From NCBI GenBank assembly GCA_041666915.1, contig JBAYFZ010000001.1, forward strand, positions 286,335 through 350,334: a stretch of 64,000 bases of DNA, written 5' to 3'. Each line of letters starts with the position of its first letter. The first letter of the stretch is position 1. This stretch comes from Minisyncoccota bacterium. GTDB lineage: Bacteria > Patescibacteriota > Minisyncoccia > Phycocordibacterales > PALSA-1337. Positions 1 to 64,000 of this stretch are shown piece by piece. The notes under the pieces are model-generated. The model made no database searches, had not been told where the DNA came from, and worked only from the letters and a program-made list of their open reading frames with translations. The translations under genes and the position numbers were made by a program.

Positions 1-8
1 ACAAATCA

Positions 9-35
9 CCAACGTCTCTACCATGGAGACGTTTT
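9..35 (+). terminator. candidate rho-independent terminator (AACGTCTC-N7-GAGACGTT then TTTT)
   Basis: 8-bp inverted repeat followed by a T-run, read directly. Confidence 0.35.
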
Positions 36-77
36 CTATTGTACGCCAGCTATTCCATCTTAGAGGTGTTGCACCTT

Positions 78-166
78 GATAAGCACCTCAAAATCTTTCT
101 TGAGCTTACCCAGATTATTCGGGTTATAAACAGCAACGCAAGGATGATACAACACCACTATATCTC
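78..166. repeat. ~89-bp direct repeat copy 1; duplicate of the 3' coding end of the UDG gene (copy 2 at 1960-2048), one mismatch
   Basis: 81 identical bases gataagcacctcaaaatctttcttgagcttacccagattattcgggttataaacagcaacgcaaggatgatacaacaccac in both places. Confidence 0.9.
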
Positions 167-169
167 TAA

Positions 170-1873
170 TTATTTTCTCGAGACTAGATACGACCCAATC
201 GCTAATACATCAATATCAACCTCAAGAAACGCTTTTAATGCATCATCCGGCGAAAGTACAATTGGTCTACCTTTGATATTGAAAGATGTGTTTATAAACA
301 AAGGTGTACCAGACAAAGCATGATACGCTCTCAATAATTTGAAATATAAACCGTTGTCGCTTTCATTTATTGTCTGTGTTCTTACGGTACCATCAACATG
401 TTGAGCTGCTGGAACTTTTTCTCTAAGGTCTGATTTAATTGATTCAACAATAAGCATAAACGGTGATATGTAACCATGAACCAGCCAATCATTTTTGTAT
501 TCTTCAAGAATAGAGATCGCAAATGGTCTGAAAGATTCCCGTTGTTTTATCTTGTTAAGTCTTTCAACCATGCTATTTTCAACAGCTGGTGCAAGAATAC
601 TTCGTGAACCAAGTGCCCTAGGACCATACTCAAGTCTACCTTGAAAACACGCTACAATCTTTCCATTATTGAGTAATGTTGCTACTTTTTCATGGATCGC
701 ATCTTCTTTCGTAAATGAGACTTCATCTTTGTGAAGCCCTAAAGCATTTATGATTTCATCATCAGAATATTCTGGGCCAAGATAGGCATTGCGCATCTGA
801 CCTGGCTTTTTTCCAACATTAAACTCTTGCTGTAATAGATAGGCAGATCCAATAGACAAACCAGCATCATGTGAAGCGGGTTGAATAAATAAATCTTTAA
901 ATGCACTTTTCTCTAAAATCAACGCATTAACAACCGAGTTTAGACAAACACCGCCAGCCATAACTAAATTTGATTGCTGGGTGCGCTTATACACTTCTGC
1001 TAATTTTTCAAGAATAACTTTTTCTGTAAATACCTGTAGTGTTGCAGCAATATCCCTATGGATTTCTTTATCTTGTCCATGTTCGCAAGACTTTTCACCG
1101 AAAAAATCTTCAAACACTGGCGTAACATGTCCAGCTCCATCTCGATTATCAAAATACTTAGTGTCTGTAACAAACCAATTCGAGTCATTTTCTGGTTTAA
1201 ATGTAATCATTTTTTCAAACTCTTTCATATATTTTGGTCTGCCAAGTGCCGCAAAGGCCATCGTCGTGCCTGCTTTCGCCCACCCAGGTAAAAACCCGCA
1301 ATATTCACTTACGGCACCCCAAAGATTCCCTAAAGAATTAGGATGGTGAAGTGATCCAATTTGATTAACACCATTTTTATAATCAATTTTTCCCCAAATA
1401 CCAACTTCGTATTCTCCTCTACCATCAAGTGTAAAAAATGTAGCCTCATCAAATCCTGATGCATAAAATGCTGAAGCGACATGTGCGTGGTGATGTTTAT
1501 AATATCTTACAGCCACATTAGTATTGAGCTTCCCAATATATTTTTCAAAATCACTCTTGAGGAATAGTGACTTCCAGAATTTTCTCAAGCTATTTTTGAA
1601 CACTTTCCACGGTACATGATATTCAAAGATAAATTCCTTGATCATTCTCATGAACAACATCTCTCTTGGATGCCATGCTATGGCTATACCTTTTATATCC
1701 TGAGAAGTGATTCCAGCCTCTTTGAGACAATATTTGATTGAATTCACAGGAAAGGCATCCTCATGCTTTTTACTGGTAAAACGTTCCTCTTCTACCGCAG
1801 CAATAATTTTTCCGTTCTCATCTATAAGACAAGCACTACTATCATGTGAATATGTATTAAGTCCGAGATACAT
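170..1873 (-). CDS. carbamoyltransferase, NodU/CmcH family
   Basis: 567 aa; N-terminus MYLGLNTYSHDSSACLIDENGKIIAAVEEERF and overall length typical of NodU/CmcH O-carbamoyltransferases. Confidence 0.8.
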   Translation of the reverse strand: MYLGLNTYSHDSSACLIDENGKIIAAVEEERFTSKKHEDAFPVNSIKYCLKEAGITSQDIKGIAIAWHPREMLFMRMIKEFIFEYHVPWKVFKNSLRKFWKSLFLKSDFEKYIGKLNTNVAVRYYKHHHAHVASAFYASGFDEATFFTLDGRGEYEVGIWGKIDYKNGVNQIGSLHHPNSLGNLWGAVSEYCGFLPGWAKAGTTMAFAALGRPKYMKEFEKMITFKPENDSNWFVTDTKYFDNRDGAGHVTPVFEDFFGEKSCEHGQDKEIHRDIAATLQVFTEKVILEKLAEVYKRTQQSNLVMAGGVCLNSVVNALILEKSAFKDLFIQPASHDAGLSIGSAYLLQQEFNVGKKPGQMRNAYLGPEYSDDEIINALGLHKDEVSFTKEDAIHEKVATLLNNGKIVACFQGRLEYGPRALGSRSILAPAVENSMVERLNKIKQRESFRPFAISILEEYKNDWLVHGYISPFMLIVESIKSDLREKVPAAQHVDGTVRTQTINESDNGLYFKLLRAYHALSGTPLFINTSFNIKGRPIVLSPDDALKAFLEVDIDVLAIGSYLVSRK

Positions 1874-1953
1874 AGTGGTTAGTGAATTTTATTGATACTT
1901 TACTATACAATATATTTCTGTATCTTGAAATATCATACGGTCAGATAACCAAC

Positions 1954-2541
1954 CTAGCCGATAAGCACCTCAAAATCTTTCTTGAGCTTACCCAGATTAT
2001 TCGGGTTATAAACAGCAACGCAAGGATGATACAACACCACCATATCTATATCGCCATAACTCGCTTTTGCTTTATAAGACTTCCCATGAGCTTTGCCTAT
2101 CGGTTCCAATTGTGATCCTAAACCAAACTTCTCCATAACATAGCCCATAGCATAACGACCGAGTGCAACTACCACTCTTGGTTGAATGATCTCTATTTGC
2201 TTATCCAAAAATGGTCCGTAAATCTCTATTTCCTTTGGCGTTGGATCACGGTTTTCTGGAGGACGATCTTTGACTATATTAGTTATATAAATAGACTCAC
2301 GCTTAATTTTTACATGTTCCAAAAGCTTATCCAAGACTTTTCCCGCTGCTCCACAAAAAGGTTTACCTGTCTTGGCTTCATTCCTACCCGGAGCTTCTCC
2401 TATAAAAACTATTTCAGCATCATGACTTCCCTCACCTATTACAGGAAAAAAACCGTTGGTTGTACGGTATTCGTAAAGAGGAGATTCTTTGAGGTTAAGA
2501 ATTTTTTCTTCAATTTCTTTCATTCGTCCTTTCTTAGTCAT
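1954..2541 (-). CDS. uracil-DNA glycosylase, family 4 (phage SPO1 Pol-associated type)
   Basis: 195 aa; GEAPGRNEAKTGKPFCGAAG motif and C-terminal HPCVAVYNP typical of family-4 UDG. Confidence 0.8.
   Translation of the reverse strand: MTKKGRMKEIEEKILNLKESPLYEYRTTNGFFPVIGEGSHDAEIVFIGEAPGRNEAKTGKPFCGAAGKVLDKLLEHVKIKRESIYITNIVKDRPPENRDPTPKEIEIYGPFLDKQIEIIQPRVVVALGRYAMGYVMEKFGLGSQLEPIGKAHGKSYKAKASYGDIDMVVLYHPCVAVYNPNNLGKLKKDFEVLIG
1960..2048. repeat. ~89-bp direct repeat copy 2 (inside the UDG 3' coding region)
   Basis: identical to 78-166 apart from one base. Confidence 0.9.
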
Positions 2542-2623
2542 TTCTTAGAAATTAGTAATTAAAAATTAGAAATTAAGTAATTACTAGCAACAAATTCTTT
2601 AATACTTAATCATCAATCTACCC

Positions 2624-3484
2624 TTATTTCGCTTGTTCAATAACAATCTGTGCTTCAGTCAAAACTTTTTCCTGATCTTCTGCCTTTACACCTATTGAAT
2701 TCAAAACTCCCGGATTACCTACGAGATCCAGACAGACCAAAACATTTTGACCAGCCAATTCTCTCTTTTGATCGCGAGTAAGTGTAGTCAGACAAGCAAT
2801 AGGGTGTAAACTATTTTCAAAAATCAATTCGTGTAGATTGCCATGATCTGGATAGTTCCAACCAAGCAATTTCATCTTATTACATTCACCATATTGGATA
2901 GCCTTATCAGTAAACTTGGTATTGGTTATAAGCCAACGCTCAGTAAGTTTTCTTTTTACTCCACCATAGTCATATTCATTTTCTGAAATATCATCATATC
3001 TAGCTTTGACATAAAGACTAACTTTGAGATCCGACTTCAAACCAAATTCATTGTGATATTTTGCTTCAACCATAGCTAGAGAATTGTCTTTCCAAGCAAT
3101 GACATCCACCTCATGTTCCACACATTTTCCCAAGACAACCTGATCTGTAACGGCTTCATATCCCCACATTTTGAAAACTCTGGCTACAAACTTCTCAAAT
3201 GGAAAACCGTCTGGTCCAAGTTCGGTCATTGCTCTTCTTACAGAATATTTCACCGCAACTGGCATAGAATGTTTGCGAAGCAAAGCAAAAGCTCTCCTAT
3301 AAATCTCGGAGGTTGTCATGCCATCTGCAATCTCTTTACCGATCTCATCTGCAACGTCTTCAATTGCTTCCGGTGAAGCCCCAACACGTCTAAGTGAACT
3401 TACAAGCTTCTCTTCTTCGAATAATTGCTTTGTGCCATCTGACTTTGTAATAGAAATTAAGTGGTTCATGACGATATTGTACAT
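2624..3484 (-). CDS. ATP-cone domain fused to a PD-(D/E)xK restriction-endonuclease-like (Mrr-like) domain; start at Met13 or Met18 of the listed ORF is likely
   Basis: N-terminal ITKSDGTKQLFEEEKLVSSLRRVGASPEAIEDV is ATP-cone-like; central EHEVDVIAWKDNSLAMVEAKYH carries the D..E.K nuclease signature. Confidence 0.65.
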   Translation of the reverse strand: MYNIVMNHLISITKSDGTKQLFEEEKLVSSLRRVGASPEAIEDVADEIGKEIADGMTTSEIYRRAFALLRKHSMPVAVKYSVRRAMTELGPDGFPFEKFVARVFKMWGYEAVTDQVVLGKCVEHEVDVIAWKDNSLAMVEAKYHNEFGLKSDLKVSLYVKARYDDISENEYDYGGVKRKLTERWLITNTKFTDKAIQYGECNKMKLLGWNYPDHGNLHELIFENSLHPIACLTTLTRDQKRELAGQNVLVCLDLVGNPGVLNSIGVKAEDQEKVLTEAQIVIEQAK

Positions 3485-3513
3485 GAAAAAGGAAGCGGAA
3501 GCATCTTGTTGTT

Positions 3514-3614
3514 GCGTCATTCCCGCGAAGGCGGGAATCCAGGATTATTACGAACCATAAACTAGTAAATCGAGTGGTAACACACTGGATTCCCGCCTTC
3601 GCGGGAATGACGCA
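3514..3614. repeat. ~100-bp palindromic intergenic element (copy 1) with ~28-bp terminal inverted repeats GCGTCATTCCCGCGAAGGCGGGAATCCAGG; the core is ATTCCC-N8-GGGAAT
   Basis: inverted repeat read directly; second copy at 53276-53374. Confidence 0.8.
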
Positions 3615-3615
3615 A

Positions 3616-4710
3616 CTATATAATCACACCGCCACCAAGACATTTCTCACCATCATAAATAACCAAGGATTGCCCCGAGGATAGAGAATCCTGTGGTCTT
3701 TCAAATTCTATAACTGCTTCGGAAATGTTCGCGGAAATGATCTTTGCATTTTGAAGTGGTTGTCTATAACGGCCACGAACTTGTAGAGGTCTACCTATTT
3801 CAGGCATTTCTCCACTAACCCAATTCATAGAACCAATCCTTATTTGTTTATCAGTACTTGGTAATATCCCACTTTCATCTTTATTAGAAACCGTGATGGT
3901 ATTTTGTTCTGCATCTTTATCAATAATAAAATACGGCGCATCATGGGGTGTTTTTACCGTCAAAGTAAAACCTCGACGTTCACCTTTTGTAAATAACAAA
4001 GCACCAGGATGATTTCCTATAATTTCCCCTTTTTCATTCAAAACATTTCCAGAGGTGGATTTTATATAATGTGACAAAAATTCCTTTACATCCACTTTAC
4101 CAATAAAACACAAACCCTGACTATCTTTCTTTTCTGCATTTGGTAATTTGAATTTCAAAGCCAATTTTCTAACTTCTGGCTTGGTGAGATGACCGACTGG
4201 AAAAAGTATATGTTGTAAATCTTTTTGATTCAGAGTCCAAAGAAAATACGACTGGTCTTTATTTTTGTCTGTACCAGCAAGTAGTGAATAATTGGAATTA
4301 GCGTCACCACTTTGTAGTACCTGTGCGTAATGACCTGTAGCAACGAAATCTGCACCTTGTTCCAAAGCCCATTTTGAGAAAGCACCAAATTTTACGTAAC
4401 GATTACACATCACATCAGGATTTGGAGTCCTACCAACAGAATATTCTTTGACCATATAATCAATGACGTCCTTCTTGTATTCATTGACCAGATCCAAGGT
4501 AACAAAAGGAATATCAAGGTGAGCAGCTGCTCGTATTGCTTCCAAACGTTCCTCCTTCCAATTACATTCTATCCAATCTGGTTGCCAAACTTTGATGAAA
4601 ACACCCGTAACATCAAAACCTGCCCGCTTCAGTAAGCCGGCAGATACAGAACTATCAACCCCACCAGAAAGGCCAACAAAGACTTTTCCTTTTTTTACCC
4701 CTTTTTTCAT
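3616..4710 (-). CDS. mnmA: tRNA 2-thiouridine(34) synthase MnmA
   Basis: 364 aa; PP-loop VGLSGGVDSSVSA at N-terminus and overall MnmA/TrmU architecture. Confidence 0.9.
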   Translation of the reverse strand: MKKGVKKGKVFVGLSGGVDSSVSAGLLKRAGFDVTGVFIKVWQPDWIECNWKEERLEAIRAAAHLDIPFVTLDLVNEYKKDVIDYMVKEYSVGRTPNPDVMCNRYVKFGAFSKWALEQGADFVATGHYAQVLQSGDANSNYSLLAGTDKNKDQSYFLWTLNQKDLQHILFPVGHLTKPEVRKLALKFKLPNAEKKDSQGLCFIGKVDVKEFLSHYIKSTSGNVLNEKGEIIGNHPGALLFTKGERRGFTLTVKTPHDAPYFIIDKDAEQNTITVSNKDESGILPSTDKQIRIGSMNWVSGEMPEIGRPLQVRGRYRQPLQNAKIISANISEAVIEFERPQDSLSSGQSLVIYDGEKCLGGGVII

Positions 4711-4732
4711 CTTTCGAATAGTAACACAAAAT

Positions 4733-5695
4733 CTACGGAATGTACTTGTCCTTATTCACAAGATGACCATTATGATCCACAGCATAATGCATACCACCCT
4801 TACTATCAGATAAATAGAAAAGATAATTTGTCTTCGTCGGCGTCAAAACCGCTTCAATAGAATCAAGACCGGGATTAGAAATAGGCGTTGGTGGTAAACC
4901 AGTATGTTTATAAGTATTATAAGGTGAATCAATAGCGAGATCAGCCAAAGTTATGCCTTCGCCAGCTTTTTTATTGAGAACATAATAAAACGGTACATCA
5001 ACCTGTAACGGCATACCGATCTTTATCCTCTGTAACAATATTCCTGCGATAATCTTTCTATCTTTAGTACTAGAAGCTTCTTTTTCTACAATAGAAGCCA
5101 TTTTTATAACATCTTCCAAAGACTTCCCCGAAGCTTGAATAGCAAGTAACTCTGTTTTAATTTTTTGATTGAAAGTATCACGCAATTGGGCTACAACATC
5201 ATCCGGTTTAACATTTTCATAAAAATAATACGTATCTGGGAACAAATAACCTTCATAAGGCTTAGCTAGCACCAAAAAAGTTTGCAAATCAAATTTTGGA
5301 ATACTTTTTTTAATAGTCTCTCCAATACTCTTGGCAGTACTACCTTCGTAAATAGTAACTTTTATTTTAGGTAGATTTTGAATACCATTTATGAACCTGT
5401 AAGCAACCCTCAAAACTGATTGTGGTTCATCAAAGAGGTAGTCAGCCGCTTTTACACTACGATGACCAGAAAGTAATACTACAAAAATTTTGAACAGTGT
5501 AGGTGATTTTATAATATTATTTTTAGTCAAATTGTCAGCAACTTGAGATAAGTATTGTCCTGATTTTACCGTGATAATAGTTCTATCTGTAGGAAAATCT
5601 TTTGGCGCTATAGAAGCATAGATTCCAACAAAAATAATAACTGTGATTACAGCCAAAGTAGTGATGATAAGTTTTTTGGAAAAAATCTTTAACAT
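4733..5695 (-). CDS. mltG: endolytic murein transglycosylase MltG (YceG-like)
   Basis: 320 aa; N-terminal TM helix, then YceG-like motifs (PYNTYKHTGLPPTPISNPG). Confidence 0.8.
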   Translation of the reverse strand: MLKIFSKKLIITTLAVITVIIFVGIYASIAPKDFPTDRTIITVKSGQYLSQVADNLTKNNIIKSPTLFKIFVVLLSGHRSVKAADYLFDEPQSVLRVAYRFINGIQNLPKIKVTIYEGSTAKSIGETIKKSIPKFDLQTFLVLAKPYEGYLFPDTYYFYENVKPDDVVAQLRDTFNQKIKTELLAIQASGKSLEDVIKMASIVEKEASSTKDRKIIAGILLQRIKIGMPLQVDVPFYYVLNKKAGEGITLADLAIDSPYNTYKHTGLPPTPISNPGLDSIEAVLTPTKTNYLFYLSDSKGGMHYAVDHNGHLVNKDKYIP

Positions 5696-5744
5696 ATATC
5701 TTTAACATACATAAAGTCGCCTTCGCTCTGGCGAGCTTCGACGA

Positions 5745-7022
5745 CTAAATCGGCAAATTGCCTGGTGCCTGTGCTTTCTTGGAAGGAACACGATCCAAGT
5801 TTGGAGTCTGTGCAACCGATCCTGGGAAGTGATAAATCGTAGCCAACTCTTCGGTATTCATAATCAAAGGTTTTGCTTCAAAAGGTGTGTAGAAGTATGA
5901 ACGACGTTTGTAAGCCATCAAAGCCAACATTCCATACCTATTACGTCTCCAATCTTTATAATCAAGCCACGGATCACCAAGTCTAGGATGCCACTTATCT
6001 CCATTTGGTTTGAAACCGTTCAAATGCCCAGCATTAAACTGCTTCATATTTCCAATGATACCCCCAACAGCAAATTGGGTATTAAATATATCTTTTTTGG
6101 CTATATACAAAAATCTAATACCGACATCGTAAGGCAATTTGGTTATTCTTCTTTCAATAGCTGTAATAACTTCTCTTTCACCTTCAGAGATAGTTGGCAT
6201 TTTTGTAAACCCTGACGCTTCATCTTTTGTCCCAGCTATTTTCGTATCTGGATCACGTTTCATTATTTCATTAACCTCTTTTTTTGCTTCATCTTCCCAT
6301 GAATCACCGAGTTCAAAGAGCTTTCCTTTTTTAATTTTATCTTTGACGTGAGCACGAATAAGAATCTGCATCCAAACTTGTTGATTTGGACCCACACTTC
6401 CGAGGAATTCAATCAACGGTAGCATTGGATCAACTTTGAACTCCTCTTTTGGATCTTTGTCCAATCCGTAATCAACGTAAGTTTTCAGAGGATAAGATAC
6501 ATTTTTGTGAGTAAACTTAAATTCAGCACCCCAAATACGGATTTCTTTTGGATCAAAATGAACTGATCTAGTGTAATCTTCAACCTCTTTTATCTCTATC
6601 TCAGGATACTGAGAATATAAGGCCGACATCACACCTTGCTTACGAGCATCCTCAGTCCAAATAAAGAATTTAACAACACCTTCTACTGAAATAAGTTCAA
6701 GTGAATACCATGGTCTAGTTTCACCTTTCCAATATTGATTGTATTTACTACCATCTGCAGTATTGTGAAGTGAATTCAAAAAGACTTCCATAGCTTTTGG
6801 AGACTTGAAAGTGTCCTTTGGTAATTTGAGTTCCAGTAATGTCTTCTTTATTTTCAAAAAGTTTTTACCACGGATATAATCAACCCAAAGTCTCCAAAAA
6901 ATATCACCCAAAAGAAATACAAGAGCGATTGGCGCAAGAGCGATAATGAATTGGATAGACTGAGGAATGAAGGTCGTTTGGAATGACTGGAGTACAGAAG
7001 AAGCTGTTACATCTATAGGCAT
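5745..7022 (-). CDS. hypothetical protein with N-terminal transmembrane anchor
   Basis: 425 aa ORF, host-like composition, hydrophobic N-terminus; no recognisable motif. Confidence 0.55.
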   Translation of the reverse strand: MPIDVTASSVLQSFQTTFIPQSIQFIIALAPIALVFLLGDIFWRLWVDYIRGKNFLKIKKTLLELKLPKDTFKSPKAMEVFLNSLHNTADGSKYNQYWKGETRPWYSLELISVEGVVKFFIWTEDARKQGVMSALYSQYPEIEIKEVEDYTRSVHFDPKEIRIWGAEFKFTHKNVSYPLKTYVDYGLDKDPKEEFKVDPMLPLIEFLGSVGPNQQVWMQILIRAHVKDKIKKGKLFELGDSWEDEAKKEVNEIMKRDPDTKIAGTKDEASGFTKMPTISEGEREVITAIERRITKLPYDVGIRFLYIAKKDIFNTQFAVGGIIGNMKQFNAGHLNGFKPNGDKWHPRLGDPWLDYKDWRRNRYGMLALMAYKRRSYFYTPFEAKPLIMNTEELATIYHFPGSVAQTPNLDRVPSKKAQAPGNLPI

Positions 7023-7076
7023 GGGTATATTATAGCAGAGAGAGAGGGCAAGAGGCTATAAGTGCAAAGTATGGTT

Positions 7077-7190
7077 TAGTGCAAAGTGAAAAGTGCAAAA
7101 TGCAAAGTTGTAGTTATTAGTGAATAGTTAAGGAACTTAATAACTTTTCACTAAAACTTTGCATTTTGCACTTTTCACTTTTAACTAGAT
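7077..7190. repeat. large intergenic palindrome: ~27-bp arms AGTGAAAAGTGCAAAATGCAAAGTT / AACTTTGCATTTTGCACTTTTCACT separated by ~50 bp; partial copy at 53241-53266
   Basis: read directly. Confidence 0.75.
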
Positions 7191-7205
7191 GATTACGCTC
7201 ATCAT

Positions 7206-7247
7206 TTTGCACTAAAAAACATCCCGCATTGTTTCCAACACGGGATG
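7206..7247. terminator. bidirectional rho-independent terminator AAAAAACATCCCG-loop-CGGGATGTTTTTT downstream of the gene ending at 7259
   Basis: 13-bp perfect stem flanked by A-run and T-run. Confidence 0.7.
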
Positions 7248-7258
7248 TTTTTTATATG

Positions 7259-8311
7259 TTAGGCTTTTCCCTTTTCTCCTGCTGGTGAATACTTACCATC
7301 TTTATCTCTCTTGAAATACTTTGGATTTTGGAGGTTGACGATAATGGTATTTTCCTTTACGTATCTTTCTTTCATTACCTTATCAATAACTTCTTCCTTA
7401 GACATTGAACCATTTTTGACCAAGACTGAACGGATGACATCACGGACAACTCCTGGTGCATAACCCCATTCAGCTAGAGCATATAGACCACGACCGACTA
7501 GTACGAAACGAGGATCTTTGATGAGCTCATTGTGAGTAGTAGCAACGTGAGCTTTTTTATCAAACATAGTTGTAATCTGTTTTGCAACTTCACGGAAGTG
7601 AATAGGTGAACCATGCTTTCTAATAACCAAGAATGCATAATCACGCATACCCTTTGCTTTGATATTTGGAGAAGCTGAGACACCCCAATCGCCTAGTGGA
7701 TTTTTACCAATAGCTTTTGAGATCTGCAACCAGCGCTTTACAACTTCTTGATTTTTATAACGTTCAGAAACATCTTCTAAGTGACCGAGGAATTTGTTGA
7801 CCATTTCTGATTCTGGGAGTAGGTCTTGATTGTTGAGGTTGGAATACAATTTTCGGAGAGCTCCTTCAACTTCTTTGGCAAGAGCTTCATTTACATGCCA
7901 GCGATGACGGAATTCATCATCTTCCTTCATCTTACGGAAAGGTTCTCCGACTACTAGCAAAAAGAAGACATGGTTTTGTAGACTCTTGTCTTTTGAAACA
8001 TGTCCGAGGAAATCATCCTCAACGACGATACCACCTAGAGAATGAAGTAGAGTTTCAATCTCACTGAAGACTGCTTTTTCCTTTGTGTAGTCATCAGATT
8101 TGCGAATATTGGAAAGAGCGTAGTTCTCAATCTGACGAACACGTTCACGGGTAATACCGTAAATCTTGCCGATAGCATCGAGAGTCATACGCTTCACATC
8201 TTTACCCAAACCGTAACGATAAATGATAACTTCACGAGCACGGTCAGGTAGAGACGAAAGTAGTCTCTTTACGGTCTGCTTGGGCTTGAATGAAATGGTT
8301 GATGTGGCCAT
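7259..8311 (-). CDS. sigma-70 region-4-like HTH domain protein (function unknown)
   Basis: 350 aa; RAREVIIYRYGL...TLDAIGKIYGITRERVRQIENYAL resembles sigma-70 region 4. Confidence 0.5.
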   Translation of the reverse strand: MATSTISFKPKQTVKRLLSSLPDRAREVIIYRYGLGKDVKRMTLDAIGKIYGITRERVRQIENYALSNIRKSDDYTKEKAVFSEIETLLHSLGGIVVEDDFLGHVSKDKSLQNHVFFLLVVGEPFRKMKEDDEFRHRWHVNEALAKEVEGALRKLYSNLNNQDLLPESEMVNKFLGHLEDVSERYKNQEVVKRWLQISKAIGKNPLGDWGVSASPNIKAKGMRDYAFLVIRKHGSPIHFREVAKQITTMFDKKAHVATTHNELIKDPRFVLVGRGLYALAEWGYAPGVVRDVIRSVLVKNGSMSKEEVIDKVMKERYVKENTIIVNLQNPKYFKRDKDGKYSPAGEKGKA

Positions 8312-8456
8312 ATTTTTTAATTAATAAATAAGTTGAAATTACTCTTATTGTTTTATCATTCTCTTGTATTAAAGTCAATCATGTGTGGATTTACTATAAA
8401 TACAAAACTAAACTGATATGCTCACATTAACACTTTGGGGGGTATTTTGTCAATAC

Positions 8457-11450
8457 TTAGGCAACAACTATGTTTACGAGCTTATTTGGGACTACAATAA
8501 CTTTACGAATCTCCTTCCCTTCCAGCCACTTCTTAACTTCTGGAACTTCTTTGGCTAGTCTTTCTATATCTTCTTTACTTGTATCGGTCGGAGCTGTGAA
8601 TGAACCGCGAATCTTCCCACTAACCTGAACCATGATAGTAACCTCATTTTCCACCACCTTTTTGGGGTCATATACGGGCCATGGTGAGACGTGTATTGAT
8701 TTCTTGTTACCAAGTAAGGACCATAGTTCTTCAGTAAAATGTGGAGCAAATGGTGCGAGCAACTGGAGTATAGTTTCGTACTGTTTGCGACTAATAGAAA
8801 CAGATTTTTCCAATTCGTTTATGGCGATCATAAGAGCACTCACAGCTGTATTGAAACGCATTGCTTCAATATCGTCAGTGATCTTCTTTATAGTTTTATG
8901 GATAATCGCATCCACGTCTGCGCACTCTTTGGGCTGTGCCAGTTTCCCCTTCGTATCAACCTTTTCTCGAAGTTTCCAAACACGTTCAATGAATCTCCTA
9001 GTACCAACTATACTAGATGTACTCCAAGCAATCTGTTGATCAAAAGGACCCATAAACATCTCATAAAGTCTGAGGGAATCGGCTCCGTAATTTCCAACTA
9101 TTTCATCAGGATTGATAACATTTCCAAAACGTTTGGACATTTTTCTACCATCTTCCCCCATGATAAGACCGACATGTTGAAGTTTCAAAAATGGTTCTAT
9201 ATTGGAAACCACGCCGATATCATACAAAAATTTATGCCAAAAGCGAGCATAAATAAGATGTCGAGTAGCATGTTCAGCTCCACCTACATACACATCAACT
9301 GGTGACCAATACTTTTCCTTTTTTGGGTCAACGAGAACTTTGTTATTTTCTGGATCTTCATATCTCAAATAATACCAAGAGGAACCCGCCCATTGTGGCA
9401 TAGTATTGGTCTCTCTTTTGGCTGAACCTTTGCAGACTGGACACTTTACATTTACCCATTTTGAAATAGTAGCGAGTGGAGACTCTCCTGTTCCTGTAGG
9501 TTCATAAGATTTGACTCTTGGCAAAATGACAGGAAGATCTTTTTCTGGTACAGGAACAATGCCTTTTCCTTCAGGATTTATAAGAGCACAATTTTCGCAG
9601 CGAATGACTGGTATTGGTTCACCCCAATAACGTTGGCGAGAGAATACCCAATCTCGTAATTTGAATTTTGTAACCCACTGTCCACCAACCGATTCTGTTA
9701 TTTCTTTCTTAACTGATCCGGAAGATTTACCGTCAAATTTGCCGGAATTGATAAGTTTTCCATCTCCAGTAAAACAATTGGAGTTGGAGATATAAGCATT
9801 CCACATCAATTCAAAAGCAGAAAGATTCAACCAAGTCTTCATATCACTTCTTTTTATCCAAACTGTTTTATGGTTGACAACTTCTTCTTCTTTTACTATT
9901 GATTTTTCCTCATCCAATAATCTAAAAAGTACGCCTTGCCCAAAAGCATACCTATTAACATCCTTATGAGCAGCAAAGAAATGATTATGTTGTTCCATAC
10001 CTAAATCTTTTACATACTCAATATGAATGTATCCTGTTTCTTCTTTTATTTCACGAGCAGCAGCATCTTTATATGATTCACCATCATCAACTCCTCCAAT
10101 TATCCCCGAATGCCAATTAAACTTCTCCCAATCCAAACACAAAAACCTATCATTTTTCTCATCTAATAAAAGAGCGTAAATCGTTTTTCTCTTAACGGTT
10201 TCTTTATCTGGTCTAACATGATCTTTTCCTTCGCTATTAGTAGCGTAAGGTGCAATAACTTGTTTTATCTGTAACCCATACTTCTTTGCAAAAGCAAAAT
10301 CCCTCTCATCATGTGCTGGTACTGCCATGACAGCTCCTGTACCATATTCAGCCAAAACATAATCCGCTATCCAAACAGGAACCTCTTCATTGTTGACAGG
10401 ATTGACTGCTTTGACACCTTTCAACTCAACACCAGTCTTTTCTTTACCAGCATCCGTACGTTCAATATCAGTCTGTTTCTTGGTTTTATTTATATAATCC
10501 TCTACTTCTTGACGATTCTCAATATTTTTCAAAAATTCTGTCACTAACTTATGCTCTGGTGCCAAAACAACATAAGTCACACCAAATAATGTGTCTGGAC
10601 GAGTTGTATATACGTCTATTGTATCGTCATTTTTTATATTTGATTCTTGATTTTTAATTTTGAACTTTATCTCTGCTCCTTCACTTCTTCCTATCCAATT
10701 TCTCTGTAAGATCTTTATTGATTCCGGCCAATCAAGAAGTGGTATATCAAGATTTTTCTTAGCATCCAAATCATTGAGCAATCTCTCTGCGTAATCAGTA
10801 ATACGTAAAACCCACTGCCTCATAGGCTTCTTCTCCACCAACGTACCACAACGTTCACAGTGACCATCTTCTACATCTTCATTTGCCAAACCAGTTTTAC
10901 AAGAAGGACACCAATTGATAGGTTCAAACGATTCATAAGCCAAACCCTTTTTTAACAATTGCAAAAATATCCACTGAGTCCACTTATAATATTTTGGATC
11001 AGTAGTATTAACTTCACGTGACCAATCGTAATCAAAACCCATTATTTCCAATTGTTTTTTGTACCTAGCTACATTCTTTTTAACAGAATCCGCTGGATTG
11101 GTTTTTGTTTTCAAAGCATAATTCTCTGCCGGTAAACCAAAAGCATCAAATCCCATTGGATGAAGGATAGAATATCCAGCCATTCTCTTGTAACGAGAAA
11201 TGATATCGGTAGCTATATAACCTTTTGGATGACCAACATGGAGACCTTCACCAGATGGATATGGGAACATATCTAGCACATAATATTTCGGTTTCTTATT
11301 ATCTTCTTTAGATCTAAAAACCTTGGAACTCTCCCACTTCTTTTGCCACTTTTTCTCTATCTTAGCAGAATCGTAAACCGAAACTTTCGCAGTCACCTTC
11401 TTTGCAACCTTTACGGCTGTCTTTTTGGTTTTTTGGCTAGTCTTCTTCAT
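8457..11450 (-). CDS. leuS: leucyl-tRNA synthetase with an inserted Nudix-hydrolase-like domain
   Basis: 997 aa; HVGHPKG (HIGH), TTRPDTLFG editing motif, KMSKR, LRDWVFSRQRYWGEPIP; Nudix box GGVDDGESYKDAAAREIKEETGY at aa ~452-474. Confidence 0.95.
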   Translation of the reverse strand: MKKTSQKTKKTAVKVAKKVTAKVSVYDSAKIEKKWQKKWESSKVFRSKEDNKKPKYYVLDMFPYPSGEGLHVGHPKGYIATDIISRYKRMAGYSILHPMGFDAFGLPAENYALKTKTNPADSVKKNVARYKKQLEIMGFDYDWSREVNTTDPKYYKWTQWIFLQLLKKGLAYESFEPINWCPSCKTGLANEDVEDGHCERCGTLVEKKPMRQWVLRITDYAERLLNDLDAKKNLDIPLLDWPESIKILQRNWIGRSEGAEIKFKIKNQESNIKNDDTIDVYTTRPDTLFGVTYVVLAPEHKLVTEFLKNIENRQEVEDYINKTKKQTDIERTDAGKEKTGVELKGVKAVNPVNNEEVPVWIADYVLAEYGTGAVMAVPAHDERDFAFAKKYGLQIKQVIAPYATNSEGKDHVRPDKETVKRKTIYALLLDEKNDRFLCLDWEKFNWHSGIIGGVDDGESYKDAAAREIKEETGYIHIEYVKDLGMEQHNHFFAAHKDVNRYAFGQGVLFRLLDEEKSIVKEEEVVNHKTVWIKRSDMKTWLNLSAFELMWNAYISNSNCFTGDGKLINSGKFDGKSSGSVKKEITESVGGQWVTKFKLRDWVFSRQRYWGEPIPVIRCENCALINPEGKGIVPVPEKDLPVILPRVKSYEPTGTGESPLATISKWVNVKCPVCKGSAKRETNTMPQWAGSSWYYLRYEDPENNKVLVDPKKEKYWSPVDVYVGGAEHATRHLIYARFWHKFLYDIGVVSNIEPFLKLQHVGLIMGEDGRKMSKRFGNVINPDEIVGNYGADSLRLYEMFMGPFDQQIAWSTSSIVGTRRFIERVWKLREKVDTKGKLAQPKECADVDAIIHKTIKKITDDIEAMRFNTAVSALMIAINELEKSVSISRKQYETILQLLAPFAPHFTEELWSLLGNKKSIHVSPWPVYDPKKVVENEVTIMVQVSGKIRGSFTAPTDTSKEDIERLAKEVPEVKKWLEGKEIRKVIVVPNKLVNIVVA
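9816..10193 (-). other. Nudix (MutT-like) domain inserted in the CP1/editing region of LeuRS
   Basis: perfect Nudix box G-x5-E-x7-REUxEExGU plus flanking beta-strand pattern. Confidence 0.75.
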
Positions 11451-11458
11451 ATCCGAGA

Positions 11459-11487
11459 ATCATAGCTCAAAATGAAGAATGTTTCAA
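11459..11487 (-). promoter_or_regulatory. sigma70-like promoter of leuS: TTGAAA-17 nt-TATGAT, 8 nt before the ATG (near-leaderless)
   Basis: hexamers and spacing read directly; the whole 58-bp block (11449-11506) is duplicated at 12527-12584. Confidence 0.4.
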
Positions 11488-11514
11488 AAGGAAAATGTGA
11501 TTTATTTTTGTGGT

Positions 11515-12537
11515 TCAATTATTAGCCCCAATTATCTTTTTCACTTCTCTATCAAAATCAGATTCAATATTTTGGTGCTTATTAAATTCCCTGTATTCAA
11601 AAATTGCCTTTGAATCAGCATCGGCTTTAGAAACACGTCCTTTTCCATCAAGGATCTTATACTCATTAAAAGAAAGAAACTTATCTACGCTTTCAGCAAA
11701 TTTTTTCATCGTAAATGTATTGCTTCTTTCAATCAAACCTTCAATATAATCAAAAAAACCTACAACCGTTCGTTCTAACTTCTTAATTTCGTTTTCTTCT
11801 AAATAATTTTTTGCAACGATAACATCAGATTGTAAGATTCTACCTACTGGTGATTTCTTCCACGTCAAAAGACCCATATGTGGTTTTTTAGAGTCTACTT
11901 TATTATAAATTATCTCTGGAGCAGTTTTACCAGTAATTGCAAAGTGAAATTTATTCTGCACCATTGCATAAAACTCATGACTGATACTGGAATCTTTATC
12001 GTAATCAACACTACATTCAGCAAAAATATCTGTTATTTGTTGGTAGATACGACGCTCACTCGCCCTAATTGAGCGAACGCGTTCAAGTAGTTCTTGAAAA
12101 TAGTCTGCATTAAATAACTTTCTACCCTGTTTCAAACGCTCATCATCAAGCACAAACCCTTTAATAATAAATTCACGAAGCACCTGTGTTGCCCAGATAC
12201 GAAAATGTGTAGCTCTTTTAGAATTTACTCTATACCCTACTGCAATAATCGCATCTAAATTGTAATAGGTTAGACTACGCTCAATATCTCTCCCTCCTTC
12301 ATTTTGAACTTGTAAGAAATCCTTACAAGTTGAATCCTTCACTAATTCACCAATTTCATAAACATTCTTCAAATGAAGCGTGATATTTTGTGGTGTAGTA
12401 TCAAAAAGCTCAGCTATCAACTTCTGGGTTAGCCAAATCATTTCTCCTTCTATACGGACTTCGACTTTAGGATCACCATTTTCTGTTGAAAAAATGAGAA
12501 ACTGAGCAGTAGTTTGTAGAAAATTAGTCTTCTTCAT
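11515..12537 (-). CDS. RhuM-family virulence/DNA-binding protein
   Basis: 340 aa; YYNLDAIIAVGYRVNSKRATHFRIWATQVLREF is characteristic of the RhuM family. Confidence 0.8.
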   Translation of the reverse strand: MKKTNFLQTTAQFLIFSTENGDPKVEVRIEGEMIWLTQKLIAELFDTTPQNITLHLKNVYEIGELVKDSTCKDFLQVQNEGGRDIERSLTYYNLDAIIAVGYRVNSKRATHFRIWATQVLREFIIKGFVLDDERLKQGRKLFNADYFQELLERVRSIRASERRIYQQITDIFAECSVDYDKDSSISHEFYAMVQNKFHFAITGKTAPEIIYNKVDSKKPHMGLLTWKKSPVGRILQSDVIVAKNYLEENEIKKLERTVVGFFDYIEGLIERSNTFTMKKFAESVDKFLSFNEYKILDGKGRVSKADADSKAIFEYREFNKHQNIESDFDREVKKIIGANN

Positions 12538-12545
12538 ATCCGAGA

Positions 12546-12574
12546 ATCATAGCTCAAAATGAAGAATGTTTCAA
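12546..12574 (-). promoter_or_regulatory. duplicated copy of the leuS promoter, driving rhuM
   Basis: 58-bp identity (12527-12584 vs 11449-11506) including the first four codons ATGAAGAAGACT. Confidence 0.4.
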
Positions 12575-12621
12575 AAGGAAAACCCCACTGTTCGCTTTCG
12601 CTACTAAGTGGGGTTGTGACG

Positions 12622-13155
12622 CTATTTGGGACTAAAGACAAAATTTCTCCAATAGTAATCGTCGAGCGACATCCATTCTCCTTTATGGAATACATGGGTG
12701 ACTTGTTGAAAAGTGAACTTGGGAAGGTCCACTTTGTGAGTGGAGATTCCAAAAGCCTTGATGACTTTGTAACCGAGGTCAACTGCAAATTCACAAAAAT
12801 GCTTTCCTCGTGGAATTTCCAATGTCCAGTTGAGATCTGATTTTTTTATATGATGACGACGAACAGCAGCCTCATAATACATAGATTTCTCAAATTCCTC
12901 AAAAAGTAACTGGAAGATCCTGGAATTAATCCTCTCAAAAATCTCTCGTGGAATCTCTCCGTCCAATGAAATAGAAAGTTCGACCATACGACCCATCTCC
13001 GATTTTATCTGAATAGCCTTGAGCCTAATTACATGACCAGAGACATTATCTACAAGGTCAGTGAGAACTACAAGGTCAGTGCGAAAACCCTCTCTCAAAC
13101 CTTCAGTCAGATTCCAACTAAACAACGTCTGATTCCAACTTCTGATTTTTTTCAT
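12622..13155 (-). CDS. hypothetical protein
   Basis: 177 aa ORF, no recognisable motif. Confidence 0.4.
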   Translation of the reverse strand: MKKIRSWNQTLFSWNLTEGLREGFRTDLVVLTDLVDNVSGHVIRLKAIQIKSEMGRMVELSISLDGEIPREIFERINSRIFQLLFEEFEKSMYYEAAVRRHHIKKSDLNWTLEIPRGKHFCEFAVDLGYKVIKAFGISTHKVDLPKFTFQQVTHVFHKGEWMSLDDYYWRNFVFSPK

Positions 13156-13524
13156 CTATACTTTCCACTACTCATAGGACTCGAGATTTTATACCTCAAG
13201 CGATTGGATAGTCCAATTCTTTTAAAGAGCAGTTTAGTTTTAGGTTACAATGAGATTGTAGGTGGTGTCAAATTACTGATCCAGATTATTTTAATCTCGA
13301 GATCACTGACCTCTTTCCTTTTACCTAGATTTCCATAAACCTTAAACCCTATTCAGATACCCCCTAGGGGTATCAACTACAGATTTGATCCCCCTCCCCC
13401 GGGAGGGGGGTGATTTTGTGATACAATAACTCTAGAGCTCCATTGCAGATCAAGCTTTAAAAGTGTCGCTGTTAAGTCAGTATTCTGGGCCAACGCCTAC
13501 TCTTTCAAAGCTTCCTGTGTACTT

Positions 13525-13560
13525 ACACCGCCCCGATCTTTCTGGGTGGTGTATTTTTTT
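13525..13560 (+). terminator. candidate rho-independent terminator ACACCGCCC-loop-GGGTGGTGT plus T8
   Basis: stem-loop with one G-U, then an 8-T run; no annotated plus-strand gene upstream. Confidence 0.4.
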
Positions 13561-13562
13561 AT

Positions 13563-13590
13563 CCTAAACTTCGTGACACTACCATCTTCG
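13563..13590. repeat. att-like repeat copy A (tcctaaacttcgtgacactaccatcttc); reverse strand encodes DEDGSVTKFRI
   Basis: similarity to copies B, C, D and to the ychF C-terminus. Confidence 0.55.
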
Positions 13591-13610
13591 TCATATGTTA
13601 TGATACTAGT

Positions 13611-13862
13611 ATGAAATATTTCATATTCAGTATCGTAATTTTGATTAACATTGCGATCCACGCCCTATCTTCTGAAATTTCTGCCATCAGTCCTAATTTG
13701 TGGTTTATAATCCTTGTTCTGTTTTTAATCGGATATACTTACGCAGGGGTTCAATATATTCGACTTAAGAAAAGATACGCTGTCAGTATCATATTTTTTC
13801 TCTTGGCAATCTTTAACATCTTACCAATAATAGGATGGCTGGTTCTACGTTCTAATTTTTAG
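13611..13862 (+). CDS. small two-TM membrane protein (island remnant?)
   Basis: 83 aa, two hydrophobic helices; lies between att-like copies A and B. Confidence 0.3.
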   Translation: MKYFIFSIVILINIAIHALSSEISAISPNLWFIILVLFLIGYTYAGVQYIRLKKRYAVSIIFFLLAIFNILPIIGWLVLRSNF

Positions 13863-13863
13863 A

Positions 13864-13891
13864 TTTTAAACTCTATGACACTACCGTCTCC
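13864..13891. repeat. att-like repeat copy B (ttttaaactctatgacactaccgtctcc); reverse strand encodes GDGSVIEFKI*
   Basis: read directly. Confidence 0.6.
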
Positions 13892-14183
13892 ATAAAGTTG
13901 AAACCCCACCTCTGCTTTCGCTAGATGGTGGGGTTTTCCGTGTCGTTTTCGACCTACTCAGTGCTGTGTGCAATTTTTGCGCACGCAAGTGCTCCGAGAT
14001 AAGTGAACGCAACAAGGATGATTGTAAACCAGATAAACCCAGGCAAATCCGCCATTGTGGAGGACGGAACACCTTGATTCATCAGATGAACATGTATTGC
14101 TATAGGTCCAATCATAAGAACTCCTGGTTAAGGTTGAACTATATGGCACATTACCGTCTAATTTACGCTCTGTCCAGTTTCTT

Positions 14184-14216
14184 ATATCCTAAACTCTATG
14201 ACAGTACCATCTTCTC
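14184..14216. repeat. att-like repeat copy C (tatatcctaaactctatgacagtaccatcttct), candidate attL; reverse strand encodes EDGTVIEFRI*
   Basis: about 28/33 identical to copy D at 51842-51874. Confidence 0.65.
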
Positions 14217-14563
14217 AACACGAGGGCTATATTGTTAAAATAGCCCTATAAATCGGCGTAAACGCCAGTTTGCTCGTCTATTAAGCCCACAAATGCCCTT
14301 TTACGGCCTTAGTAGGCGAGCAAGCCTTTTTTGTTAAATTTTCAATTTGCTTACAACAAGGATTATACCAAGCGGTTGTTACATAGCAAGCTCCTTTGGC
14401 TTGTGTTTTCCCCACCTCACTTTTGCAGCCAAACGACCAATAGTCTGGTAGTGTTTTTTACCATACTTTTTCTTGGTCTTCTGACCGCCCTTTTTACCGA
14501 GCGCTTGTGCTGCCTTGTTCTTCACCAGGTAATTATACCAAGTGCTTCTTATTTCACAAAGGC

Positions 14564-15517
14564 CTATTTTCCTCTAAATTTACGATATCTTTGTTCAGCC
14601 TGTTTTCCATACATCATTGTGTAAACCATTGAGCTCTCAATACAGGAGTGACCGAGAATATTTGTGACGTCAGAGTTCGATCCTCCCTTTTCTATAATAT
14701 TTCTACCCATGTAATGTCTCATTGAGTGAGCATTCATATTCTTTTCAAGACCTGCTTTATTGGAATAGCCTCGAAGCATTTCACAAACACCGCTTTGTTT
14801 GAATCTGTATCCCCTAGTTTTGTTTGCACCAGAGTTATGGATTGATATAAATAATGCATTAGGATCACGCAGGACATTTCCACGCTTGAATCTTTCTCGT
14901 CTTTCAATCCATTTCTGAATCGCCTTGCTGGTTTCTTCAGTCCAGAAAATTTCTCGTAATGGTCTACGAGTTTTTGCCTTTTCAGTTTTAATAAGTGCTT
15001 TGTTGTTTACAAGATCCAAGTCATCCATATCAAGTGCCATAATTTCTCCGTTTCTAGCACCGGTATCCCAGAGCAATCTCACAATTGCTTCGTTTCTTAC
15101 ATTTCTAGGATCAGTATTCTGAGGAATGACACTGAGCAATTTTTTGTACTCCTCCTGAGTCGCAACTCGAGGTATCTTGTATTCCTTCTGAGGAATAGGT
15201 ATCAAGTTTTCGTTGAGGACCCTCCAACCTCTGAGGTTACAGAATTCGAAGAATTTCTTGTATGCCATGCATTTTGAAACGAAGCTATTATGCGACCATC
15301 CGATCTCTTTCATTAAATTCAAATATTCCATCATGTTATTTAACGTGATGTCTTCAATCTGTGGGTTACGCAAAAATAGGCAAAAAAGACGAAGGTCTTT
15401 GTCATTGCCTCTGGTAGTGGTACCGTTTATCTTAAACGTGCGCCAATTTGTAAATTCATCTATAGCATCTTTGAATAGCATATTAGTCAACCAAAAAGTC
15501 CACTCGATGCTAGTCAA
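14564..15517 (-). CDS. tyrosine-type site-specific integrase (phage integrase family)
   Basis: 317 aa; LWDTGARNGE (catalytic R), HSMRHYMG (H-x-x-R), GHSCIESSMVYT (catalytic Y). Confidence 0.9.
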   Translation of the reverse strand: MTSIEWTFWLTNMLFKDAIDEFTNWRTFKINGTTTRGNDKDLRLFCLFLRNPQIEDITLNNMMEYLNLMKEIGWSHNSFVSKCMAYKKFFEFCNLRGWRVLNENLIPIPQKEYKIPRVATQEEYKKLLSVIPQNTDPRNVRNEAIVRLLWDTGARNGEIMALDMDDLDLVNNKALIKTEKAKTRRPLREIFWTEETSKAIQKWIERRERFKRGNVLRDPNALFISIHNSGANKTRGYRFKQSGVCEMLRGYSNKAGLEKNMNAHSMRHYMGRNIIEKGGSNSDVTNILGHSCIESSMVYTMMYGKQAEQRYRKFRGK

Positions 15518-15880
15518 AGTGGACTTTTGGTGACGTCAGCTTCTTAATGAATTAATCGGCTTACGTCATTCCCAAGCTTGGGATACATACCCTTTCGGAT
15601 ATGCATTATCATCTTACTATCCCTACATGAATTAGCAAGATAAATGCTCAGGTCAAGTCCATTGCTAGCATCAGGCTGTTTCAATAGCCTAATCCCTCTC
15701 GGGACAATGGGTTCATATTCGGTTGTGCACTACATCCTAGTGTAGTGATTAGCTATTGTCAAGAAGGACTTTCTATTTTGTAGTGCTGTAAAATGAAAAT
15801 AGTCAAAATGTCAAGCAAAATAAGGGTATTTTGAACATAAAAAATAAAAGTCGCACCGTTTCTTAGGCGATGCGACAGTT

Positions 15881-16897
15881 TTATGCGATTCTTTCTCGCA
15901 TTTGTTCGAGGAAACTCACCACGCCCACATTCCGATACTGCGGAGTGGTCTTGTCACCCACATTTACAGGCATTGATACCCTAGGATACCTTCCCAGGAG
16001 CTCTCCTACCATGATTTCACGTCCCGTATCCCTTCCTATACGATCAAAGAGGCTAATCGCCATCTCTAGAAAGAAGGCGGATAACTCTCGAGCGTTGTCG
16101 GTAGGCAGACTTGTCCATTTCTCAATCATGCCGAATGGCAAGATATATGGAAATGCACAACTATGTCCTTCGACTGTCTGAATTGGTGCAAAGCTGTGAG
16201 CTTTAGGTTCACCAACTACACGTCCGCATCCTGGCATGAATGGAATAAGGTCTCGATCAGCGATCCATTCGACTAGATTCTCAAAGGCGTGAACAATTAC
16301 GAGCTCGCCTTGGAATGCTGGCTGAATGACAGTCCTTGCTCCGTTATCACAGAATCCAAGGATAACAGTTGCAATTTCAACACCTCGATTTTCAAGTTCC
16401 TTAAGAATATAAAGGCAAGTGTTACCCTTGAACACTCCTTCCTTAGCCAGAATTACTGGACGATAAGAAATCTTCCTAGCCAGCTCATCGAACTGACGAT
16501 CCAAATAATCAAATCCAGGACGGGGACCGTACCCGAGCATTTTTCCGTCCGTATCAAACAGTCGGTTAATGCTTAGGTTCAGTTTTTCATCACCGGAATT
16601 CAGGTCAGACATTTCGGAACATGTGACCAGGACTGCGTGCCGGTTGTTACCAGCAATACGACCATGAACTTGCTCCCAGATATTAATTCTGAGCTCATTC
16701 TTATCGATAGGACAAATCGTGACGTTTCCTAACGCTCTGACTACCCTTTCGAGAAGACTCTGGCGCAGTTGCTCAAACATCGGATCTTCTTGGCTTGGGA
16801 CCAGGAGACCCTTTGAGCGGAATGATTGAATACTGTTTGCTACGTCAAAGGAAACCACGCAGGTTCCCTGACCAAGTGCCGAATTGGCAGATTGCAT
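15881..16897 (-). CDS. hypothetical protein, first gene of the GC-rich block (possible degenerate PRTase-like fold)
   Basis: 338 aa; GC about 53 %; PVILAKEGVFKGNT loosely resembles a PRTase motif; no confident assignment. Confidence 0.45.
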   Translation of the reverse strand: MQSANSALGQGTCVVSFDVANSIQSFRSKGLLVPSQEDPMFEQLRQSLLERVVRALGNVTICPIDKNELRINIWEQVHGRIAGNNRHAVLVTCSEMSDLNSGDEKLNLSINRLFDTDGKMLGYGPRPGFDYLDRQFDELARKISYRPVILAKEGVFKGNTCLYILKELENRGVEIATVILGFCDNGARTVIQPAFQGELVIVHAFENLVEWIADRDLIPFMPGCGRVVGEPKAHSFAPIQTVEGHSCAFPYILPFGMIEKWTSLPTDNARELSAFFLEMAISLFDRIGRDTGREIMVGELLGRYPRVSMPVNVGDKTTPQYRNVGVVSFLEQMRERIA

Positions 16898-16985
16898 AGG
16901 AACCTCCTTTTTTATGGTTGTTTAAGTGACTACATTGAAAGAACACACCATGTCTAGTTTATATGAAATAGTAACAGAATACTAA

Positions 16986-17303
16986 TTATTTTTGCTCACC
17001 TTTCATTCTGTCGATCATCATTTTGTAGCCTCCACAACCTTCTTTCAGCCAACGATTAATTTTTGTGATCGTTACTGGAGACTCACCTGATTCTTCTTGT
17101 ATTTGAGAAAATGGAACACCTGCATCTAGTTTCTTTGCAACCTCCCAACGCATAGCAAATTCACGAAGATCTCTTTCACTCATAAGATCTCTGAAAAAAG
17201 CCTTGAGCTCGTCTTCATTCTTGAGCGACAAAAACACCTTGAGCAAGTCTGGAGACTTTTGCTCTAACTCAGACCATATTCCATTTTTTTCTTCATCTGT
17301 CAT
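16986..17303 (-). CDS. TrpR-like DNA-binding protein, YerC/YecD family
   Basis: 105 aa; LREFAMRWEVAKKLDAGVPFSQIQEESGESPVTITKINRWLK matches the YerC/YecD TrpR-like pattern. Confidence 0.6.
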   Translation of the reverse strand: MTDEEKNGIWSELEQKSPDLLKVFLSLKNEDELKAFFRDLMSERDLREFAMRWEVAKKLDAGVPFSQIQEESGESPVTITKINRWLKEGCGGYKMMIDRMKGEQK

Positions 17304-17387
17304 ATTTTTTACTATTATACCATAAAAAAGAGCGGTAACCTTGTTTCCAAAGTTACCGCCCGTGTGTCCATTCTATGGACCAAGGAA

Positions 17388-17705
17388 CTAATTACCGCGA
17401 ATCTTTGCGATCGCGAGGATCGTATCGCCGGATTCGACGATGTCATCGACACTGGCTTCCTGGCCGTTGCGTTGAATCTCGCAACGTTCCAAGTTTTTGA
17501 TGCCGATGACTGCGAAGAGTGCGCCAATCGTGATTTTCTTCGTGAGCGGGACCTCCTGGATTTCTCCAGGGATCTTGCCCACGCTCGCAATGGCGTCCTT
17601 CTGGATGACTGTGCAATCGGGGAGATTTGTCGTCTCGGGCCGATCCAACACTTCCACATGCGGCCGTTCAGCAGTCGCCGCCAACTGATTCATTCTGTTT
17701 TTCAC
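17388..17705 (-). CDS. ubiquitin-like beta-grasp protein (ThiS/MoaD-like) ending ..AKIRGN
   Basis: 105 aa; C-terminal IQRNGQEASVDDIVESGDTILAIAKIRG fits the ThiS/MoaD beta-grasp pattern; lies immediately downstream of the E1-like gene. Confidence 0.5.
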   Translation of the reverse strand: MKNRMNQLAATAERPHVEVLDRPETTNLPDCTVIQKDAIASVGKIPGEIQEVPLTKKITIGALFAVIGIKNLERCEIQRNGQEASVDDIVESGDTILAIAKIRGN

Positions 17706-17732
17706 TGTATTTTCCTTTCAAGGTTCAGAGGT

Positions 17733-18419
17733 TTAGTAGTTCTTGCTGAGAACGATCAGCGGCGAGAGCGAAACGATCGCCTCGTTCGCGAACTTTTTGT
17801 TATTCGCAAAGTTGATCATTGTGAACACCGCCATGCCAGCGAGAGTTGCCACTGTCGGAGCGATTGCTCGCCTCGTGCAGGGGCTTTCTTCCGCCTCAGC
17901 ATCAGAATACAACGTTTTTTCATACGCCGCAATCTGATTTGGCATTGCTGGTTTGATCGCATAAATGCGACCGCCTTCGGCTTCCATCCGTGTCTCAATC
18001 ATCAAGTCAACCTTGAGCTGATAGCGGACAGACGATTCCCAGATCGTCTTGCGGCTCTCCATTGTGTCGGTGAGCACGAAAACGATTCCTTTCAGCGATC
18101 CCTTTGTAAACTTCTTGGAGACCGCTTTGATCTTGATGCCGGTGCCGGCTTCGACCGCCTTAGCCAGCGCGTCGACCTTCTTTTTTCCGACATCCGCAAG
18201 TCCGAAGACCTGATTTGGCAGATTGTGATTCTCCACCTCATCGAAGTCATAGACCGTGATGTCTTTGCACCCCATCTTGGCCAAGAGCCAGACGATGTAG
18301 GAGCCGGTTGCACCGACGCCGATCACCGTGATTGGTTTCTTGAAGTTTGACGGGGCGAAGATGTCGAGCTGTCGCCAGTAGTCAGGTTCGCTTGTCGGCT
18401 TATTTTTTGCGGCCGCCAT
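17733..18419 (-). CDS. ThiF/MoeB/E1-like adenylyltransferase (Ubl-activating enzyme-like)
   Basis: 228 aa; Rossmann ITVIGVGATGSYIVWLLAKMG...DFDEVENHNLPNQ typical of E1-like enzymes. Confidence 0.85.
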   Translation of the reverse strand: MAAAKNKPTSEPDYWRQLDIFAPSNFKKPITVIGVGATGSYIVWLLAKMGCKDITVYDFDEVENHNLPNQVFGLADVGKKKVDALAKAVEAGTGIKIKAVSKKFTKGSLKGIVFVLTDTMESRKTIWESSVRYQLKVDLMIETRMEAEGGRIYAIKPAMPNQIAAYEKTLYSDAEAEESPCTRRAIAPTVATLAGMAVFTMINFANNKKFANEAIVSLSPLIVLSKNY

Positions 18420-19260
18420 ATCCCCCTCCTTTCGAATGGAATGAACCGTTCTTGACCTTGGCCTTGATCTCGTCGGCGATCGTCTTGCGACGGGTATCGT
18501 CTCCGAGGTGCATAAGCCAGGGGCAGTCGGTGATCTTCACCTTCTGCGTATAGTCGAAGAAATCGAAGACGCACTTGCCTCCTCGAGTGAAGATGCCGCG
18601 AATGAAGAACGGATTATGAGCGAAGAGCTCCATCTGTTCATCGTCCTGGCCCGACGGCTCGGTCATGTCTCCCGGGTGCAGATGCCCCCAGAAAAGCATG
18701 GAGTTGAGGACCGACTTGTTCGCGGGGTCCTGCTTCAGCATGTCCGTGTAGAACTTGCCGATGCTCCCCTGATCGAATTCGCAGTGCGCTCCGCTCACCT
18801 GTTGGTTGAAGAGGAACACTTTGCCGATGAGATACCTGTCGCCGTCCAGTTTTTGAACGGTGCCAAGCCACCCCACCTCGTCATTGCCCGCAGCTTCCAT
18901 GATGTAGTGCGTATCGGTGTACGCCTCGAGAGACAGAAGAATGGTCGGGATTTGCATCTCGGTCATCACTTCGATCTTCGCTTCCGCCTCATGCGGAACC
19001 AACGGCTTTATTGCTTCTTCGGCAAAGCCTGGACCGGTGTAGATGTCAGACTGATTTTTCACGTTTTGCTCCTTTCTTGGTTTGTTGAAGTTCGCACTCT
19101 CGGACTCCGAAGCCGCCGTTCCCTTCCAGGAACTGGATGACGTACTCCGGTTCTCCCTGTGCCCATTCTTCGGGAGGTTTGAGGCGGGTGATACGACAGC
19201 GTTTACCGTCGTTGCCGGTATACCCCGATGTGCCGCGATTCGTGTAAACACAAACCACAC
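18400..19260 (-). CDS. JAB/MPN (JAMM) metallopeptidase; true start may be internal
   Basis: 286 aa; E...HLHPGDMTEPSGQDD = E / HxH-x7-S-x2-D JAMM motif; 20-nt overlap with the E1 gene. Confidence 0.75.
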   Translation of the reverse strand: MWFVFTRIAAHRGIPATTVNAVVSPASNLPKNGHRENRSTSSSSWKGTAASESESANFNKPRKEQNVKNQSDIYTGPGFAEEAIKPLVPHEAEAKIEVMTEMQIPTILLSLEAYTDTHYIMEAAGNDEVGWLGTVQKLDGDRYLIGKVFLFNQQVSGAHCEFDQGSIGKFYTDMLKQDPANKSVLNSMLFWGHLHPGDMTEPSGQDDEQMELFAHNPFFIRGIFTRGGKCVFDFFDYTQKVKITDCPWLMHLGDDTRRKTIADEIKAKVKNGSFHSKGGGYGGRKK

Positions 19261-19271
19261 CCATCTGGTAT

Positions 19272-20177
19272 TTATGATTCGGCGTTTTCATTCCGCTTAC
19301 CTCCCTTCTTCTTTTTGGCAACTGGCCAGTTGAATATTTCCGAATACGGACGATACTGATCTGAGCACTCATAGCTCTTGAGGTACTGGATGCATACCGA
19401 TACAGCTGCAGCGTATTTGTGCTCCGCAATCATGTGAGGCAGAACCTCTTGGATATTGCCGAGACAAGGCACGCCGTACGCTTCAATATGTGGATGGTGA
19501 TAGCCATCCGGGGTGCGAGTAAGATTCATCATTCTCACCGCCCCATCCTTGCCGACAGAATCGATCGCGATCTTGAACCGGCCAATGTCATAATCAACCT
19601 GTCGGTAGTTTATGAAAATGGGACCGGTATAAGCCACGATTTTTTTGCCGACAACCTCTAGTCGCTCGATGTCTGGATGCTTCATCAGTTGCTCAAATTC
19701 GTCACCGAACCGAGCAAGTGAAGCTTCATCAGTCCCAGCAACAACTTGTAGCTGTTGCTGTTTTTCTTCCAAGCGACGAAGGAAACCTACTAGCTGTTCT
19801 TGGCATTTCTCAATACCTGCACGCAACTTCGTAGTCTCCTGCTTCAGCTCGCGCACACGCTCGGCCTTGCGGTTGTAGCCGCAGAGCTCCATGTATTTGC
19901 GCTTCAGAATGTCTTGTGAGTTCGCTTTGGGTTTCCCTTTGGCGCTCGTATGACCGTTTTGGCTGAAATGTCCCAGATAGACGCCTTGGTAATCCGTTCG
20001 AACTTTCGTGACTTGGCTTTTGGCCACGCCGAGAATCTCGCAGAGTTCACCAAGGTCTTCCATTTGAACACCGACACATGCGTCACCGTTGATACGGAGA
20101 CGAGTGGTCTTGAGTCCAGCGAGACTTTCGCCTCGTAGACTCCGTTGCGGGAACGCAACAATGGTTCCAGTCTTCAT
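19272..20177 (-). CDS. E2 (UBC)-like ubiquitin-conjugating enzyme with N-terminal HTH/coiled-coil extension
   Basis: 301 aa; HHPHIEAYGVPCLGNI resembles the E2 HPN-x-G-x-C-L active-site motif, preceded by a beta-rich segment. Confidence 0.55.
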   Translation of the reverse strand: MKTGTIVAFPQRSLRGESLAGLKTTRLRINGDACVGVQMEDLGELCEILGVAKSQVTKVRTDYQGVYLGHFSQNGHTSAKGKPKANSQDILKRKYMELCGYNRKAERVRELKQETTKLRAGIEKCQEQLVGFLRRLEEKQQQLQVVAGTDEASLARFGDEFEQLMKHPDIERLEVVGKKIVAYTGPIFINYRQVDYDIGRFKIAIDSVGKDGAVRMMNLTRTPDGYHHPHIEAYGVPCLGNIQEVLPHMIAEHKYAAAVSVCIQYLKSYECSDQYRPYSEIFNWPVAKKKKGGKRNENAES

Positions 20178-20212
20178 TATTTGACCTCTTGACTTTCTTG
20201 ACGTGGTTTTGA

Positions 20213-20455
20213 CTAGTCCTTCAGGCAGACGTCAACCGCCCGAAGCACTTTTTGACCTTGCTCTCCATCCAGAGAGCCAACAAGGAAGGTAACGTTCAGA
20301 CCCTGAGCAAGCTCAAAGTTGTTACGTGTTGAAGCGACGACAAATTTTTGTCCGTCGTGCTCGCTTTGCTGATCTTTGACCCGCACCTTCCAGACCGGCT
20401 TGTCGCGAGAAGCATTTCTGCCCACCACGAATCCTGCATGGCGTTTATGGACCAT
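20213..20455 (-). CDS. hypothetical small protein upstream of the E2-like gene
   Basis: 80 aa ORF in the same GC-rich block and strand; an alternative overlapping ORF 20296-20556 looks spurious. Confidence 0.3.
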   Translation of the reverse strand: MVHKRHAGFVVGRNASRDKPVWKVRVKDQQSEHDGQKFVVASTRNNFELAQGLNVTFLVGSLDGEQGQKVLRAVDVCLKD

Positions 20456-20590
20456 ATGACTTGCTCCTTTGCTGGATAAACCAGCGATTTCAATGACCTT
20501 GCGGCAACGCGCCGCGTGTTCCTAAGGCAATCTTTCAGCCTATGGAATCTGAGCACAACCTAACATAATTAATAGGTTGTGTCAATAATC

Positions 20591-21469
20591 TTACAATGTC
20601 GAATTATAGGATTCCTTAATTAAATCAAAAAGATAATTTACGTCAGTATCGATATCAAATTTTACCATCCCACTATATCCCCATTCATTGCTAGTTATAT
20701 CTTTGACCATCTTCTGCTCATCGCTCGGATATTTTGGATCTCTAAGTAGCACCTGAATCCAAGTCTTTCTAAACTCAAATCTCGTGAAGCTTTTTGTGGT
20801 GCGGTAAGTAATACCAGTCTTTTGTCCGAGTTTTTCCTCAACAGACGCCAATTTCAGAATCAAATCACGGATTTCGTTAAACTTTTTCTGCATTTCCGGA
20901 GTCGTGATTCCAGTGTGATAGGAAAGATTGTATTCTTCTTTTCCCGTTTCAATAGATTGAGCTTTCTTCCCATTTGTCTTCTCTGGCATAGGACTATACT
21001 GAGGTTCTACATGTAGCACGTCTCCATCGTATAAAGTATAGGTTTTCAATTCAACATTAGACATTGTCTGGACCGCAGCTTTTATATATCTATCAAATCC
21101 CTGAGCAATTAAAATCACACGCGGCTGATCCCAGCTCACATGACCTTTATCACCAAGACGATCTTTTACCAGAAGTTCAAAATGCTTCTTATTTTTAAGT
21201 AACCAGTTCAAGTAAAACAAACCCTGAGCTAGCACTTCTTCGTTCTCTTTCCATTTATATTCGATAATGACCGGAGAATCGTTTTCATCAATACCAAGTG
21301 TATCAATCCTTCCGTCAGTAGTTTGGTATTCCTTTGCAAGAAATCTTACCCCGAGAATTTCCTCCAAATTTTCAGCAAAAAAATCACGAAGTTCAAATTC
21401 ATTTCCAAAACCATCACGTTTAAGACTGAGTTGGTTCGCCTTTCTTTGATTTATCTTAAATATCGGCAT
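20591..21469 (-). CDS. PD-(D/E)xK nuclease-like N-terminal domain protein with uncharacterised C-terminal domain
   Basis: 292 aa; GRIDTLGIDENDSPVIIEYKWKEN contains the D..E.K motif. Confidence 0.45.
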   Translation of the reverse strand: MPIFKINQRKANQLSLKRDGFGNEFELRDFFAENLEEILGVRFLAKEYQTTDGRIDTLGIDENDSPVIIEYKWKENEEVLAQGLFYLNWLLKNKKHFELLVKDRLGDKGHVSWDQPRVILIAQGFDRYIKAAVQTMSNVELKTYTLYDGDVLHVEPQYSPMPEKTNGKKAQSIETGKEEYNLSYHTGITTPEMQKKFNEIRDLILKLASVEEKLGQKTGITYRTTKSFTRFEFRKTWIQVLLRDPKYPSDEQKMVKDITSNEWGYSGMVKFDIDTDVNYLFDLIKESYNSTL

Positions 21470-21517
21470 TTCCTTTAATTAAAAGATAATACTACGAAAT
21501 AGAGGCGTTGTCCAGTT

Positions 21518-23278
21518 TTATAGCTCTGAATACTCGAAGCCGAGGAAAGGCTTTGCTCTTGTAAACTCAGCCTTCTTAACTTTTTCTATATCAAATTCAA
21601 AATCTTTTTGAATGCTTTCAAATTCATCCTTATTAATAGTTAGGATGTATTGGAATTGATGTTTTTTTGAAAGGTTGAAAAGATAATTGAGAGAACGAAC
21701 CATATCATCGCGACCAGTAGATGCAAAAATATTGTCATGTATGAGAAATTTAGGGTGTCTCTCAGAAGTGATTTTATTTACCATTAGCAATGTGTCGTAT
21801 ATGAATGTTTTTATCCGATTAATACCGGAGCTTCCATCCAATTTGATTCTATAATCAAATTCAACAAAACTAGCAGAAGATTCGTTAACATTAATTTGAA
21901 ACTGACAGTGCTTGTTCCCCGCTATATAGTCATGCATTTTCTTTAAATCATCTTCGAATGCAGATACTGTAGATTGTATTTTAAAGATTGTCTGCTCGAG
22001 TTCTTCAATTAAACCTTCCTTCTTCTTTTTAAGGGACTTCTGTTGGGATATTTTAGCCTGCAATATTTCATATGTTTGGGAAAGCTTCTCAAGCTCCATG
22101 TTTTTTTCTCGCTCAAGTTTAACGGCTTCTTTAATGCCATTTATGACTTCTTTTGCTTCCGTCTTGGAGTAGATTTTTGCTATTTCATTATCAATTCTTG
22201 AAATTTGTTCATCGACTGCAGTAATCTCAACATTAAGCTCCTTAAGTTTTTCACCCATTAGCGTATTCTGGAAATCGTCGACTTGTTTTTTAAATTCAAC
22301 AACCTGATCGAATGACTTCTGAACCATATCACCAAGCCCGGTCTTAAAATGATTGTATATGATTTGAACCTGTTTTGTATTTATTTTCTCAAGCTGTGGA
22401 AGAGATTTTATCTTTTTTACTAGATATTCCTTGCTTGCTTTTGTAGTCACTAACTTTTCAAGCTGAATTTGAAGATCGTTAAGGCGATCTTTCAGTTGCA
22501 CCATCCCCTCTGATGGATGTAACTCTTCGATGGCCAAATTAAGCTTTTCTATACTGTCCTTCAGCTCATTTATGTGAGAAGCAACCTCTTTTACCTCAAT
22601 TCCAGCATTTCTAAAGTCCTGCCTCAAATCTGCAGTAGTTTTAGATACATTTTTTAGATCTTGGGAAACCTTTTTTATTTTTTCGATAATATCTAAATTG
22701 ATTTGAAAAAGATAAAAATGTGGCTTTAGTAAATCCTCAAAGGAACTGACTGAAGAGCTCCGGTGTGGCTTCAAGATATCGCTATATAGGCTGTCTTCTT
22801 CTCTTATGAGAATTGATAGCAGGCTCCTGAAGGATGGCTTATCAGGATTGGTGTCATCAAGAAGGAGGTACGACAAATATTTCTTTGCTTCTTCAAGTTT
22901 ATCAAAGGTTTTTTCATCATCGTCGACAACAATAATAATTGGATCATTCTCGACTCGATTGCGTTTGATTGTAACTTTTCTGATTCGATTTTTAGACTCA
23001 ACTTCTATATCTAAGCATATGTATATTTTTGGATTGAGACTAATATCAGGTATTTTTGTGATTCTACTTTCATCTGCCCTTTTAAGAAAACAATAATTTA
23101 TAGCCTCGATAAGCAATGATTTACCCACACCATTCATCTTTTCTCGTTCTTTTTTATTTTCTATGTTCTCAGATTTTTCTCCAACAATAAAATTCAAGCC
23201 ACGGTCAAATTCTATGGATTTAAGTTCCTTTTTGTTGAATTCTTTTGGCTCAAATGATAATCGTCGAATTGTAATCAT
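21518..23278 (-). CDS. coiled-coil ABC/SMC-like ATPase (ABC-3C-type ATPase candidate)
   Basis: 586 aa; Walker A MNGVGKSLLIEAINY at N-terminus, long coiled coil, C-terminal PKFLIHDNIFASTGRD (Walker B/D-loop). Confidence 0.75.
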   Translation of the reverse strand: MITIRRLSFEPKEFNKKELKSIEFDRGLNFIVGEKSENIENKKEREKMNGVGKSLLIEAINYCFLKRADESRITKIPDISLNPKIYICLDIEVESKNRIRKVTIKRNRVENDPIIIVVDDDEKTFDKLEEAKKYLSYLLLDDTNPDKPSFRSLLSILIREEDSLYSDILKPHRSSSVSSFEDLLKPHFYLFQINLDIIEKIKKVSQDLKNVSKTTADLRQDFRNAGIEVKEVASHINELKDSIEKLNLAIEELHPSEGMVQLKDRLNDLQIQLEKLVTTKASKEYLVKKIKSLPQLEKINTKQVQIIYNHFKTGLGDMVQKSFDQVVEFKKQVDDFQNTLMGEKLKELNVEITAVDEQISRIDNEIAKIYSKTEAKEVINGIKEAVKLEREKNMELEKLSQTYEILQAKISQQKSLKKKKEGLIEELEQTIFKIQSTVSAFEDDLKKMHDYIAGNKHCQFQINVNESSASFVEFDYRIKLDGSSGINRIKTFIYDTLLMVNKITSERHPKFLIHDNIFASTGRDDMVRSLNYLFNLSKKHQFQYILTINKDEFESIQKDFEFDIEKVKKAEFTRAKPFLGFEYSEL

Positions 23279-23517
23279 TATTTTATGCGATAAATATATG
23301 GCTCATCAAAATCAATTAGTCCGTTCATGTACAAAAAAATTAGAGCATACATTGAATTACTATAATTAAATTGTCTACCACTTTGCTTCAAAATTTCATA
23401 GAGATCGAAAATAGAAATCCTTTCCTGGTTTTTCAACTCTTTCAAAACTAAATAACCAGCATATACGCTTGAGTCTTTTATATCCTGATCTTGTGATATT
23501 AAAATATTGCTTGTCAT
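23278..23517 (-). CDS. small helical protein, candidate ABC-3C middle component
   Basis: 79 aa; stop overlaps ATPase start (ATGA); size and position fit the middle-component role. Confidence 0.45.
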   Translation of the reverse strand: MTSNILISQDQDIKDSSVYAGYLVLKELKNQERISIFDLYEILKQSGRQFNYSNSMYALIFLYMNGLIDFDEPYIYRIK

Positions 23518-23521
23518 ATAT

Positions 23522-24061
23522 TTATTCGAGTGGGTTTGGAAAAACGTTACACTCTATCAGCTGCTTATACAAAAAATACTCGACAGCCTCAGAACTAAAA
23601 CTTTTTTCTGCACTATTTTCAAACTTATCTGCAAATAATTTACATAAGGAATTCAATGCGTCTACGGGATTGTTCTTCTTCTCAGAAAGTATTTGCAAGC
23701 TTAGATTCCTTAAATAACTGCAGAGTTCTTCGTAGGCAAATTCATCTATACCCGAATTGTTCTTAGCCTCATCGTATGAGCTCCGATATAGAACATGCAA
23801 ATTTCCGAATCTAGATTTAAGCGTGTCTTTATATTCAGCAAAACGCTCCTCAATTTTTTTGAAAAAATCCTTTGGGTAATCAATCAGATCGGGTGTAACA
23901 CCTCTTTCGCGAGCAATTTCAGGAATAAGATTAATCACCTGAAGCATTGTATTCACTTCATTCGCAAGCTTTACTTTATTCCCATATTCAACCTTATTGT
24001 CATTTCCAAAAATTATTGGTGACTGGCCGCCTATGGTTTTTTGATCAATATTTGTTGCCAT
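23522..24061 (-). CDS. hypothetical protein, candidate third component of the ABC-3C-like operon
   Basis: 179 aa, 4 nt upstream of the 79-aa gene, same strand. Confidence 0.4.
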   Translation of the reverse strand: MATNIDQKTIGGQSPIIFGNDNKVEYGNKVKLANEVNTMLQVINLIPEIARERGVTPDLIDYPKDFFKKIEERFAEYKDTLKSRFGNLHVLYRSSYDEAKNNSGIDEFAYEELCSYLRNLSLQILSEKKNNPVDALNSLCKLFADKFENSAEKSFSSEAVEYFLYKQLIECNVFPNPLE

Positions 24062-24214
24062 TAATATTTTACTGAGTTTCGATCGCCCATAACGTTTGGT
24101 GACTTATCACCCTTCGTCTTTTGGATTTTCTTAACCCAGTAAAAATGCATTGCAACACCTCCCAACGTCAGACCTATAATAAAGCTAATTGTGACATTTA
24201 AAGTGATTTCCATA
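24062..24214 (-). CDS. small single-TM protein (50 aa), first ORF of the operon (below the ORF-track cutoff)
   Basis: translation MEITLNVTISFIIGLTLGGVAMHFYWVKKIQKTKGDKSPNVMGDRNSVKY; its TAA overlaps the downstream ATG (TAATG). Confidence 0.3.
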
Positions 24215-24294
24215 TAAAAATAATTATAGCACTAATGGCGTGCAATGTTAACTTTTTATTCACCGACTCCCAGACTACTCAAAAGTAGTAATTC

Positions 24295-25056
24295 TTAGAT
24301 TTTTTGAAACACAAATAGATGCTCGTGCATTATTAGCAAAAAATTTGATTCCTTTGATTTTGTAACCCAGAATCCAGTAGCTTTACAGTTGAATTGTCTC
24401 TTTATGATGTCTTCTTTGAGAAGCAATCCTGATTTCAAAAAACGATCCATCACTTTGTATGCGAGTGGCTGGTACAATTTTTTTCGCCTCGTATCTCCCA
24501 TAAGGATTGCACAAAACTTGCCGGGTTTTAGAACCCTATAAAATTCTCTTGCAACTTTTTCCATCTCATCACAAAAGACATCAATATCACTAATGTTTGA
24601 TAGGTCGTCTACTAACTTTCCTTCACTGTACTTAATGATATCTACATATGGTGGATGAGTGAGTACGAAGTCTACAGTATTATCTTTTATTTTTGATAGG
24701 TTACGTGAATCCCACTTGAATCCTCTTTGCCACGCTTTATTATCAACCTTAAAATTTAGAGATTTCTTTGTACGATCAAGTGCTACTTGATTCACGTCAG
24801 AATAAATAATATTTCTATTCAGAATCCTTGCCTCAATTGCTGTAGTACCACCACCAATCATTGAATCAAGTAAAACATCACCTTCTTTTGAGTATCGAAG
24901 AATGAGATTTCGAGCTACTTCTGGGGACCAGTTACCCCGCCAATCTGATGTATGAGTTGCCCAATTACCACGACGAGGAAAAGCCCAGACCGTTGTACAT
25001 TCTAGTTCGAATTCTTCCGGGTGCAGTTTTAATTCTGTAGCTTTCTTTATTGCCAT
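24295..25056 (-). CDS. DNA methyltransferase (N6-adenine/N4-cytosine class), second MTase of the GATC R-M system
   Basis: 253 aa; motif I DSMIGGGTTAIEA and motif IV THPPY. Confidence 0.8.
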   Translation of the reverse strand: MAIKKATELKLHPEEFELECTTVWAFPRRGNWATHTSDWRGNWSPEVARNLILRYSKEGDVLLDSMIGGGTTAIEARILNRNIIYSDVNQVALDRTKKSLNFKVDNKAWQRGFKWDSRNLSKIKDNTVDFVLTHPPYVDIIKYSEGKLVDDLSNISDIDVFCDEMEKVAREFYRVLKPGKFCAILMGDTRRKKLYQPLAYKVMDRFLKSGLLLKEDIIKRQFNCKATGFWVTKSKESNFLLIMHEHLFVFQKI

Positions 25057-25062
25057 GGGTAT

Positions 25063-25920
25063 TTACCATTCTAGTTCATTTAGCGCACCGGATTCGAGCA
25101 TGTTTAGGTTGAATACATACTCGTTATGGTTATATGTTTCTTCAAGTGGTCTCTTGGTTGTGTTCCAGCCTAATCCATCAGTTATCCAGATGAAATCAAT
25201 ATCCTGAGACTTCAGTTCATCATTTAGACTTTTAAATTCTCCACAAACAGCTTTTAATTTTGAGCCACCGCCATTGTAAAAGTTTGCTTCAAATAATTTA
25301 AGCTTTTTATTGCTTGTATTATAAATTGCAAAATCAAAGCTTCTTTCTGACTTGTCTACTTTTATATCAAAACCCCATTTAGCCTTTATCGCACTAGGAC
25401 GTGCCTGTGCAAGACATTCATATCCATTTTTATTACAAAAATCAGTGAGAAATGTTCCTATTATTTCTTCCATCAGAGTACCGCCACGATTCTTACGACC
25501 ATTACTGTCGAGACCGACTTCTACGCCCATAACATAATCAACGAGATTCTTTATACCGTCTTTTTGAAATAGTTTTGCAAGACCTGATTTGCTTAGGAAT
25601 TCAAAATATTTGTCAGCATCCTTTTCTTTACCAGAAAAATCGAAGAATTCGGAGTTCTTTGTAGCCTTATCAAATATTTCTAGTTTGTTTTCTCTAACCG
25701 CTAATAGAACAGGTAGAGCTTTTATTATGTCTGGGTTTGAGCTATATAGTTTTACAAATTCCTCTTTTAAATTTTCCTTACCGAGCAGGTAGTTAAGCTT
25801 ATTTAGAGCTATCTCTAATTCTGAACTGTTAGAAAATACCTTGTTCCAATTGACGAAATAATCCCAAGTTTTAATTGAGCTTTTGAATGTTGTTATTAAG
25901 TTATTAAAATCTTTTTTCAT
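25063..25920 (-). CDS. type II restriction endonuclease, DpnII/MboI family (GATC-specific)
   Basis: 285 aa; lies between two MTase genes in MboI-like order; family assignment from recollection of DpnII-like sequences, not from a search. Confidence 0.6.
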   Translation of the reverse strand: MKKDFNNLITTFKSSIKTWDYFVNWNKVFSNSSELEIALNKLNYLLGKENLKEEFVKLYSSNPDIIKALPVLLAVRENKLEIFDKATKNSEFFDFSGKEKDADKYFEFLSKSGLAKLFQKDGIKNLVDYVMGVEVGLDSNGRKNRGGTLMEEIIGTFLTDFCNKNGYECLAQARPSAIKAKWGFDIKVDKSERSFDFAIYNTSNKKLKLFEANFYNGGGSKLKAVCGEFKSLNDELKSQDIDFIWITDGLGWNTTKRPLEETYNHNEYVFNLNMLESGALNELEW

Positions 25921-25922
25921 GT

Positions 25923-26879
25923 TTAGTAATTTGTTATGAGAACCTCGGTGATTTTTCCTCTACCTGATCCTTTTGAGTTAATGGCTCGGCCAGCCTCAAC
26001 CTTGTTAATTCGTATACCTTTGAAACCTGAATAAATCTTATTTATGAATGGCGTGTCTGAGTTCGAGAGCATTACGTAGCAACCTCGCTTATTCAATTCT
26101 AGGAACGTATCTCTGAGTTCTATTTGTTCTTTATCAAGGAATGATTCTGCTGTGTACGATGTGAACGATGCCGTCTTGCTTACTGGATAATATGGAGGAT
26201 CAAAGTATATAAAATCACCTTTTTTTGCAGTCTTGAGTACCGCTTTGTAATCTTGGTGCTTTATATCAATGTCCTGTAGTGCCTTGGAAACCTTTCTTAA
26301 ATTATCCTGATCGCAAATCAAAGGATTAGTATGTTTGCCGTAAGGGACATTAAATCCACCTTTACTATTCACTCTGTACATTCCATTGAAACAAGTTCGA
26401 TTCAAAAAGATAAATCTAGAAGCAACATCAACATCATTAAGTGTTTTCCAATCTAGCGCACGAATCTTCAAAAAATAATCTTTATCAATATCATGCTTCT
26501 TGAGTGCAACAATTAATTTCTCAACATCGTTTTTAATGACATTATAGGTTGTAACAAGCTCTTTATTTAAATCAGATAGGTATCCTTCTGCTGGAAGAAG
26601 GTCAAAAAACACAGCACCACCACCGACAAATGGTTCATAATATTTTCCTGTCTTAATATCAAACTTTTCTGGGGGATATAAATTTAATCCACGAAATTGT
26701 GCAAGTAACTGACGCTTGCCGCCCACCCACTTTATAAAAGGCTTTGGTTTTTCTGAAATAATTCTTGCAACATCGTCAAAAAGATTTGTTTTATCGGCAA
26801 GAAGAAACGCTCTATGTGCAAAAATAGCATTTACATCAAACTTTGATTGTATTTCCTTAATAGCTTGCTGTGTAGTCAT
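25923..26879 (-). CDS. Dam-family N6-adenine DNA methyltransferase (GATC)
   Basis: 318 aa; KWVGGKRQLL, EPFVGGGAVFF, NRTCFNGMYRVNSKGGFNVPYG, DPPY. Confidence 0.9.
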   Translation of the reverse strand: MTTQQAIKEIQSKFDVNAIFAHRAFLLADKTNLFDDVARIISEKPKPFIKWVGGKRQLLAQFRGLNLYPPEKFDIKTGKYYEPFVGGGAVFFDLLPAEGYLSDLNKELVTTYNVIKNDVEKLIVALKKHDIDKDYFLKIRALDWKTLNDVDVASRFIFLNRTCFNGMYRVNSKGGFNVPYGKHTNPLICDQDNLRKVSKALQDIDIKHQDYKAVLKTAKKGDFIYFDPPYYPVSKTASFTSYTAESFLDKEQIELRDTFLELNKRGCYVMLSNSDTPFINKIYSGFKGIRINKVEAGRAINSKGSGRGKITEVLITNY

Positions 26880-27049
26880 TGGTTATATTTTATCATTTAA
26901 TTTGTTTTTACTAAAGGCCTGCAAAAACCTGCTTACATAAGCCTTATTTATAAACACACACGAACATACCGGAAGCTTTTTGGGAAGTCTAGGCAACAAC
27001 AAAAAACCTAGTACTTTGTTAAGTTATAGGTTTTGTTGATTTATCTTGA

Positions 27050-27226
27050 TTACTTTCCGGCAAAAGGTTGAGTATTGTCACCCTTATTTGAGAAGTAGAA
27101 CGATGATGCGGCTATGGCGAGGATCATGAATTGATCTACTGGTAGCTTTCCCATGACAAAGCCTGCACATGCCGTAATAGTAAGTAAAACGAAGACTAAT
27201 TTTGATGCTGATTGATATATTTGCAT
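27050..27226 (-). CDS. small hydrophobic protein (58 aa) downstream of the endolysin; possible lysis accessory
   Basis: translation MQIYQSASKLVFVLLTITACAGFVMGKLPVDQFMILAIAASSFYFSNK...; below the ORF-track cutoff. Confidence 0.25.
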   Translation of the reverse strand: MQIYQSASKLVFVLLTITACAGFVMGKLPVDQFMILAIAASSFYFSNKGDNTQPFAGK

Positions 27227-27230
27227 ACGT

Positions 27231-27836
27231 TTAAAGTTGATTAAGTAAGCTGATAATTTGAGACTTGATTCCCTCTTTACTTACCGGTGGGACTGGAAAG
27301 AGTCGCTTGAGAAGTTCTGAACGAACAATCTCAGGCTTTTCTTTGTAATAGGCAATGTCGCCGTGAATGATGATATTTTTTTCATTAAGCACGAATGCCG
27401 TATCAGGATTATTTGCAAAAGATTTTACGAGCTCGGTAAGCTGTTGGTATTGCCACTCTGTAATGTCATTCTCGTTTGGTTCGACCACACCATCTTGATC
27501 CACGTCATATCCGGCTGCGAGCTCGATTCCGATCGTGTACTGATTCGGATTTACCCACGAGCTGTCTAGATTCTTTTTCATCACTCGCTTAGCTCGATCG
27601 TTTGGGTTACTGATTACGCCTGCATGCCATGCAATGTCAGTTATTTTCACAAGTTGAGTAATTTCTCCTTCTTTTCGTCCAATCACAAAGTGAGATGACG
27701 ATCGGTTCGTCCGATTGGCGTTCATGAGCCAACTCACCGCCCCAAGATATGAGCCAAGGGTGAAATGAAGGACAATAACACCCTTCTTTGTGGGACCGGC
27801 TACATAGTTTGGAGTCTGCTGAAATGGTATGTTCAT
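27231..27836 (-). CDS. N-acetylmuramoyl-L-alanine amidase (Amidase_2/PGRP) endolysin
   Basis: 201 aa; HFTLGS, SSHFVIG, AWHAG, IGIELA motifs. Confidence 0.85.
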   Translation of the reverse strand: MNIPFQQTPNYVAGPTKKGVIVLHFTLGSYLGAVSWLMNANRTNRSSSHFVIGRKEGEITQLVKITDIAWHAGVISNPNDRAKRVMKKNLDSSWVNPNQYTIGIELAAGYDVDQDGVVEPNENDITEWQYQQLTELVKSFANNPDTAFVLNEKNIIIHGDIAYYKEKPEIVRSELLKRLFPVPPVSKEGIKSQIISLLNQL

Positions 27837-27840
27837 AAAT

Positions 27841-28029
27841 TTATTTGATCATTAGGTTAATAATTCCAGTGATCAGACCAGCGATTGATGCCGAGCTGAC
27901 GATCCAGAAGAATTTCATGATCCACTCCTGGTTTGTCTTCACAACAGCAAGATCCTCTTGAATATGGCTCAAGTGATTGTCTTTGATTTCTCTGATTTGA
28001 TCTTCGATTTTTTCGATTCTCTTTTCCAT
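27841..28029 (-). CDS. holin candidate
   Basis: 62 aa with C-terminal TM helix, immediately upstream of the endolysin. Confidence 0.45.
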   Translation of the reverse strand: MEKRIEKIEDQIREIKDNHLSHIQEDLAVVKTNQEWIMKFFWIVSSASIAGLITGIINLMIK

Positions 28030-28174
28030 GATGCTTTGGTTGAAGGATATTTGCTTTGATTCTTTTTCTATGGGTACATAGTGTTTATGTACTATGTTTT
28101 GATTTGTATTCTGCTTTTCGTTTTCATATTTATCGGCGGTGCATACCTCGGATTGGTTGGTATTGTTATAGGGG

Positions 28175-30229
28175 CTATTCTTGCGTTCCTGGTGACTGCT
28201 GGTCTAGCTGTTCTTTTGGCGTACTTAGGAATTGGTTGACCCCTTTCACACCTTGAGAGTTCAAAATCTGAACCCAGTACTTTGCAGTGTTCAAACTACC
28301 GATCTCCATCAGCTTTTCTGCCAGTTTCGCTTTCTGAACGGCCTGGAGTGTGTTGTACCAAGTGCTATTCAAAAGCGATGTAAGTCCGACTGCCACGCTT
28401 CCGCCAGTAAGTGATCCGACGACTGTGCCGACGGGACCGCCGATAAACGTTCCGGCAGTACCGCCTGCCGTTGCTCCGCTACTTCCCACGACTGTGTTGA
28501 ACCATGAAATAAGAGGGCGAGCTTCTCGACGCTTCGCAGTCTCATCGAGAATATCGAAGAGTCTTGAGTTCAGGGTGTAGGCTTTGTTGATCTTCTCGTA
28601 ATCAGGATTATTTGTGTTGAGAAGATTTCTAATTGCCCCATCGACCTTTCGTACTTGCGAGAGCATGCCGTTGTCGTCGACTGTCTTCAAGCTCTTTCGA
28701 GTCTCATAGACAACATCGCCGTAATCCTGGGCAAGTTCTCGAAGATCCTGCTGATAAGCACTCGTAGGCTGGTTATAGAGGTGCAGGGCTTCGATATCGG
28801 CACGAAGCTTCTTGAGCTGATTAATTCTCGAGGAGTTAACTGAGATTGGCTTTTGCGGTATCGCTTCAGCGACCACATGCTTAAGTGTTCGACTATATTC
28901 GTCGAGGCTGTCCATTTTGGAGAGATCGAGATTGTCGATAAGATCTCCGATATCATTTATTCCGTTGTGACGGAGCTGATCGACAATGTTTTTCTTTGAA
29001 TCGGCAATGATCGCAGAAACACCCCCGGCTTTCTTAATCTGTTTTGCCATTGCCGGATCATCGATAATCTGTGCGGCAGTTTTGAGATGGTTGTCGATGG
29101 TGGTTTGAATAGCATTTGTCTTTTCCGTGAATGCTCGACCACCTTGTGAGTAATTCCCTATCTCGTCATCAATTTTTTGTAGCAATCCATCTGTACCGAC
29201 AGTTCCTTGAAGCTCTCCGAGCTTTGCATATTCATCGTTCGAGAGTCTGATTCCACTCTCTGCTTTTTTAATAAGCTGTTTCTTTGTACCCCATGTCTTC
29301 TCATCAAGAAGATCAGGAATAATCTTGTCGGCCTGCTCTTTATATTTCTCCTTTGTGGCATTGAGGCCTCGCTTATAGCTTTCGATCGCCTCTTTTTTCA
29401 AAGTCTCAGGACTTACATTTCTCATATTTGCAAAACCTGAAAGCGTGCCACCAATTACACCAGACACGCCTGCACTTGTAAGCGATTTTTTCAAAATAGT
29501 AGGAATATCCTCATCAGCTTGCATTGATGCTGAAGCTCCATAGCCTGCGCCAATCGGGACCGCAGTCTTTGTACCCTCAAGAAAACCTTTCCCGAATGCT
29601 GCAAGTTTTGATGTAGCGGTAGGTACAGTTTTTTGGAAGACTGTTGATGCGCCTTCCGGTAATGCCTTTGCAAGAACACCGCTCATTTTTCCTGATACAA
29701 GAAGTTTGCCTGTCTTCGCTCCTTTTGCTGCGTTGCCATAAGTTCCAAAAGATGCGATGTCTGTTGCTACTCCGAGACCTTCACCGAATATCTGCTTGGC
29801 ACTTTTATTCACGCTCGCATTTGTTTCATTTATATCGATCGGTGGCTTGCTAGTATCTTTGAGATGCTGTTGAAGTGCTTCCTGCAAGCGAGTTGTATCC
29901 TCACCTCGAGCTTTCTTTTCTTTGATTGTTTTCAAGAGATTATTAGCGATATCCTCATGTTGCTTCATGAGCTCCTCATTCTGTTTATTTGTCCATGCCG
30001 CACTTCCAGGAACGAACGAGGGTAGAGCATCGGCTATGCTTTTCCCGAATTTAAGCTCGCTCGAAATAAGAGCCTTGCCTATTTTTTTAAATACTCCATC
30101 TTTCTTTGGAGACTCCACGGTCGCTGATTGCTTGGGCAAAGAATCAAGCCACTCCTGAATTTCATCGTGGCTCGCACCCTGGCTTTCAAGTGCATTTATA
30201 TTTTCCTCAATTTGTTCTTTGGTAAGCAT
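28175..30229 (-). CDS. large virion protein (tape-measure-like / internal virion protein) with Gly-rich hydrophobic C-terminus; start set at Met28 of the listed ORF
   Basis: 684 aa; Ala/Gly/Lys-rich; using Met28 avoids an 80-nt overlap with the upstream gene. Confidence 0.45.
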   Translation of the reverse strand: MLTKEQIEENINALESQGASHDEIQEWLDSLPKQSATVESPKKDGVFKKIGKALISSELKFGKSIADALPSFVPGSAAWTNKQNEELMKQHEDIANNLLKTIKEKKARGEDTTRLQEALQQHLKDTSKPPIDINETNASVNKSAKQIFGEGLGVATDIASFGTYGNAAKGAKTGKLLVSGKMSGVLAKALPEGASTVFQKTVPTATSKLAAFGKGFLEGTKTAVPIGAGYGASASMQADEDIPTILKKSLTSAGVSGVIGGTLSGFANMRNVSPETLKKEAIESYKRGLNATKEKYKEQADKIIPDLLDEKTWGTKKQLIKKAESGIRLSNDEYAKLGELQGTVGTDGLLQKIDDEIGNYSQGGRAFTEKTNAIQTTIDNHLKTAAQIIDDPAMAKQIKKAGGVSAIIADSKKNIVDQLRHNGINDIGDLIDNLDLSKMDSLDEYSRTLKHVVAEAIPQKPISVNSSRINQLKKLRADIEALHLYNQPTSAYQQDLRELAQDYGDVVYETRKSLKTVDDNGMLSQVRKVDGAIRNLLNTNNPDYEKINKAYTLNSRLFDILDETAKRREARPLISWFNTVVGSSGATAGGTAGTFIGGPVGTVVGSLTGGSVAVGLTSLLNSTWYNTLQAVQKAKLAEKLMEIGSLNTAKYWVQILNSQGVKGVNQFLSTPKEQLDQQSPGTQE

Positions 30230-30230
30230 A

Positions 30231-31847
30231 TTAATTCGGGAGGTTATATGACTGACCGCTTTTACTTGTGAAAGTCGAGGGCTGAGCTGAAGAAGTCGGA
30301 CTCGATCCATATCCCAATTCTGATTTCAATGAAGTCGCTTTGGCATTAAGACCGGTATAAATAGATTCAAATCGAGACACATCACGCTGACCAGCAGCCA
30401 TTGAGTTGAGCTGGCTTGCAAGTGATCGCGTTGCAATGTCGAGCGTCATTGCCATGACTGCCTTATTCACATCTGTCGTACTTCGAAGATTTGCGATTGT
30501 GCGCGAATAGTTCTCAATATCAGCATCTGTAAGCACACCTACTTCGCCATAGACTCCACGAGCAAGTTTTGGCACGATTGCAGTGATCGCCGCTTTCATC
30601 TGCTGCGCTTTAGTGTCGTATGGGTTATTACTCTTGATAATGCCGACGATTGGACCGGTATCGACACTATTAATGAGACTTGTGATGGTATCCGCCTGAC
30701 TTACGATTGTTTGAATATCAGTGATTGGTTTGAGTTCACCCTGAGTCATTACTCTGCCACCTTTCGATTTACGGATTGCATCAAGTGTGTAATTCGGATC
30801 ATCGTATCCTAGAGTTGTGCCAGGCGTTCCAGTTGTGCCAGGTGCGTATGTTTTTGCACGAGATGCTACGAGCTTAGCAGTGCCTGTTGCAGGATCGTAA
30901 ACATAGCGACCTTCGCCTTCGCTTAATTCAAATTGATTGACTTCATTTTTTGCTTTTTCTGCATCAGCTTTTGTTTTTTCAAGATCTGCGGCTGATTTTG
31001 CAGATTCCTGTTCGGCAGTAGCTTTTTGAGTTTTGGCATCACTATAAAGTGAGATCAGTTGATCCTTGCTGAAACCGTATTGATCCTGGAGTTTTTCAAA
31101 ATCAGAATCGCTGAGTTCTGTTGGATCAACTCCGAGTGCGAGCATGTTTTTAATGAATGCGCTGACCTGATCTCTCTTTTGTTTTCCTTGGTTGTCCAAG
31201 AATTCAAAATATTTATCCGCACCCTCTTTGATTGCCGCACGCTTTGCCTCAATTTCGCTTTGTGCATCACGAGTTGCCGCACCAAGAAGAGAGGAGATTT
31301 TTACATTCGCTTCACTTCGATACGTCTGTTCTTCCTGATTGTTGTAATTTTCAGTTGTCTGGAATTCTGACTCGCCTGTAGCACTTCCGATTCGACCGCC
31401 GGCTGCCGCAAGGGCGTAACTTTGCCCTTGGCGGTTCTTGCCTGTGGTATTCCTGAAATTGGCAATTTGATCGCTCACAGCGGCATTTATAGCGTCGATT
31501 TGCCCCTGAATACGTGATCTTGTGGCAGCCCTGATCGCTTCCTCGTCTATGCTTTGAGTGGCCTGCGATTTGTAGTTATTACCGATCTGAGTGGCAGTTT
31601 TATCTTCGACATACGTCGGGACCGTCACCTTTGCTACCTGAGCTATGGTTTGCTTAGCTGGAGTTGTGGCAGGAGCTGGTGCTGGCGTTGGAGCCACTGA
31701 AGTTCCTAACGACAAAGTACGCCCAGCATATATTTTGTTGGGATCAGTGATAGACGGATTTAGACGCATCAGCTCCTGGATGCTTTTTCCTGTCTTTGAT
31801 GCGATTCCGCTTAAGGTATCGCCGTATTGTATCGTGTAGGAATTCAT
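30231..31847 (-). CDS. LysM-domain virion protein
   Basis: 538 aa; N-terminal YTIQYGDTLSGIASKTGKSIQELMRLNPSITDPNKIYAGRTLSL is a LysM motif. Confidence 0.6.
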   Translation of the reverse strand: MNSYTIQYGDTLSGIASKTGKSIQELMRLNPSITDPNKIYAGRTLSLGTSVAPTPAPAPATTPAKQTIAQVAKVTVPTYVEDKTATQIGNNYKSQATQSIDEEAIRAATRSRIQGQIDAINAAVSDQIANFRNTTGKNRQGQSYALAAAGGRIGSATGESEFQTTENYNNQEEQTYRSEANVKISSLLGAATRDAQSEIEAKRAAIKEGADKYFEFLDNQGKQKRDQVSAFIKNMLALGVDPTELSDSDFEKLQDQYGFSKDQLISLYSDAKTQKATAEQESAKSAADLEKTKADAEKAKNEVNQFELSEGEGRYVYDPATGTAKLVASRAKTYAPGTTGTPGTTLGYDDPNYTLDAIRKSKGGRVMTQGELKPITDIQTIVSQADTITSLINSVDTGPIVGIIKSNNPYDTKAQQMKAAITAIVPKLARGVYGEVGVLTDADIENYSRTIANLRSTTDVNKAVMAMTLDIATRSLASQLNSMAAGQRDVSRFESIYTGLNAKATSLKSELGYGSSPTSSAQPSTFTSKSGQSYNLPN

Positions 31848-31854
31848 TTGTTTT

Positions 31855-33936
31855 CTAATCTACCGCTAGAAACATGTGATCGATCATTGCGACCCGAGAC
31901 ACGCTGTCGTTGCTTTTTATCTTCAGTCCGAATTCTTCTTTATTTATTGGAAGGTCGACTACAATTTTCTGTATGAAGCCTGGATCAGTCTTCGTGAAGG
32001 TTCCAACAAGATCGTCTCCGTTGTACAAATCAAAACTAAATGGCTTGTCGCTGAATACCGCAATCGACCCATTTGCATGGTTATCAGTAGTCATAAAGAA
32101 TGTGACTCCGTTGCAATTTATAGGATCGCCAATTTGCGGAAAACTTTGATATTGCTGGCGGCGATAGATCGGTGCTTCGCCGAGATTTTCATTCCATCCG
32201 ATGCCCCTACACATCATATTTGTGGTCGTGAGTATGCCGTTGATCAGAGTTACTTTTGCCCCTGAGATTCGAGTACTTTCGTAGCGATAGACATAGAAAC
32301 TGGTCGCATCGACCGGCTTGACGTACATAAGGCCGTTACCCCATTGATCAGAGGGATAATAGCTGCTGCTTGCAAGAGTCGTGTTCGTTCCCGATATGCT
32401 GAGAAGACCGAACTTCTGACGATCACGTCCTTGAAACTGCACCGTACCCCAATGAGCAAAGAATACGAATGTGTCTGTTGTGAGTTGATGCAGGAATTGA
32501 TATCGATACGAATAATTTGTGTCGAAACTAATCTGCACACCTGCTTGTACCGTAATTGTACTTCCTGAAGTCGTCACCACAGCCGAGTACCATCCACCTG
32601 AGCCGATGTAGGCAATCTGACACTTATCCGTTCCGTTTGGCGCAAGTTGAGGTTTTGATGTGGAAGCAATGCTTGCAAGTGATCCGTAAGACGGGACCGT
32701 TCCCGATACTGAAATACAGTAAAGGTTAATCGCTCCACCAGTCTCAAAGGCAATGATGGCTTTGTCGGTCCCTACTTTTACGAGCTGTTTATAACTTGGA
32801 GCAATAGCTACAATCTGGACCGGCGTATTAAGAGCTATACCGGTTCCAGAAATTGTCAGAACTGCTGTGTGAATATAATTTGACGCACCATTTGGAAGCG
32901 CCATCAAAACTTTGTCAGTGTTTATAACTACTGCATCGAAGTTATCGTTGTACCAGTCGACTGTGTACATGAGAAGTGGCGCACCCCAAGTAATCGTCCC
33001 ATTCACATTTGTATTTCCCACCACCGCATAGATTCCAGTTGTACCTGCCTGCTGACGATAAAAAGCAATGAAGCGAGATGAATCAAGTTCAAGAGTTTTG
33101 AATACGGCATTACCAGTGCTTTTTGCAAATGGAGACGACAATATTTGACTTTCAATATCACGAAGTTTTGTGTACACCGAGATAGTTTTGACAGTCCTAA
33201 TACGACGTTCAAGAAAATTTGGAGACCACATTTTTCTTGTAGCACCTGCACTAATCCAATAATCTCCATCAGGAAATTCTCGAACGATGTCTTGCTGGAT
33301 ACCGAACGCCCGATCCTCATCTCCGTCCCACGAGCTTCGGCCGATATAACATAATTCTCGGTTGGCGTACTGCTGTCCAGTAGAAGTATTGAACGCGCCT
33401 CGATAAGCTGGCATGATTACTGAATCAGCGTCACTTGCTACAGCACCTGCTCGATAGGTTCCGAGTGTCGCCGCATCAAAGGCATTCGGAGATACAAGGG
33501 TCGAAGTTGAGGTGATTGAATTGCCAGAAGTACCACCGACTTTTGCGGTGACAATAACGTCATTACCAATAATAGCAGTCGCCTCCACATCCCCATTGAG
33601 AGAGGTTGCTGATGCATATTGGCTTCCTGGAAGACCTGAGAGATTTATTGCTGCCATAACATTGGCACGAGTTGCTGCAACATTTCCACCGATTACGATC
33701 TGGCCGTCCGTGTTGGTGACAAGACTTGCAACAAAGGAGTAGGTCTTTGTACCTATCGTTATGGTTTCGCCGGCTGTCGGCTGATTTTGAAGTGTCAACT
33801 TCCCTTGTGCTTTAATTGCTGGCCACAGAAAGAGTCCGGGTTTATTCCACTCCACATATCTTGGAAGCGGAGAAATCTGTTGGCCCTTTACGGTTGTTGT
33901 TTTATCTATTCTTCGATCTACTTGTAAATTAATCAT
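31855..33936 (-). CDS. tail fibre / receptor-binding protein candidate
   Basis: 693 aa, Thr/Ser/Gly-rich beta-type composition in the tail module. Confidence 0.45.
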   Translation of the reverse strand: MINLQVDRRIDKTTTVKGQQISPLPRYVEWNKPGLFLWPAIKAQGKLTLQNQPTAGETITIGTKTYSFVASLVTNTDGQIVIGGNVAATRANVMAAINLSGLPGSQYASATSLNGDVEATAIIGNDVIVTAKVGGTSGNSITSTSTLVSPNAFDAATLGTYRAGAVASDADSVIMPAYRGAFNTSTGQQYANRELCYIGRSSWDGDEDRAFGIQQDIVREFPDGDYWISAGATRKMWSPNFLERRIRTVKTISVYTKLRDIESQILSSPFAKSTGNAVFKTLELDSSRFIAFYRQQAGTTGIYAVVGNTNVNGTITWGAPLLMYTVDWYNDNFDAVVINTDKVLMALPNGASNYIHTAVLTISGTGIALNTPVQIVAIAPSYKQLVKVGTDKAIIAFETGGAINLYCISVSGTVPSYGSLASIASTSKPQLAPNGTDKCQIAYIGSGGWYSAVVTTSGSTITVQAGVQISFDTNYSYRYQFLHQLTTDTFVFFAHWGTVQFQGRDRQKFGLLSISGTNTTLASSSYYPSDQWGNGLMYVKPVDATSFYVYRYESTRISGAKVTLINGILTTTNMMCRGIGWNENLGEAPIYRRQQYQSFPQIGDPINCNGVTFFMTTDNHANGSIAVFSDKPFSFDLYNGDDLVGTFTKTDPGFIQKIVVDLPINKEEFGLKIKSNDSVSRVAMIDHMFLAVD

Positions 33937-33950
33937 GGTAAAAAATTTAA

Positions 33951-34724
33951 TTAATGGATAATGCTTGTGATCCTTCCCTCGACATCTCTAATTGACCATT
34001 TCTTCACTCCGTCATAGATGCTTCGAAGTAGTTGATTGTCGTCATACTCGAACACGAAGGTCTTTCCGTTCACGTTGTCGTGAAGAGACCTCACGCTGCC
34101 ATCTGCATTTATCGCAACATCGACATACTCAAGTCCCGCTTGAATACCAGAAAGAGCTGCAGCCATGAGCTGAGAAAGTGTTACGGGCTGTGATGCACTC
34201 ACCGCATTTGGAACATTTGGTGAATTGATAAAATTATTGTTGCCTGAAAAAGTATTATTGCCGTTTGTCGATGCTTTTCCTGCAAGATTAGTGTCTACAT
34301 ATCCTTTCGAAACGACTTGTTTTGAATCATTAAAAGCAGGGTCTGCATCGTATTTAATTGGCTTTGTGGAATCGAGAGTATCATCACCATTTAGGATATC
34401 AACAATGATTTTGAGGTTCACGAAATCTGTCAGATAGCATTTTGATCCAGCTCTATGCCCGTTTAAGTTTTGGACTCCGGCGGTTTGGACACCTTGTCTC
34501 GAAACACTGAAAATACTAGTCATAGTTGTACCTGAGAGGTCAAACAAGAGATGCTCTTCATCACCAGTTCCTCGGTCGATAATCATGCAATATCTGCCTA
34601 CTGGCAGGTTTACGCCGTTCTTATCTGTGATGCTAGTTAGAGCTCCTGAAGTAGCACCGCTTGCAAGCTTTGTAGCAAGTGATGTTTCGAAGTTTGCGAT
34701 TACTTTTGTGAGTTTGCTCGACAT
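33951..34724 (-). CDS. tail fibre protein candidate
   Basis: 257 aa; ASQPVTLSQLMAAAL motif common in fibre proteins. Confidence 0.45.
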   Translation of the reverse strand: MSSKLTKVIANFETSLATKLASGATSGALTSITDKNGVNLPVGRYCMIIDRGTGDEEHLLFDLSGTTMTSIFSVSRQGVQTAGVQNLNGHRAGSKCYLTDFVNLKIIVDILNGDDTLDSTKPIKYDADPAFNDSKQVVSKGYVDTNLAGKASTNGNNTFSGNNNFINSPNVPNAVSASQPVTLSQLMAAALSGIQAGLEYVDVAINADGSVRSLHDNVNGKTFVFEYDDNQLLRSIYDGVKKWSIRDVEGRITSIIH

Positions 34725-34744
34725 GGTTTAATTATTTACTCTAA

Positions 34745-34770
34745 AAAATGTGAAAAAGTGTGTGCAATCA
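34745..34770 (-). promoter_or_regulatory. conserved 26-nt motif AAAATGTGAAAAAGTGTGTGCAATCA (copy 1), 20 nt upstream of the tail-fibre gene start
   Basis: identical 26-mer also at 39630-39655 and 42910-42935. Confidence 0.5.
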
Positions 34771-36669
34771 TTGATCCACATCTTTGCCATCTAGGCTCAC
34801 ATGTTCCTTTTGTCTATAGACTTTTGGTAGTTTGTCTTCATAGGTCAGGATGTCCCAATCTATCGATTCCATAATGCTCACGTACCCGATACCTTTAGCT
34901 ACAAATCGAATACTTCTTCGTCTAAATTTGGGTATTTTCATTGCTTTTATCTGAAGCTCATATGGGTATACCTGAGCTGCACCATCGCCACCGATAGCCG
35001 CTTCACCGATCATCGTCGTTCCCACACTTGATGGGCTTGATCGGTTAACGTACGTTCCATCGCCTCGAATCGTTCCAACAAGAGCGTATCCGGCGCCATC
35101 AAAGTCGGCATATACTTCTACATACTGAGCAGGATCTATTTCGCCTCGATAACGCAAGCGACGGTATTTTTTGAGTCGTCGAACACCATAAGTCTCATAT
35201 TTGCTATCCCAGTTATTTTGGATTACATAACTATCATCATCGAAGCCATTCAGGATTTTATAGACAGTTTGAGTGTGGGGACTTCCGCCATAGAGGACAC
35301 CAGAATCCTTGATGAGTGCTTTCATTCCGTAGTTTGAGATGTCCACAGTATTTTTTACTATGTCGATAACGAGAGTGCGATCGTTTACAATGCTTGATTG
35401 GGCGCGACAAGAGAGGACAATAAATTGTCCGTAGGTTTCCATCACCGCATCCGAATAATCAAATTTCTCCCATGCAAAATGTGGAATGAGTTCAGTCGCA
35501 AGAATGTCATCGCCGAGAGGATTCTTTTCGAGAACCGTGAGTTGAGGGCGATCTGGGTTTGCGGTATTTATAAAAACGACACCTCGGCCAGTTGTGACTG
35601 AGCTTTTTCGTGTAAGAACACCAATATTTCTTCGGACCACCTGGTTGTTAAATGTCTTATCATCGTCAGTGTATTTGTGCTGATACGCACTTTGCTTTTT
35701 TAGTGAGTAGTAGTTTCCATCGATACCAATCACGAGCTGTTGGATTGCATCACCACCTTCATCCTGACGGATTACGTCACCTTCACCCGCAAGACGAGAT
35801 GCGCTGTAAGTAAAATCTGCAACCCCTTTGCTTGTACTATTTTCCCAGACATAGTCTGCCTTGATATTATTCGCTGAGGCTGAAGGTATGGTTACGAAAG
35901 TGACGCTCCATGCACCTGTAATGTAATTTATAGTTCCTACGCCTCCAGCAGTTCCCTTAAGGTTTCCATTTTTATCATCAGTAAATATTTCACCTCCACC
36001 GTCAGTACACTTGATAGTTACGAGTCCGCAGTTTCGCTTCGGCTGACCTGACTTAAATAGAAGAGTGCCAGTGAATATTGTCTGTGATCCGTTTCCACTT
36101 CCGACATTCTCGTTTGATATTTGTGTAAAGCTTGTGCCGTCGCGCTGTACGTCAACATAACTTCGATAAAGTGCTGTCGCATCTTTTGCAATGCCCCAGA
36201 GATACATGCGAGCCTTGTCAATCAGAGGAAAACCGCAGAAAAAGTCAGTCGTAGTATAAAGCTGAATAAAGTTGCTGGGATTTGCGTTAGCAAATTTAAA
36301 TAATCCTCCAGGACCGCCTGCAAATGTCCATGCCCCGGTCAGTGAGCTGTAGTTTGTAAAAATGTAGATATCGTTTGGATTGAGACCAGTGACGACATCT
36401 ATCCAAGTAGTGCCATTCAGATACTGAATGGCTGTCGCTACTTTTCTCCAAAGAATGCCTGTACCATTTGCTTTGTATCCGACATGAATTGCAGGACATG
36501 AACCTGCTGCACCCTCGCTTCCGACTGTCACCTTCCCTCTGGCGAGTTCAAGCTTCCCATCAATGGTCACCCAATTGAGGGAGTCTCTAGCACTATCTTT
36601 TGGAGTATCCTCGTTATCTTCACGATTATGTACTCCCGATGCAAATTTTTTGATTTCATGATCTGCCAT
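34768..36669 (-). CDS. phage structural (tail) protein
   Basis: 633 aa, position between capsid and fibre genes. Confidence 0.4.
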   Translation of the reverse strand: MADHEIKKFASGVHNREDNEDTPKDSARDSLNWVTIDGKLELARGKVTVGSEGAAGSCPAIHVGYKANGTGILWRKVATAIQYLNGTTWIDVVTGLNPNDIYIFTNYSSLTGAWTFAGGPGGLFKFANANPSNFIQLYTTTDFFCGFPLIDKARMYLWGIAKDATALYRSYVDVQRDGTSFTQISNENVGSGNGSQTIFTGTLLFKSGQPKRNCGLVTIKCTDGGGEIFTDDKNGNLKGTAGGVGTINYITGAWSVTFVTIPSASANNIKADYVWENSTSKGVADFTYSASRLAGEGDVIRQDEGGDAIQQLVIGIDGNYYSLKKQSAYQHKYTDDDKTFNNQVVRRNIGVLTRKSSVTTGRGVVFINTANPDRPQLTVLEKNPLGDDILATELIPHFAWEKFDYSDAVMETYGQFIVLSCRAQSSIVNDRTLVIDIVKNTVDISNYGMKALIKDSGVLYGGSPHTQTVYKILNGFDDDSYVIQNNWDSKYETYGVRRLKKYRRLRYRGEIDPAQYVEVYADFDGAGYALVGTIRGDGTYVNRSSPSSVGTTMIGEAAIGGDGAAQVYPYELQIKAMKIPKFRRRSIRFVAKGIGYVSIMESIDWDILTYEDKLPKVYRQKEHVSLDGKDVDQ

Positions 36670-36672
36670 AAA

Positions 36673-37296
36673 TTAGACGAGTTTAAATCTGGCATCTCGG
36701 AGCTTCATATTCTTCATGTAACGCTGGTACTGGACCGCATTGTCCTGCATATTGCTGCGAGCCTTTTCAGACTTCTTTATAATTTCCTCATCAATAAGCA
36801 TCGAAAAGACAATCATTGGATGATATTCAGGTGGCAACTTGGGAGACGTGCCGACTGCAATGTCATCAGGACTGGTTTTGTAATCAAATTCATACGAAGC
36901 TCCTGCACCTGGGCTTTGTGCAAAGTTTATTTTTCCATCCGATGGATCTATCCAACAAACATTGCAGAATTGATTGGCATTTCTCTGTCCCATTGGCACA
37001 AAGTAATAAGGGCTTCTCTGGCTTCCTATAAAAATGACTTTGAGAATAGGTTCATTCTGATCTTCGCTGTAGTTTTCCATCAACTCGTCAAAGTCAGCTG
37101 GTACAGTAATCTTTCCATCACTTTCAACTACACCAGTCTTTTTTCTTCGTAGAAATTCCCACGGCTGTTCCATGTAAATGAGACGCAGTTTGTCATTCGC
37201 AAGAATAAGCTCCTCATCGCTCGACAGATCAGTTGTGTCGTCTGTATAAAGCTCGAAGCGTTCTATGATTTGTTGTCCTGTAAGTGGTGTTGCCAT
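36673..37296 (-). CDS. hypothetical phage structural protein (head-tail connector region)
   Basis: 207 aa, position only. Confidence 0.35.
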   Translation of the reverse strand: MATPLTGQQIIERFELYTDDTTDLSSDEELILANDKLRLIYMEQPWEFLRRKKTGVVESDGKITVPADFDELMENYSEDQNEPILKVIFIGSQRSPYYFVPMGQRNANQFCNVCWIDPSDGKINFAQSPGAGASYEFDYKTSPDDIAVGTSPKLPPEYHPMIVFSMLIDEEIIKKSEKARSNMQDNAVQYQRYMKNMKLRDARFKLV

Positions 37297-37386
37297 ATTT
37301 TTTATGCTTCCCAGTGGCAGAAGTAGTCCATTAGCAGTTCTACTTCTGCCACTGAGCCCCAGCGTGAGCTGAGGTCAGCGGAATCC

Positions 37387-38589
37387 TTAAGACTGAACTT
37401 GAACGTCTAGATATTGAGGCTTACCGTCGGCAAAGGTGAAGATTCCGTAGATAGCATCGGATCGAATGATCTTTGCTCGCTGATACGGATCGTCGACCAT
37501 TTCGACTTCGGCAGTGTCTTGAATAACCACGTCTATCGCACCCTTCTTACCGTAGTAAGAGTGGATGAGGTTCTTGGTCAGCGTGTAGGTAGCGTTTCCA
37601 CCAAATACAAGGCGACCTGAACCAGTTCCAGTAATAGTGATCTGATCAGTCGTATCGTTGTCGACAGCAGCAAGCTGAAGATCTACCCAGTTTGACTGGT
37701 CATAACCAGGATCAACGTCAGTCCATGCGACGTACTTCGTACCGGCTGTGCCAGTAGTTTGGTGAATCGCATCGATCAGGTTGTCTCGAGTGGCATCAAC
37801 GCCTGCTTCGATAAGCACGTTACCTGGCGTAGCACCAATTGCGGCCACGAATGTGTACACGAAGCCGTTGATCGAGAATGTCTCGCCAGCTGATGGATTT
37901 GCTGCCATCGTGATGATCGCTTCAGCGAGAAGGTTCTCGGAGAGATAAAGCTCCGCACCGCCCACGGGACCCGCATATCCGTTTTTGAATGCGGCAGCAG
38001 CGAGATCAATGTTTTTCGACATGACGTACTGCTCAATCACCGATCCGCCATAACTGTCGATAACAAGAGCAAGATTGGTGAGATCCTGATTCGCTCGGCG
38101 CAACTTCGCACGACCCTGAGCCAAAAGCTGAGGAATGTTTGTAGTGGAGAGAACGATCGGAGTTCCGTTCGATGTCATTGTGGTGAGGTCGCCGGTATCG
38201 AATGCTTGCTGAGCATTCTTAACCTGAGCGAACACATCGGCATCAATGTATCGAGAGAGCTTCTTAGCAACTTCTGCACCGATTGTCTCGGCAGGATTCA
38301 AGGGACCAGCCTGAATCATTTCCTTCTTCGAGACACGGAAGTCTGCACCCTTGTTCTTGTTCACGAGTAAGGTTTCGCCGGAGTCATTGAGCTGGTCAAT
38401 GGTTCGGTTTACTCCAATCGTGATGTTACGAACACGAATTGGCGCAAGAGAATACTTCACACGCTTTACGCTCGCACCGTAGTCGAGCTTTTTTTCAAGG
38501 CGCGTGTTTGCGATCTCCATCGCAACGAGTACCTTGTCGAACACAGCCTGATAGGCGTTGTCGAACTGTTCTTTAAATACTGCTAACAT
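37387..38589 (-). CDS. major capsid protein candidate
   Basis: 400 aa, directly downstream of the scaffold-like gene. Confidence 0.55.
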   Translation of the reverse strand: MLAVFKEQFDNAYQAVFDKVLVAMEIANTRLEKKLDYGASVKRVKYSLAPIRVRNITIGVNRTIDQLNDSGETLLVNKNKGADFRVSKKEMIQAGPLNPAETIGAEVAKKLSRYIDADVFAQVKNAQQAFDTGDLTTMTSNGTPIVLSTTNIPQLLAQGRAKLRRANQDLTNLALVIDSYGGSVIEQYVMSKNIDLAAAAFKNGYAGPVGGAELYLSENLLAEAIITMAANPSAGETFSINGFVYTFVAAIGATPGNVLIEAGVDATRDNLIDAIHQTTGTAGTKYVAWTDVDPGYDQSNWVDLQLAAVDNDTTDQITITGTGSGRLVFGGNATYTLTKNLIHSYYGKKGAIDVVIQDTAEVEMVDDPYQRAKIIRSDAIYGIFTFADGKPQYLDVQVQS

Positions 38590-38635
38590 AAGAGGAATAA
38601 AATTAAGTGAATAAATTTACCCTCTCAGATATCAA

Positions 38636-39502
38636 CTACTTATTCTTGTGACGTGAACGCTGGGTAAGGCGATCGATCAGGCTCTCCTGATACTTATCAA
38701 ATTCCTTACCGCCCTTTTCTCGGGATTCAGCAATGCGCTTGTGATCCTCATCCGTAGGTTTGGTGTAATCCGGTTCCTTTGGATGATTACCTCCCTGCGA
38801 GCTGTAGCCTTCCATTCCTGGTTCAGGCTTTTCTGCATCGCCATAGAGTTCCTCGAGGATGTCTTCCATCGTGCGTTTGAGGTTTTCCTCGCTCGACATG
38901 ATGTACTTCCTGACGGCTTCTTTTTTGGCGATCTTTCCTAGCTCTGGGTTTTCGGCAATTACTCGGTCAAACTCTTTCGAGATTGCTCCTGCAATCTGAG
39001 CGGCATTGATCTCCTTTGACTGGGCTTCAGTCTTGGACTTAATGTCTTTGATGTCTGAAAGGTACTCGTCCTCGAATTGCTTCTTGGACTTTGAGAGGAG
39101 TGCATTCGCAAGCTTTCGAGTAAACTCGGGATCTGCACTTCCTTCGATGAGCGCTTCGATTTCGTCTTTAGCGTCAGCTCCGCGCGAACCTCCCTTCTTG
39201 ATCTGCTCCTGCAAATCTTTGATGGTAGGAATGACCTCATCTCGGATCATTTTTTTCATCTCACGATTCTCCTTCTTGAGATCGTCAAGGAGTTCATCTT
39301 TCTCGATCTCTGCCCGATTCCTTCGTGGTTTCGAATCGCCTGGCTTTGACCCTTCTCCCTCTGCAATCTGTGCAATCGATTGACCATTTGTAGGGTTGTC
39401 TGAATCTTTCTTGCCGTTCTTATCGATTGGCTGAGATTCCCCTGCGGCTTTTCCTGACTTGTCGTCAGCGGGTGCGGCTTCCGTATGATTTTGTTTGTTC
39501 AT
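38636..39502 (-). CDS. scaffolding protein candidate
   Basis: 288 aa, highly charged (K/E/D), helical. Confidence 0.5.
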   Translation of the reverse strand: MNKQNHTEAAPADDKSGKAAGESQPIDKNGKKDSDNPTNGQSIAQIAEGEGSKPGDSKPRRNRAEIEKDELLDDLKKENREMKKMIRDEVIPTIKDLQEQIKKGGSRGADAKDEIEALIEGSADPEFTRKLANALLSKSKKQFEDEYLSDIKDIKSKTEAQSKEINAAQIAGAISKEFDRVIAENPELGKIAKKEAVRKYIMSSEENLKRTMEDILEELYGDAEKPEPGMEGYSSQGGNHPKEPDYTKPTDEDHKRIAESREKGGKEFDKYQESLIDRLTQRSRHKNK

Positions 39503-39629
39503 AATTGTTTACGTTTTTATGCAATGGTTTTCGCCCCATTGATGCTCGATTGAAACGCAGAGCATTAGCGCCGTTACCTTTTTATTAATAAGAGGTTGGC
39601 CCCTCTATGCTTATAAGTGTGTAGCACTA

Positions 39630-39655
39630 AAAATGTGAAAAAGTGTGTGCAATCA
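39630..39655 (-). promoter_or_regulatory. conserved 26-nt motif copy 2, just downstream of a bidirectional terminator and upstream of the scaffold/capsid module
   Basis: identical 26-mer. Confidence 0.5.
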
Positions 39656-39663
39656 ATTAAAGA

Positions 39664-39694
39664 AAAATCACCGGTTAACCGATGATTTTTTCTT
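39664..39694. terminator. near-palindromic terminator AAAAATCACCGGTTAACCGATGATTTTT
   Basis: read directly. Confidence 0.5.
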
Positions 39695-39726
39695 GATAAT
39701 TCCTTTACTTTTTCTTTATCTTTTCT

Positions 39727-40119
39727 TTATTTTGCCAAATCCGCCGAGGCACTAGGCCGCTTTCGTGCAAGCTCGTTGAGCAAGATATCCAAGTCTTCAT
39801 CCGCCCCTATAAAACGTCTGAGCATTTGCACAGAGGCTTCAAAGCGAGCAATGACCGATATCAACTTGCCAAGCTCGGGGCTATCGTGAAGAACCGCAAA
39901 GAGTTCATTCATTGCCTTACGAGATTCATTCTGAAGACGATCAATGGTGTCTTTGCCGGCAGGAGTTCTAGACCATGAGATTAAATCTTGCGATACATCA
40001 ATGGCTTTATTGAGTTCTTCAACTTCGGCTTCCTCTGCCTGTTGTTTTTCTTGATCTAATTCCTGTGCCGCGTCGTGCGGACCAGTGAGATCTGCTTGTG
40101 TGTCTGGTTGTTCACTCAT
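39727..40119 (-). CDS. hypothetical acidic phage protein
   Basis: 130 aa ORF. Confidence 0.4.
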   Translation of the reverse strand: MSEQPDTQADLTGPHDAAQELDQEKQQAEEAEVEELNKAIDVSQDLISWSRTPAGKDTIDRLQNESRKAMNELFAVLHDSPELGKLISVIARFEASVQMLRRFIGADEDLDILLNELARKRPSASADLAK

Positions 40120-40490
40120 AGTTTTAATTGTTTACGGACCAGCGTATTTTCCTTTTCAAGCGTTCGGAGAATACTTTTCGCCTGCAATTCCTGATCCTTG
40201 AATTGCTTAGCTTTGTTTTCCTGCATCGCAAGCATGGTGAGAGCGAATCGCTTTTTTGGCGATAGCTTCTTGATGTATGCGACAAGCTCGGGATTTGCGC
40301 GACGAATATTTTCTGCCAGGGCATTCTGAAGCTTTGCGTTCGCTTCCATTTCCCTCGCCTGCTTTTTGATCTGGTCAATATTGCGAGCCATTTCTCGCAG
40401 AGAAAATTCAGCAACTTGCCCATGTTTTGTGATTCGATAGTCGCCTTTATCCTTAGCTTTCCTCTCGATTTTATAAGTAAATGCTGGCAT
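40116..40490 (-). CDS. hypothetical coiled-coil phage protein
   Basis: 124 aa ORF, 4-nt overlap with downstream gene. Confidence 0.4.
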   Translation of the reverse strand: MPAFTYKIERKAKDKGDYRITKHGQVAEFSLREMARNIDQIKKQAREMEANAKLQNALAENIRRANPELVAYIKKLSPKKRFALTMLAMQENKAKQFKDQELQAKSILRTLEKENTLVRKQLKL

Positions 40491-40507
40491 GGTATGACAA
40501 CGAGATA

Positions 40508-40831
40508 TTAATTCGTTCCTATACCATCAGGACTTGATGCCGACCCCGCATCTAGTCCACCTTCAGGAGAGGTGTTTCCTGCATCAGCAGACTCCGGAGC
40601 TGTTGGAGCTACGGGAGCAGTTGTCTCCGTTCCTGTCGGAACAGATTCTTGAGATTCGACATCAGGTGCAGGAGCTTGTGGCTGTCCGCCATTAATATTG
40701 TAATCTTCACGAGCCTGTCGCTCTGTGTCGAATTCTGGGCTTCTAAAAATAACCGATCCTTGTTCGTCGTAACGCTTCCATAGCCACTTGCCGTTAGCTT
40801 CGACGAACTTTACATTGTTTGATTCTGACAT
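40508..40831 (-). CDS. YegP/DUF1508-like domain protein with low-complexity tail
   Basis: 107 aa; KFVEANGKWLWKRYDEQGSVIFRSPEFDTERQAREDY resembles the DUF1508 repeat. Confidence 0.45.
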   Translation of the reverse strand: MSESNNVKFVEANGKWLWKRYDEQGSVIFRSPEFDTERQAREDYNINGGQPQAPAPDVESQESVPTGTETTAPVAPTAPESADAGNTSPEGGLDAGSASSPDGIGTN

Positions 40832-40861
40832 AATTTTATTGATTAAATTAAATAATAATTG

Positions 40862-42886
40862 CTACGTTGTAAGCGCAGCCGTTTCTGCCGTCCGAGTGGC
40901 AGGATCGCCAAGCGCGACTTTTCCATTTGCTGCAAGATCAGGGTTATCGAGTGCGGCTCCATCGACCATTCCGCGCCCTGTACCACTGATCAAGCCTTCT
41001 TTGGAAACTTGCGACATCACCGAACGTGCAGCATTTCGCTCCACAATCGGAACGATCTGGTCGATGTATGCAAAGACTGCGTTATGCTGTTCGGAAGAGA
41101 GTTCGTGATCAAACTTGTCAGACTTATCGATGAGTCTTTGGAGATACGCTGTGTTGGCATCTTTGTAGAAAGGAACTTTGCGACCTGCAATGAGAAGTTG
41201 GAACACTTCTTCAGCTTTTGAAATAACCTCGGAATAAGAGTAGTCGCTCAAATCAAGCAGACTGTTCACTGTATCGTCTTCGATTCCTGCGATGACCGCT
41301 TGAGTTTTGAATAAGACTTTTTGATTTATATTCTGATCACCTTTGTAAGCGCCGAGAAATGTGAGCTTGTTTTTGCTGTCAGCAAGATTGCTCTGGGCTT
41401 CAGCGATGCTTGATTCAACGAGGATGTCATAGTCGTCTTGAAATGGTTTCAAATCTCTTGCACTCACCATTTCTATCTCAAGACCCATTGAGCCTACGAT
41501 CTTGACAGCCATTTTCTTTTTCAAATCCTGCATCACACCCTCTTTGTGCAAAACAGCGAAGCGATAGTAACCCTCTGCATAGCTTTTATTCAAAAGTCCG
41601 AAACGATCACCTGCTTGCTCAAGATTTCCCTCGTAAATTCCAAGCGTATCTTCATCGCTCGTACCTTTGACACTTGAAGTAACTCCGCTTTCAGATTCCA
41701 CGATTGTCTCGAGCTTGTCATACACCGAGAACGGACCTTGTATCGGAGGAGTCTGTCGTGTCTGAAGCACCTTGTTTACGTCGATATTGCCTTCGATTTC
41801 AATGTAGCCGTCTTTTCGATAGCGTACCTGTGCAAGGTTGCGAACATAATCAACGTTCACGGCAGTCTGAGGTCGGTTGATCTGTTCGGAGTTGTCGAGC
41901 GACTGGTTGATGCTCTTTTCCTGCGCCATGAATATACCTCGGGCATAATCGCAGTAAGATGGTGTCCAAAATTCACGAGGATCTGGGAATGCCGCCCATG
42001 TCCATATCGGATACTTCTCGCTCTTTCGGATATCTTTCCAAGGCTCACATCGAATGCATTCGCCGGATGGAGTTAGTACCAAATAATAACGGTCATCATT
42101 CTCGTCTGTCGTTATCCATGTGTAAAAAACAAATTGATTCTCGTTTTTGAAACGCTCTCGGGGAGCTCCATTGATCTTTCGATTGTCTTTATCAAGATCC
42201 TGTTGAGTCTTTGCTGTGTTATTGCCTCCACCATCAAGCAAACCCTCCACGACTTTCTTGTAGTAGATTCCATCTTTGACACCTTGTGTGAGCTGAGCTC
42301 GTGTGAGTTTCGTATTCCACCATCCAAGGTATGAAGCTTTCTCGACTCCGCTTCCATCTTCTTCTTCAGTACATAAACCGCCAACATCAGGATCAATGAG
42401 AAAGTCTTTCGGATCTATCAAATTCAAAAGGCTTTTATAAATTCCTTTGTCGTTTCTGGTGAGATATAAATAAATGGTGCGACCATAAATCGCCGCATCG
42501 CGCTTTCCCATCAGGTCTTTGAAATTCCAACGTCCGACTTTTGAGTCCTTGTCTCTGATCGCATTCATCAAATCTGCCTTCTTCATGTCTCCAGATTCAC
42601 CTTTGACGTATTTAAATGTGAGAGGGCTGTCTATTTTTGAGAGGATCGTATGCACAAAGCCATGCATCTTGAAAAGTGGAACTTGGGCTCTCGTATCGCC
42701 TGCCTGCTGATAAGTACTACCGCCATATGGAGAAGTCACACTCGGATTGGCACGATCGGGATTCATCATGTCTTCGTTTTTATTCCACGAAGACATTCGT
42801 GCTTTCTTATAGCGATATGAATAATCAATCTCCTTGAGGGATTGTGATGCGAGTGTGTCTCGGGTTTTATAGTGCGCTAACGACAT
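40862..42886 (-). CDS. portal protein candidate
   Basis: 674 aa directly downstream of TerL. Confidence 0.55.
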   Translation of the reverse strand: MSLAHYKTRDTLASQSLKEIDYSYRYKKARMSSWNKNEDMMNPDRANPSVTSPYGGSTYQQAGDTRAQVPLFKMHGFVHTILSKIDSPLTFKYVKGESGDMKKADLMNAIRDKDSKVGRWNFKDLMGKRDAAIYGRTIYLYLTRNDKGIYKSLLNLIDPKDFLIDPDVGGLCTEEEDGSGVEKASYLGWWNTKLTRAQLTQGVKDGIYYKKVVEGLLDGGGNNTAKTQQDLDKDNRKINGAPRERFKNENQFVFYTWITTDENDDRYYLVLTPSGECIRCEPWKDIRKSEKYPIWTWAAFPDPREFWTPSYCDYARGIFMAQEKSINQSLDNSEQINRPQTAVNVDYVRNLAQVRYRKDGYIEIEGNIDVNKVLQTRQTPPIQGPFSVYDKLETIVESESGVTSSVKGTSDEDTLGIYEGNLEQAGDRFGLLNKSYAEGYYRFAVLHKEGVMQDLKKKMAVKIVGSMGLEIEMVSARDLKPFQDDYDILVESSIAEAQSNLADSKNKLTFLGAYKGDQNINQKVLFKTQAVIAGIEDDTVNSLLDLSDYSYSEVISKAEEVFQLLIAGRKVPFYKDANTAYLQRLIDKSDKFDHELSSEQHNAVFAYIDQIVPIVERNAARSVMSQVSKEGLISGTGRGMVDGAALDNPDLAANGKVALGDPATRTAETAALTT

Positions 42887-42909
42887 GATTATTTAAGTGT
42901 AGATACAAA

Positions 42910-42935
42910 AAAATGTGAAAAAGTGTGTGCAATCA
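42910..42935 (-). promoter_or_regulatory. conserved 26-nt motif copy 3, overlapping the TerL stop codon and 23 nt upstream of the portal start
   Basis: identical 26-mer. Confidence 0.5.
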
Positions 42936-44621
42936 AATGCCGATGTCTGGATATTGCGGACCTTCATCCACCAGTTCGTCTTCATATGCAGGTTTCACTT
43001 TTCCATATGGAGTGTCGATCAAGCGTTCAGGTCGGGCATCTCGGGGCTTTTCCGTTCCGGCAGGTCGTGCGATATCGCTTTGATACGCTGTCGCATCGCT
43101 TATGTCGTCATGATCGGCATCGGGAAAACGCACGAGCTCGTTTTCAAGGTCTTTGCATTCGCCTTGCAGGTGATACACGCTCCTGGTCTCGTAGCGGTAC
43201 AAGAGTCCGGTGCGAATGCGATCTTGTTTTGATCGACCCTCATGCTTGAGCCACGTCAAAGGTAGGAAAGTTTGCCGCACTCTCTGTTCGTGTCGAAGCA
43301 TCGGCTCAAGCCCACGAGTGAATGCAGTATCTTCCCATCCCATCTTCAAAGGAGGCGTGCCTGATTGTATAAGAAAATTATAAATGCCGAACATTTTCTC
43401 AATGATTCCAGTGGGACCGAGTTTCTCTCTCCAAGCTTTCAGATGCCACTTTCCCTCTCGGTCGATCCAATTGATGCAGAAGCCGACAAAGTCTCCGCCT
43501 GCGGTTACTACGCCATCTTCTTTTCTGCTCGGTGTGTCGATCGTGACGTATGCCGCAAGTTTCTTTTCAAGTAGAGCTTCCCATGAGATCGGCATAAACC
43601 ACTCTCGCTTAAAGAGGGCTTTCATTTCATCTATCGGCTGACAAAGCATTTCCGCTTGGAAGTCCATGTCGCCTTCTTCTGGTGTCCACATAGATCTTCT
43701 TTTCGCATCAATGCTTGTTTTGTTTGTAGCTTCCGCTTCGGCATCGGTCATCACCCATCTTTGCGGCCACGATGGTGTATGCAATCCGGACATGAGCGTT
43801 CCTTGGCAAATCGGGACGATGCGAACCTTGAGTTCAGGATCATGCTTGGCACGCTCTATCGTACTTTGTACATTTCCGTATTCGCTCAGGATATTTCCAA
43901 GATACATAACCCTGCGACGTTTTGAGTCGAGACCTCGCTTGAATTCTTGGATGTGCATGCGTACCTGACTTGTTGCCGCTTCGCTTCTTAGTGTCTTCTT
44001 TGTTTCAAAATCATCGAGCAAGACGAAGCCTGGGCGCATCGCTCCATGCACTCGACCTCGCACGCTTTCTTGTGTGCTGTGTGCTTCAACACGGATGCCT
44101 GCTTTTATGATCCTTCCGTATTCATCTTTCTTGGGATTGGTGACGAAATCTTTTACGCGCTTTTGAGTTATCTGATCCTTTGAACGCTTCACGTTGTACA
44201 GCTCACCAAAATCATTGATGAAGCGACTGTTGGTTTGAAGCTCCCAGACAACGTCAAAAAGGATACGTTCGGAGTTGGTGCTATCAAAAGCATCGACGTT
44301 TATGTACGGCTCTATCTCATAGGCGATCATGTAAAGAATAAGCGCCTTAGCAAAACTCGTCTTTGCACTTTCGCCGAACATAAACCATGCGACTTCTCTC
44401 ACTTTGAAATCAAGGAGGTCATGCACATCCCTCATCATGTCGTAATGGAACGACGCAAACTCGCTCCAGATATAATGCTGGAGATAATAAGTGACAAAGT
44501 AGCCGAAGTGCCTACGCAGTGCCTTCGTACGCGCCGCTATGTTGCTCCCCTTGAGGAATTGGATTCCCTGTTGGTTGATCGGAGATGCTACTTCCAGTAG
44601 TTGGTCGTTTATCGTTTCCAT
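42933..44621 (-). CDS. terminase large subunit
   Basis: 562 aa; ATPase Walker B VLLDDFET and terminase nuclease-type C-terminus; start uncertain (110-nt overlap with upstream ORF). Confidence 0.8.
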   Translation of the reverse strand: METINDQLLEVASPINQQGIQFLKGSNIAARTKALRRHFGYFVTYYLQHYIWSEFASFHYDMMRDVHDLLDFKVREVAWFMFGESAKTSFAKALILYMIAYEIEPYINVDAFDSTNSERILFDVVWELQTNSRFINDFGELYNVKRSKDQITQKRVKDFVTNPKKDEYGRIIKAGIRVEAHSTQESVRGRVHGAMRPGFVLLDDFETKKTLRSEAATSQVRMHIQEFKRGLDSKRRRVMYLGNILSEYGNVQSTIERAKHDPELKVRIVPICQGTLMSGLHTPSWPQRWVMTDAEAEATNKTSIDAKRRSMWTPEEGDMDFQAEMLCQPIDEMKALFKREWFMPISWEALLEKKLAAYVTIDTPSRKEDGVVTAGGDFVGFCINWIDREGKWHLKAWREKLGPTGIIEKMFGIYNFLIQSGTPPLKMGWEDTAFTRGLEPMLRHEQRVRQTFLPLTWLKHEGRSKQDRIRTGLLYRYETRSVYHLQGECKDLENELVRFPDADHDDISDATAYQSDIARPAGTEKPRDARPERLIDTPYGKVKPAYEDELVDEGPQYPDIGI

Positions 44622-45120
44622 TTTCTTGTGATGTTGTTTTTGACGGCAGTAATTTTCTGAATCCGAACAATTCTTCTATACGAAGATCGTCTTCATCGGT
44701 GACGAGCATTGTGCCGGCAAGTCTCTCGCCCTTGCTTGTTAGATCAATGTGCTGTGGTGGTCTTCCATCGAGATATGCCCATACGAGCTGAATCATTTTC
44801 GGATCGCCTTCAATCGCCAGTTTTACAATCTTCTGCGCAAGAGCTTCTTCAAGCGGTAGTGGATTGCCAAACTCATCTTTTGCTTCAAGGGCGAGAAGCC
44901 TTTCTCGTACCCTGTGCGTGAGCTGTTTTATTCCTGACGGGCGACCTGTGGGATTTCCTGAAAAGCCTGGCTTGAAGCGACCAGAATCATCCCTTACCTG
45001 ATCTTTTCCTGATGTATCAGGTGGAACGACATCGGACTTGATGTCCTGCTTCACCTGTTCTTGCCCTGTTACAGGCGGTATCAGGAGCGGTTTATCGTTA
45101 TTATTTTCTTGATTATTCAT
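44512..45120 (-). CDS. terminase small subunit-like protein (DUF5681-like)
   Basis: 202 aa; RFKPGFSGNPTGRPSG motif; position immediately upstream of TerL. Confidence 0.45.
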   Translation of the reverse strand: MNNQENNNDKPLLIPPVTGQEQVKQDIKSDVVPPDTSGKDQVRDDSGRFKPGFSGNPTGRPSGIKQLTHRVRERLLALEAKDEFGNPLPLEEALAQKIVKLAIEGDPKMIQLVWAYLDGRPPQHIDLTSKGERLAGTMLVTDEDDLRIEELFGFRKLLPSKTTSQENGNDKRPTTGSSISDQPTGNPIPQGEQHSGAYEGTA

Positions 45121-46420
45121 GTGTCGTTTTTAGCCAGTTTTCCGGCTGACCGTTTTTAATGATCGATTCGATTCCGGTGTAGTCGACCCATCGCTGAACC
45201 ACTACATCCACAAACTTCGGATCAAGCTCAATGCCTGCACACGCTCGGCTCGTTTTGTGGCAGGCAATGAGAGTACTTCCGCTTCCAAGAAACGGATCGG
45301 CAATCAGGTCATCGACCTTTGAGCTATTGAATAGTGCATAAGTGATGAGTTCCACTGGCTTTTGAGTCGGATGCTTGTATTCGCTCACTCGATCACGCTT
45401 CATCGTCCATATCGTGAGCTTTCCCTCTGTCTCGAGCTTACGCTGTCGCTTCGCCCAGTTGAGAATCTTCTGATCGCTGTCATGAAAGTTCAGGACCGTA
45501 TGATTTCTTCGATCCCCGTAGAAGACAGCTTTCACTCCTTCCTTTGAAACGTAGAAGAACGGCTCATGCTTCCATCGGTAATCTCCCCAGCCCATAGATG
45601 CCGTTGGCTTATTCCATATGAGTTGGTTATGGACCGACATTCCCTGCTTCTTCAGAGCTGATTCAAACTGCGCCTGCGTTGAGGTTGAGTGGAAGACGTA
45701 CCATCCGGCTCCGCCTTTTGCAGACTCGGCTATCCGAGCGAACACGGCTTCGAGGAATGTATCGAATGCCACATCTGCCATATTGTCGTTGAGAATTTTC
45801 TGGCTGGTATTCTCGCCACGCCCCGAATAATTGACGTTGTATGGCGGATCAGTAAAAACGCAATCAGCTTTTCTGCCCTGCATTATTTTCTTCCATGATT
45901 CTTCCTCGGTTGAGTCTCCGCATGCGATCGTGTGCGGACCGAGCTGATACACGTCGCCTATCTTGCTCTTAGGCTCTACAGGAGTTTCAGGCACGACATC
46001 ATCTTTCTCATCGTCTTCAACAAGCAGGTCTTTGGTGAAGCCGGTGATTGTTATGTCGAAGCCTGCAATTTGCAGTAACTTTAGGTCAGTGATGACTAGT
46101 CCCATGATCCAGTCGCTCTCATTGAGCTTGTTGTCCGCTAATCTGTAGGCAGTCTCTTGTGCTTCAGTGAGAGGAGCTGTCTCGGGACCGCCAAACACAT
46201 TTTTTCCGATGTCGTCCATGATCCATATCGGCTTCAGCTCGTCTTTGTATTTTTCCCATGTCGCAAATCTTCCGTGACCTACAACGATCACACCTTGCTG
46301 ATTCACAATTACAGGCTGTCTCCAGCCTACCTCCTTCACGATTGCGGCGAGCTTGGTGAGCTGTTCGACAGGATGCTCTTTGGCATTATTTTTGTATGGT
46401 TTTATGTCAGTGATTTGCAT
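45113..46420 (-). CDS. ParB-like nuclease domain fused to DNA methyltransferase (N6A/N4C)
   Basis: 435 aa; N-terminal ParB-like region, FTDPPYN (motif IV), DPFLGSGST (motif I). Confidence 0.85.
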   Translation of the reverse strand: MQITDIKPYKNNAKEHPVEQLTKLAAIVKEVGWRQPVIVNQQGVIVVGHGRFATWEKYKDELKPIWIMDDIGKNVFGGPETAPLTEAQETAYRLADNKLNESDWIMGLVITDLKLLQIAGFDITITGFTKDLLVEDDEKDDVVPETPVEPKSKIGDVYQLGPHTIACGDSTEEESWKKIMQGRKADCVFTDPPYNVNYSGRGENTSQKILNDNMADVAFDTFLEAVFARIAESAKGGAGWYVFHSTSTQAQFESALKKQGMSVHNQLIWNKPTASMGWGDYRWKHEPFFYVSKEGVKAVFYGDRRNHTVLNFHDSDQKILNWAKRQRKLETEGKLTIWTMKRDRVSEYKHPTQKPVELITYALFNSSKVDDLIADPFLGSGSTLIACHKTSRACAGIELDPKFVDVVVQRWVDYTGIESIIKNGQPENWLKTTHE

Positions 46421-46424
46421 ATAT

Positions 46425-46832
46425 TTATATTTTTTCCATCCAACTGATCATGCTCGACTCATTGCATGCTCCGCCTTTTCCGTTGTCGTCGATGTATTCG
46501 TATGCAGGCTTGCCACTCTTTTGTGCGAGTATTCCGATGACAAGCCTCTCATCGCCTTTTCGATTTCTGCATATTGTGCCGAATGTGTAGGTCATGCGCT
46601 GATCAACATTCCTTTTTTCCCAGTGATGCCGGAGGGCTGCGAAGAATTCGCCCTGGACCGTTTCAAGGTATGCAGTGATAGCTTCTTTATGTTCGGATTT
46701 GAAAATAGGAAGCAGGCTATGAGCTCCAATGATCCACGCTCCGACAAAGTCGGGACGTGCTGAAAGAAACCGAGCCGACAAGCTCAATGGATTCGGTTCT
46801 TGTTTTTTTATTTTATTTTTATCTTTAGTCAT
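46425..46832 (-). CDS. hypothetical phage protein
   Basis: 135 aa ORF. Confidence 0.4.
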   Translation of the reverse strand: MTKDKNKIKKQEPNPLSLSARFLSARPDFVGAWIIGAHSLLPIFKSEHKEAITAYLETVQGEFFAALRHHWEKRNVDQRMTYTFGTICRNRKGDERLVIGILAQKSGKPAYEYIDDNGKGGACNESSMISWMEKI

Positions 46833-46837
46833 GTTTA

Positions 46838-47257
46838 TTAAATTTGTTGATGATTAATCGAATCTGATTCAAGGATCTTTCCGCAAAAGCTACATCTTTT
46901 TATCCATCGAATATGCTGACAATTTTTGTGACGTTGTTGCTCTGCTAAGTTGCGAATGTACTCGTACGAACCCTCGACCAACTTTTTCTTTGTTTGTTTT
47001 GTATCTCTGTAAGTAATATGGAGATACTTTGTCTTCTTTGCCTTGCTGTAAACCTTTGCAACTTTGTCAGGCAGAACAGTTTTAACTTTTACTTTTCTCA
47101 CCCATCCTTTCGATCTGACGTGGTAGTGAATCGTACTGTGGTATATCCGATAGAACACCGATATCCATTTAATTTTCCACCCATAATCTTCAAAAGATTT
47201 ACGGATCTCTTTTAACTTTTGGGGAGATAGTTTGTAGCATCGATGTTTTGCTTTCAT
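46838..47257 (-). CDS. hypothetical Cys/His-rich (zinc-ribbon-like) protein
   Basis: 139 aa; C-terminal CQHIRWIKRCSFCGK. Confidence 0.35.
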   Translation of the reverse strand: MKAKHRCYKLSPQKLKEIRKSFEDYGWKIKWISVFYRIYHSTIHYHVRSKGWVRKVKVKTVLPDKVAKVYSKAKKTKYLHITYRDTKQTKKKLVEGSYEYIRNLAEQQRHKNCQHIRWIKRCSFCGKILESDSINHQQI

Positions 47258-48393
47258 AGGAGTTTTTGGACAATCGCTTGGACCGTATTAACGGTCACAG
47301 CATTGCCGAGACACTTGTACCTTTGCGTGTCGCTTATTCCCTCAGTCCATCCGTCAGGAAATCCTTGGAGGCGTTCACATTCCGTTGGTGTGAGTCTGCG
47401 GATCTTTATCTTCTTGGACCAGACTATCGGTGTCTGACCTCCGCCCATTCCTGCCGCCTGTGTGACTGTCGGAGAAATGCCATCTTTTCGTGGTTTCTGG
47501 TGGGCTTGCAGTCCGCCCACTGCGTACAAGCCTGTCTTTGCCCCGAGTCCTCCTGCCTGGCTTGCGATCGTGGTTGAAATTCCTTTCGGATCGTAGACTC
47601 GGTTTCCCTGGCTACCGCCTATGATTTGACGTGGCGATCTTTTACCAACATAAGTTCCGTTCGAGTCTGCGGTAACACGTGTCGTGATGGTTGGTAGGAC
47701 AATATCCTCGCTGTTGTTTTCGGTGAAAGGAAATACTTTCGGTCGGGTCGTGCCTCTAAGATGTCCAACAATGAACACGCGCTCCCGATTCTGAGGGACT
47801 CCGAAATTCTTAGAGTTAAGCACCTGCCACTGAACGTCGTACCCCAGTTTAGTAAGCGTGGCGATGATGATCTTGAAAGTACTGCCATTGTCATGAGATA
47901 GCAGTCCTTTGACGTTTTCCAGAAGGAATAGTCTTGGCTTTTTACTTCGGAGAATGCGTGCAATGTCAAAAAACAGCGTTCCTCGTGTATCTTTAAAGCC
48001 CTTCCTTTTTCCAGCAATTGAGAAAGCTTGGCACGGAAATCCTCCGACCAGTAGATCGAAGTCGGGTAGCTTATTTGGTTTGATTTTTGTGATGTCGTCA
48101 TAATTTTTATGTTCTGGGAAATGCCTCTGGTAGATTTCGACTGCGTACTTGTCGATTTCCGAGTAACCCGCACAAGTAAGCGGTTCTTGTCGTGAGCTGC
48201 TGCGGTGATCGTGTTTGCCAGATCGTCCTCTCTCGGGACCAATGCTTTGAGATTTCTTGTATCCTTTACCACACCCAGTCTTCTCAAGCGCTTGGCTTCT
48301 TCTGTTCTTCTTTCCGTTAGCTGTTTCCACATATGCGTTGTGTATTCCGAGCTCGAATCCGCCAATGCCGGAGAATAAGCTTAGATACTTCAT
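47254..48393 (-). CDS. DNA (cytosine-5)-methyltransferase
   Basis: 379 aa; FSGIGG (motif I), GGFPCQAFS (PCQ), ENVKGL (ENV). Confidence 0.85.
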   Translation of the reverse strand: MKYLSLFSGIGGFELGIHNAYVETANGKKNRRSQALEKTGCGKGYKKSQSIGPERGRSGKHDHRSSSRQEPLTCAGYSEIDKYAVEIYQRHFPEHKNYDDITKIKPNKLPDFDLLVGGFPCQAFSIAGKRKGFKDTRGTLFFDIARILRSKKPRLFLLENVKGLLSHDNGSTFKIIIATLTKLGYDVQWQVLNSKNFGVPQNRERVFIVGHLRGTTRPKVFPFTENNSEDIVLPTITTRVTADSNGTYVGKRSPRQIIGGSQGNRVYDPKGISTTIASQAGGLGAKTGLYAVGGLQAHQKPRKDGISPTVTQAAGMGGGQTPIVWSKKIKIRRLTPTECERLQGFPDGWTEGISDTQRYKCLGNAVTVNTVQAIVQKLL

Positions 48394-48809
48394 CAGGCAT
48401 TAATGTTGATACTTATTTCTACTCGACCTTTTGAATCTGGCGCATAATCAGACTCGAAACTACCATCTAGAAATTTATCGTTTTTGAATAGAGCGTCAGC
48501 GATACCCTTGAAGACATTGTCAGGGTCGGCGTGCAGTCCATTCATCCAGTAAATCTTTATATCCATTCGTGCTTTTTCTGATGCAGTAGTTGTTAGTGGT
48601 TGATCGTCTAGGAGAATTTGTTTACCATCGCACATTACAAATTCTGGGTAGTCTTTATAGAAACATCTACGGACATAACTTTTCCATGCGTGGTATTTCT
48701 TTGCTCCTGGAAGCCACAAAGCTCTACCAACTACACGAACGTAAGGGACCGGATTACCATAAATATCTTCTGGATTCCCTTTTATAGTGAATTGAATTGT
48801 TTTCTTCAT
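48393..48809 (-). CDS. RusA-like Holliday junction resolvase
   Basis: 138 aa; HADPDNVFKGIADAL resembles the RusA D-x-D-N catalytic motif. Confidence 0.55.
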   Translation of the reverse strand: MKKTIQFTIKGNPEDIYGNPVPYVRVVGRALWLPGAKKYHAWKSYVRRCFYKDYPEFVMCDGKQILLDDQPLTTTASEKARMDIKIYWMNGLHADPDNVFKGIADALFKNDKFLDGSFESDYAPDSKGRVEISININA

Positions 48810-48813
48810 TTTT

Positions 48814-49374
48814 TTAATAGTTATTTTTATTAATGCTCATGTGTCTTGTGATTTCCCCTATGCGTTCCTTGAAGTTATCCACAGGATGCCTAATACTAGG
48901 TTTCTCTTTTTTCTCTAGGTTTTGTGTGTTAAATCTTTTAACCAGTTTTGGTAAAGAGCGTTTACCACTTTTGGTTAACTCTCTTAACTGGTTAATTTCG
49001 TTTACTACTTTATCCACATCCATATGCAGGTTTAATTTGTAGCGATTTCCTTTGGACCGTTGCTGTACAGAAATAACTCCAACCTTGATAAGATTTTGAA
49101 GAGCGGAGTTTACTGAGGGTCTAGATAATCCAGTACCAAAATCTAGGCGTTTACCTTGGCTAGTCTTGATACCATTTTCAAACTGAGAAAAACTTATATT
49201 GTCTTCGTCTTTATGGAATCCGAAAGTGCGCCTGCATATGTAAAGTAAACATCGAGCTTCCGCCTCAGAGATTCGAGGAAGAACGAGATCCAAAATAATA
49301 TTTGGAATCTGCGAACTGTTTGGTATTAAATTTTGTTTTTGGTCGTCCATAGTTTTTTGAAGAGAGAGAAGCAT
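48814..49374 (-). CDS. replication initiator / replisome-organiser-like winged-helix protein
   Basis: 186 aa, position upstream of RusA and downstream of the ATPase. Confidence 0.4.
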   Translation of the reverse strand: MLLSLQKTMDDQKQNLIPNSSQIPNIILDLVLPRISEAEARCLLYICRRTFGFHKDEDNISFSQFENGIKTSQGKRLDFGTGLSRPSVNSALQNLIKVGVISVQQRSKGNRYKLNLHMDVDKVVNEINQLRELTKSGKRSLPKLVKRFNTQNLEKKEKPSIRHPVDNFKERIGEITRHMSINKNNY

Positions 49375-49478
49375 CGATTGCTCGATGTTTCTTCTCTGGT
49401 TATTGAGGGCTTAGCCCCCGATCTCAGCCCTCATACCACTGCGATCAGGGCTGAGTCAGTGGCCAAGCTACTTAGTTT

Positions 49479-50666
49479 TTACTTGCCACTCTTTTCTCCA
49501 GCCTTTGCTGTTGATTTCTTTGGCTTCTCGACCTTTGAATCTCTGAGCTCCTTATCAAACTTCTGGTCAGGCGTTAGTTCAGGCGGAAGTTCGTTTTTTG
49601 TTTCGGCAATCTTCTTTTGAACAAATTCCTGAACCCTTGCATATCCATCTTCTAGAACATCTGGTCGCATTGCTTCAATCGCTGACCAGCTTCTTGTCTG
49701 GAAGGCATACTCAAGTGCATCAGTTTTGTTTTTCTTTTCCTGAGCACCACTACTTGGCCAGACTGATACTAGATATCCCTCTATCTCCTCAAGCCATCGT
49801 TTTCTCTCAAGGACCCATTTACGCTTGTCTTCCTCGGTTCGGATCAGCTCTCCGGCATCCCTCTCCGTGGGGCTAAAACGGGCTATTACGGGGTTTTTGA
49901 TGACTGCCTCGATTGCTGGTGCGAAGTCCTCGTAGGTTGGGTTTTTGAAGACCTTTCCATCAAGGAGATTTCCTCGCCCTTTGAGGACCGTTGCTTGTCG
50001 CCAAACCTCACGCTTTTTGCTTTGAATGAGTTCGTGTCGTTCCATAAGTACCAAGACATCGAATTCGTATGCTGCATTCTTTTCCGCTTGCATCTTTACT
50101 CCTGTCTTAGTAAATTCTTTGCGACCATCCTCATCTACTTCCTGCTCCATTCGGTCCGACACGCGCCCTGTGGCGATGATGTGGATCGGCGACTGGACCA
50201 TTGGGATCGAGAAGTTTCTATTCCAGTCGGACTTGATTGCCATCCAGTCCTGGATCTGAAATGTTTGGCGGTTGAGCTTGCGCTTGTACGCCTCTTGGAA
50301 ATCCATCCAGATGTGAGTGATACTGTCGATTACCATCACATCGGAATAACCTTCCGTGCAGAGCTTCATTGCTGTTACCAAATCAGCTAGTGAATGTGTC
50401 TCTCTGACCATTGCAGTAATCCCATGTTCCTCAAAAAGAGGCACAAGAAATTTTGCAGCTTTCTCGGTATCAATGAGCACTACTGGTTTCTTACTTCCGA
50501 TCTTCTTGTGAAGACCGATTGCTACTAATGCGGCAGACCAACTTTTACCTGTACCTGGCTCTCCTTCAAATGCCGCCTTGAAGTAGGGCTTTGTGTTTCC
50601 GATGGCCGTGAAGAAGTTTTCTTCTTTTGTTGCGATCGGAACGTGACTTCGTTCTTGTGTTTGCAT
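49479..50666 (-). CDS. RecA-fold P-loop ATPase (replicative helicase/recombinase-like)
   Basis: 395 aa; Walker A GEPGTGKS, Walker B VMVIDS. Confidence 0.65.
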   Translation of the reverse strand: MQTQERSHVPIATKEENFFTAIGNTKPYFKAAFEGEPGTGKSWSAALVAIGLHKKIGSKKPVVLIDTEKAAKFLVPLFEEHGITAMVRETHSLADLVTAMKLCTEGYSDVMVIDSITHIWMDFQEAYKRKLNRQTFQIQDWMAIKSDWNRNFSIPMVQSPIHIIATGRVSDRMEQEVDEDGRKEFTKTGVKMQAEKNAAYEFDVLVLMERHELIQSKKREVWRQATVLKGRGNLLDGKVFKNPTYEDFAPAIEAVIKNPVIARFSPTERDAGELIRTEEDKRKWVLERKRWLEEIEGYLVSVWPSSGAQEKKNKTDALEYAFQTRSWSAIEAMRPDVLEDGYARVQEFVQKKIAETKNELPPELTPDQKFDKELRDSKVEKPKKSTAKAGEKSGK

Positions 50667-50740
50667 AATTTTTGCTTGACTCGACGAAGGGTTTCTTGAT
50701 ACTATGTATCTGTCATAAGGACTCCCTCGTCGGGGGTCTT

Positions 50741-51037
50741 TTATTTTTTAAATAACTTAGTAATTCTTTTGTCAGCCTCTGCTAACATCGTTTTGTTAAT
50801 CTGACTCATGATTTCTGTGAACAATCCGTCACGAATAATTCCGTGTGCCATTACGATTGCTTTCTCGTTTTCGGCATCGAGATTGGTCAGCTTTCCCATG
50901 ATGTCTCCGGTGAATTCCGCTACTTCGTCGAGCATGTGAGCGAGGATTTGTTCATCAACAATTGCTGGTGCTTTATCCTTCACTAACTTCACCGCCTCCC
51001 TCGACAAAGTTTTCATTTTTTCTTGTGATGGTGTCAT
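50741..51037 (-). CDS. hypothetical phage early protein
   Basis: 98 aa ORF; 65-nt overlap with the upstream ORF, start uncertain. Confidence 0.35.
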   Translation of the reverse strand: MTPSQEKMKTLSREAVKLVKDKAPAIVDEQILAHMLDEVAEFTGDIMGKLTNLDAENEKAIVMAHGIIRDGLFTEIMSQINKTMLAEADKRITKLFKK

Positions 51038-51287
51038 TTAATGATTCTTGGATTCGTTGCTTTCTGAGTTCCTCTTTTTCCTTGAGCTGTATTTGTCTCT
51101 CTCGGCTAAAGGGCACATTCTTCTTCAATCGAATCTCTTTAGGTTGATAATCGATATCGACTAGATCACCTATGATCAATCGATATTTTTCTGTGAGCCA
51201 TTTACCTTCGAGTATTAAGGCTGGTATGCCATATCTTCGATAAGTAACGACTCGAGTGGTTCTTAGTTTTTGTTTCATTGCTAGCAT
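50973..51287 (-). CDS. hypothetical small DNA-binding-like protein (possible AbrB/MazE-like fold)
   Basis: 104 aa; YRRYGIPALILEGKWL...GDLVDIDY pattern. Confidence 0.35.
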   Translation of the reverse strand: MLAMKQKLRTTRVVTYRRYGIPALILEGKWLTEKYRLIIGDLVDIDYQPKEIRLKKNVPFSRERQIQLKEKEELRKQRIQESLNDTITRKNENFVEGGGEVSEG

Positions 51288-51331
51288 CTGCCATGTACCT
51301 TGGCTGATCCCTTTTGGGACAATGATTTTGA

Positions 51332-51694
51332 TTACCTACACTTCTTTCGAATATCGAGGGATTGAGGATAGAGTCCTTTTTCCTTAAACAAGAGATCTAC
51401 CAAGTGAGCGTCACCTTTTATCCCGACATGCCACTGGTTTACCTCGTGGATCGGACGATATTCTTTGTAGTCGTATATGGTTAGAACCATTGGGCGTTTC
51501 TTGTTTGTCGACTTGAAAGCCCATTCAACCCGAGTCTTTTCATCAGAGGACTGCCATTCTCCCTCTTGAGTACGGTCATGAGGCATCCCCAACTTATCCA
51601 CAAGCTCGGGATACGAGATGTGCAAGTATCCATGAAAGCTTGAGTGGATCGTGTCTCTGTTTGTGGCTGGTTTGAACTTCGATGTAGATTTCAT
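51332..51694 (-). CDS. hypothetical phage protein (first gene inside the right prophage end)
   Basis: 120 aa ORF. Confidence 0.4.
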   Translation of the reverse strand: MKSTSKFKPATNRDTIHSSFHGYLHISYPELVDKLGMPHDRTQEGEWQSSDEKTRVEWAFKSTNKKRPMVLTIYDYKEYRPIHEVNQWHVGIKGDAHLVDLLFKEKGLYPQSLDIRKKCR

Positions 51695-51841
51695 AATCGT
51701 TTAATTTTGCTAATAAATTTTCGACCTTTTTAGACGAGTTACTGATATGCAAAAAGCACACAGTTTTTCTGTGCGCTTACGTTCGATTTATTTGTTTTTA
51801 GCCTAGTTTTTCCTCACTTTGGCCTTAGAAGATGGTGGTGT

Positions 51842-51874
51842 TATATCTTAAACTCTATGAGACCTCCATCTTCT
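51842..51874. repeat. att-like repeat copy D (tatatcttaaactctatgagacctccatcttct), candidate attR; reverse strand encodes EDGGLIEFKI*
   Basis: about 28/33 identical to copy C. Confidence 0.65.
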
Positions 51875-51930
51875 AAACTTGACTATCTAGCATATTAATG
51901 CTACTATTTCAGGTAGAAAGGAGGTGTGAC

Positions 51931-52041
51931 ATGCAACTTACCTACAAACATGGTGCGAAGTTTTGTCTCGTGATGATAGTCCTGCTTGGTATAGCAGCAA
52001 TCGTCATCATGGCAACACCTTGGGTCAAACTCATTTGGTGA
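51931..52041 (+). CDS. 36-aa hydrophobic peptide with strong RBS (AAGGAGGTGTGAC-ATG)
   Basis: translation MQLTYKHGAKFCLVMIVLLGIAAIVIMATPWVKLIW; GGAGG 7 nt upstream; sits between att-like copy D and ychF. Confidence 0.35.
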   Translation: MQLTYKHGAKFCLVMIVLLGIAAIVIMATPWVKLIW

Positions 52042-52099
52042 AGCCAGTCAGATCCTAAAACCGTATGGTTCGCCCAGCGGTTTTCGTTTTAGAAAAAGT

Positions 52100-53248
52100 C
52101 TAGATCTTAAACTCCACAACATCCCCGTCCTTGACCACATACTCCTTCCCTTCAGTTCTGAGTAAACCTCTCTCTCTAGCTATAGCGTATGAACCCGCAT
52201 TGAGTAATGTATCCCATTCAATAACCTCAGCACGAACAAACTTATCTTTGAAATCAGTATGAATAGCCGTACCAGCTAGAGGCGCAGTCCAACCTTTTTT
52301 GATTGTCCAAGCCCTACTCTCATCTTCTCCAGTCGTGAAATAGGTTATAAGTCCAAGGATTTTATAACCATTGGTAATGAGTGCGTCTATACCATCCTCC
52401 TTCGCTAAGTCTTCTGTGGATGAATTCCCCTTACCAGTCAATGCTTGTCGCATCTCTTTTTTCTCTTTATCATCAAAATCTTTTAATTCATGTTCAATAC
52501 CAGCGTCAACGATAACAAAACCAGAATCATTATCTTTCAAAAACTTCATCAACCTATTCCACCTCTCATCTTTTAATTCATCCAAATTCTTTGAACCCGC
52601 TTTTTTATTTAATACATACAAGAAAGGCTTTGCTGTAATCAAACAAAGTTGTTTCAAAAATGGTTCTTCGTACTCATCAGGTTTGATGGTTGAAGCCAAA
52701 TTCCCCGCTTCCAGAGCTGGAAGTAATTTCTCAATAAGTCCCATTTCAATAATAGCTTCCTTTTTGCCAGCCTTTACTTCTTTACCAAGAGTATTTTTGC
52801 GTTTAGTTACAGTCTGAATATCAGCTAAAACCAATTCCAGATTTATAACTTCAATATCTTTGAGTGGATCAATCTTCCCGTCAACATGAATGACATTATC
52901 ATCTTCAAAAATCCTGACGACTTGTGCGATGGCGTCCGTCTCACGGATATGCGACAAAAATTGATTGCCTAATCCTTCACCTTCTGAAGCACCTTTGACA
53001 AGACCTGCAATATCCACGAATTCAACCGCTGCAGGTACAGTCTTTGCTGACTTAGAGAAAGCTGAGAGTTTCCAAAGACGTTCATCTGGCACTGCCACGA
53101 CGCCCACCGAAGGATCTATTGTACAGAATGGGTAATTCTCTGCTGGCACACTCTTCTTTGTAAGCGCATTGAAAAGCGTTGATTTGCCAACGTTTGGGAG
53201 ACCTACGATGCCGATGGATAAGGACATGGGATTTAGTTTACAGTGCAA
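52100..53248 (-). CDS. ychF: ribosome-binding ATPase YchF (Obg-family GTPase with C-terminal TGS domain)
   Basis: 382 aa; G1 [16 protein letters not shown]-terminal ..[15 protein letters not shown]. Confidence 0.9.
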
Positions 53249-53275
53249 AGTGCAAAATGCAAAGTTTTATTACGT

Positions 53276-53374
53276 TGCGTCATTCCCGCGAAGGCGGGAA
53301 TCCAGGATTATTACGAACAAACAGTTACTTTACTTTGTGGTAACCATGGATTCCCGCCTTCGCGGGAATGACAC
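53276..53374. repeat. palindromic intergenic element copy 2 (GCGTCATTCCCGCGAAGGCGGGAATCCAGGATTATTACGAAC ... GGATTCCCGCCTTCGCGGGAATGAC)
   Basis: 44 bp identical to 3511-3556 plus the matching inverted arm. Confidence 0.8.
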
Positions 53375-53395
53375 ACACGCAAGAATGACGCGACT

Positions 53396-54847
53396 TTATA
53401 TAACCTCCTTCGCTCCTTTCTCATAAACCTTCAACGGTAACTTCCCCCAATTCTCCAAAATAGGCGTTACAAATTCCCATGAAGCCATGATTTCTGCTGT
53501 GGAAGCAAAGAGTGTCTGGTCACCAATGAAAGCATCGTGGAGAAGACGTTCGTAATCATTACGAATAACATTGAAACTAGGAACATCAGAATATTTGAAT
53601 TTCAAAGTCTTGGCTTCAGTAGCAAAATTGTAACCAGGTGTCTTTACGAAGAATTTTATCTTGATACATTCATCAGGTTGAATACGAAAAGTCAGAATAT
53701 TCTGATCTTCCAGACAAGTCTTCCTTTCACCTTCTGGAGTGATGATGGAACATTTCTTGCCATTTTTGAAATAGACATCAATCTCGGTCTTGGCTTCCTG
53801 CAAAGCTTTGCCATTTTCCAAGAAAAAAGGAACTCCCTTCCAACGAGGATTGTTTATAGAAGTAGCGATGCGGAAATATGTCTCTGTAGTTGATGTAGGA
53901 GAAACACCTGCCTCATTTTTGTAACCTTCATACTGACCACGCAAGACATTTGTAGAGACCTGTCTTGGTGTCATCTTATTCAAGGCTTTGAGAACAGCTA
54001 CTCTTTCTTTGCGAATATCGTTGGCCTTGAGCGAACGTGGTTCATCCATAGTGATGAGTGCCAACATCTGAAGCATATGATTTTGACCGACATCTTTGAG
54101 AGCACCGATAGGGTCATAGAAAGGACCGCGACCTTCCATGCCCATCTTTTCATAAAGTTTGATGTGAACCTTGTCTATATATTTGTTATTCCACATTGGC
54201 AAGAAAATCGGATTGGTAAAACGAAAAGCAATAATATTTTGCAAAGCCTCTTTTGCCAAATAATGATCTATACGAAAGATCTGTTCCTCTTTGAAAAGTT
54301 TTCCTAGAAGTTTATCCAATGAACGTGCAGTGGCAATATCATTACCAAAAGGTTTTTCTATGAGAATCCTCGTCCAACCACTTTTATCATCACAAGGTAG
54401 AGTTAATTTAGAATTGGCCAAATCTTTCAAAATACCTTCATAGAGGTTTGGTGGAACTGAAAGATGAAAAAGTTTATTGGAACATTGACCCCAGTTGTCA
54501 TCTATAGATTTCAATTTCTCAGCCAACCTGCTATATGCAACTGCTGAATCAAAAAAACCTTGCTCATACGACATGTGATCCAGAAAGTGTTTGACATCTT
54601 CTTCATTGAACTGACCGGGATGAATATTCATCTTACTTCTAATGAGCTCACGGAATTCTTCACGACTGAAAGATCTTCTAGAAAATCCGACAATAGCAAA
54701 GCGTGGTGGTAAAAGCTTTTTTACGAATAGGGCCAAAAGAGCTGGTAAAAGTTTTCTAGCTGCAAGGTCACCAGTGATACCAAAAATTACAAAGATAGTT
54801 GGATGCAAAGCGAGAGGAGCTATAGTTTTATTGGGTGTTATTTCCAT
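53396..54847 (-). CDS. zwf: glucose-6-phosphate 1-dehydrogenase
   Basis: 483 aa; IFGITGDLAARKLLPAL NADP-binding motif, RIDHYLAKE active-site motif. Confidence 0.9.
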   Translation of the reverse strand: MEITPNKTIAPLALHPTIFVIFGITGDLAARKLLPALLALFVKKLLPPRFAIVGFSRRSFSREEFRELIRSKMNIHPGQFNEEDVKHFLDHMSYEQGFFDSAVAYSRLAEKLKSIDDNWGQCSNKLFHLSVPPNLYEGILKDLANSKLTLPCDDKSGWTRILIEKPFGNDIATARSLDKLLGKLFKEEQIFRIDHYLAKEALQNIIAFRFTNPIFLPMWNNKYIDKVHIKLYEKMGMEGRGPFYDPIGALKDVGQNHMLQMLALITMDEPRSLKANDIRKERVAVLKALNKMTPRQVSTNVLRGQYEGYKNEAGVSPTSTTETYFRIATSINNPRWKGVPFFLENGKALQEAKTEIDVYFKNGKKCSIITPEGERKTCLEDQNILTFRIQPDECIKIKFFVKTPGYNFATEAKTLKFKYSDVPSFNVIRNDYERLLHDAFIGDQTLFASTAEIMASWEFVTPILENWGKLPLKVYEKGAKEVI

Positions 54848-55161
54848 ATTGGAATTATAATCGTTAATATCATTTTCAGCTAATCGTGCGAGGTCGTCCG
54901 CCAGCTGGTGGAGCGGATCGCTAATTTCTACAATTTCTCACCCCATTCAGTCCATTTTGGATACAAACTACCAGCGACAAAGACACATGGCAATATGATG
55001 ATTCCACAAAAAATCCAGAGTATGAAAAAAAATGCCCTTGGCAACCATTCCTTGAGGATCTTAAACATTTCCTTCCAAACCTCCCATAAGGCCGAAAATA
55101 ACTCTGTAACTGTTTCCATAGCACGATATACTAATCTATTTTTGGCAATAGTGCAATCTTG

Positions 55162-55234
55162 TGGACCATGCCGGACTCGAACCGGCCACCTCACCCATGC
55201 CATGGGTGCGCTCTACCAGATGAGCTAATGGCCC
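55162..55234 (-). tRNA. tRNA-Ala (anticodon GGC)
   Basis: cloverleaf GGGCCATTAGCTCATCTGGTAGAGCGCACCCATGGCATGGGTG..GGTTCGAGTCCGGCATGGTCCA with G3:U70. Confidence 0.85.
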
Positions 55235-55288
55235 AAAATTACTTACCAGAAAATCCTATCATAAATAGTACCCCCTGTGTATAACCAG

Positions 55289-55319
55289 TTGACATTTGAT
55301 TTCCTAATCCTGCTATAAT
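55289..55319 (+). promoter_or_regulatory. sigma70-like promoter TTGACA-19 nt-TATAAT upstream of the DUF378 gene
   Basis: hexamers read directly; spacer is 19 nt, slightly long. Confidence 0.4.
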
Positions 55320-55357
55320 TGTAGAGGTATTATCAATTACAAGTAATAACAAATAAC

Positions 55358-55600
55358 ATGAAAGCATTACATGGCGTTTCATTTGTGCTCTTAGTAATCG
55401 GAGGTTTGAACTGGCTCCTAGTCGGAGTTGGTTCATGGTTCGGCGGTAACTGGAACATTGTTACCCTTATCCTAGGAAGTATCTCTTGGTTGGAAAACCT
55501 CGTATACGTTCTAGTCGGTTTGGCAACAATTGTCATCCTTCTTTCTCACAAGAAGTCATGCAAAGAGTGTGACAAGGTTGCTCCAGCTCCACAAATGTAA
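55358..55600 (+). CDS. DUF378-family small membrane protein
   Basis: 80 aa; GGLNWLLVGVGSWFGGNW motif typical of DUF378. Confidence 0.65.
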   Translation: MKALHGVSFVLLVIGGLNWLLVGVGSWFGGNWNIVTLILGSISWLENLVYVLVGLATIVILLSHKKSCKECDKVAPAPQM

Positions 55601-55739
55601 TCTATCGTAATCACGAACAAAAAATCTCGAGTATTCCTCGGGATTTTTTGTTATATAAATTGAACCAATTAAATAAGTTCAAATAATCGTATAAATTTAC
55701 TTTTTTTCTATTTTAAGCTACTATATTGGTTCAGTACGA

Positions 55740-55812
55740 GGGCCTGTAGCTCATCTGGTAGAGCGCCGCTTTTGCAAAGCGGAGGCAAGCGGTTCGAGCC
55801 CGCTCAGGTCCA
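55740..55812 (+). tRNA. tRNA-Ala (anticodon UGC)
   Basis: GGGCCTGTAGCTCATCTGGTAGAGCGCCGCTTTTGCAAAGCGGAGGCAAGCGGTTCGAGCCCGCTCAGGTCCA; G3:U70 identity pair; T-arm GGTTCGAGCC. Confidence 0.9.
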
Positions 55813-56030
55813 CTGATGTAAATCCTACGCTGAGACTATTACATGTTAAGTGGCGTGTGCCGTCACCGAAGCATAGGTAATCTTGAAAAGCCCTGAGGGG
55901 CTTTTCTGCTTTATGAGTACATCAAATTTTCCAATCTAGGAAAAATATTGACACATTATATATAAGTATTATAGAATAAAAAAAGACAAAAACCGCTAGT
56001 CAACTAGCACAACAAAAAGGAAAGTTAATT

Positions 56031-56906
56031 ATGAACATTAACAATTCAGTCAAGGTAGCGCTGGCATGCTTTATGGGTGCCTTCATTGGCGCTTTGGTAG
56101 CACTTCAATTCCACTATGTTTGGTGGATCGGTGTTCTCATCGGTGGTATGGTTGGTTATATCAGTTACAATCTGGATGAAATCCCCTGCGCAGTAAAAAA
56201 GGTATGGGTAAATCTATCCGAGATAAAGACTGCTACAAAGGCATTCTTTGAAGACAGAGAATCTATAGTTGAAATTATAGGTCTAACGACCTTTTTATCT
56301 ATAGGATCTTTCTTACTGATATCATTACTTGCCTCAGCTATTCAGTCCATAGAATCAACATTTATTCTATGGAACAACTTGTTACAAAATAACCAATTAA
56401 ATTATCTTAATCCTCGTTCTCTTGAAGGAAAAGAACTAAATGGTTTAATTTTCTTAAACATTAATATTATTGTGATAGGGCTAATATTCTTGTTAATATC
56501 TCTCCTCTGGAGATTGAAAGCTCGTAATAATAGGACTAAATCTCGCAACGATCTTATTAAAAATTCTAATTCATTTCTCATCTCTGGACTTGTTTATATT
56601 TGCTTAGCCCCAATAGTGGCACCAGTAGTTATAGTCTTGGTATCGTTAATATTTTCTGCGGTAGTTATTTATGTCTCCGCAAAAATCTCATTGAAAGTTG
56701 TGTGGGGTACATTCAAGCTCATTCACTCTGATATTCGTATCTTGTGCATGACAGACGCGATGATCGGAGCAACAATCGGATACTATTCTGGTAATGCTCT
56801 ATTCGGAGGTATCGTCGGTGCAATATTCGGTGTTCTAAATTACGAAATCATATCAAAACGCTGGTTCAAACTCGTGACAGTCTCAAAAGAAATCTCACAA
56901 GCCTAA
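56031..56906 (+). CDS. hypothetical polytopic membrane protein
   Basis: 291 aa, multiple hydrophobic helices, AT-rich. Confidence 0.5.
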   Translation: MNINNSVKVALACFMGAFIGALVALQFHYVWWIGVLIGGMVGYISYNLDEIPCAVKKVWVNLSEIKTATKAFFEDRESIVEIIGLTTFLSIGSFLLISLLASAIQSIESTFILWNNLLQNNQLNYLNPRSLEGKELNGLIFLNINIIVIGLIFLLISLLWRLKARNNRTKSRNDLIKNSNSFLISGLVYICLAPIVAPVVIVLVSLIFSAVVIYVSAKISLKVVWGTFKLIHSDIRILCMTDAMIGATIGYYSGNALFGGIVGAIFGVLNYEIISKRWFKLVTVSKEISQA

Positions 56907-56963
56907 TCTAAAAATCTCAAAAAGCCGTTCACTATAAGGTGGACGGTTTTCTTCATATAGATA

Positions 56964-57950
56964 CTAGTGCTTCCTCACCAACCCCAAAAGATGATCCACC
57001 AATTCATGTAAATCACTACCTATAGCACGAAGGGCTTTTGGTACAAGAGATTCTTTTGTAAGACCTGGGAGAGTGTTGACCTCCAGAGCATAAATTCCTC
57101 TCTTTGGATGAATGATAAAATCTGATCTAGAATAATGTCTCAAACCAAAAGCCTGATGAATCTTGCGAGCCAGCTCTTCAACTTCCCTTTTCGTTTCATT
57201 AGAAAAAGTGGCTGGCACTATCTCATGAGATTTATTTGCATACTTTGCGTCATAATCAAAAAAATCTGTAAAAGGACGGATTTCAACTGGTGGCAAAGCG
57301 TATAATTCTTGTGAACGAAAACCTTGGATGACACCACAGGTTGTCTCTATTCCAGAAATATATTCCTCCAAAATAACTGATGGACTATAGTGAGAAGCTC
57401 TCTCCAAAGCTGAGGCCAATTCATCGTAACTACGAATAATAGAAACTCCCACAGATGAGCCACCAGAAGTTGGTTTGACCACTCCAGGTAAGACGAATGA
57501 CTTGAAAAGATGCTTTACCAAACCCTCAGAATTGTTTTTTATTTCTTTTGAAGGAATCTCAATCCAGTGAGGACTCTTGATACCATGATCTTTGAAAACC
57601 TTTTTTGAAATAGCCTTATTCATACCCATAGCTGAACCAACCGAACCAGAACCAGTAAAAGGTATGCCATGAGCTTCTAGTAAATGTTGGACTTTACCAT
57701 CCTCACCATATGTACCATGCAGAGCGTTGAAAGCTATATCTATCCTATGATGAAGTCCGTTTATTGAAACAGGTACACCGTCTATATGCCAAGCACCATT
57801 ACGATCTATGAAAATATCATGAACTTGATATTTGTGTCCGAGATTATCTTGAATAACTTTAATGACAGCAAGACCAGAGTTCATGGAGACTTCGTATTCC
57901 GAACTAGGTCCACCTCGGAGAACACCTACACGTGTGAGAATATTTGGCAT
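56964..57950 (-). CDS. ddl: D-alanine--D-alanine ligase (start at internal MPNILTRVGVLRGG; upstream part of the listed ORF looks like an artefactual extension)
   Basis: VGVLRGGPSSEYEVS N-terminus, ATP-grasp body, EVNTLPGLT C-terminal motif. Confidence 0.85.
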   Translation of the reverse strand: MPNILTRVGVLRGGPSSEYEVSMNSGLAVIKVIQDNLGHKYQVHDIFIDRNGAWHIDGVPVSINGLHHRIDIAFNALHGTYGEDGKVQHLLEAHGIPFTGSGSVGSAMGMNKAISKKVFKDHGIKSPHWIEIPSKEIKNNSEGLVKHLFKSFVLPGVVKPTSGGSSVGVSIIRSYDELASALERASHYSPSVILEEYISGIETTCGVIQGFRSQELYALPPVEIRPFTDFFDYDAKYANKSHEIVPATFSNETKREVEELARKIHQAFGLRHYSRSDFIIHPKRGIYALEVNTLPGLTKESLVPKALRAIGSDLHELVDHLLGLVRKH

Positions 57951-58212
57951 ACCTACATTGTATCGTAAAAGAAGAGACCCCACCAACTTCGCGCGAAGAA
58001 GTAGTGGGGTCAAGGGTCGACATCCAGTTGGAGGTACAAAGGATGTCTTATGGACCGGGAGGAAAGTTCTTTGACGCAAGTCTCGAGCGGTTCCGGTAGT
58101 ATACTAGCATAACCATAGATAAAAGTAAAGAGGGGTTAGAAATAACCAAACACCAATAATCAATAACCAACCACCCATCGTGGCATTTTGGTTATTGGTG
58201 TTTGATTATTGG

Positions 58213-59463
58213 TTATTTCCTAATAATTACTCTCAACCTTCTTAGTCTGTGGTATCTGATAGCAAAACGATGTGCTTCAGCATTCAAAGCAATAATGTCT
58301 TTTTCGTACTTATCAATTAGATCCTGATTCCCTATCAACTTGTCTGCTTTATGATGTTCGTCTTTTGTAACAGCAATTACAGGAATATTTATCCTCCTTA
58401 CTTTCAAAAGATTTTCAGCTGTCCGCATTTGAACTTCATTTCCATCAACAACGATAATATCTGGATAAGTCCATTCCGAATGATTCAATCTTCTTTCCAA
58501 AATTTCAGCCAGACCGGCATTATCATTATTCGCTTCCTTTGATATTTTAAATTTGCGATATTCACTATTTGCCAATTGTCCATTTACAGAGACCGTCATA
58601 GCACCAACAACGTTGGTACCAGAAATATGAGCCACATCATAAGCTTCAATACGAAATTCTTTTCCATTTGTATTCAAAGAATTATCGCTATTTGATTCAT
58701 TTCTCTTTTTTATAAGAGCAATGTCGTTTATATGATCCAGAGCATAGAGCAATCTTTTGGAATGACCAGCCTCCTCAAAACGAAGTTCTTTGATTTCAAT
58801 TTCCATATTCTTTTCAATACTTCTACGCAACTTTTTTGTATTACCTTCAAAAAATAAGACGAGATATCTGATCGTTTGCAAATAGACTTTCCTTGCGCCA
58901 TCACTATCTCTTTCTGGTGAACGGCCAATAGCTTGATAAAAAGCTTCATGTCTAGGATCGTGAGATTTTTTATCTCTAAAAGGAAACATTTTGCGTAAGA
59001 TTTTCAAAGCTTCTTTTATAAGACCAGAATCAGTAAAAGGACCGAATGATTTTAATATTTTAAATTCAATAGTTCCATCAAAAATTGATTTTTCCAAATC
59101 CCTAGCTCTAACCAAAAAAACTCTTGGCCACGACTCATCGGTGATGACTATATATTGGTCACTCTTATCATCTCTTTCATCAACATTGTATATAGGTTGA
59201 TAACGCTTGATGAGAGCACTTTCCAAAATGATTGCTTCCAAGACTGAACCAGTCACCTCACATGTCAAAGATTTGGCTTTTGTGACCATATCTACAATAC
59301 GTGGCCCACGGGTTTCAATAAGATCATTACTAAAATAACTCTTTGTACGATCTTTCAAAGAGGTGGCACGACCTATATATAGAGGACGTTTACGATAATC
59401 CCTGAATATATAGATACCGGGAGATTCCGGCAGTTTGAGTTTTTCTAGGTATTGACGTTTCAT
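58213..59463 (-). CDS. uvrC: excinuclease ABC subunit C, short form lacking C-terminal HhH (start at MKRQYLEKLKLPESPGIYIF)
   Basis: GIY-YIG PGIYIFRDYRKRPLYIGRATSLKDR, UvrBC-interaction region, RNaseH-like endonuclease domain; the first 73 codons of the listed ORF are low-complexity and likely not coding. Confidence 0.8.
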   Translation of the reverse strand: MKRQYLEKLKLPESPGIYIFRDYRKRPLYIGRATSLKDRTKSYFSNDLIETRGPRIVDMVTKAKSLTCEVTGSVLEAIILESALIKRYQPIYNVDERDDKSDQYIVITDESWPRVFLVRARDLEKSIFDGTIEFKILKSFGPFTDSGLIKEALKILRKMFPFRDKKSHDPRHEAFYQAIGRSPERDSDGARKVYLQTIRYLVLFFEGNTKKLRRSIEKNMEIEIKELRFEEAGHSKRLLYALDHINDIALIKKRNESNSDNSLNTNGKEFRIEAYDVAHISGTNVVGAMTVSVNGQLANSEYRKFKISKEANNDNAGLAEILERRLNHSEWTYPDIIVVDGNEVQMRTAENLLKVRRINIPVIAVTKDEHHKADKLIGNQDLIDKYEKDIIALNAEAHRFAIRYHRLRRLRVIIRK

Positions 59464-59518
59464 AATATATAAGATATCATTTGATACAGATAGTTTCAAC
59501 CTCAACAACAAAGGAAAA

Positions 59519-59881
59519 ATGAAGATTATAATGATACATAGAATGGGTGAAATGCGACAAAGTATAGGAAAAATCATCAAACCAGAACATGAATTCCTAC
59601 ATTTTGAAGATGCGAGCGCCAATATTCTAGCCTTTTTAGTATTAACCAAGCCAGATCTGGTAATAATACAACTAAGTATCATTCAGGCAATGGCGACGAC
59701 GGATTTCATAACCACATTAAAAAATATGACATCAGCCGAAGTTTGGATTGTAAGTGGTGCCCTGGATGATGTCGCTATTCAAAACATGAATCTACCCTGG
59801 GTGGATAAAGCTTTGAACACAACGGATATCATTAATGCCCTAAGAGAAAAAGAGCTATTAAGGGCACAGATAACGCAATAG
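59519..59881 (+). CDS. hypothetical protein with degenerate receiver (REC)-like pattern
   Basis: 120 aa; DLVIIQLSI.. pattern without a clear phospho-acceptor Asp. Confidence 0.3.
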   Translation: MKIIMIHRMGEMRQSIGKIIKPEHEFLHFEDASANILAFLVLTKPDLVIIQLSIIQAMATTDFITTLKNMTSAEVWIVSGALDDVAIQNMNLPWVDKALNTTDIINALREKELLRAQITQ

Positions 59882-59945
59882 AACTACCCGCACATTGATA
59901 AAAATTGATGTGCGGTTTTATTTTATCTTAGTTAACAATGATCCT

Positions 59946-62576
59946 TTATTTTATTTTAAGCACCTTCTTCAAATATTTTCCAGTATAACTCTTCTCATTA
60001 TTAGCAATATCCTCAGGAGTACCGCGAGCCACGATGTTACCTCCCTTTTCTCCACCTTCAGGACCAATATCTATGACATAGTCAGCATTCTTGATGAGAT
60101 CAAGGTTATGTTCAATGACTACAACAGTATTACCTTTATCTACAAGCTTCGTAAGTATTTCTATAAGTTTTTTCACATCTTCATAATGCAAACCAACTGT
60201 TGGTTCATCCAAAAGATAAATAGTCTTTTGCATATGGGCACGATAGAGTTCAGAAGAAATTTTGACACGTTGAGCTTCTCCGCCAGAAAGAGTCGTAGCG
60301 GATTGACCAAGTTTGACATAACCCAAACCTACATCAAGCAAAGTCTGGAGACGATCTTCTACAGCTGGAATATCTTTGAAGAATTCCAAAGCTTCTTCTA
60401 TGGTCAATTCCAAAACTTCATGAATATTTTTCTTACGATATTTTATATCCAAAGTCTCCTTCATAAAACGTTTACCATTACAGACGTCGCAAGTAACATA
60501 AACGGTTGGCAAGAAATGCATTTCTACAGCAATTTCACCGTTACCTTCACAAGCCTCACAACGACCACCAGCTCTATTGAATGAGAATCTACTAGCACTC
60601 CAACCACGAGCACGTGCCTCTGGTTCAGATGCAAAAAGCTCACGAATATGTGTCCATGATCCGGTATATGTAGCAGGATTGGATCTAGGAGTCCTTCCTA
60701 TCGGCGATTGGTCAATGAGAATCACGCGACCAATATATTCTGAACCAGAAAAACTCTTGCAGTTGATAAGTTCATTTGAACGAAGACGAGCCTCATAACG
60801 AGCTTGGAGGTTGCGATATAAAATCTCATACATGAGTGATGATTTACCAGAACCAGAAACACCGGTTATGACATTCAAACAAGAAAGTGGTATATCAACA
60901 TCCATATTTTTTATATTGAAAACATGACCACCACGTATCATGATCTTACCTTTTGGTTCACGGCGAGATGTAGAAAAAGGAATAACTTTTTCACCACGAA
61001 GATATGCCAAGGTTGCTGAATTAGAAGTATTTTTCTTGGCAGTCAAAAGTTCATCAAGATATCCAGAAACGACGACTTTACCACCATGAACGCCAGCTCC
61101 AGGACCGATGTCTATCATATAATCAGAAGCGAACATTGTATCTTCGTCATGCTCAACAACGATAATAGTATTACCGAGGTCGCGAAGACGGACGAGTGTA
61201 TTGATGAGTCTGTCGTTATCACGTTGATGCAGACCGATAGTTGGTTCGTCTAGTACATATAAAGCACCGACGAGACCAGAACCGAGCTGTGAAGCTAGAC
61301 GAATACGTTGAGCTTCTCCACCAGAGAGAGTATGGGCACGGCGATCTAGTGTCAGATATTCAATACCAACATTTACCATAAATGAAAGACGATCGGATAT
61401 CTCACGTAAAACGACTTTGGCAATTTCTTTTTCTGATTCAGAAAGTTTAATAGCTTTGAAATATACTACGGCTTTTTCTATGGACATTCCCGTAATTTCA
61501 ACGATATTTTTTCCGTCTACGATGACATGCAGAGCTTCATCACGAAGACGAGCACCTTTACAAGTCAGACAAGGTTTGTCACTAAAAATACTTTCTGTTC
61601 CGAGACCATTACAAGCAGAACAAGCACCGTAAGGTGAATTGAATGAGAATAATCTAGGCTCTATCTCTGGGTATGAAAAACCATCGTAAGGACACATGAA
61701 TTTTACGGACATGAGGACTTCATTTGCGCCAGGATACTCAACTCTGATCAAACCATCAGCTTCTTGAATAGCCCTCTCCAAAGCTTCAGACAATCTCTCA
61801 CGAGCATTATCAGCTTGTTTGGTATCTTTTGTTTGTCCTGAGCTTGTCGAACGGGTTTGTTTGAATTCACTAACGAAAATTTCATCAACCAAAACGTCAA
61901 TGTCATGTTTCTTATTTTTATCAAGAATAATCTGATCGCGAAGTTTATGGACAACACCATCAATACGAACACGTTCATAACCTTTACTGAGCATATCGTA
62001 AAGCATTTGATAATATTCTCCTTTGCGACCAAGAACGACCGGAGCATAAATACGAATCTTTGCATCAGAAATATCTACACCATAAACTTTTTTTGCTTTA
62101 GAAACACGAGTAGTAACAGTATTCAAAATAGTTTCCATGATTTCTTCTTTGGAAACACGGTTGATGGGACGATCACAAACGAGACAATGAGGCTTGCCAA
62201 CACGAGCAAAAAGAACGCGTAAGTAATCATAAATCTCGGTTATGGTAGCAACGGTAGAACGAGGATTATTGGAACGAGACTTTTGGTCAATGGAAATGGC
62301 TGGGGAAAGTCCGGTGATCTCATCAACGTCAGGCTTCTGCATTTTATGTAAAAATTGGCGGGCATAAGCAGAAAGTGACTCCACATAACGACGTTGTCCC
62401 TCTGCAAATATGGTATCAAAAGCTAAAGAAGATTTTCCTGAACCAGAAAGACCAGTGATAGCGATCATTGTGTTTCTAGGCATCTCAACCGTGATATTCT
62501 TGAGATTATGAGTCCTTGCTCCTTTGACTATGATCTTGTCTTCACCGACTATTTTTGGTCTTTTTGATGCGGGCAT
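59946..62576 (-). CDS. uvrA: excinuclease ABC subunit A
   Basis: 876 aa; two ABC ATPase modules (GLSGSGKSSLAFDT, GVSGSGKSSLMYE), zinc fingers CxxC. Confidence 0.95.
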   Translation of the reverse strand: MPASKRPKIVGEDKIIVKGARTHNLKNITVEMPRNTMIAITGLSGSGKSSLAFDTIFAEGQRRYVESLSAYARQFLHKMQKPDVDEITGLSPAISIDQKSRSNNPRSTVATITEIYDYLRVLFARVGKPHCLVCDRPINRVSKEEIMETILNTVTTRVSKAKKVYGVDISDAKIRIYAPVVLGRKGEYYQMLYDMLSKGYERVRIDGVVHKLRDQIILDKNKKHDIDVLVDEIFVSEFKQTRSTSSGQTKDTKQADNARERLSEALERAIQEADGLIRVEYPGANEVLMSVKFMCPYDGFSYPEIEPRLFSFNSPYGACSACNGLGTESIFSDKPCLTCKGARLRDEALHVIVDGKNIVEITGMSIEKAVVYFKAIKLSESEKEIAKVVLREISDRLSFMVNVGIEYLTLDRRAHTLSGGEAQRIRLASQLGSGLVGALYVLDEPTIGLHQRDNDRLINTLVRLRDLGNTIIVVEHDEDTMFASDYMIDIGPGAGVHGGKVVVSGYLDELLTAKKNTSNSATLAYLRGEKVIPFSTSRREPKGKIMIRGGHVFNIKNMDVDIPLSCLNVITGVSGSGKSSLMYEILYRNLQARYEARLRSNELINCKSFSGSEYIGRVILIDQSPIGRTPRSNPATYTGSWTHIRELFASEPEARARGWSASRFSFNRAGGRCEACEGNGEIAVEMHFLPTVYVTCDVCNGKRFMKETLDIKYRKKNIHEVLELTIEEALEFFKDIPAVEDRLQTLLDVGLGYVKLGQSATTLSGGEAQRVKISSELYRAHMQKTIYLLDEPTVGLHYEDVKKLIEILTKLVDKGNTVVVIEHNLDLIKNADYVIDIGPEGGEKGGNIVARGTPEDIANNEKSYTGKYLKKVLKIK

Positions 62577-62663
62577 AGTGGGTGGATATTAACATGAAAA
62601 TGAGCAAAATAAAAGCCCCACATTGCTGTGAGGCCGAGATTACATTCAATCTCGAAAGTTGGG

Positions 62664-63056
62664 TTAATTCTTGATTTTCTTTTGAGCAACACGCACCGTC
62701 TGATAAGTACCCAATTCCTCTTTATACGTGAATCTTGCCACCTGAACAGTATCACCCACAGCAAGTTTTTCACCAACAGAAGAGATGGCGACATATTTAC
62801 CAAAACCACCAATTGAATCACCGTCGAGAACCTTCACTATCTGGGTAATAAAATTGGTTCCTGTAGGAGTCAGCACTTCTACGACAGTTGCTCCATAAAC
62901 TTCTTCTGCCCAGTACATCGTATTACCAGCACGTGTTTCAGTGACCTTTGGCGATTTACATTTATCAACATACACCGCAAATGTCATAATCATGACCATC
63001 GACGCAAACGCAAATACCATCACCGCACTTAAAAGAAAAGTTCTAAACCATCTCAT
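62664..63056 (-). CDS. hypothetical membrane-anchored/secreted protein
   Basis: 130 aa with N-terminal hydrophobic segment. Confidence 0.4.
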   Translation of the reverse strand: MRWFRTFLLSAVMVFAFASMVMIMTFAVYVDKCKSPKVTETRAGNTMYWAEEVYGATVVEVLTPTGTNFITQIVKVLDGDSIGGFGKYVAISSVGEKLAVGDTVQVARFTYKEELGTYQTVRVAQKKIKN

Positions 63057-63553
63057 ACAATAATCTTTCTACATTGTTTTCTGTGGCTCCGTTATTGGCC
63101 ACATCTTTCAAGACTCAGTAAGCCCTAAAAGATGTGGTCAATTCAAAAGAAAATGTCAAAAAACTATACTAACACAATGATAGCACTATATATGCAAAAT
63201 GTCAAGCAATCCACAAACAAAAAACCGCTAGCATCCACACAACCTGTGTGAACACTAACGGTTAGTTATCTGCTAAACCATCTGGCACTTAGCTGGCCGG
63301 ACGATCTTCGCCGATGCCGACGGAGACGTTGAGGTTGAGGTTGAAATTAATTCCGGACTGGCACGTTGCGTTTTTCGGAGGTCCATTCATATGAGGCCTT
63401 TTATTTGGTTGTTTTTCAGAATAATCAGTTTAACTCCACGTTATTACGTGATACAAGTTAAACTTTCTAAATCATTCTGAGACAAAGCTTAGCACACTAT
63501 GATTTTAATGTCAAGTACCTAAAAATACCGTAAAAAACACCCTGAAATCATTA

Positions 63554-64000
63554 TTATTTCCCCTGTCCTACCATTTCTTGCATAACCATATGATTTGAAC
63601 CCTTTTGTTTCTTCTTAACTTCAAAACTAAACTTATCAGCTTTGTAATCAACAGTAATGCGACCACCCTTCGTCACTTCCTCGGCAATGAGCAGGTTGGC
63701 GACTGGAGTCAATATCTTATTTTGAATGAGACGCTTCAAAGGACGAGCACCGTACTGAGGGTTGTAACCTTCTTTTGCCAAATAATCATAAACAGCTGGA
63801 GTGAGGATGAGATCAATATTTTTATCAACAAGACGTTTAACGACTTCGCCAACCTGTATCTCCACAATCTTCTTTATAGATTCACGAGACAAAATATCAA
63901 AAATCATTATGTCATCTACACGATTCAAGAATTCTGGTCTGAAGAAATCTTTCAAAGCTGAATTGATCTTATTTTTGGCTTCTTCATAATTGTCACGATC
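63554..64000 (-). CDS. Clp/Hsp100-family ATPase (ClpB/ClpC-like), C-terminal part only; gene continues beyond the window end
   Basis: FRPEFLNRVDDIMIFD and GARPLKRLIQ are the D2-small domain motifs; the listed Met is really a TTG Leu codon in a frame that stays open to position 64000. Confidence 0.7.
   Translation of the reverse strand, partial: DRDNYEEAKNKINSALKDFFRPEFLNRVDDIMIFDILSRESIKKIVEIQVGEVVKRLVDKNIDLILTPAVYDYLAKEGYNPQYGARPLKRLIQNKILTPVANLLIAEEVTKGGRITVDYKADKFSFEVKKKQKGSNHMVMQEMVGQGK

What the first reader, a model, noticed from the sequence alone, without database searches (positions are those of the whole stretch)
15881..20455. Complete ubiquitin-like conjugation cassette (E2-like, JAB/JAMM, ThiF/E1-like, beta-grasp Ubl) in a GC-rich block inside the prophage
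Four consecutive minus-strand genes with tight spacing or overlaps encode an E2/UBC-like protein (HHPHIEAYGVPCLGNI), a JAMM peptidase (E..HLHPGDMTEPSGQDD), an E1-like adenylyltransferase (GVGATGS...NLPNQ) and a ThiS/MoaD-like beta-grasp protein. The four-part composition is as described for bacterial Bil-type (ISG15-like) antiphage systems and the E1-E2-JAB-Ubl operons of Iyer, Burroughs and Aravind. This block is about 53 % GC, against about 47 % for the phage core and about 33-40 % for the host. It sits in the moron position between the lysis cassette and the integrase, so it looks horizontally acquired by the phage. Three more co-oriented genes in the same compositional block (a 338-aa unknown, a YerC/TrpR-like protein, an 80-aa ORF) could be additional uncharacterised components or regulators. 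Either it is a prophage-borne defence system that tags structural proteins of competing phages, or the phage uses it on its own virion. Both would be notable in this kind of host.
Basis: partly seen in the sequence, partly recalled or inferred. Interest (0 to 1): 0.88.

Follow-up and report, generated by a model that had tools for sequence, protein, structure and literature searches.

The report
Prophage-borne ubiquitin-like protein-tagging operon
A prophage in a small-genome (CPR, Paceibacterota) bacterium carries a compact operon for a ubiquitin-like tag plus its activating (E1), conjugating (E2) and trimming (JAB) enzymes. It belongs to a large family of such operons in phage, CPR and metagenome DNA that none of the databases or papers I could search describes.

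Summary
The core observation holds. Window 17388-20455 (minus strand) encodes:
- an E2/UBC-fold protein whose motif HPHIEAYGVPCLGNI aligns residue for residue with UbcH5 HPNINSNGSICLDIL;
- a JAMM/JAB peptidase with the full E...HxHx7SxxD motif;
- a minimal 228-aa ThiF-type E1;
- a beta-grasp Ubl.

- An 81-aa gene lies between E2 and JAB.
- The operon ends at a strong terminator just after the Ubl.
- The YerC/TrpR-like and 338-aa genes are not part of it. They form a conserved block with the integrase that occurs elsewhere without the cassette.

The cassette is cargo of a 37.7-kb element bounded by direct repeats.

It is not a Bil, Bub or CBASS member. The E2 matches no Pfam, NCBIfam, PHROG or PADLOC model, and the E1 lacks Bil's IAD-AAD-CYS architecture.

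The E2 family has at least 1,910 cluster representatives at E<=1e-10. In 41 of 51 informative metagenome and viral loci the E2 gene sits with both JAB and E1 genes. Some loci carry 2-11 E2 paralogues.

The Ubl almost always has 1-6 extra residues after its last Gly (here Asn). This argues for obligatory JAB maturation.

The biological role is unresolved between defence and phage offence.

The parts
20554..20585 (-). Likely promoter/operator region: TTGACA (20585-20580) overlapping the inverted repeat CACAACCT-12 nt-AGGTTGTG, at the AT-rich to GC-rich transition
   Evidence: Read directly from the sequence. Function is inferred, not tested.
20213..20455 (-). 80-aa ORF, first gene of the operon, function unknown
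   Evidence: AAGGAG ribosome-binding site 8 nt upstream. Called as a gene in an independent assembly. No Pfam, PHROG, PADLOC or NCBIfam hit. No homologue in any other fetched locus.
19272..20177 (-). E2-like protein (301 aa): N-terminal alpha/beta domain (1-71), long coiled-coil helix (87-147), C-terminal UBC-fold domain with H228-P229-H230 and catalytic-candidate Cys238
19046..19291 (-). Its start overlaps the E2 stop and its stop overlaps the JAB start. Its domain is fused to the N-terminus of E2-like proteins P0010 and P0159.
   Evidence: GGGAGG ribosome-binding site 7 nt upstream of the ATG. Called in a Logan assembly. BLASTP gives 64% identity to P0010 residues 3-66 and 58% to P0159 residues 7-70.
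18400..19062 (-). JAB/JAMM metallopeptidase (220 aa from GTG 19062)
   Evidence: Motif E62...H127-x-H129-x7-S137-xx-D140 is conserved. The profile hits Rpn11-like, JAMM1 and CSN5 chains at E 1.4e-3 to 2e-2. PADLOC JAB models hit at 1.3e-3.
17733..18419 (-). Minimal E1-like adenylyltransferase (228 aa, single ThiF domain) with GVGATGS, DFDEVENHNLPNQ, D113..R119 and conserved Cys181
   Evidence: Pfam ThiF 3.7e-23. PDB hits are TcdA, MccB, Uba1 and ThiF. Cys is >=90% conserved in 17 homologues. dN/dS is 0.03 against L001.
17388..17705 (-). Ubiquitin-like beta-grasp protein (105 aa from GTG, or 101 aa from ATG 17693): disordered N-terminal ~35 residues, C-terminus ...AIAKIRG-N
17330..17361 (-). 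Intrinsic terminator (14-bp stem, T-run) ending the operon
   Evidence: It coincides with the homology breakpoint at 17304.
14190..14214 (+). att-like direct repeat next to the integrase (left end of the integrated element)
   Evidence: 4 copies in the window, 0 expected by chance. Homology to L010 ends at 14183.
51849..51873 (+). att-like direct repeat at the right end of the element, between the last phage gene and host ychF
14564..15517 (-). Tyrosine recombinase/integrase of the element (context, not part of the Ubl system)
   Evidence: Pfam Phage_integrase 2.1e-26. It is 100% identical to the integrase of L010, while LeuRS is only 75% identical.

Best explanation
Window 17330-20585 (minus strand) is a six-gene operon: p80, E2-like, p81, JAB, E1, Ubl. 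It encodes a self-contained ubiquitin-like protein-conjugation pathway. It is carried as recently acquired cargo of a 37.7-kb prophage, bounded by att-like repeats, in a Candidatus Paceibacterota (CPR) bacterium.

Proposed mechanism; all steps are inferred from sequence, models and comparison, and none is shown biochemically:
1. The Ubl is made as a capped precursor ending ...KIRG-N.
2. The JAB metallopeptidase removes the cap and exposes Gly104.
3. The ThiF-type E1, probably a homodimer, adenylates that carboxylate. It may hold the Ubl as a thioester on conserved Cys181.
4. The Ubl passes to Cys238 of the E2-like protein, whose HPH...C active-site loop matches the canonical E2 loop.
5. There is no E3. 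The E2's own fast-evolving N-terminal domain and coiled coil, perhaps helped by p81 (which is fused to the E2 in relatives), choose the target, and the Ubl is attached to a target lysine.
6. The JAB could also reverse the tag.

Biological role: a weapon in a phage-host or phage-phage conflict. For this prophage copy, which sits beside restriction-modification and Abi-like genes, exclusion of competing phages is slightly favoured.

The operon represents a large family that is distinct from Bil, Bub and type II CBASS and that I found described nowhere.
For: Fold and motif evidence for all four enzymes:
- E2.
- JAB.
- E1.
- Ubl.

Operon structure:
- Ribosome-binding sites and overlapping genes.
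- A terminator right after the Ubl.

Conserved linkage:
- The order E2-JAB-E1-Ubl recurs in L001, L005, L007 and L012.
- It recurs in IMG/VR viral contigs.
- Of 122 non-redundant loci fetched by the E2 motif alone, 51 have >=2 kb of downstream flank. Of these, 45 have E1, 43 have JAB and 41 have both.

Purifying selection: E1 is 94.5% identical in protein but about 75% in DNA to L001, with dN/dS 0.03. The E2 has dN/dS 0.11.

The E2 is the fastest-evolving component in all five comparisons, and its N-terminus is the most variable part. Arrays of 2, 3 and 11 E2 paralogues share a single JAB-E1-Ubl set. Both fit the E2 acting as specificity factor.

Ubl capping: only 2 of 72 detected Ubls end exactly at GG. 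The rest carry tails of variable length and sequence after the last Gly. This parallels type II Bil, where the JAB was shown to trim such tails (PMC10557695).

Prophage cargo: att-like repeats, phage modules, neighbouring defence-type genes and a GC jump.
Against: - There is no experimental evidence for any step.
- The E1 replaces the Arg of the ThiF/MoeB 'NLxRQ' motif with Asn. It has no recognisable E2-docking or CYS domain, so E1-to-E2 transfer is unexplained.
- The terminal Asn is conserved in this subfamily, unlike the non-conserved Bil tails. It may be more than a disposable cap.
- Many family members lie in large, apparently lytic phage contigs next to replication genes. That argues against a purely defensive role.
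- The target is unknown.
Confidence: 0.66

Rival explanations
1. Same biochemistry, opposite role. The cassette is a phage weapon or tool: the phage tags host proteins (takeover, counter-defence) or its own virion or replication proteins. Its presence in this prophage reflects phage ancestry rather than host defence.
For: - A motif scan finds the family in 13 IMG/VR contigs of 12-231 kb.
- In L017 it sits beside primase-helicase and Sak4-like annealing genes.
- L002, a 94.6-kb viral contig, carries three E2 paralogues.
- Arrays of E2s with different N-termini suit a system with many targets.
Against: - In the window it lies at the lysogeny/moron end, next to DpnII-type restriction-modification genes, DUF2326/PDC-M68B and PDC-S18-like genes. 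It is not in an early-gene or structural module.
- Copies in CPR chromosomes (L001, L005, L007) have no obvious phage neighbours.
- The characterised relatives (Bil, CBASS) are defensive (PMC11601596).
Confidence: 0.3
2. It is simply a member of the Bil (bacterial ISG15-like, Iyer class 6d/6c) antiphage family.
For: - It has the same four protein classes as separate genes.
- The Ubl precursor has a conserved Gly plus a tail, as in type II Bil.
Against: - The Bil E1 is a tandem IAD-AAD plus CYS domain. Here it is one 228-aa ThiF domain.
- Class 6d E2s lack the classical His and have a conserved His after the Cys. Here HPH precedes the Cys, and His248 after it is not invariant.
- No PADLOC model matched the E2 or the Ubl.
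- No BilB or BilD chain appeared in the PDB sequence or fold searches.
Confidence: 0.05
3. It is a sulfur-carrier system of the ThiS/MoaD-ThiF/MoeB type, with a JAMM maturase as in CysO/Mec+ or QbsE/QbsD. It would make a thiocarboxylate for cofactor or metabolite synthesis, not a protein tag.
For: - The best NCBIfam hits of the E1 are ThiF/MoeB models.
- JAB-trimmed sulfur carriers exist; this rests on my own knowledge and on Iyer 2006.
Against: - All ThiF/MoeB hits fall far below the curated cut-offs.
- A UBC-fold protein with a conserved Cys is linked in almost every locus.
- No rhodanese domain is present.
- No thiamine, molybdopterin or cysteine-synthesis genes appear in the gene calls or ORF lists of the nine loci I inspected in detail.
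- Multiple E2 paralogues per locus have no place in sulfur transfer.
Confidence: 0.04
4. The terminal Asn is not a cap but the reactive residue. The E1 would activate a C-terminal Asn, as MccB does with the microcin C precursor (my own knowledge), giving a succinimide or other non-canonical linkage.
For: - RGN is invariant in the close subfamily, and most members end exactly at N.
- A near relative ends ...KIRGG, with the second G where N stands here (L110).
- MccB is among the best PDB hits of the E1.
Against: - The MccB match covers only the shared Rossmann segment (residues 29-88).
- Some relatives add Q, G, TN or a 10-residue tail after the N.
- Across the wider family the conserved element is G or GG followed by tails that vary in length and sequence. 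That is what a removable cap looks like.
Confidence: 0.1

Closest known systems
Bil systems, type I and II (BilA Ubl, BilB E2, BilC JAB, BilD E1; Iyer 2006 classes 6d/6c)
   Same: - It has four separate genes for Ubl, E2, JAB and E1, and no E3.
- The E2 is presumed to pick the target.
- The Ubl precursor has a conserved Gly followed by a removable tail.
- It is found among defence genes.
   Different: - The E1 is one 228-aa ThiF domain instead of IAD-AAD-CYS.
- The E2 keeps the classical HP[N/H]...C loop and has a long coiled coil plus a variable N-terminal domain.
- Gene order is E2-JAB-E1-Ubl.
- There is no sequence-model match.
- E2 paralogue arrays occur.
- It is frequent in viral contigs.
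Canonical eukaryotic/archaeal E2 enzymes (e.g. UbcH5/UBE2D2, UbcH7)
   Same: - These are the best structural matches.
- The active-site loop aligns residue for residue: HPHIEAYGVPCLGNI against HPNINSNGSICLDIL (the UBE2D2 sequence was typed from my memory).
   Different: - Identity is about 11-18%.
- The Asn of HPN is His here.
- The C-terminal helices are truncated.
- The domain is fused to a coiled coil and an N-terminal domain.
- Its partner is a minimal E1, with no RING or HECT E3.
Bub systems (6E/DUF6527)
   Same: - It is a bacterial Ubl-E1-E2 pathway with a peptidase.
   Different: - Bub E1 and E2 lack catalytic Cys and work through oxyesters, and Bub has a DUF6527 serine protease and fused genes.
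- Here both Cys are conserved, there is no DUF6527, and the genes are separate.
Type II CBASS Cap2 (E1-E2 fusion) and Cap3 (JAB)
   Same: These are the only PADLOC models that hit: E1-E2 at 3e-12 over the Rossmann part, and JAB at 1e-3.
   Different: - CBASS has no separate Ubl; the CD-NTase itself is what gets conjugated.
- Here there is no CD-NTase or effector gene, and E1 and E2 are not fused.
ThiS/MoaD-ThiF/MoeB sulfur carriers, including JAMM-matured CysO and QbsE
   Same: It has a minimal single-domain E1, a ThiS/MoaD-like beta-grasp protein, and a JAMM that trims the C-terminus.
   Different: An obligatory UBC-fold partner with a conserved Cys is present, and no sulfur-transfer or biosynthetic genes were seen in the loci inspected.

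Membership tests
Bil (type I/II) | [quoted passage not shown] | tested here: not met
   The E1 is 228 aa, and one Pfam ThiF match covers residues 30-208. The definition comes from PMC11601596 and PMC10557695.
Bil (type I/II) | E2 (BilB) that lacks the classical His before the Cys and has a conserved His after it | tested here: not met
   H228-P229-H230 is invariant, 8 residues before Cys238. His248 is not invariant. The definition comes from Iyer 2006 row 6d and Chambers 2023.
Bil (type I/II) | Ubl with a conserved C-terminal Gly followed by a tail removed by the JAB | tested here: inconclusive
   The sequence pattern fits...RG-N here, and G or GG plus a 1-6-residue tail across the family. Cleavage itself was not testable.
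Bil (type I/II) | Match to published defence-system models | tested here: not met
   PADLOC gave no hit for the E2 or the Ubl; only CBASS E1-E2 and JAB models hit. I did not verify that PADLOC v2.0.0 contains Bil/ISG15-like models; I believe it does.
Bub (6E/DUF6527) | E1 and E2 lack catalytic Cys; a DUF6527 serine protease is present; Ubl-E2 or E2-E1 are fused | tested here: not met
   Cys181 (E1) and Cys238 (E2) are conserved. There is no DUF6527 hit. The genes are separate.
Type II CBASS | CD-NTase plus effector with a Cap2 E1-E2 fusion and Cap3 | tested here: not met
   No CD-NTase or effector model hit among the operon proteins or three flanking gene products. E1 and E2 are separate genes.
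E2/UBC superfamily | UBC fold with the HPN-type loop followed by the catalytic Cys | tested here: met
JAMM/MPN+ metallopeptidases | E...HxHx7SxxD zinc site | tested here: met
ThiF/MoeB/E1 adenylyltransferases | Rossmann GxGxxG loop, DxD...NLxRQ, Mg-binding Asp, crossover-loop Cys | tested here: inconclusive
   GVGATGS, DFDEVE, D113 and Cys181 are present. The Arg of NLxRQ is Asn here (NLPNQ).
ThiS/MoaD sulfur-carrier pathways | Linkage to thiamine, Moco, cysteine or siderophore sulfur-transfer genes; no E2 | tested here: not met
   No such genes appear in the nine loci inspected in detail. The E2 is linked in almost all of the 100+ loci scanned.
PRTRC (ParB-related, ThiF-related cassette) | PRTRC proteins A-F and ParB alongside the ThiF-family protein | tested here: not met
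   Only PRTRC_ThiF matched, at 37 bits against a cut-off of 144.75. No other PRTRC model hit.

The most novel reading that the evidence does not exclude
This would be a founding example of a large family of phage-encoded ubiquitination systems not described in any source I could search. In it, the E2 itself is the diversifying substrate receptor: variable N-termini, arrays of up to 11 paralogues, no E3. The Ubl is kept inactive by a short C-terminal cap that the JAB must remove. Phages, including phages of CPR bacteria, would use it to rewrite host or rival-phage proteomes. Its E2 active-site loop is closer to eukaryotic E2s than any characterised bacterial E2 appeared in my searches, which bears on where canonical E2s came from.
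Probability: 0.3. Interest if true: 0.88.

Novelty: new variant of a known kind. Interest (0 to 1): 0.72.

Why it matters
Bacterial ubiquitin-like conjugation has only recently been shown to work and to block phages, and only in the Bil, Bub and CBASS families. This locus points to a further family with several unusual features:
- It is large, with about 1,900 cluster representatives at E<=1e-10.
- It matches no model in Pfam, NCBIfam, PHROGs or PADLOC.
- It has the smallest E1 among the described bacterial conjugation systems I compared.
- Its E2 active-site loop is nearly canonical.
- Its Ubl precursors are almost always capped.
- Many copies sit on phage genomes.

If it is active, it offers three things:
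- a minimal, tractable E1-E2-DUB-Ubl system for biochemistry;
- a test of whether phages use ubiquitination offensively;
- a rare look at conflict systems in prophages of CPR bacteria.

Tried and rejected
- Pfam, NCBIfam, PHROGs and PADLOC on the E2, Ubl, p80, p81 and the 220-aa JAB gave no usable hits.
- Single-sequence PDB searches for the E2, JAB and Ubl returned only noise. The C-terminal half of the E1 alone gave nothing, so the equivalence of Cys181 to ThiF Cys184 rests only on the span of the full-length alignment.
- tblastn of the E2 and the portal against 50,697 GenBank phages found nothing. The JAB gave one weak hit.
- The AFDB fold library was unavailable.
- The 60-sequence alignment was too diverse for the search for related loci. 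I used a degenerate DNA motif instead.
- An exact-13-mer search for att sites first looked like chance matches. A 25-mer with mismatches then resolved four copies.
- I first read the integrase plus YerC plus 338-aa block as host synteny. I now prefer the integrase end of a mobile element, because the integrase is 100% identical to that of L010 while LeuRS is 75% identical.
- I considered the YerC/TrpR-like protein as the operon's regulator. I set this aside because of the terminator, the homology breakpoint and its absence from all other cassettes.
- Literature searches found no description of this family. The held library is incomplete, so prior description cannot be excluded.

Full report
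**1. What is in the sequence**

On the minus strand of 17330-20585 there are six tightly packed ORFs, not four:
- p80 (20455-20213)
- a 301-aa protein (20177-19272)
- p81 (19291-19046)
- a JAB-like ORF
- a 228-aa ThiF-like ORF (18419-17733)
- a 105-aa ORF (17705-17388)

p81 has a GGGAGG ribosome-binding site 7 nt before its ATG, and its start overlaps the stop of the 301-aa gene. The JAB ORF listed from 19260 more plausibly starts at GTG 19062, behind an AAAGGAG site. An independent assembly calls exactly these 81-aa and 220-aa genes. p80 also has an AAGGAG site.

A 14-bp-stem terminator with a T-run lies at 17361-17330, directly after the last gene. Upstream of p80 the sequence turns AT-rich. 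It contains a TTGACA overlapped by an 8-bp inverted repeat.

GC is 52.3% for the cassette. It is 34.8% for the adjacent defence/restriction block, 45.0% for the phage core and 37-39% for the host flanks.

**2. Identity of the proteins**

*E1.*
- It hits Pfam ThiF at 3.7e-23 across residues 30-208.
- Every curated ThiF, MoeB or PRTRC model scores far below its cut-off.
- Across 17 homologues these features are conserved: GxGxxGS, DxDxVE, a Mg-site Asp, and a Cys in ESPCTRRAIAP (Cys181).

*JAB.*
- E62, H127, H129, S137 and D140 form a complete JAMM motif and are invariant or nearly so.
- A 12-sequence profile hits archaeal Rpn11-like, JAMM1, Rpn11 and CSN5 chains at E 1.4e-3 to 2e-2.

*E2.*
- No library model matches.
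- An AlphaFold model built on 20 sequences (pLDDT 76.8) has an N-terminal alpha/beta domain, a 60-residue helix and a C-terminal alpha/beta domain.
- The top 13 Foldseek matches are all E2s, with probability up to 0.96.
- His228, Pro229, His230, Cys238 and Gly240 are invariant.

*Ubl.*
- The model core (pLDDT 87-91) has the beta-beta-alpha-beta-beta order of a beta-grasp.
- In a distant cassette (L012) the corresponding protein hits Pfam ThiS at 8e-12.

**3. What does not belong**

The YerC/TrpR-like gene meets its NCBIfam cut-off (YerC/YecD 4.4e-16). The 338-aa gene has 143 homologues, many annotated with Pfam PF00156 (Pribosyltran). Both lie beyond the terminator.

In other CPR contigs the same TrpR-338aa-integrase block follows entirely different genes. 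DNA homology to one of these contigs (L010) runs from exactly 17304 to 14183 at 90% identity. The integrase is 100% identical, while the neighbouring leucyl-tRNA synthetase is only 75% identical.

The cassette in turn occurs without these genes in every other locus examined. They are a separate module.

p80 has no relatives in any fetched locus, so its role is unknown. p81 is different: its domain forms the N-terminus of two E2-like proteins, P0010 (64% identity) and P0159 (58%). That links it functionally to the E2.

**4. Genomic setting**

The host proteins carry NCBI names from a Candidatus Paceibacterota MAG, on a 450,810-bp contig.

Window 27.2-51.7 kb holds phage genes: an SU10-type portal, a replication protein O domain, AAA_24, DNA methylases and an amidase.

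A 25-30-bp sequence (TAAACTCTATGACACTACCATCTTC, with up to 3 mismatches) occurs four times as a direct repeat, against none expected by chance.
- One copy (14190) lies next to the integrase, at the point where homology to L010 ends.
- One copy (51849) lies between the last phage gene and host ychF.
- These two delimit a 37.7-kb integrated element that contains the cassette.

Between the amidase and the cassette lie a DpnII-type restriction-modification set, MC6 plus DUF2326 (PADLOC PDC-M68B, 1.5e-45) and a PDC-S18-like protein (5.9e-68).

**5. The family**

A word-indexed search found only 19 relatives of the E2. A profile search of 1.84 billion cluster representatives found far more: 3,557 at E<=1e-3, 1,910 at E<=1e-10 and 237 at E<=1e-30. 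The loosest count may include coiled-coil-only matches.

Members are 183-1,072 aa long. The conserved module is at the C-terminus in nearly all of the 150 listed, and the N-termini vary. Ten sampled members have no Pfam domain.

A degenerate DNA pattern for HPH[IV]xxxGxPCLGN found 15 stretches in 14 IMG/VR viral contigs of 12-231 kb (13 not counting the L002 contig already in hand).

I scanned these loci with HMMs built here:
- There were 122 non-redundant loci.
- 51 have at least 2 kb downstream of the E2.
- Of those 51, 45 carry the E1, 43 the JAB, 41 both, and 33 a detectable Ubl.
- The order is E2-JAB-E1, with the Ubl after the E1 or before the E2.
- My HMMs are small, so these are lower bounds.

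One viral contig places the cassette beside primase-helicase and Sak4-like genes.

Several loci carry extra E2 paralogues sharing one JAB-E1-Ubl set: three in L002, two in a dozen others, and eleven in L009 next to an AAA ATPase.

Against five relatives, identity always falls in the order E1 > JAB > Ubl > E2. Within the E2, the N-terminal domain is the least conserved part.

Against the Saccharibacteria copy (L001), the E1 is 94.5% identical in protein but about 75% in DNA. dN/dS is 0.03 for the E1 and 0.11 for the E2; dS is near saturation. The genes are therefore under purifying selection.

Other copies match the GC of their flanks. The window copy does not, which indicates recent acquisition.

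**6. The Ubl C-terminus**

In the close subfamily the C-terminus is ...KI[RK]GN. It is followed by nothing or by Q, G, TN or ten residues.

Across the wider family the usual form is ...PK[VI]EGG followed by 1-6 residues that vary in length and sequence. Only 2 of 72 detected Ubls end exactly at GG.

This is the pattern reported for type II Bil, where a conserved Gly is followed by up to nine non-conserved residues and the JAB was shown to cut after the Gly (PMC10557695).

I therefore infer that the Asn is a cap removed by the JAB. That would also explain why a JAB accompanies nearly every cassette.

The conservation of Asn within the subfamily is not explained by this model. Nor is a relative that ends ...KIRGG, with its second Gly where the Asn stands here. 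Both leave room for a role of the terminal residue itself.

**7. Comparison with known systems**

The composition is that of Iyer, Burroughs and Aravind's class 6d and of Bil, but the defining features are not met:
- Bil E1s have IAD-AAD-CYS architecture.
- Class 6d E2s lack the classical His.
- Bub enzymes lack catalytic Cys and come with a DUF6527 protease.
- CBASS fuses E1 and E2 and conjugates a CD-NTase.

Sulfur-carrier systems have no E2, and none of their partner genes appears in the loci I inspected.

In my fold searches the E2 matched eukaryotic E2s and no bacterial E2. I found no description of this family in the searchable literature, but that library is incomplete.

**8. Verdict**

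This is a real operon under selection that encodes a ubiquitin-like conjugation pathway. It is a new variant of a known kind rather than a Bil member.

- Shown here: gene structure, folds, motifs, linkage, selection and prophage boundaries.
- Inferred: every catalytic step, the cap model, and the E2 as substrate receptor.
- Open: the target, and whether the system defends the lysogen or serves the phage.

Noticed in passing
window 13565-14214: Three tandem direct copies of the att-like 25-30-bp repeat (13565, 13867, 14190), about 300 bp apart, lie left of the integrase with only small ORFs between them. They look like scars of serial integrations at one site. No tRNA or Rfam RNA lies there.
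   Followed up: partly
window 20591-26879: A low-GC (34.8%) block of defence-type genes lies inside the prophage. It holds a PDC-S18-like protein (NucS_C + DUF5655), DUF2326/PDC-M68B (LmuB-like) with an MC6-domain protein, and a DpnII-type endonuclease with two methyltransferases. Its GC is lower than both host and phage, so it is a third compositional source.
   Followed up: partly
window 14183-17304: The YerC/TrpR-like gene, the 338-aa PRTase-like gene and the integrase form a block about 90% identical in DNA to another CPR contig (L010) that carries different cargo. The integrase is 100% identical while LeuRS is 75% identical. This suggests a shared integration module that swaps cargo.
   Followed up: partly
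window 27231-51694: This is a prophage of a Paceibacterota (CPR) bacterium with an SU10-type portal. The portal protein has no tblastn match among 50,697 GenBank phage records. The phage also carries two orphan DNA methylases (45113-46420, N6/N4; 47254-48393, C5).
   Followed up: partly
window 8457-11450: The leucyl-tRNA synthetase (997 aa) carries a precomputed Pfam NUDIX hit inside it. The same hit is weaker in relatives.
   Followed up: no
window 11515-13155: A RhuM-family protein and a 177-aa ORF sit between the att-repeat array and LeuRS. They are absent at this place in related contigs.
   Followed up: no
window 20554-20585: An inverted repeat, CACAACCT-12 nt-AGGTTGTG, overlaps a TTGACA exactly where GC jumps upstream of the cassette. 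It may be an operator.
   Followed up: no
L009 2550-16651: On a 1.17-Mb metagenome contig, one JAB-E1-Ubl set is followed by eleven E2-like paralogues, an AAA ATPase and a nucleotidyltransferase. It is the largest E2 array seen here.
   Followed up: partly
L014, L016, L023 (IMG/VR): In these large-phage contigs the likely Ubl is a 150-aa protein with a coiled-coil N-terminus, ending ...KVAGG+I or +NAC. It is encoded upstream of the E2. In L012 the Ubl is a 307-aa protein with two matched ThiS-family stretches plus a Ub-Mut7C match.
   Followed up: no
window 55161-55813: Two divergently oriented tRNA-Ala genes (GGC and TGC anticodons) lie 500 bp apart in the host flank.
   Followed up: no

What the first reader, a model, noticed from the sequence alone, without database searches (positions are those of the whole stretch)
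17388..17705. Ubl ends in ..Arg-Gly-Asn: one residue beyond a potential conjugation glycine
The beta-grasp protein terminates AKIRGN*. Ubiquitin-like modifiers are typically made as precursors and trimmed to expose a C-terminal Gly. Here a single Asn follows Arg-Gly. The adjacent JAMM peptidase could do the trimming, as proposed for JAB partners in E1-E2-JAB operons. The roughly 35-aa N-terminal extension before the beta-grasp core is also unusual for ThiS/MoaD-like proteins.
Basis: inference. Interest (0 to 1): 0.5.

Follow-up and report, generated by a model that had tools for sequence, protein, structure and literature searches.

The report
Ubiquitin-like protein with conserved Gly-Asn end
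This small gene encodes the ubiquitin-like tag of an unannotated bacterial and phage protein-tagging operon, and its Gly-Asn ending is the family's conserved processing site, which also separates the units of polyubiquitin-like precursors in relatives.

Summary
ORF 17388-17705 (-) encodes a 105-aa protein ending AKIRGN*. Its core is a confident beta-grasp and its first ~31 residues are disordered.

It closes a GC-rich operon in a defence island of a Candidatus Paceibacterota genome: 80-aa protein, E2-like, 81-aa protein, JAMM peptidase, 228-aa ThiF-type E1, Ubl, terminator.

In 271 homologous Ubl domains the Gly is invariant. The next residue is Asn in 88% (otherwise Ala, Gly or Ser), and conservation collapses after that. 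Only 1 of 134 C-terminal domains stops at the Gly.

Relatives include 2-4-unit head-to-tail poly-Ubl proteins with KGN at every junction, and Ubl-fusion proteins. They sit in the same E2-JAMM-E1-Ubl operon type in CPR bacteria and phage contigs.

Best reading (about 0.7): the JAMM peptidase cuts Gly104|Asn105, and the E1 and E2 then conjugate Gly104 to targets.

Trimming of this kind is already shown for Type II BilA (Gly97|Ala98, cut by BilC). This operon nevertheless fails the defining features of Bil, Bub, CBASS and PRTRC.

I rate it a new variant of a known kind. The conserved Asn and the cleavable-looking poly-Ubl precursors are the unreported parts.

The parts
17388..17705 (-). Ubl precursor, 105 aa. 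It has a disordered N-terminal ~31 aa, a beta-grasp core at residues 38-100 and the tail I-R-G104-N105.
17391..17396 (-). Codons for Gly104 and Asn105, the inferred JAMM processing site (cut between them).
   Evidence: Sequence read. Gly is invariant and Asn is 88% across 271 domains. The cut position is inferred by analogy with BilA/BilC.
17330..17361 (-). Intrinsic-terminator-like hairpin (14-bp stem followed by TTTTTTAT) just after the Ubl stop codon; marks the end of the operon.
   Evidence: sequence
17733..18419 (-). E1-like adenylyltransferase, 228 aa, with a single ThiF domain. Invariant in the family: G34, G36, D58, K81, D118, R123, R144 and Cys181.
   Evidence: Pfam ThiF 3.7e-23; family alignment A6; NCBI name 'ThiF family adenylyltransferase'
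18400..19062 (-). JAMM/JAB metallopeptidase, 220 aa from GTG 19062. Motif residues are E128, H193xH195, S203 and D206, numbered on the 286-aa ORF.
   Evidence: Alignment A7. Shine-Dalgarno sequence plus GTG start. The NCBI call MFA6554204.1 has the same 220 aa. PADLOC JAB match is weak, 1.3e-3.
19046..19291 (-). Small 81-aa gene between E2 and JAMM, function unknown. It is homologous to the N-terminal extension of E2 homologue P0024.
   Evidence: no Pfam match
19272..20177 (-). E2-like protein, 301 aa. It has an N-terminal alpha/beta domain (1-71), a long helix (87-147) and a UBC-like core (151-267) with invariant H228-P229 and Cys238-L-G-N.
20213..20455 (-). First gene of the GC-rich cassette, 80 aa, function unknown. 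No homologue was found in the related loci.
20554..20581 (-). Perfect 9-bp inverted repeat, CACAACCTA-N10-TAGGTTGTG, upstream of the first gene. It is a candidate operator; this is inference only.
   Evidence: Sequence read. The promoter scan listed no site overlapping it on the operon strand.

Best explanation
The ORF encodes the modifier of a compact ubiquitination-like conjugation operon: E2, a small protein, a JAMM peptidase, a ThiF-sized E1 and the Ubl. The operon is a GC-rich mobile cassette in a defence island of a Paceibacterota (CPR) genome.

The Ubl is made as a precursor ending (I/V)-(K/R)-Gly-Asn. The proposed steps are all inferred:
1. The JAMM peptidase cuts the Gly104-Asn105 bond.
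2. The E1, probably a homodimer as in ThiF/MoeB, adenylates the exposed Gly104 carboxylate and may take it onto its invariant Cys181.
3. The Ubl passes to Cys238 of the E2.
4. The E2 attaches it to lysines of a target chosen by its variable N-terminal domain.
5. The JAMM peptidase can also reverse the modification.

The Asn is the conserved first residue after the cut (P1'), not a random cap. The same G|N site separates the units of poly-Ubl precursors and Ubl-fusion proteins in relatives. The likely biological role is in phage-host or mobile-element conflict, by analogy with Bil.
For: Shown here:
- Beta-grasp fold of the Ubl.
- The four core genes E2-JAMM-E1-Ubl recur in that order in unrelated contexts: L001/L011, L002/L003, L004/L005, L007, L016 and L018.
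- The JAMM motif is intact and conserved.
- The E1 has conserved nucleotide-binding residues and an invariant Cys181.
- In 271 Ubl domains Gly is 100% and the +1 residue is Asn 88%, Ala 7%, Gly 4%. Entropy jumps from 0.65 bits at +1 to 3.6 bits at +2. Tails are 0-13 aa, and only 1 of 134 terminal domains ends at Gly.
- Poly-Ubl proteins have KGN at every junction. One of them sits in the same operon type (L018).
- The cassette is 52% GC against ~36% in the flanks. Its neighbours are PDC-S18, an LmuB-like protein and an integrase. It ends at a terminator.

Precedent: BilC cuts Type II BilA after Gly97, removing Ala98, and this is needed for adenylation (PMC10557695).
Against: - No biochemical data exist for any step.
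- A simple cap model does not explain why the Asn is conserved.
- The JAMM protein has no Pfam match. Its assignment rests on the motif and a weak PADLOC match.
- The family was collected with a profile that ends in RGN, so members lacking the motif are somewhat under-sampled. Ten domains whose alignment stopped before the motif were not scored.
- The defence role is inferred from neighbourhood only, and relatives also occur inside phage contigs.
Confidence: 0.7

Rival explanations
1. The Asn is kept and is the reactive C-terminus. The E1 activates the alpha-carboxylate of Asn105. This could proceed as an ordinary acyl-adenylate. It could also proceed as in MccB, which adenylates the obligatory C-terminal Asn of the MccA peptide (MRTGNAN) and forms a succinimide, giving a non-canonical linkage. 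Tails after the Asn would then be removed by a cut after Asn.
For: - Asn follows the Gly in 88% of domains, and about half of the terminal domains end exactly at that residue.
- MccB is among the best solved-structure matches of the E1, but only over the Rossmann segment, residues 29-88 (E 1.5e-5).
- The MccA/MccB chemistry is from my own knowledge of the literature.
Against: - Gly, not Asn, is the invariant residue.
- Twelve per cent of domains carry Ala, Gly or Ser at +1, which cannot do Asn side-chain chemistry.
- The E1 has only about 28 residues before the Rossmann fold, so there is no room for an MccB-type N-terminal peptide clamp.
- The best family matches of the E1 are ThiF.
- An E2 with an invariant Cys points to thioester relay.
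- A JAMM peptidase cutting after Asn has no precedent that I know of.
Confidence: 0.1
2. The Ubl is a sulfur carrier of the ThiS/MoaD type. The E1 makes a C-terminal thiocarboxylate for synthesis of a small molecule. The JAMM peptidase only matures the carrier, as QbsD does for QbsE and Mec+ does for CysO.
For: - Distant family members match Pfam ThiS.
- The E1 is ThiF-sized and its best family matches are ThiF.
- The top structural hit is Mth1743, a 70-residue archaeal beta-grasp protein.
- The QbsE/QbsD and CysO/Mec+ precedents are from my own knowledge.
Against: - A conserved E2-like protein with an invariant Cys accompanies the Ubl in all loci except some phage ones.
- No sulfurtransferase, rhodanese or biosynthetic gene lies in the operon.
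- ThiF matches are far below the NCBIfam cut-offs (60.6 bits against 159).
- Poly-Ubl and Ubl-fusion architectures, phage carriage and the defence-island setting do not fit a cofactor pathway.
Confidence: 0.07
3. The Ubl is not conjugated at all. It acts as a non-covalent adaptor or regulator, and the GN end only serves as a binding motif for E1, E2 or JAMM.
For: - Some bacterial multi-beta-grasp Ubls act through filament assembly (PMC11601603).
- No conjugation has been shown for this family.
Against: An invariant terminal Gly, an intact adenylation E1, a Cys-bearing E2 and an active-looking JAMM peptidase are all conserved together. That pattern is hard to explain without covalent chemistry.
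Confidence: 0.05

Closest known systems
Type II BilABCD (CEHH/6C) operons, e.g. Ensifer aridi BilA/BilC (PMC10557695)
   Same: Both have four functions: Ubl, E2, JAMM peptidase and E1. The Ubl has a conserved Gly followed by a short tail, exactly one residue (Ala98) in E. aridi. The JAMM enzyme removes that tail to allow adenylation. Both occur in defence islands.
   Different: - The Bil E1 is multidomain (inactive plus active adenylation domains plus a Cys domain). Here the E1 is a single 228-aa ThiF domain.
- Gene order is Ubl-E2-DUB-E1 in Bil and E2-JAMM-E1-Ubl here.
- BilA tails are described as non-conserved. Here the +1 residue is Asn in 88% of domains.
- A sequence search of all solved-structure chains with the E2 or the JAMM protein returned nothing related at E <= 10.
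- The E2 here has an H-P-H ... C motif rather than CEHH.
Type I BilABCD (Bacterial ISG15-like; bioRxiv 10.1101/2023.09.04.556158)
   Same: Ubl, E2, JAMM and E1 act in phage conflict, and conjugation goes through a C-terminal Gly.
   Different: Type I BilA has two beta-grasp domains and ends exactly at Gly. Its E1 is multidomain. Internal cleavage-type motifs between its domains have not been described.
Bub (6E/DUF6527) operons (PMC11601596)
   Same: Bacterial Ubl, E1 and E2 carry out conjugation, with peptidase processing of a precursor (BubCD cleaves BubAB).
   Different: Bub uses fused proteins, a DUF6527 serine protease, and E1/E2 without catalytic Cys (oxyester intermediates). Here the genes are separate, there is no DUF6527, and Cys is invariant in both E1 and E2.
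Eukaryotic polyubiquitin and ubiquitin-fusion genes (own knowledge; yeast UBI4 ends with one extra Asn after the last Gly-Gly)
   Same: Head-to-tail modifier repeats each end in the processing motif. There is a short cap after the last unit, and some modifier units are fused in front of an unrelated domain.
   Different: Sequence similarity to ubiquitin is low (13-15% identity in structural alignments), and by profile the family is nearest ThiS. The motif is K/R-G-N rather than R-G-G. The presumed processing enzyme is a JAMM metallopeptidase encoded in the same operon.
6d / PRTRC-type Ubl-JAB-E1-E2 cassettes (Iyer et al. 2006, PMC1779556; NCBIfam TIGR03736)
   Same: Separate small Ubl, JAB, E1-like and E2-like genes carried on mobile elements.
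   Different: The E2 of 6d lacks the His upstream of the Cys, and those operons carry a characteristic alpha-helical protein. The E1 here scores 37 bits against the PRTRC ThiF cut-off of 144.75. No other PRTRC model matched.
MccB/MccA microcin C synthesis (own knowledge; MccB seen)
   Same: An E1-like adenylating enzyme works with a substrate whose C-terminal residue is a conserved Asn.
   Different: The MccB substrate is a 7-aa peptide held by an N-terminal clamp domain that is absent here. There is no E2 or JAMM partner. In this family the Asn can be Ala, Gly or Ser.

Membership tests
Bil (Type I/II BilABCD) | Operon encodes Ubl, E2, JAB/JAMM peptidase and E1 | tested here: met
   All four functions are present.
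Bil (Type I/II BilABCD) | [quoted passage not shown] | tested here: not met
   The E1 is 228 aa, and one ThiF domain spans residues 30-208. Homologues are 223-238 aa.
Bil (Type I/II BilABCD) | Gene order Ubl-E2-DUB-E1 | tested here: not met
   The order is E2-(81 aa)-JAMM-E1-Ubl here, and E2-JAMM-E1-Ubl in L001, L002, L004, L007, L016 and L018.
Bil (Type I/II BilABCD) | Detectable sequence homology of E2, DUB and Ubl to BilB, BilC and BilA | tested here: not met
   A phmmer search of all PDB chains found nothing related for the E2 or the JAMM protein at E <= 10. Whether the published E. aridi Bil structures are in that copy was not checked. The only PADLOC matches were CBASS E1-E2 models over the Rossmann segment and a weak JAB match.
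Bil (Type I/II BilABCD) | Ubl C-terminal Gly exposed by the JAMM peptidase before adenylation | not testable with these tools
   The Gly is invariant and the tails are variable. Cleavage itself needs biochemistry.
Bub (6E/DUF6527) | DUF6527 (BubE) serine protease in the operon | tested here: not met
   No Pfam DUF6527 match in any operon protein.
Bub (6E/DUF6527) | Ubl-E2 and JAB-E1 (or E2-E1) fusions; E1 and E2 lack catalytic Cys | tested here: not met
   The genes are separate. Cys238 of the E2 and Cys181 of the E1 are invariant.
Type II CBASS Cap2/Cap3 | E1-E2 fusion protein acting on a CD-NTase | tested here: not met
   Cap2 models match only E1 residues ~27-110. No nucleotidyltransferase is in the operon.
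PRTRC / 6d cassette | PRTRC ThiF-family E1 and the companion PRTRC proteins | tested here: not met
   TIGR03736 scores 37.3 bits against a cut-off of 144.75. No other PRTRC model matched. The E2 keeps the His-Pro upstream of the Cys, unlike 6d.
ThiS/MoaD sulfur carriers | Free C-terminal Gly-Gly, a ThiF/MoeB partner and no E2 | tested here: not met
   The protein ends R-G-N. An E2-like partner is conserved. ThiF equivalog scores are far below cut-off.
UBC/E2 superfamily | UBC fold with catalytic Cys a few residues after an H-P-N-like motif | tested here: met
JAMM/MPN+ metallopeptidases | Upstream Glu plus the H-x-H-x7-S-x2-D zinc site | tested here: met
   E128 and H193-L-H-PGDMTEP-S-GQ-D206 are conserved across the family. 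There is no Pfam match and only a weak PADLOC JAB match.
MccB-type peptide adenylation | N-terminal peptide-clamp domain on the E1 and a short peptide substrate ending in Asn | tested here: not met
   Only ~28 residues precede the Rossmann fold. The substrate is a folded beta-grasp protein. The Asn is replaceable by Ala, Gly or Ser.

The most novel reading that the evidence does not exclude
The conserved Asn is chemically active rather than a leaving residue. The compact E1 would adenylate a C-terminal Asn, as MccB does. The resulting succinimide or iso-Asn species would be used by the E2 for a non-canonical protein linkage, or would gate conjugation. In that case this CPR/phage family would be a ubiquitin-type system that does not conjugate through Gly.
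Probability: 0.07. Interest if true: 0.9.

Novelty: new variant of a known kind. Interest (0 to 1): 0.55.

Why it matters
If the reading is right, it adds another family of bacterial and phage ubiquitination-like systems to Bil, Bub and type II CBASS.

- **Where it occurs.** The family is found in CPR bacteria (Paceibacterota, Saccharibacteria) and in phage contigs. Every component except the E1 is annotated 'hypothetical'.
- **Compact parts.** It pairs a minimal ThiF-sized E1 with a Cys-bearing E2. That bears on how E1-E2 relay arose from sulfur-carrier enzymes.
- **Precursor architectures.** Its modifier is encoded as single units, as head-to-tail poly-Ubl precursors and as Ubl-fusion proteins, each with a sharply defined (I/V)-(K/R)-G-N site. 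These are the gene architectures thought to be mainly eukaryotic (PMC1949818).
- **A testable handle.** The conserved Asn predicts JAMM S1' specificity, or a gate on activation. This can be tested with simple constructs.

Tried and rejected
- **Library searches on the Ubl.** Pfam, NCBIfam, PHROGs and PADLOC gave nothing.
- **Locus searches.** A broad 30-sequence Ubl alignment was too diverse for locus search. The close-family alignment found no viral contig and only one GTDB genome, a Saccharibacteria MAG. A tblastn search with the di-Ubl P0056 against GenBank phages found nothing.
- **Flavobacterium and crAss-like phage E1-like genes.** They match the E1. The FpV4 locus has no Ubl, JAMM or E2 of this family, so I treated it as a different system.
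- **Downstream genes.** I considered the YerC/TrpR-like gene (16986-17303) and the 338-aa gene (15881-16897) as part of the cassette. I rejected this because a terminator lies between them and the Ubl, and neither has a homologue next to the cassette elsewhere.
- **Integration site.** I looked for a tRNA or structured-RNA integration site and for flanking direct repeats. None was found.
- **Promoter.** The TTGACA upstream of the operon has no acceptable -10 hexamer at 16-18 nt, so I claim no promoter.
- **286-aa JAB ORF.** I rejected it in favour of a 220-aa gene plus a separate 81-aa gene.
- **Alternative readings.** The MccB-like and sulfur-carrier readings were kept only as low-probability rivals.
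- **Literature.** Searches found no description of this family or of a G-N Ubl motif. One attempted search, on candidate phyla radiation plus ubiquitin-like systems, failed on a term-length error and was not re-run, so the coverage of CPR-specific literature is thinner than the count of searches suggests.

Full report
**1. The observation**

The minus-strand ORF 17388-17705 encodes 105 aa ending ...LAIAKIRGN*. The codons for Arg103, Gly104, Asn105 and the stop can be read directly at 17399-17388. NCBI calls the same gene from the internal ATG, giving 101 aa (MFA6554202.1).

An AlphaFold2 model built on 15 sequences gives a confident beta-beta-alpha-beta-beta core at residues 38-100 (pLDDT about 89). 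Residues 1-31 are disordered. Foldseek against the PDB returns Mth1743, SAMP1, NEDD8, TtuB, MoaD, SUMO and ubiquitin.

**2. The operon**

On the same strand, upstream of the Ubl, lie these genes:
- an 80-aa ORF (20455-20213);
- a 301-aa protein (20177-19272);
- an 81-aa gene (19291-19046);
- a JAMM peptidase (19062-18400);
- a 228-aa ThiF-domain E1 (18419-17733; Pfam 3.7e-23).

A strong hairpin terminator at 17361-17330 follows the Ubl.

The mechanically listed 286-aa 'JAB' ORF is too long. Homologues are 220-225 aa. A Shine-Dalgarno sequence plus GTG sits at 19062, and another Shine-Dalgarno plus ATG at 19291 starts the 81-aa gene. NCBI's calls agree with both.

The JAMM protein keeps the upstream Glu and the HxHx7SxxD site.

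The E1 family has invariant G34, G36, D58, K81, D118, R123 and R144, and an invariant Cys181 in the position of the ThiF crossover-loop Cys.

The cassette is 52% GC in a ~36% GC neighbourhood. It sits between an integrase, a PDC-S18 protein and an LmuB-like/PDC-M68B protein. The genome is a Candidatus Paceibacterota MAG, and all cassette proteins but the E1 are annotated hypothetical.

**3. Relatives**

The close family is rare. There are 14 Ubl and 19 E2 homologues among 5.8 billion proteins, and one GTDB genome, a Saccharibacteria MAG.

The four core genes recur in the same order in unrelated contexts: L001/L011, L002/L003, L004/L005 and L007.

A profile search of 1.84 billion representatives found 221 proteins. 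I scored 271 domains from the 160 I examined:
- The Gly is 271/271.
- The preceding residue is Lys or Arg in 250.
- The following residue is Asn in 239, Ala in 18, Gly in 12 and Ser in 1.
- Column entropy rises from 0.65 bits at +1 to 3.6 bits at +2.
- Only 1 of 134 C-terminal domains stops at the Gly. Tails run to 13 residues.
- Distant operon members end RIRGNIEIVAEIRIN, KIKGNG and KIRGNTN.

Ninety-one proteins have 2-4 tandem Ubl units, with KGN plus a 1-5-residue linker at every junction. A further group has two units followed by an unrelated ~130-aa domain straight after IKGN.

These architectures belong to the same operon type:
- L018 encodes a 531-aa protein whose C-terminal half matches the E2 profile (5e-36), a JAMM protein (9e-53), an E1 (7e-84) and a tri-Ubl.
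- IMG/VR phage contigs L012-L016 carry homologous JAMM and E1 genes next to the di-Ubl fusion.
- L016 has a minimal 132-aa E2, a JAMM, an E1 and a 76-aa Ubl ending MIKGN beside an integrase.

One caveat applies. The search profile itself ends in RGN, so members lacking the motif are somewhat under-sampled. Ten domains whose alignments stopped early were not scored.

**4. Mechanism**

Three things point to the Gly as the reactive residue, exposed by the peptidase:
- the Gly is invariant;
- the tails vary in length and sequence;
- a JAMM partner was found in every related locus that held DNA upstream of the Ubl gene.

This is exactly what was shown for Type II BilA. There a conserved Gly is followed by up to nine residues. 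In E. aridi BilA, Ala98 blocks ATP binding and BilC cuts after Gly97 (PMC10557695).

I therefore infer the following sequence. JAMM cuts Gly104|Asn105. The E1 adenylates Gly104. The Ubl is relayed through E1 Cys181 and/or E2 Cys238 and attached to a target. None of these steps is shown here.

The Asn is equally conserved at protein ends (113/134) and at internal junctions (126/137). This fits a P1' recognition residue of the processing site better than a mere cap.

Its replacement by Ala, Gly or Ser in 12% of domains argues against an essential side-chain chemistry. That is the main argument against the MccB-like rival.

The variable N-terminal half of the E2 suggests that the E2 chooses the target. 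Supporting this, one 1.16-Mb contig carries eight E2 paralogues after a single JAMM-E1-Ubl set, and at least five of them keep the HPH...C motif. This too is inference.

A role in phage or mobile-element conflict is inferred from the defence-island setting and the Bil precedent. Carriage by phages leaves the direction of that conflict open.

**5. Comparison with known systems**

The system works like Bil but is not a Bil member:
- the E1 is a single ThiF domain, not the tandem inactive-plus-active adenylation domains with a Cys domain;
- the gene order differs;
- a sequence search of all solved-structure chains with the E2 or the JAMM protein returned nothing related.

It is not Bub: there is no DUF6527, there are no fusions, and the catalytic Cys residues are present. 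It is not type II CBASS, and it is not the PRTRC/6d cassette.

Type I BilA ends exactly at Gly. Type II tails are described as non-conserved. Multi-domain Bil and Bub Ubls are described as architectural units that form dimers and filaments, not as cleavable repeats.

Literature searches found no description of this family or of a G-N motif.

**6. The N-terminal extension**

It is real and disordered, and partly conserved among close homologues (a PHVEVLD-like stretch). It is not unusual in this family, however. Of 69 single-domain members, 32 have 25 residues or more before the core and 22 have 10 or fewer. Bacterial conjugation Ubls in general carry diverse N-terminal additions.

**7. Verdict**

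The trimming interpretation is the best-supported reading and has a direct experimental precedent, so the idea itself is not new.

What is new:
- the operon family, which is compact, unannotated, and found in CPR bacteria and phages;
- the conserved Asn after the Gly;
- the polyubiquitin-like and fusion precursors that share that site.

I rate it a new variant of a known kind, with interest 0.55.

Noticed in passing
window 19046-19291 (-): An 81-aa gene with its own Shine-Dalgarno sequence sits between the E2 and the JAMM gene. It is absent from most related cassettes. It is homologous to the N-terminal extension of E2 homologue P0024, so it moves around within this operon type. It has no family match.
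   Followed up: partly
L006 550-8819 (1.16-Mb metagenome contig): One JAMM-E1-Ubl set is followed by eight consecutive E2-family paralogues with different N-terminal parts. At least five keep the HPH...C motif. It looks like a diversified array of target-recognition subunits.
   Followed up: partly
L012-L015 (IMG/VR phage contigs); proteins P0076, P0090, P0097 and others (alignment A5): A phage-borne family has two Ubl units, each ending IKGN, followed directly by a ~130-aa variable domain that is often Cys-rich and then helical. This resembles eukaryotic ubiquitin-fusion genes. The function of the C-terminal domain is unknown.
   Followed up: partly
window 8457-11450 (-): The leucyl-tRNA synthetase (997 aa) carries a NUDIX domain at residues 421-537. 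It lies just after the editing domain (Pfam NUDIX 2.3e-10, above the gathering score).
   Followed up: partly
window 13554-14214: Three copies of a 36-nt sequence (75-83% identical to the first) are spaced 302 and 323 nt apart. The stretch has no convincing gene and lies just upstream of the integrase. No tRNA or Rfam family was found there.
   Followed up: no
window 17350-20500 compared with its flanks: The cassette is 50-56% GC and its surroundings are ~36% GC. In other genomes the same cassette matches its flanks, so this copy looks recently acquired. No flanking direct repeats were found.
   Followed up: partly
window 20554-20581: A perfect 9-bp inverted repeat, CACAACCTA-N10-TAGGTTGTG, lies just upstream of the first cassette gene. 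It may be an operator for an unidentified regulator.
   Followed up: no
L009 (Flavobacterium phage FpV4, 63878-64564) and crAss-like Bacteroides phages: These phages encode a 228-aa E1-like protein (33% identical; phrog_15670). No Ubl, JAMM or E2 of this family lies nearby. It is probably a different ThiF-type function.
   Followed up: partly
window 11515-12537, 20591-21469, 21518-23278, 24295-26879: The neighbourhood is a defence and mobile-element island. It holds a RhuM-family protein, a PDC-S18 protein, an LmuB-like/PDC-M68B ATPase and, from reading the translations only, what look like DNA methyltransferase and restriction genes.
   Followed up: partly

What the first reader, a model, noticed from the sequence alone, without database searches (positions are those of the whole stretch)
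21518..24214. Four-gene operon with a coiled-coil ABC/SMC-like ATPase preceded by three small proteins: an ABC-3C-like system
The minus-strand genes run 50-aa TM peptide (TAATG overlap), 179-aa protein, 79-aa helical protein (ATGA overlap) and 586-aa ATPase. The ATPase has an N-terminal Walker A (NGVGKSLL), a long coiled coil and a C-terminal FLIHDN D-loop. A large ABC ATPase, a roughly 80-aa middle component and a third component is the architecture described for ABC three-component conflict systems. It sits in an AT-rich (about 33 % GC) moron island next to an R-M system and a PD-(D/E)xK-like gene (20591-21469), a typical defence-island context. The third component has no recognisable effector motif, so its activity is unknown.
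Basis: partly seen in the sequence, partly recalled or inferred. Interest (0 to 1): 0.7.

Follow-up and report, generated by a model that had tools for sequence, protein, structure and literature searches.

The report
Lamassu-type defence with membrane-peptide partner
A prophage in a candidate-phyla-radiation bacterium carries a Lamassu (ABC-3C) type anti-phage operon in which the usual nuclease domain is missing and a 50-residue membrane peptide is encoded instead, and the peptide shares a matching 20-residue motif with the adaptor protein, which suggests a new way for this sensor family to trigger cell death.

Summary
The four minus-strand genes are real and were found together in all 17 distinct related loci examined. 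The 586-aa protein is an LmuB/Rad50-like ABC ATPase of the DUF2326/YydD type. The 79-aa protein passes Pfam's threshold for ABC-3C Middle Component 6.

The new part concerns the other two genes. The 179-aa protein is a disordered 26-residue head followed by an all-helical domain. That domain is homologous to the C-terminal docking domain of about 320-aa third components, which carry a SMEK (REase-type) nuclease in sister systems. Here the nuclease is absent.

Every short-form locus (17 of 17) instead has an upstream single-pass membrane peptide; none of the 7 nuclease-type loci does. The peptide's cytoplasmic tail (QKTKGDKSPNVMGDRNSVKY) matches the adaptor's head (QKTIGGQSPIIFGNDNKVEY). Tail and head co-vary between clades (permutation p = 0.0008) without codon-level identity.

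My best reading is that DNA sensing releases the adaptor, which oligomerises and uses the matched motif to activate the membrane peptide. This resembles the amyloid-signalling pairs Bab/Agp and HET-S/NWD2. That mechanism is inferred, not shown. It is a new variant of a known kind, rare, and with its short form seen only in CPR bacteria.

The parts
24223..24251 (-). Sigma-70-like promoter candidate for the four-gene operon (TTAACA, 17 nt spacer, TG-TATAAT)
   Evidence: This is the best match in the 7-kb scan, at 11 of 12 positions with an extended TG, about 10 nt upstream of the peptide ATG. It is a consensus match only, and promoter rules for CPR bacteria are not established.
24061..24213 (-). 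50-aa single-pass membrane peptide, the proposed effector
   Evidence: ORF. It is conserved upstream of the adaptor gene in 17 of 17 short-form loci and absent from 0 of 7 SMEK-type loci. Substitutions are biased to the third codon position (371:187:932) and the hydropathy peak is 1.69. It has no Pfam, PHROG, PADLOC or NCBIfam family.
24133..24207 (-). Predicted transmembrane helix of the peptide (residues 3-27, ITLNVTISFIIGLTLGGVAMHFYWV), followed by the basic stretch KKIQKTK
   Evidence: Hydropathy. The basic residues after the helix place the C-terminal tail in the cytoplasm by the positive-inside rule. This is inference from established knowledge.
24064..24123 (-). Tail motif of the peptide (residues 31-50, QKTKGDKSPNVMGDRNSVKY)
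   Evidence: It aligns to the adaptor head with identity at 10 of 20 positions and a score of 52. The shuffled-head mean is 18.1 with sd 4.1, and 0 of 2000 shuffles reach the observed score. It co-varies with the cognate head across 8 clade representatives.
23522..24061 (-). 179-aa third component, an adaptor made of a head motif plus a Lamassu/ABC-3C-type C-terminal docking domain and no enzymatic domain
   Evidence: ORF. AlphaFold2 gives pLDDT 76.7 and pTM 0.71, with residues 1-28 disordered and helices at 27-52, 75-102, 107-127, 132-148 and 157-170. A profile search found 187 relatives; in the ~320-aa relatives only profile positions ~25-178 align, to the relatives' C-termini. hhalign to the C-terminal half of a SMEK_N third component gives probability 99.2 and E 2e-19.
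23984..24043 (-). Head motif of the adaptor (residues 7-26, QKTIGGQSPIIFGNDNKVEY)
   Evidence: Q7, G11, S14, P15, G19 and N22 are invariant in 21 homologues. pLDDT is below 50. The head is absent from the long SMEK-type relatives.
23278..23517 (-). 79-aa middle component (LmuC-type, MC6)
   Evidence: Pfam PF20293 MC6, E 7.1e-10, 39.2 bits against a 27.2 cut-off. An MC6 gene lies between the third component and the ATPase in the related loci.
21518..23278 (-). 586-aa LmuB/YydD-type SMC/Rad50-like ABC ATPase, the proposed DNA sensor
   Evidence: Pfam DUF2326 at 2e-20. PADLOC PDC-M68B at 1.5e-45 and LmuB at 1.2e-15 over residues 2-555. AlphaFold2 pLDDT is 84.6. Foldseek hits are YydD 9a6c_A at 1.6e-24, LmuB 9ux7_A at 1.6e-12, 9hqu_A at 7e-12 and 9nyg_B at 1e-9, plus Rad50.
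23117..23140 (-). Walker A (KMNGVGKS, residues 47-54)
   Evidence: N49, V51, G52 and K53 are invariant in 49 sequences.
21731..21748 (-). Deviant Walker B (FLIHDN, residues 511-516), with Asn where ABC ATPases have the catalytic Glu
   Evidence: H514 and D515 are invariant and N516 is nearly invariant. A naturally deviant Walker B is reported for LmuB (bioRxiv 2025.06.23.660979; PMC11707656).

Best explanation
This is a prophage-borne Lamassu (ABC-3C, type II) abortive-infection system of the DUF2326/MC6 branch, with a re-engineered output.

Shown: the 586-aa LmuB-like ATPase and the 79-aa MC6 middle component are the conserved sensor core. The 179-aa protein keeps only the family's C-terminal docking domain. 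The SMEK nuclease domain found on sister third components is replaced by a disordered head of about 20 residues. A co-transcribed 50-aa single-pass membrane peptide carries the same motif on its cytoplasmic tail. The two motif copies evolve in concert.

Inferred, by analogy with solved Lamassu complexes: an LmuB dimer plus MC6 sequesters the adaptor's C-terminal domain. Binding of phage DNA ends or replication intermediates, together with ATP-driven head engagement, releases the adaptor. The released adaptor oligomerises through that domain.

Inferred, by analogy with the Bab/Agp and NWD2/HET-S amyloid-signalling pairs: clustering of the adaptor heads nucleates a beta-rich assembly. That assembly recruits or templates the identical tails of the membrane peptides and clusters their transmembrane helices. 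The membrane is permeabilised and the infected cell dies before the competing phage matures.

My confidence that this is a Lamassu/ABC-3C-family system is about 0.9. That the peptide is the effector, coupled through the matched motif, is about 0.5. That the coupling is amyloid-like templating specifically is about 0.3.
For: Family assignment:
- MC6 is above Pfam's cut-off, and the ATPase hits DUF2326.
- The ATPase matches PADLOC LmuB and PDC-M68B.
- Its best structural matches are YydD, solved LmuB chains and Rad50.
- It has the deviant Walker B reported for LmuB.
- The gene order is third component, middle component, ATPase.

The adaptor is a C-terminal domain only:
- The profile search aligns residues ~25-178 to the C-terminal ~150 residues of ~320-aa proteins.
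- The N-termini of those proteins are Pfam SMEK_N, and in one case HNH_2.
- hhalign gives probability 99.2 against the SMEK-type third component of a syntenic MC6/DUF2326 operon.
- SMEK_N matches the PADLOC pAgo-associated REase model at 5e-42. It is listed as a nuclease domain of short-pAgo partners (PMC10810196).

The peptide replaces the nuclease:
- A membrane peptide lies upstream in 17 of 17 short-form loci and in 0 of 7 long-form loci.

Motif pairing:
- The tail-to-head alignment is beaten by 0 of 2000 shuffles for WIN, L009 and L011, and by 1 of 2000 for L019.
- Divergent clades change both copies together. Examples are SP to AL in L009, DNSIRQ..G.NG.N.VN in L011, GDNSPN in L042 and IKQ..G.G..N.V in L043.
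- The cognate pairing sum is 354 against 243 +/- 30.5 for permuted pairings, p = 0.0008.
- Only 46% of identical residues use the same codon, so the similarity is kept at protein level rather than by recent gene conversion.

Mechanistic precedents:
- In solved Lamassu complexes the LmuA C-terminal domain is sequestered by two LmuB protomers and LmuC. After DNA-end sensing it is released and tetramerises.
- In Bab/Agp, a small protein with an N-terminal hydrophobic helix and a C-terminal ~20-aa motif is activated by the adjacent gene's N-terminal motif. That pair sits in prophage defence islands.

Context:
- The operon lies in an AT-rich island behind the prophage lysis genes, next to a DpnII R-M and PDC-S18.
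- Other copies sit beside BREX, type III R-M-like genes, serine recombinases and transposases.
Against: - No experiment exists for this subfamily. Defence, toxicity of the peptide and any fibril formation are all untested.
- The adaptor domain hits no Pfam CTD1-12 model, and hhalign against a CTD10 protein gives probability 0.2.
- The motif contains an invariant Ser-Pro, which is unusual inside a beta-strand core.
- The peptide lacks the helical sheath of Bell and HeLo domains, so it is probably in the membrane constitutively. It is unclear how it stays harmless.
- Co-variation of head and tail would also arise if both bind one shared partner.
- The LmuB-like ATPase has no CxxC zinc hook at the coiled-coil apex, unlike the solved Salmonella LmuB. 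Details of that complex may not transfer.
Confidence: 0.5

Rival explanations
1. Shared-receptor or membrane-tether model. Head and tail resemble each other because both dock into the same pocket on the LmuB/MC6 core, or they pair one-to-one as a beta-hairpin. The peptide then merely anchors or regulates the Lamassu complex at the membrane, where phage DNA enters. Killing or interference is done by something else: the adaptor oligomer itself, the ATPase, or a neighbouring nuclease.
For: Co-variation of the two motifs is equally expected if both track one binding site. The motif has an invariant proline and is short. Nuclease genes lie nearby in this window, namely PDC-S18 and DpnII.
Against: The neighbouring nuclease-like gene co-occurs only in the one closely related prophage locus, and the DpnII genes only in L005 and L026/L027. 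Other loci have unrelated flanks. The peptide appears exactly where the SMEK nuclease domain is lost (17 of 17 against 0 of 7). That is the pattern of an effector swap, not of an added regulator. No other conserved gene could serve as an effector.
Confidence: 0.22
2. The adaptor is itself the effector. Once released, the all-helical 150-residue domain oligomerises and acts directly, for example by binding DNA or inserting into the membrane. The small peptide is an immunity factor, antitoxin or chaperone that holds the head in check.
For: The adaptor domain is highly conserved, including an invariant C-terminal CNVFPN motif. In solved Lamassu systems the oligomerised LmuA is the active species.
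Against: The same domain, including the CNVFPN end, is present on nuclease-bearing (SMEK, HNH) third components. There it is the docking module rather than the toxic part. It has no catalytic-looking family match and no hydrophobic segments.
Confidence: 0.13
3. The operon is not a defence system. It serves the prophage's own biology, for example DNA-end processing or repair during replication, with the membrane peptide acting as a holin-like or superinfection-exclusion factor that happens to lie next to the lysis cassette.
For: It lies directly downstream of the amidase and putative holin genes of a prophage. Rad50-like ATPases also work in repair.
Against: The same four genes occur outside prophage lysis modules, beside R-M, BREX and recombinase genes and in plain chromosomal contexts. 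No relative was found in 2.9 million viral contigs or in the phage record collection. There is no Mre11/SbcD-type nuclease partner. MC6 and DUF2326 are components of the Lamassu/ABC-3C family, several members of which are experimentally shown to be defensive.
Confidence: 0.08

Closest known systems
Lamassu type II / ABC-3C systems (V. cholerae DdmABC and Salmonella LmuACB; LmuA-LmuC-LmuB)
   Same: The gene order is third component, small middle component, SMC/Rad50-like ATPase of about 600 aa. The ATPase has a deviant Walker B. It matches the PADLOC LmuB model and solved LmuB structures. The middle component belongs to a Pfam ABC-3C MC family. The location is a prophage or defence island.
   Different: The third component has no enzymatic domain, being 179 aa against about 350-430 aa with Cap4 or other effectors. 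A fourth gene encoding a membrane peptide is conserved. The middle component is MC6 rather than MC3. The C-terminal domain is not one of Pfam's CTD models. The ATPase lacks a CxxC zinc hook.
SMEK-nuclease-type sister systems (loci L012/L013 and L044; Saprospiraceae and Acidobacteriota loci L020-L023)
   Same: The third-component C-terminal domain is homologous and ends in CNVFPN (hhalign 99.2%). It is followed by an MC6-like gene and a DUF2326 ATPase that is 34-36% identical to the window's.
   Different: They carry a ~170-aa SMEK (REase-type) nuclease at the N-terminus. They have no head motif and no upstream membrane peptide.
B. subtilis YydD-YydB (PDB 9a6c integrative model), the archetype of DUF2326
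   Same: This is the best structural match of the ATPase (Foldseek E 1.6e-24, same length of 586 aa). YydB gives the highest TM-score for the adaptor model (0.43, not significant).
   Different: YydB is a 481-aa protein. From memory, not tested here, it carries a phosphoesterase-type effector. No membrane peptide partner is known for it.
PADLOC candidate system PDC-M68
   Same: The ATPase matches PDC-M68B at 1.5e-45.
   Different: PDC-M68A corresponds to CTD10-type third components such as that of L014. The window's adaptor, MC6 and peptide hit no PADLOC model, so the window system does not meet that candidate's gene set.
Bacterial amyloid-signalling gene pairs (Bell/BASS with NLR; E. coli Bab/Agp antiphage system)
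   Same: Adjacent genes are involved. The upstream small protein has an N-terminal hydrophobic helix and a C-terminal ~20-aa G/N/S/Q-rich motif. The downstream protein carries the matching motif at its extreme N-terminus. Bab/Agp also lies in prophage defence islands.
   Different: [quoted passage not shown] The effector is a bare 50-aa transmembrane peptide without the Bell/Babybell helical bundle. The motif family is unclassified and contains an invariant Ser-Pro. No fibril or prion data exist.
Fungal NWD2/HET-S
   Same: The logic is the same: oligomerisation of a sensor brings N-terminal motifs together, and these template the motif of a membrane-targeting killer encoded next door (as described).
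   Different: It is eukaryotic, with an NLR sensor, a HeLo domain and a 21-residue repeat pair. There is no sequence relationship.

Membership tests
Lamassu type II / ABC-3C | SMC/Rad50-like ABC ATPase with a coiled-coil insertion between the N- and C-terminal head halves (LmuB) | tested here: met
   PADLOC LmuB at 1.2e-15 over residues 2-555. The AlphaFold model has a head and a ~260-residue coiled coil. Foldseek hits solved LmuB chains at 1.6e-12 to 1e-9 and YydD at 1.6e-24. Pfam DUF2326 at 2e-20.
Lamassu type II / ABC-3C | Small middle component (LmuC/MC) encoded between the third component and the ATPase | tested here: met
   PF20293 MC6 at 39.2 bits against a 27.2 cut-off. The position is conserved in the related loci.
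Lamassu type II / ABC-3C | Third component carrying a family-specific C-terminal docking domain (CTD) | tested here: inconclusive
   Residues ~28-178 are homologous to the C-terminal domain of SMEK_N and HNH third components in syntenic MC6/DUF2326 operons. However, no Pfam CTD1-12 model hits, hhalign to a CTD10 protein gives probability 0.2, and structural similarity to solved LmuA is not significant.
Lamassu type II / ABC-3C | N-terminal enzymatic effector domain on the third component (nuclease, protease, SIR2, hydrolase and others) | tested here: not met
   Only a 26-28-residue disordered head precedes the docking domain. There is no family hit in Pfam, NCBIfam, PHROGs or PADLOC. The published effector lists do not include membrane peptides.
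Lamassu type II / ABC-3C | Deviant Walker B in LmuB | tested here: met
   FLIHD515-N516, with N in place of E, is nearly invariant in 49 sequences. The feature is described for LmuB and DdmC.
Lamassu type II / ABC-3C | Anti-phage or anti-plasmid abortive-infection activity that requires all components | not testable with these tools
   This needs cloning and phage challenge.
Amyloid-signalling gene pairs (BASS/Bell-NLR, Bab/Agp) | Adjacent genes, with the effector's C-terminal motif matching the partner's N-terminal motif | tested here: met
   Found in 17 of 17 loci. Tail-to-head alignment is beaten by 0 of 2000 shuffles, and cognate pairs exceed non-cognate pairs at p = 0.0008.
Amyloid-signalling gene pairs (BASS/Bell-NLR, Bab/Agp) | Effector with a Bell/HeLo-type helical membrane-targeting domain | tested here: not met
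   The peptide is one hydrophobic helix plus the motif, 50 aa in all, with no Pfam hit. The conserved MEITL start recalls the 'MEPIS' N-terminus described, but this was not tested.
Amyloid-signalling gene pairs (BASS/Bell-NLR, Bab/Agp) | Partner is an oligomerising sensor (an NLR or TGP protein) | tested here: not met
   The partner is a Lamassu-type docking-domain protein. Oligomerisation after release is inferred from LmuA.
Amyloid-signalling gene pairs (BASS/Bell-NLR, Bab/Agp) | The motif forms cross-beta fibrils or prion-like foci and belongs to a BASS/FASS motif family | not testable with these tools
   No BASS profiles or amyloid predictors were available. AlphaFold shows only that the head is disordered in the monomer.
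PADLOC PDC-M68 | PDC-M68A (CTD10-type third component) together with PDC-M68B (ATPase) | tested here: not met
   B is hit at 1.5e-45 and A is not hit. A matches the CTD10 protein of L014.
Wadjet / RecN / SbcCD | JetC or MukB-like ATPase with JetA/B/D partners, or an SbcD/Mre11 nuclease partner | tested here: not met
   JetC models reach only E 0.024-0.25, and Rad50/SMC NCBIfam hits are far below their cut-offs. No such partner genes are in the operon.

The most novel reading that the evidence does not exclude
An SMC/Rad50-like immune sensor (Lamassu) transmits its alarm through a prion-like, self-templating 20-residue motif instead of an attached enzyme. The motif is shared between a released adaptor and a minimal 50-residue membrane peptide. 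This would be the first link between SMC-family defence and amyloid signalling, the smallest known amyloid-controlled killer, and a defence mechanism of CPR (Patescibacteria) bacteria carried on their prophages.
Probability: 0.3. Interest if true: 0.85.

Novelty: new variant of a known kind. Interest (0 to 1): 0.66.

Why it matters
Structural work on Lamassu proposes that effectors are activated by liberation and oligomerisation, and asks whether this extends beyond nucleases. This subfamily would test that idea directly. Its third component is reduced to the oligomerising docking domain plus a signalling tag, and the killing part is a separate membrane peptide.

If the matched motif works by templating, it joins two fields that have been separate: SMC-like DNA sensors and amyloid signalling. 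It would also take amyloid signalling beyond NLR-type partners and beyond the multicellular bacteria and E. coli where it has been described.

In addition, it documents a stacked defence island (DpnII R-M, this system, PDC-S18 and an E1/JAB-like module) on a prophage of a Paceibacterota genome.

On the practical side, current detectors would miss or only half-call this system. PADLOC hits the ATPase alone, and the MC6 gene carries no NCBI source.

Tried and rejected
- Megablast of the 6.7-kb island against 50,697 phage records found nothing. A scan of 2.9 million viral contigs for adaptor relatives found none.
- phmmer of the ATPase against PDB sequences gave no meaningful hit. The family link needed profile and structure searches.
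- I tested whether the adaptor domain is Pfam CTD10, which is the usual partner of MC6 in locus L014. There is no Pfam hit, and hhalign gives probability 0.2. That assignment is rejected at sequence level.
- I tested whether the peptide and adaptor are one protein joined by frameshifting or readthrough. This is rejected, because the junction differs between loci. It is a TAATG overlap, TAA followed directly by ATG in frame, a 2-nt gap, or a 17-nt overlap. The 263-aa 'fusion' P0021 is a mis-called start that hides an ordinary peptide gene.
- I tested whether head-tail similarity reflects recent gene conversion. Only 46% of identical residues share a codon and nucleotide identity is about 55-63%. 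No codon-usage null was computed, so this is not supported rather than excluded.
- I tested whether the adjacent NucS-like gene belongs to the system. It co-occurs in only 1 related prophage locus, so this is rejected.
- A broad 38-sequence alignment (A2) was too divergent for the locus finder and added only three proteins in the word-indexed search.
- The founding ABC-3C paper (Krishnan et al. 2020) is not held in the library. Statements about its CTD and MC classes are taken from papers that cite it. I therefore cannot exclude that it already mentions membrane-peptide variants.

Full report
**Observation**

The four minus-strand ORFs are present exactly where reported:
- 50 aa at 24061-24213
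- 179 aa at 23522-24061
- 79 aa at 23278-23517
- 586 aa at 21518-23278

The first and second genes overlap by one base (TAATG). The second and third are 4 nt apart. The island at 21-27 kb is 32-36% GC, against 41-50% in the neighbouring prophage body.

The best sigma-70-like match in the region (11 of 12, with an extended TG) lies just upstream of the peptide gene at 24251-24223. Promoter-like matches as a class are not enriched there.

The 50-aa ORF is a real gene. It is found upstream of the adaptor gene in 19 fetched loci. Substitutions among nine orthologues fall 371:187:932 on codon positions 1:2:3. Its 19-residue hydropathy peak is 1.69, followed by the basic stretch KKIQKTK.

**Source and setting**

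The ATPase is 100% identical to a protein of a Candidatus Paceibacterota MAG, on a contig of about 450 kb. This phylum is now named Minisyncoccota and belongs to the CPR/Patescibacteria.

The window holds a prophage with these genes:
- an amidase at 27231-27836
- a major head protein at 37387-38589
- a large terminase at 42933-44621
- two DNA methyltransferases
- a Sak4-like protein

The AT-rich island lies behind the lysis genes. It carries a DpnII-type R-M with two methylases (24295-26879), the four-gene operon, and a NucS_C/DUF5655 gene that matches PADLOC PDC-S18 at 6e-68. A 72-87% identical copy of the system lies in the same setting in locus L005, which ends in a serine recombinase.

**The conserved core is Lamassu/ABC-3C**

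The 79-aa protein passes Pfam's gathering threshold for MC6, 'ABC-3C system Middle Component 6' (39.2 against 27.2 bits). The ATPase C-terminus is DUF2326 (2e-20). PADLOC matches the ATPase to PDC-M68B (1.5e-45) and to an LmuB model over its whole length (1.2e-15).

An alignment of 49 homologues shows:
- an invariant Walker A lysine (NGVGKS, K53)
- a signature-like DGSSG (D481 and G482 nearly invariant)
- a Walker B, FLIHD, followed by Asn instead of the catalytic Glu

The last feature is the 'naturally deviant Walker B' described for LmuB and DdmC.

The AlphaFold model (pLDDT 84.6) is an ABC head with a coiled coil of about 260 residues. Its best PDB matches are:
- B. subtilis YydD, 9a6c_A, at 1.6e-24
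- solved LmuB chains, 9ux7_A at 1.6e-12, 9hqu_A at 7e-12 and 9nyg_B at 1e-9
- Rad50

Reviews and structural papers state that ABC-3C, Lamassu type II and DdmABC are the same system family, with gene order LmuA-LmuC-LmuB. The proposed refutation 'groups with Lamassu' is a naming confusion. One difference from the solved Salmonella LmuB is that no CxxC zinc hook exists at the coiled-coil apex.

**The 179-aa protein is a docking domain without an effector**

It has no hit in Pfam, NCBIfam, PHROGs or PADLOC. AlphaFold gives pLDDT 76.7. It predicts a disordered head (residues 1-28) and an all-helical domain of about 150 residues.

A profile of 21 homologues was searched against 1.84 billion representatives and found 187 relatives. 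They fall into two forms:
- stand-alone proteins of 175-199 aa that align over their whole length
- proteins of about 315-325 aa in which only profile positions ~25-178 align, to the proteins' C-terminal ~150 residues

The long forms carry Pfam SMEK_N at the N-terminus, and one carries HNH_2. SMEK_N matches PADLOC's pAgo-associated REase model at 5e-42. It is listed among the nuclease domains of short-pAgo partners (PMC10810196).

The long forms sit in the same operon type. In L012 and L044, a SMEK_N protein is followed by an MC6-like gene and a DUF2326 ATPase that is 34-36% identical to the window's. hhalign of the family against the L012 protein's C-terminal half gives probability 99.2.

**The fourth gene and the matched motif**

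All 17 distinct short-form loci have a 50-77-aa peptide gene immediately upstream of the adaptor gene. The peptide has one hydrophobic helix (two in L041), then basic residues, then a polar tail. This includes locus L006, where the gene caller had missed the peptide. None of 7 SMEK-type loci has such a gene.

In the window the tail is QKTKGDKSPNVMGDRNSVKY and the adaptor head is QKTIGGQSPIIFGNDNKVEY. They are identical at 10 of 20 positions and score 52. The shuffled-head mean is 18.1 with sd 4.1, and 0 of 2000 shuffles reach the observed score.

In divergent clades both copies change together:

| Locus | Peptide tail | Adaptor head |
|---|---|---|
| L009 | KGDSALNVI | SGDRALNIV |
| L011 | DNSIRQNAFGRNGRNTVN | DNSIRQATYGKNGHNQVN |
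| L042 | KSTGDNSPNQMSI | KSSGDNSPNSVQI |
| L043 | IKQKSSGKGAINAV | IKQENKGDGGTNIV |

Across eight clade representatives the cognate pairing sum is 354, against 243 +/- 30.5 for all 40,320 permutations. The fraction of permutations reaching the observed value is 0.0008. If one ancient duplication had been followed by independent evolution, cognate and non-cognate pairs should be equally similar. The excess therefore indicates concerted evolution.

Only 46% of identical residues use the same codon, and nucleotide identity is about 55-63%. No codon-usage null was computed. Taken at face value, the figures point to similarity maintained on the protein rather than to recent gene conversion.

The gene junction varies in frame between loci. 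The two products are therefore separate polypeptides and not a frameshift fusion.

**Mechanism**

Shown so far:
- a conserved LmuB/MC6 core
- an adaptor that keeps only the family's docking domain
- a membrane peptide that appears exactly where the nuclease domain is lost
- a co-evolving motif pair that faces the cytoplasm, the topology being inferred from the positive-inside rule

Inferred from solved Lamassu complexes: the LmuA C-terminal domain is held by two LmuB protomers and LmuC. After DNA-end sensing it is liberated and tetramerises, and that oligomerisation activates the attached N-terminal module.

Inferred from Bab/Agp and NWD2/HET-S: sensor oligomerisation converts an N-terminal motif of about 20 residues. 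That motif then templates the same motif on a small membrane-targeting killer encoded next door. Bab/Agp also lies in prophage defence islands.

Putting these together, release and oligomerisation of the adaptor would cluster the heads. The clustered heads would recruit or template the peptide tails and cluster the transmembrane helices. The membrane would be permeabilised and the infection aborted.

Rivals are a shared docking site or membrane tether, the adaptor itself acting as the effector, and a prophage housekeeping role. They are listed with their tests in the rival explanations.

Weak points of the best reading:
- no experimental data exist
- the motif contains an invariant Ser-Pro
- the peptide lacks a Bell-type sheath
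- co-variation cannot separate homotypic pairing from a shared receptor

**Distribution and novelty**

The short form is rare. A scan of one genome from each of 185,579 species found 8 loci. The short form occurred in Gracilibacteria, Nomurabacteria, Peribacteria and an unnamed MAG. The long SMEK form occurred in Saprospiraceae and Acidobacteriota. The metagenome scan found 17 loci and the viral contig scan none. Named ATPase homologues are from Patescibacteria, Parcubacteria and Gracilibacteria MAGs.

Published Lamassu effector lists cover nucleases, SIR2, hydrolases, proteases and monooxygenases, but not membrane peptides. No held paper links amyloid signalling with Lamassu.

The founding ABC-3C paper could not be read, so prior mention there cannot be excluded.

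**Verdict**

The operon belongs to a known kind (Lamassu/ABC-3C) and is a new variant of it. The variant has a split, non-enzymatic output.

Noticed in passing
window 17300-20500: A GC-rich (50-55%) segment lies between a Trp-repressor-like gene (16986-17303) and the AT-rich island. It encodes a ThiF/E1-like protein (17733-18419; Pfam ThiF 4e-23, PADLOC E1-E2 3e-12), a weakly JAB-like 286-aa protein (18400-19260), and unknown 301-aa (19272-20177) and 80-aa (20213-20455) proteins. It may be a ubiquitin-like conjugation (Bil/CBASS-accessory-like) defence module of foreign origin.
   Followed up: partly
window 20591-21469: A 292-aa NucS_C plus DUF5655 protein matches the PADLOC single-gene candidate PDC-S18 at 6e-68 and has its own promoter-like site (21514-21486). 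It accompanies the Lamassu-like operon only in the closely related prophage locus L005, so it is an independent neighbour.
   Followed up: yes
window 24295-26879: A DpnII-type R-M cassette has two methylases, a Dam-like D12 (25923-26879) and an N6_N4 type (24295-25056), flanking the DpnII endonuclease (25063-25920). The same cassette precedes the operon in L005 and L026/L027.
   Followed up: partly
window ~27000-53000: A prophage lies in a Candidatus Paceibacterota (CPR) genome. It has an amidase lysin, a major head protein, a large terminase, a ParB-methyltransferase fusion (45113-46420), a second methyltransferase (47254-48393) and a Sak4-like annealing protein. It has no near relative among 50,697 phage records. 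A tyrosine integrase lies at 14564-15517, outside the obvious prophage body.
   Followed up: partly
window 23278-23517: The 79-aa MC6 gene product is on record from JGI, Logan and ENA but not from NCBI, while its three operon neighbours have GenBank protein accessions. It appears to be unannotated in the GenBank record.
   Followed up: no
L006 8083-8238: The gene caller extended the adaptor gene upstream (263 aa, P0021) and missed the 51-aa membrane peptide gene in another frame. Automated annotation probably under-reports this small gene elsewhere too.
   Followed up: yes
L001/L016 (Candidatus Gracilibacteria contig): The four genes have the same lengths under table 11 as in the window, although Gracilibacteria are known (from my own knowledge) to read TGA as glycine. 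The module therefore seems free of in-frame TGA, which fits a mobile element that moves between hosts with different codes.
   Followed up: no
window 55161-55234 and 55740-55813: Two divergently oriented tRNA-Ala genes (anticodons GGC and TGC) lie about 500 bp apart, just beyond the prophage region.
   Followed up: no
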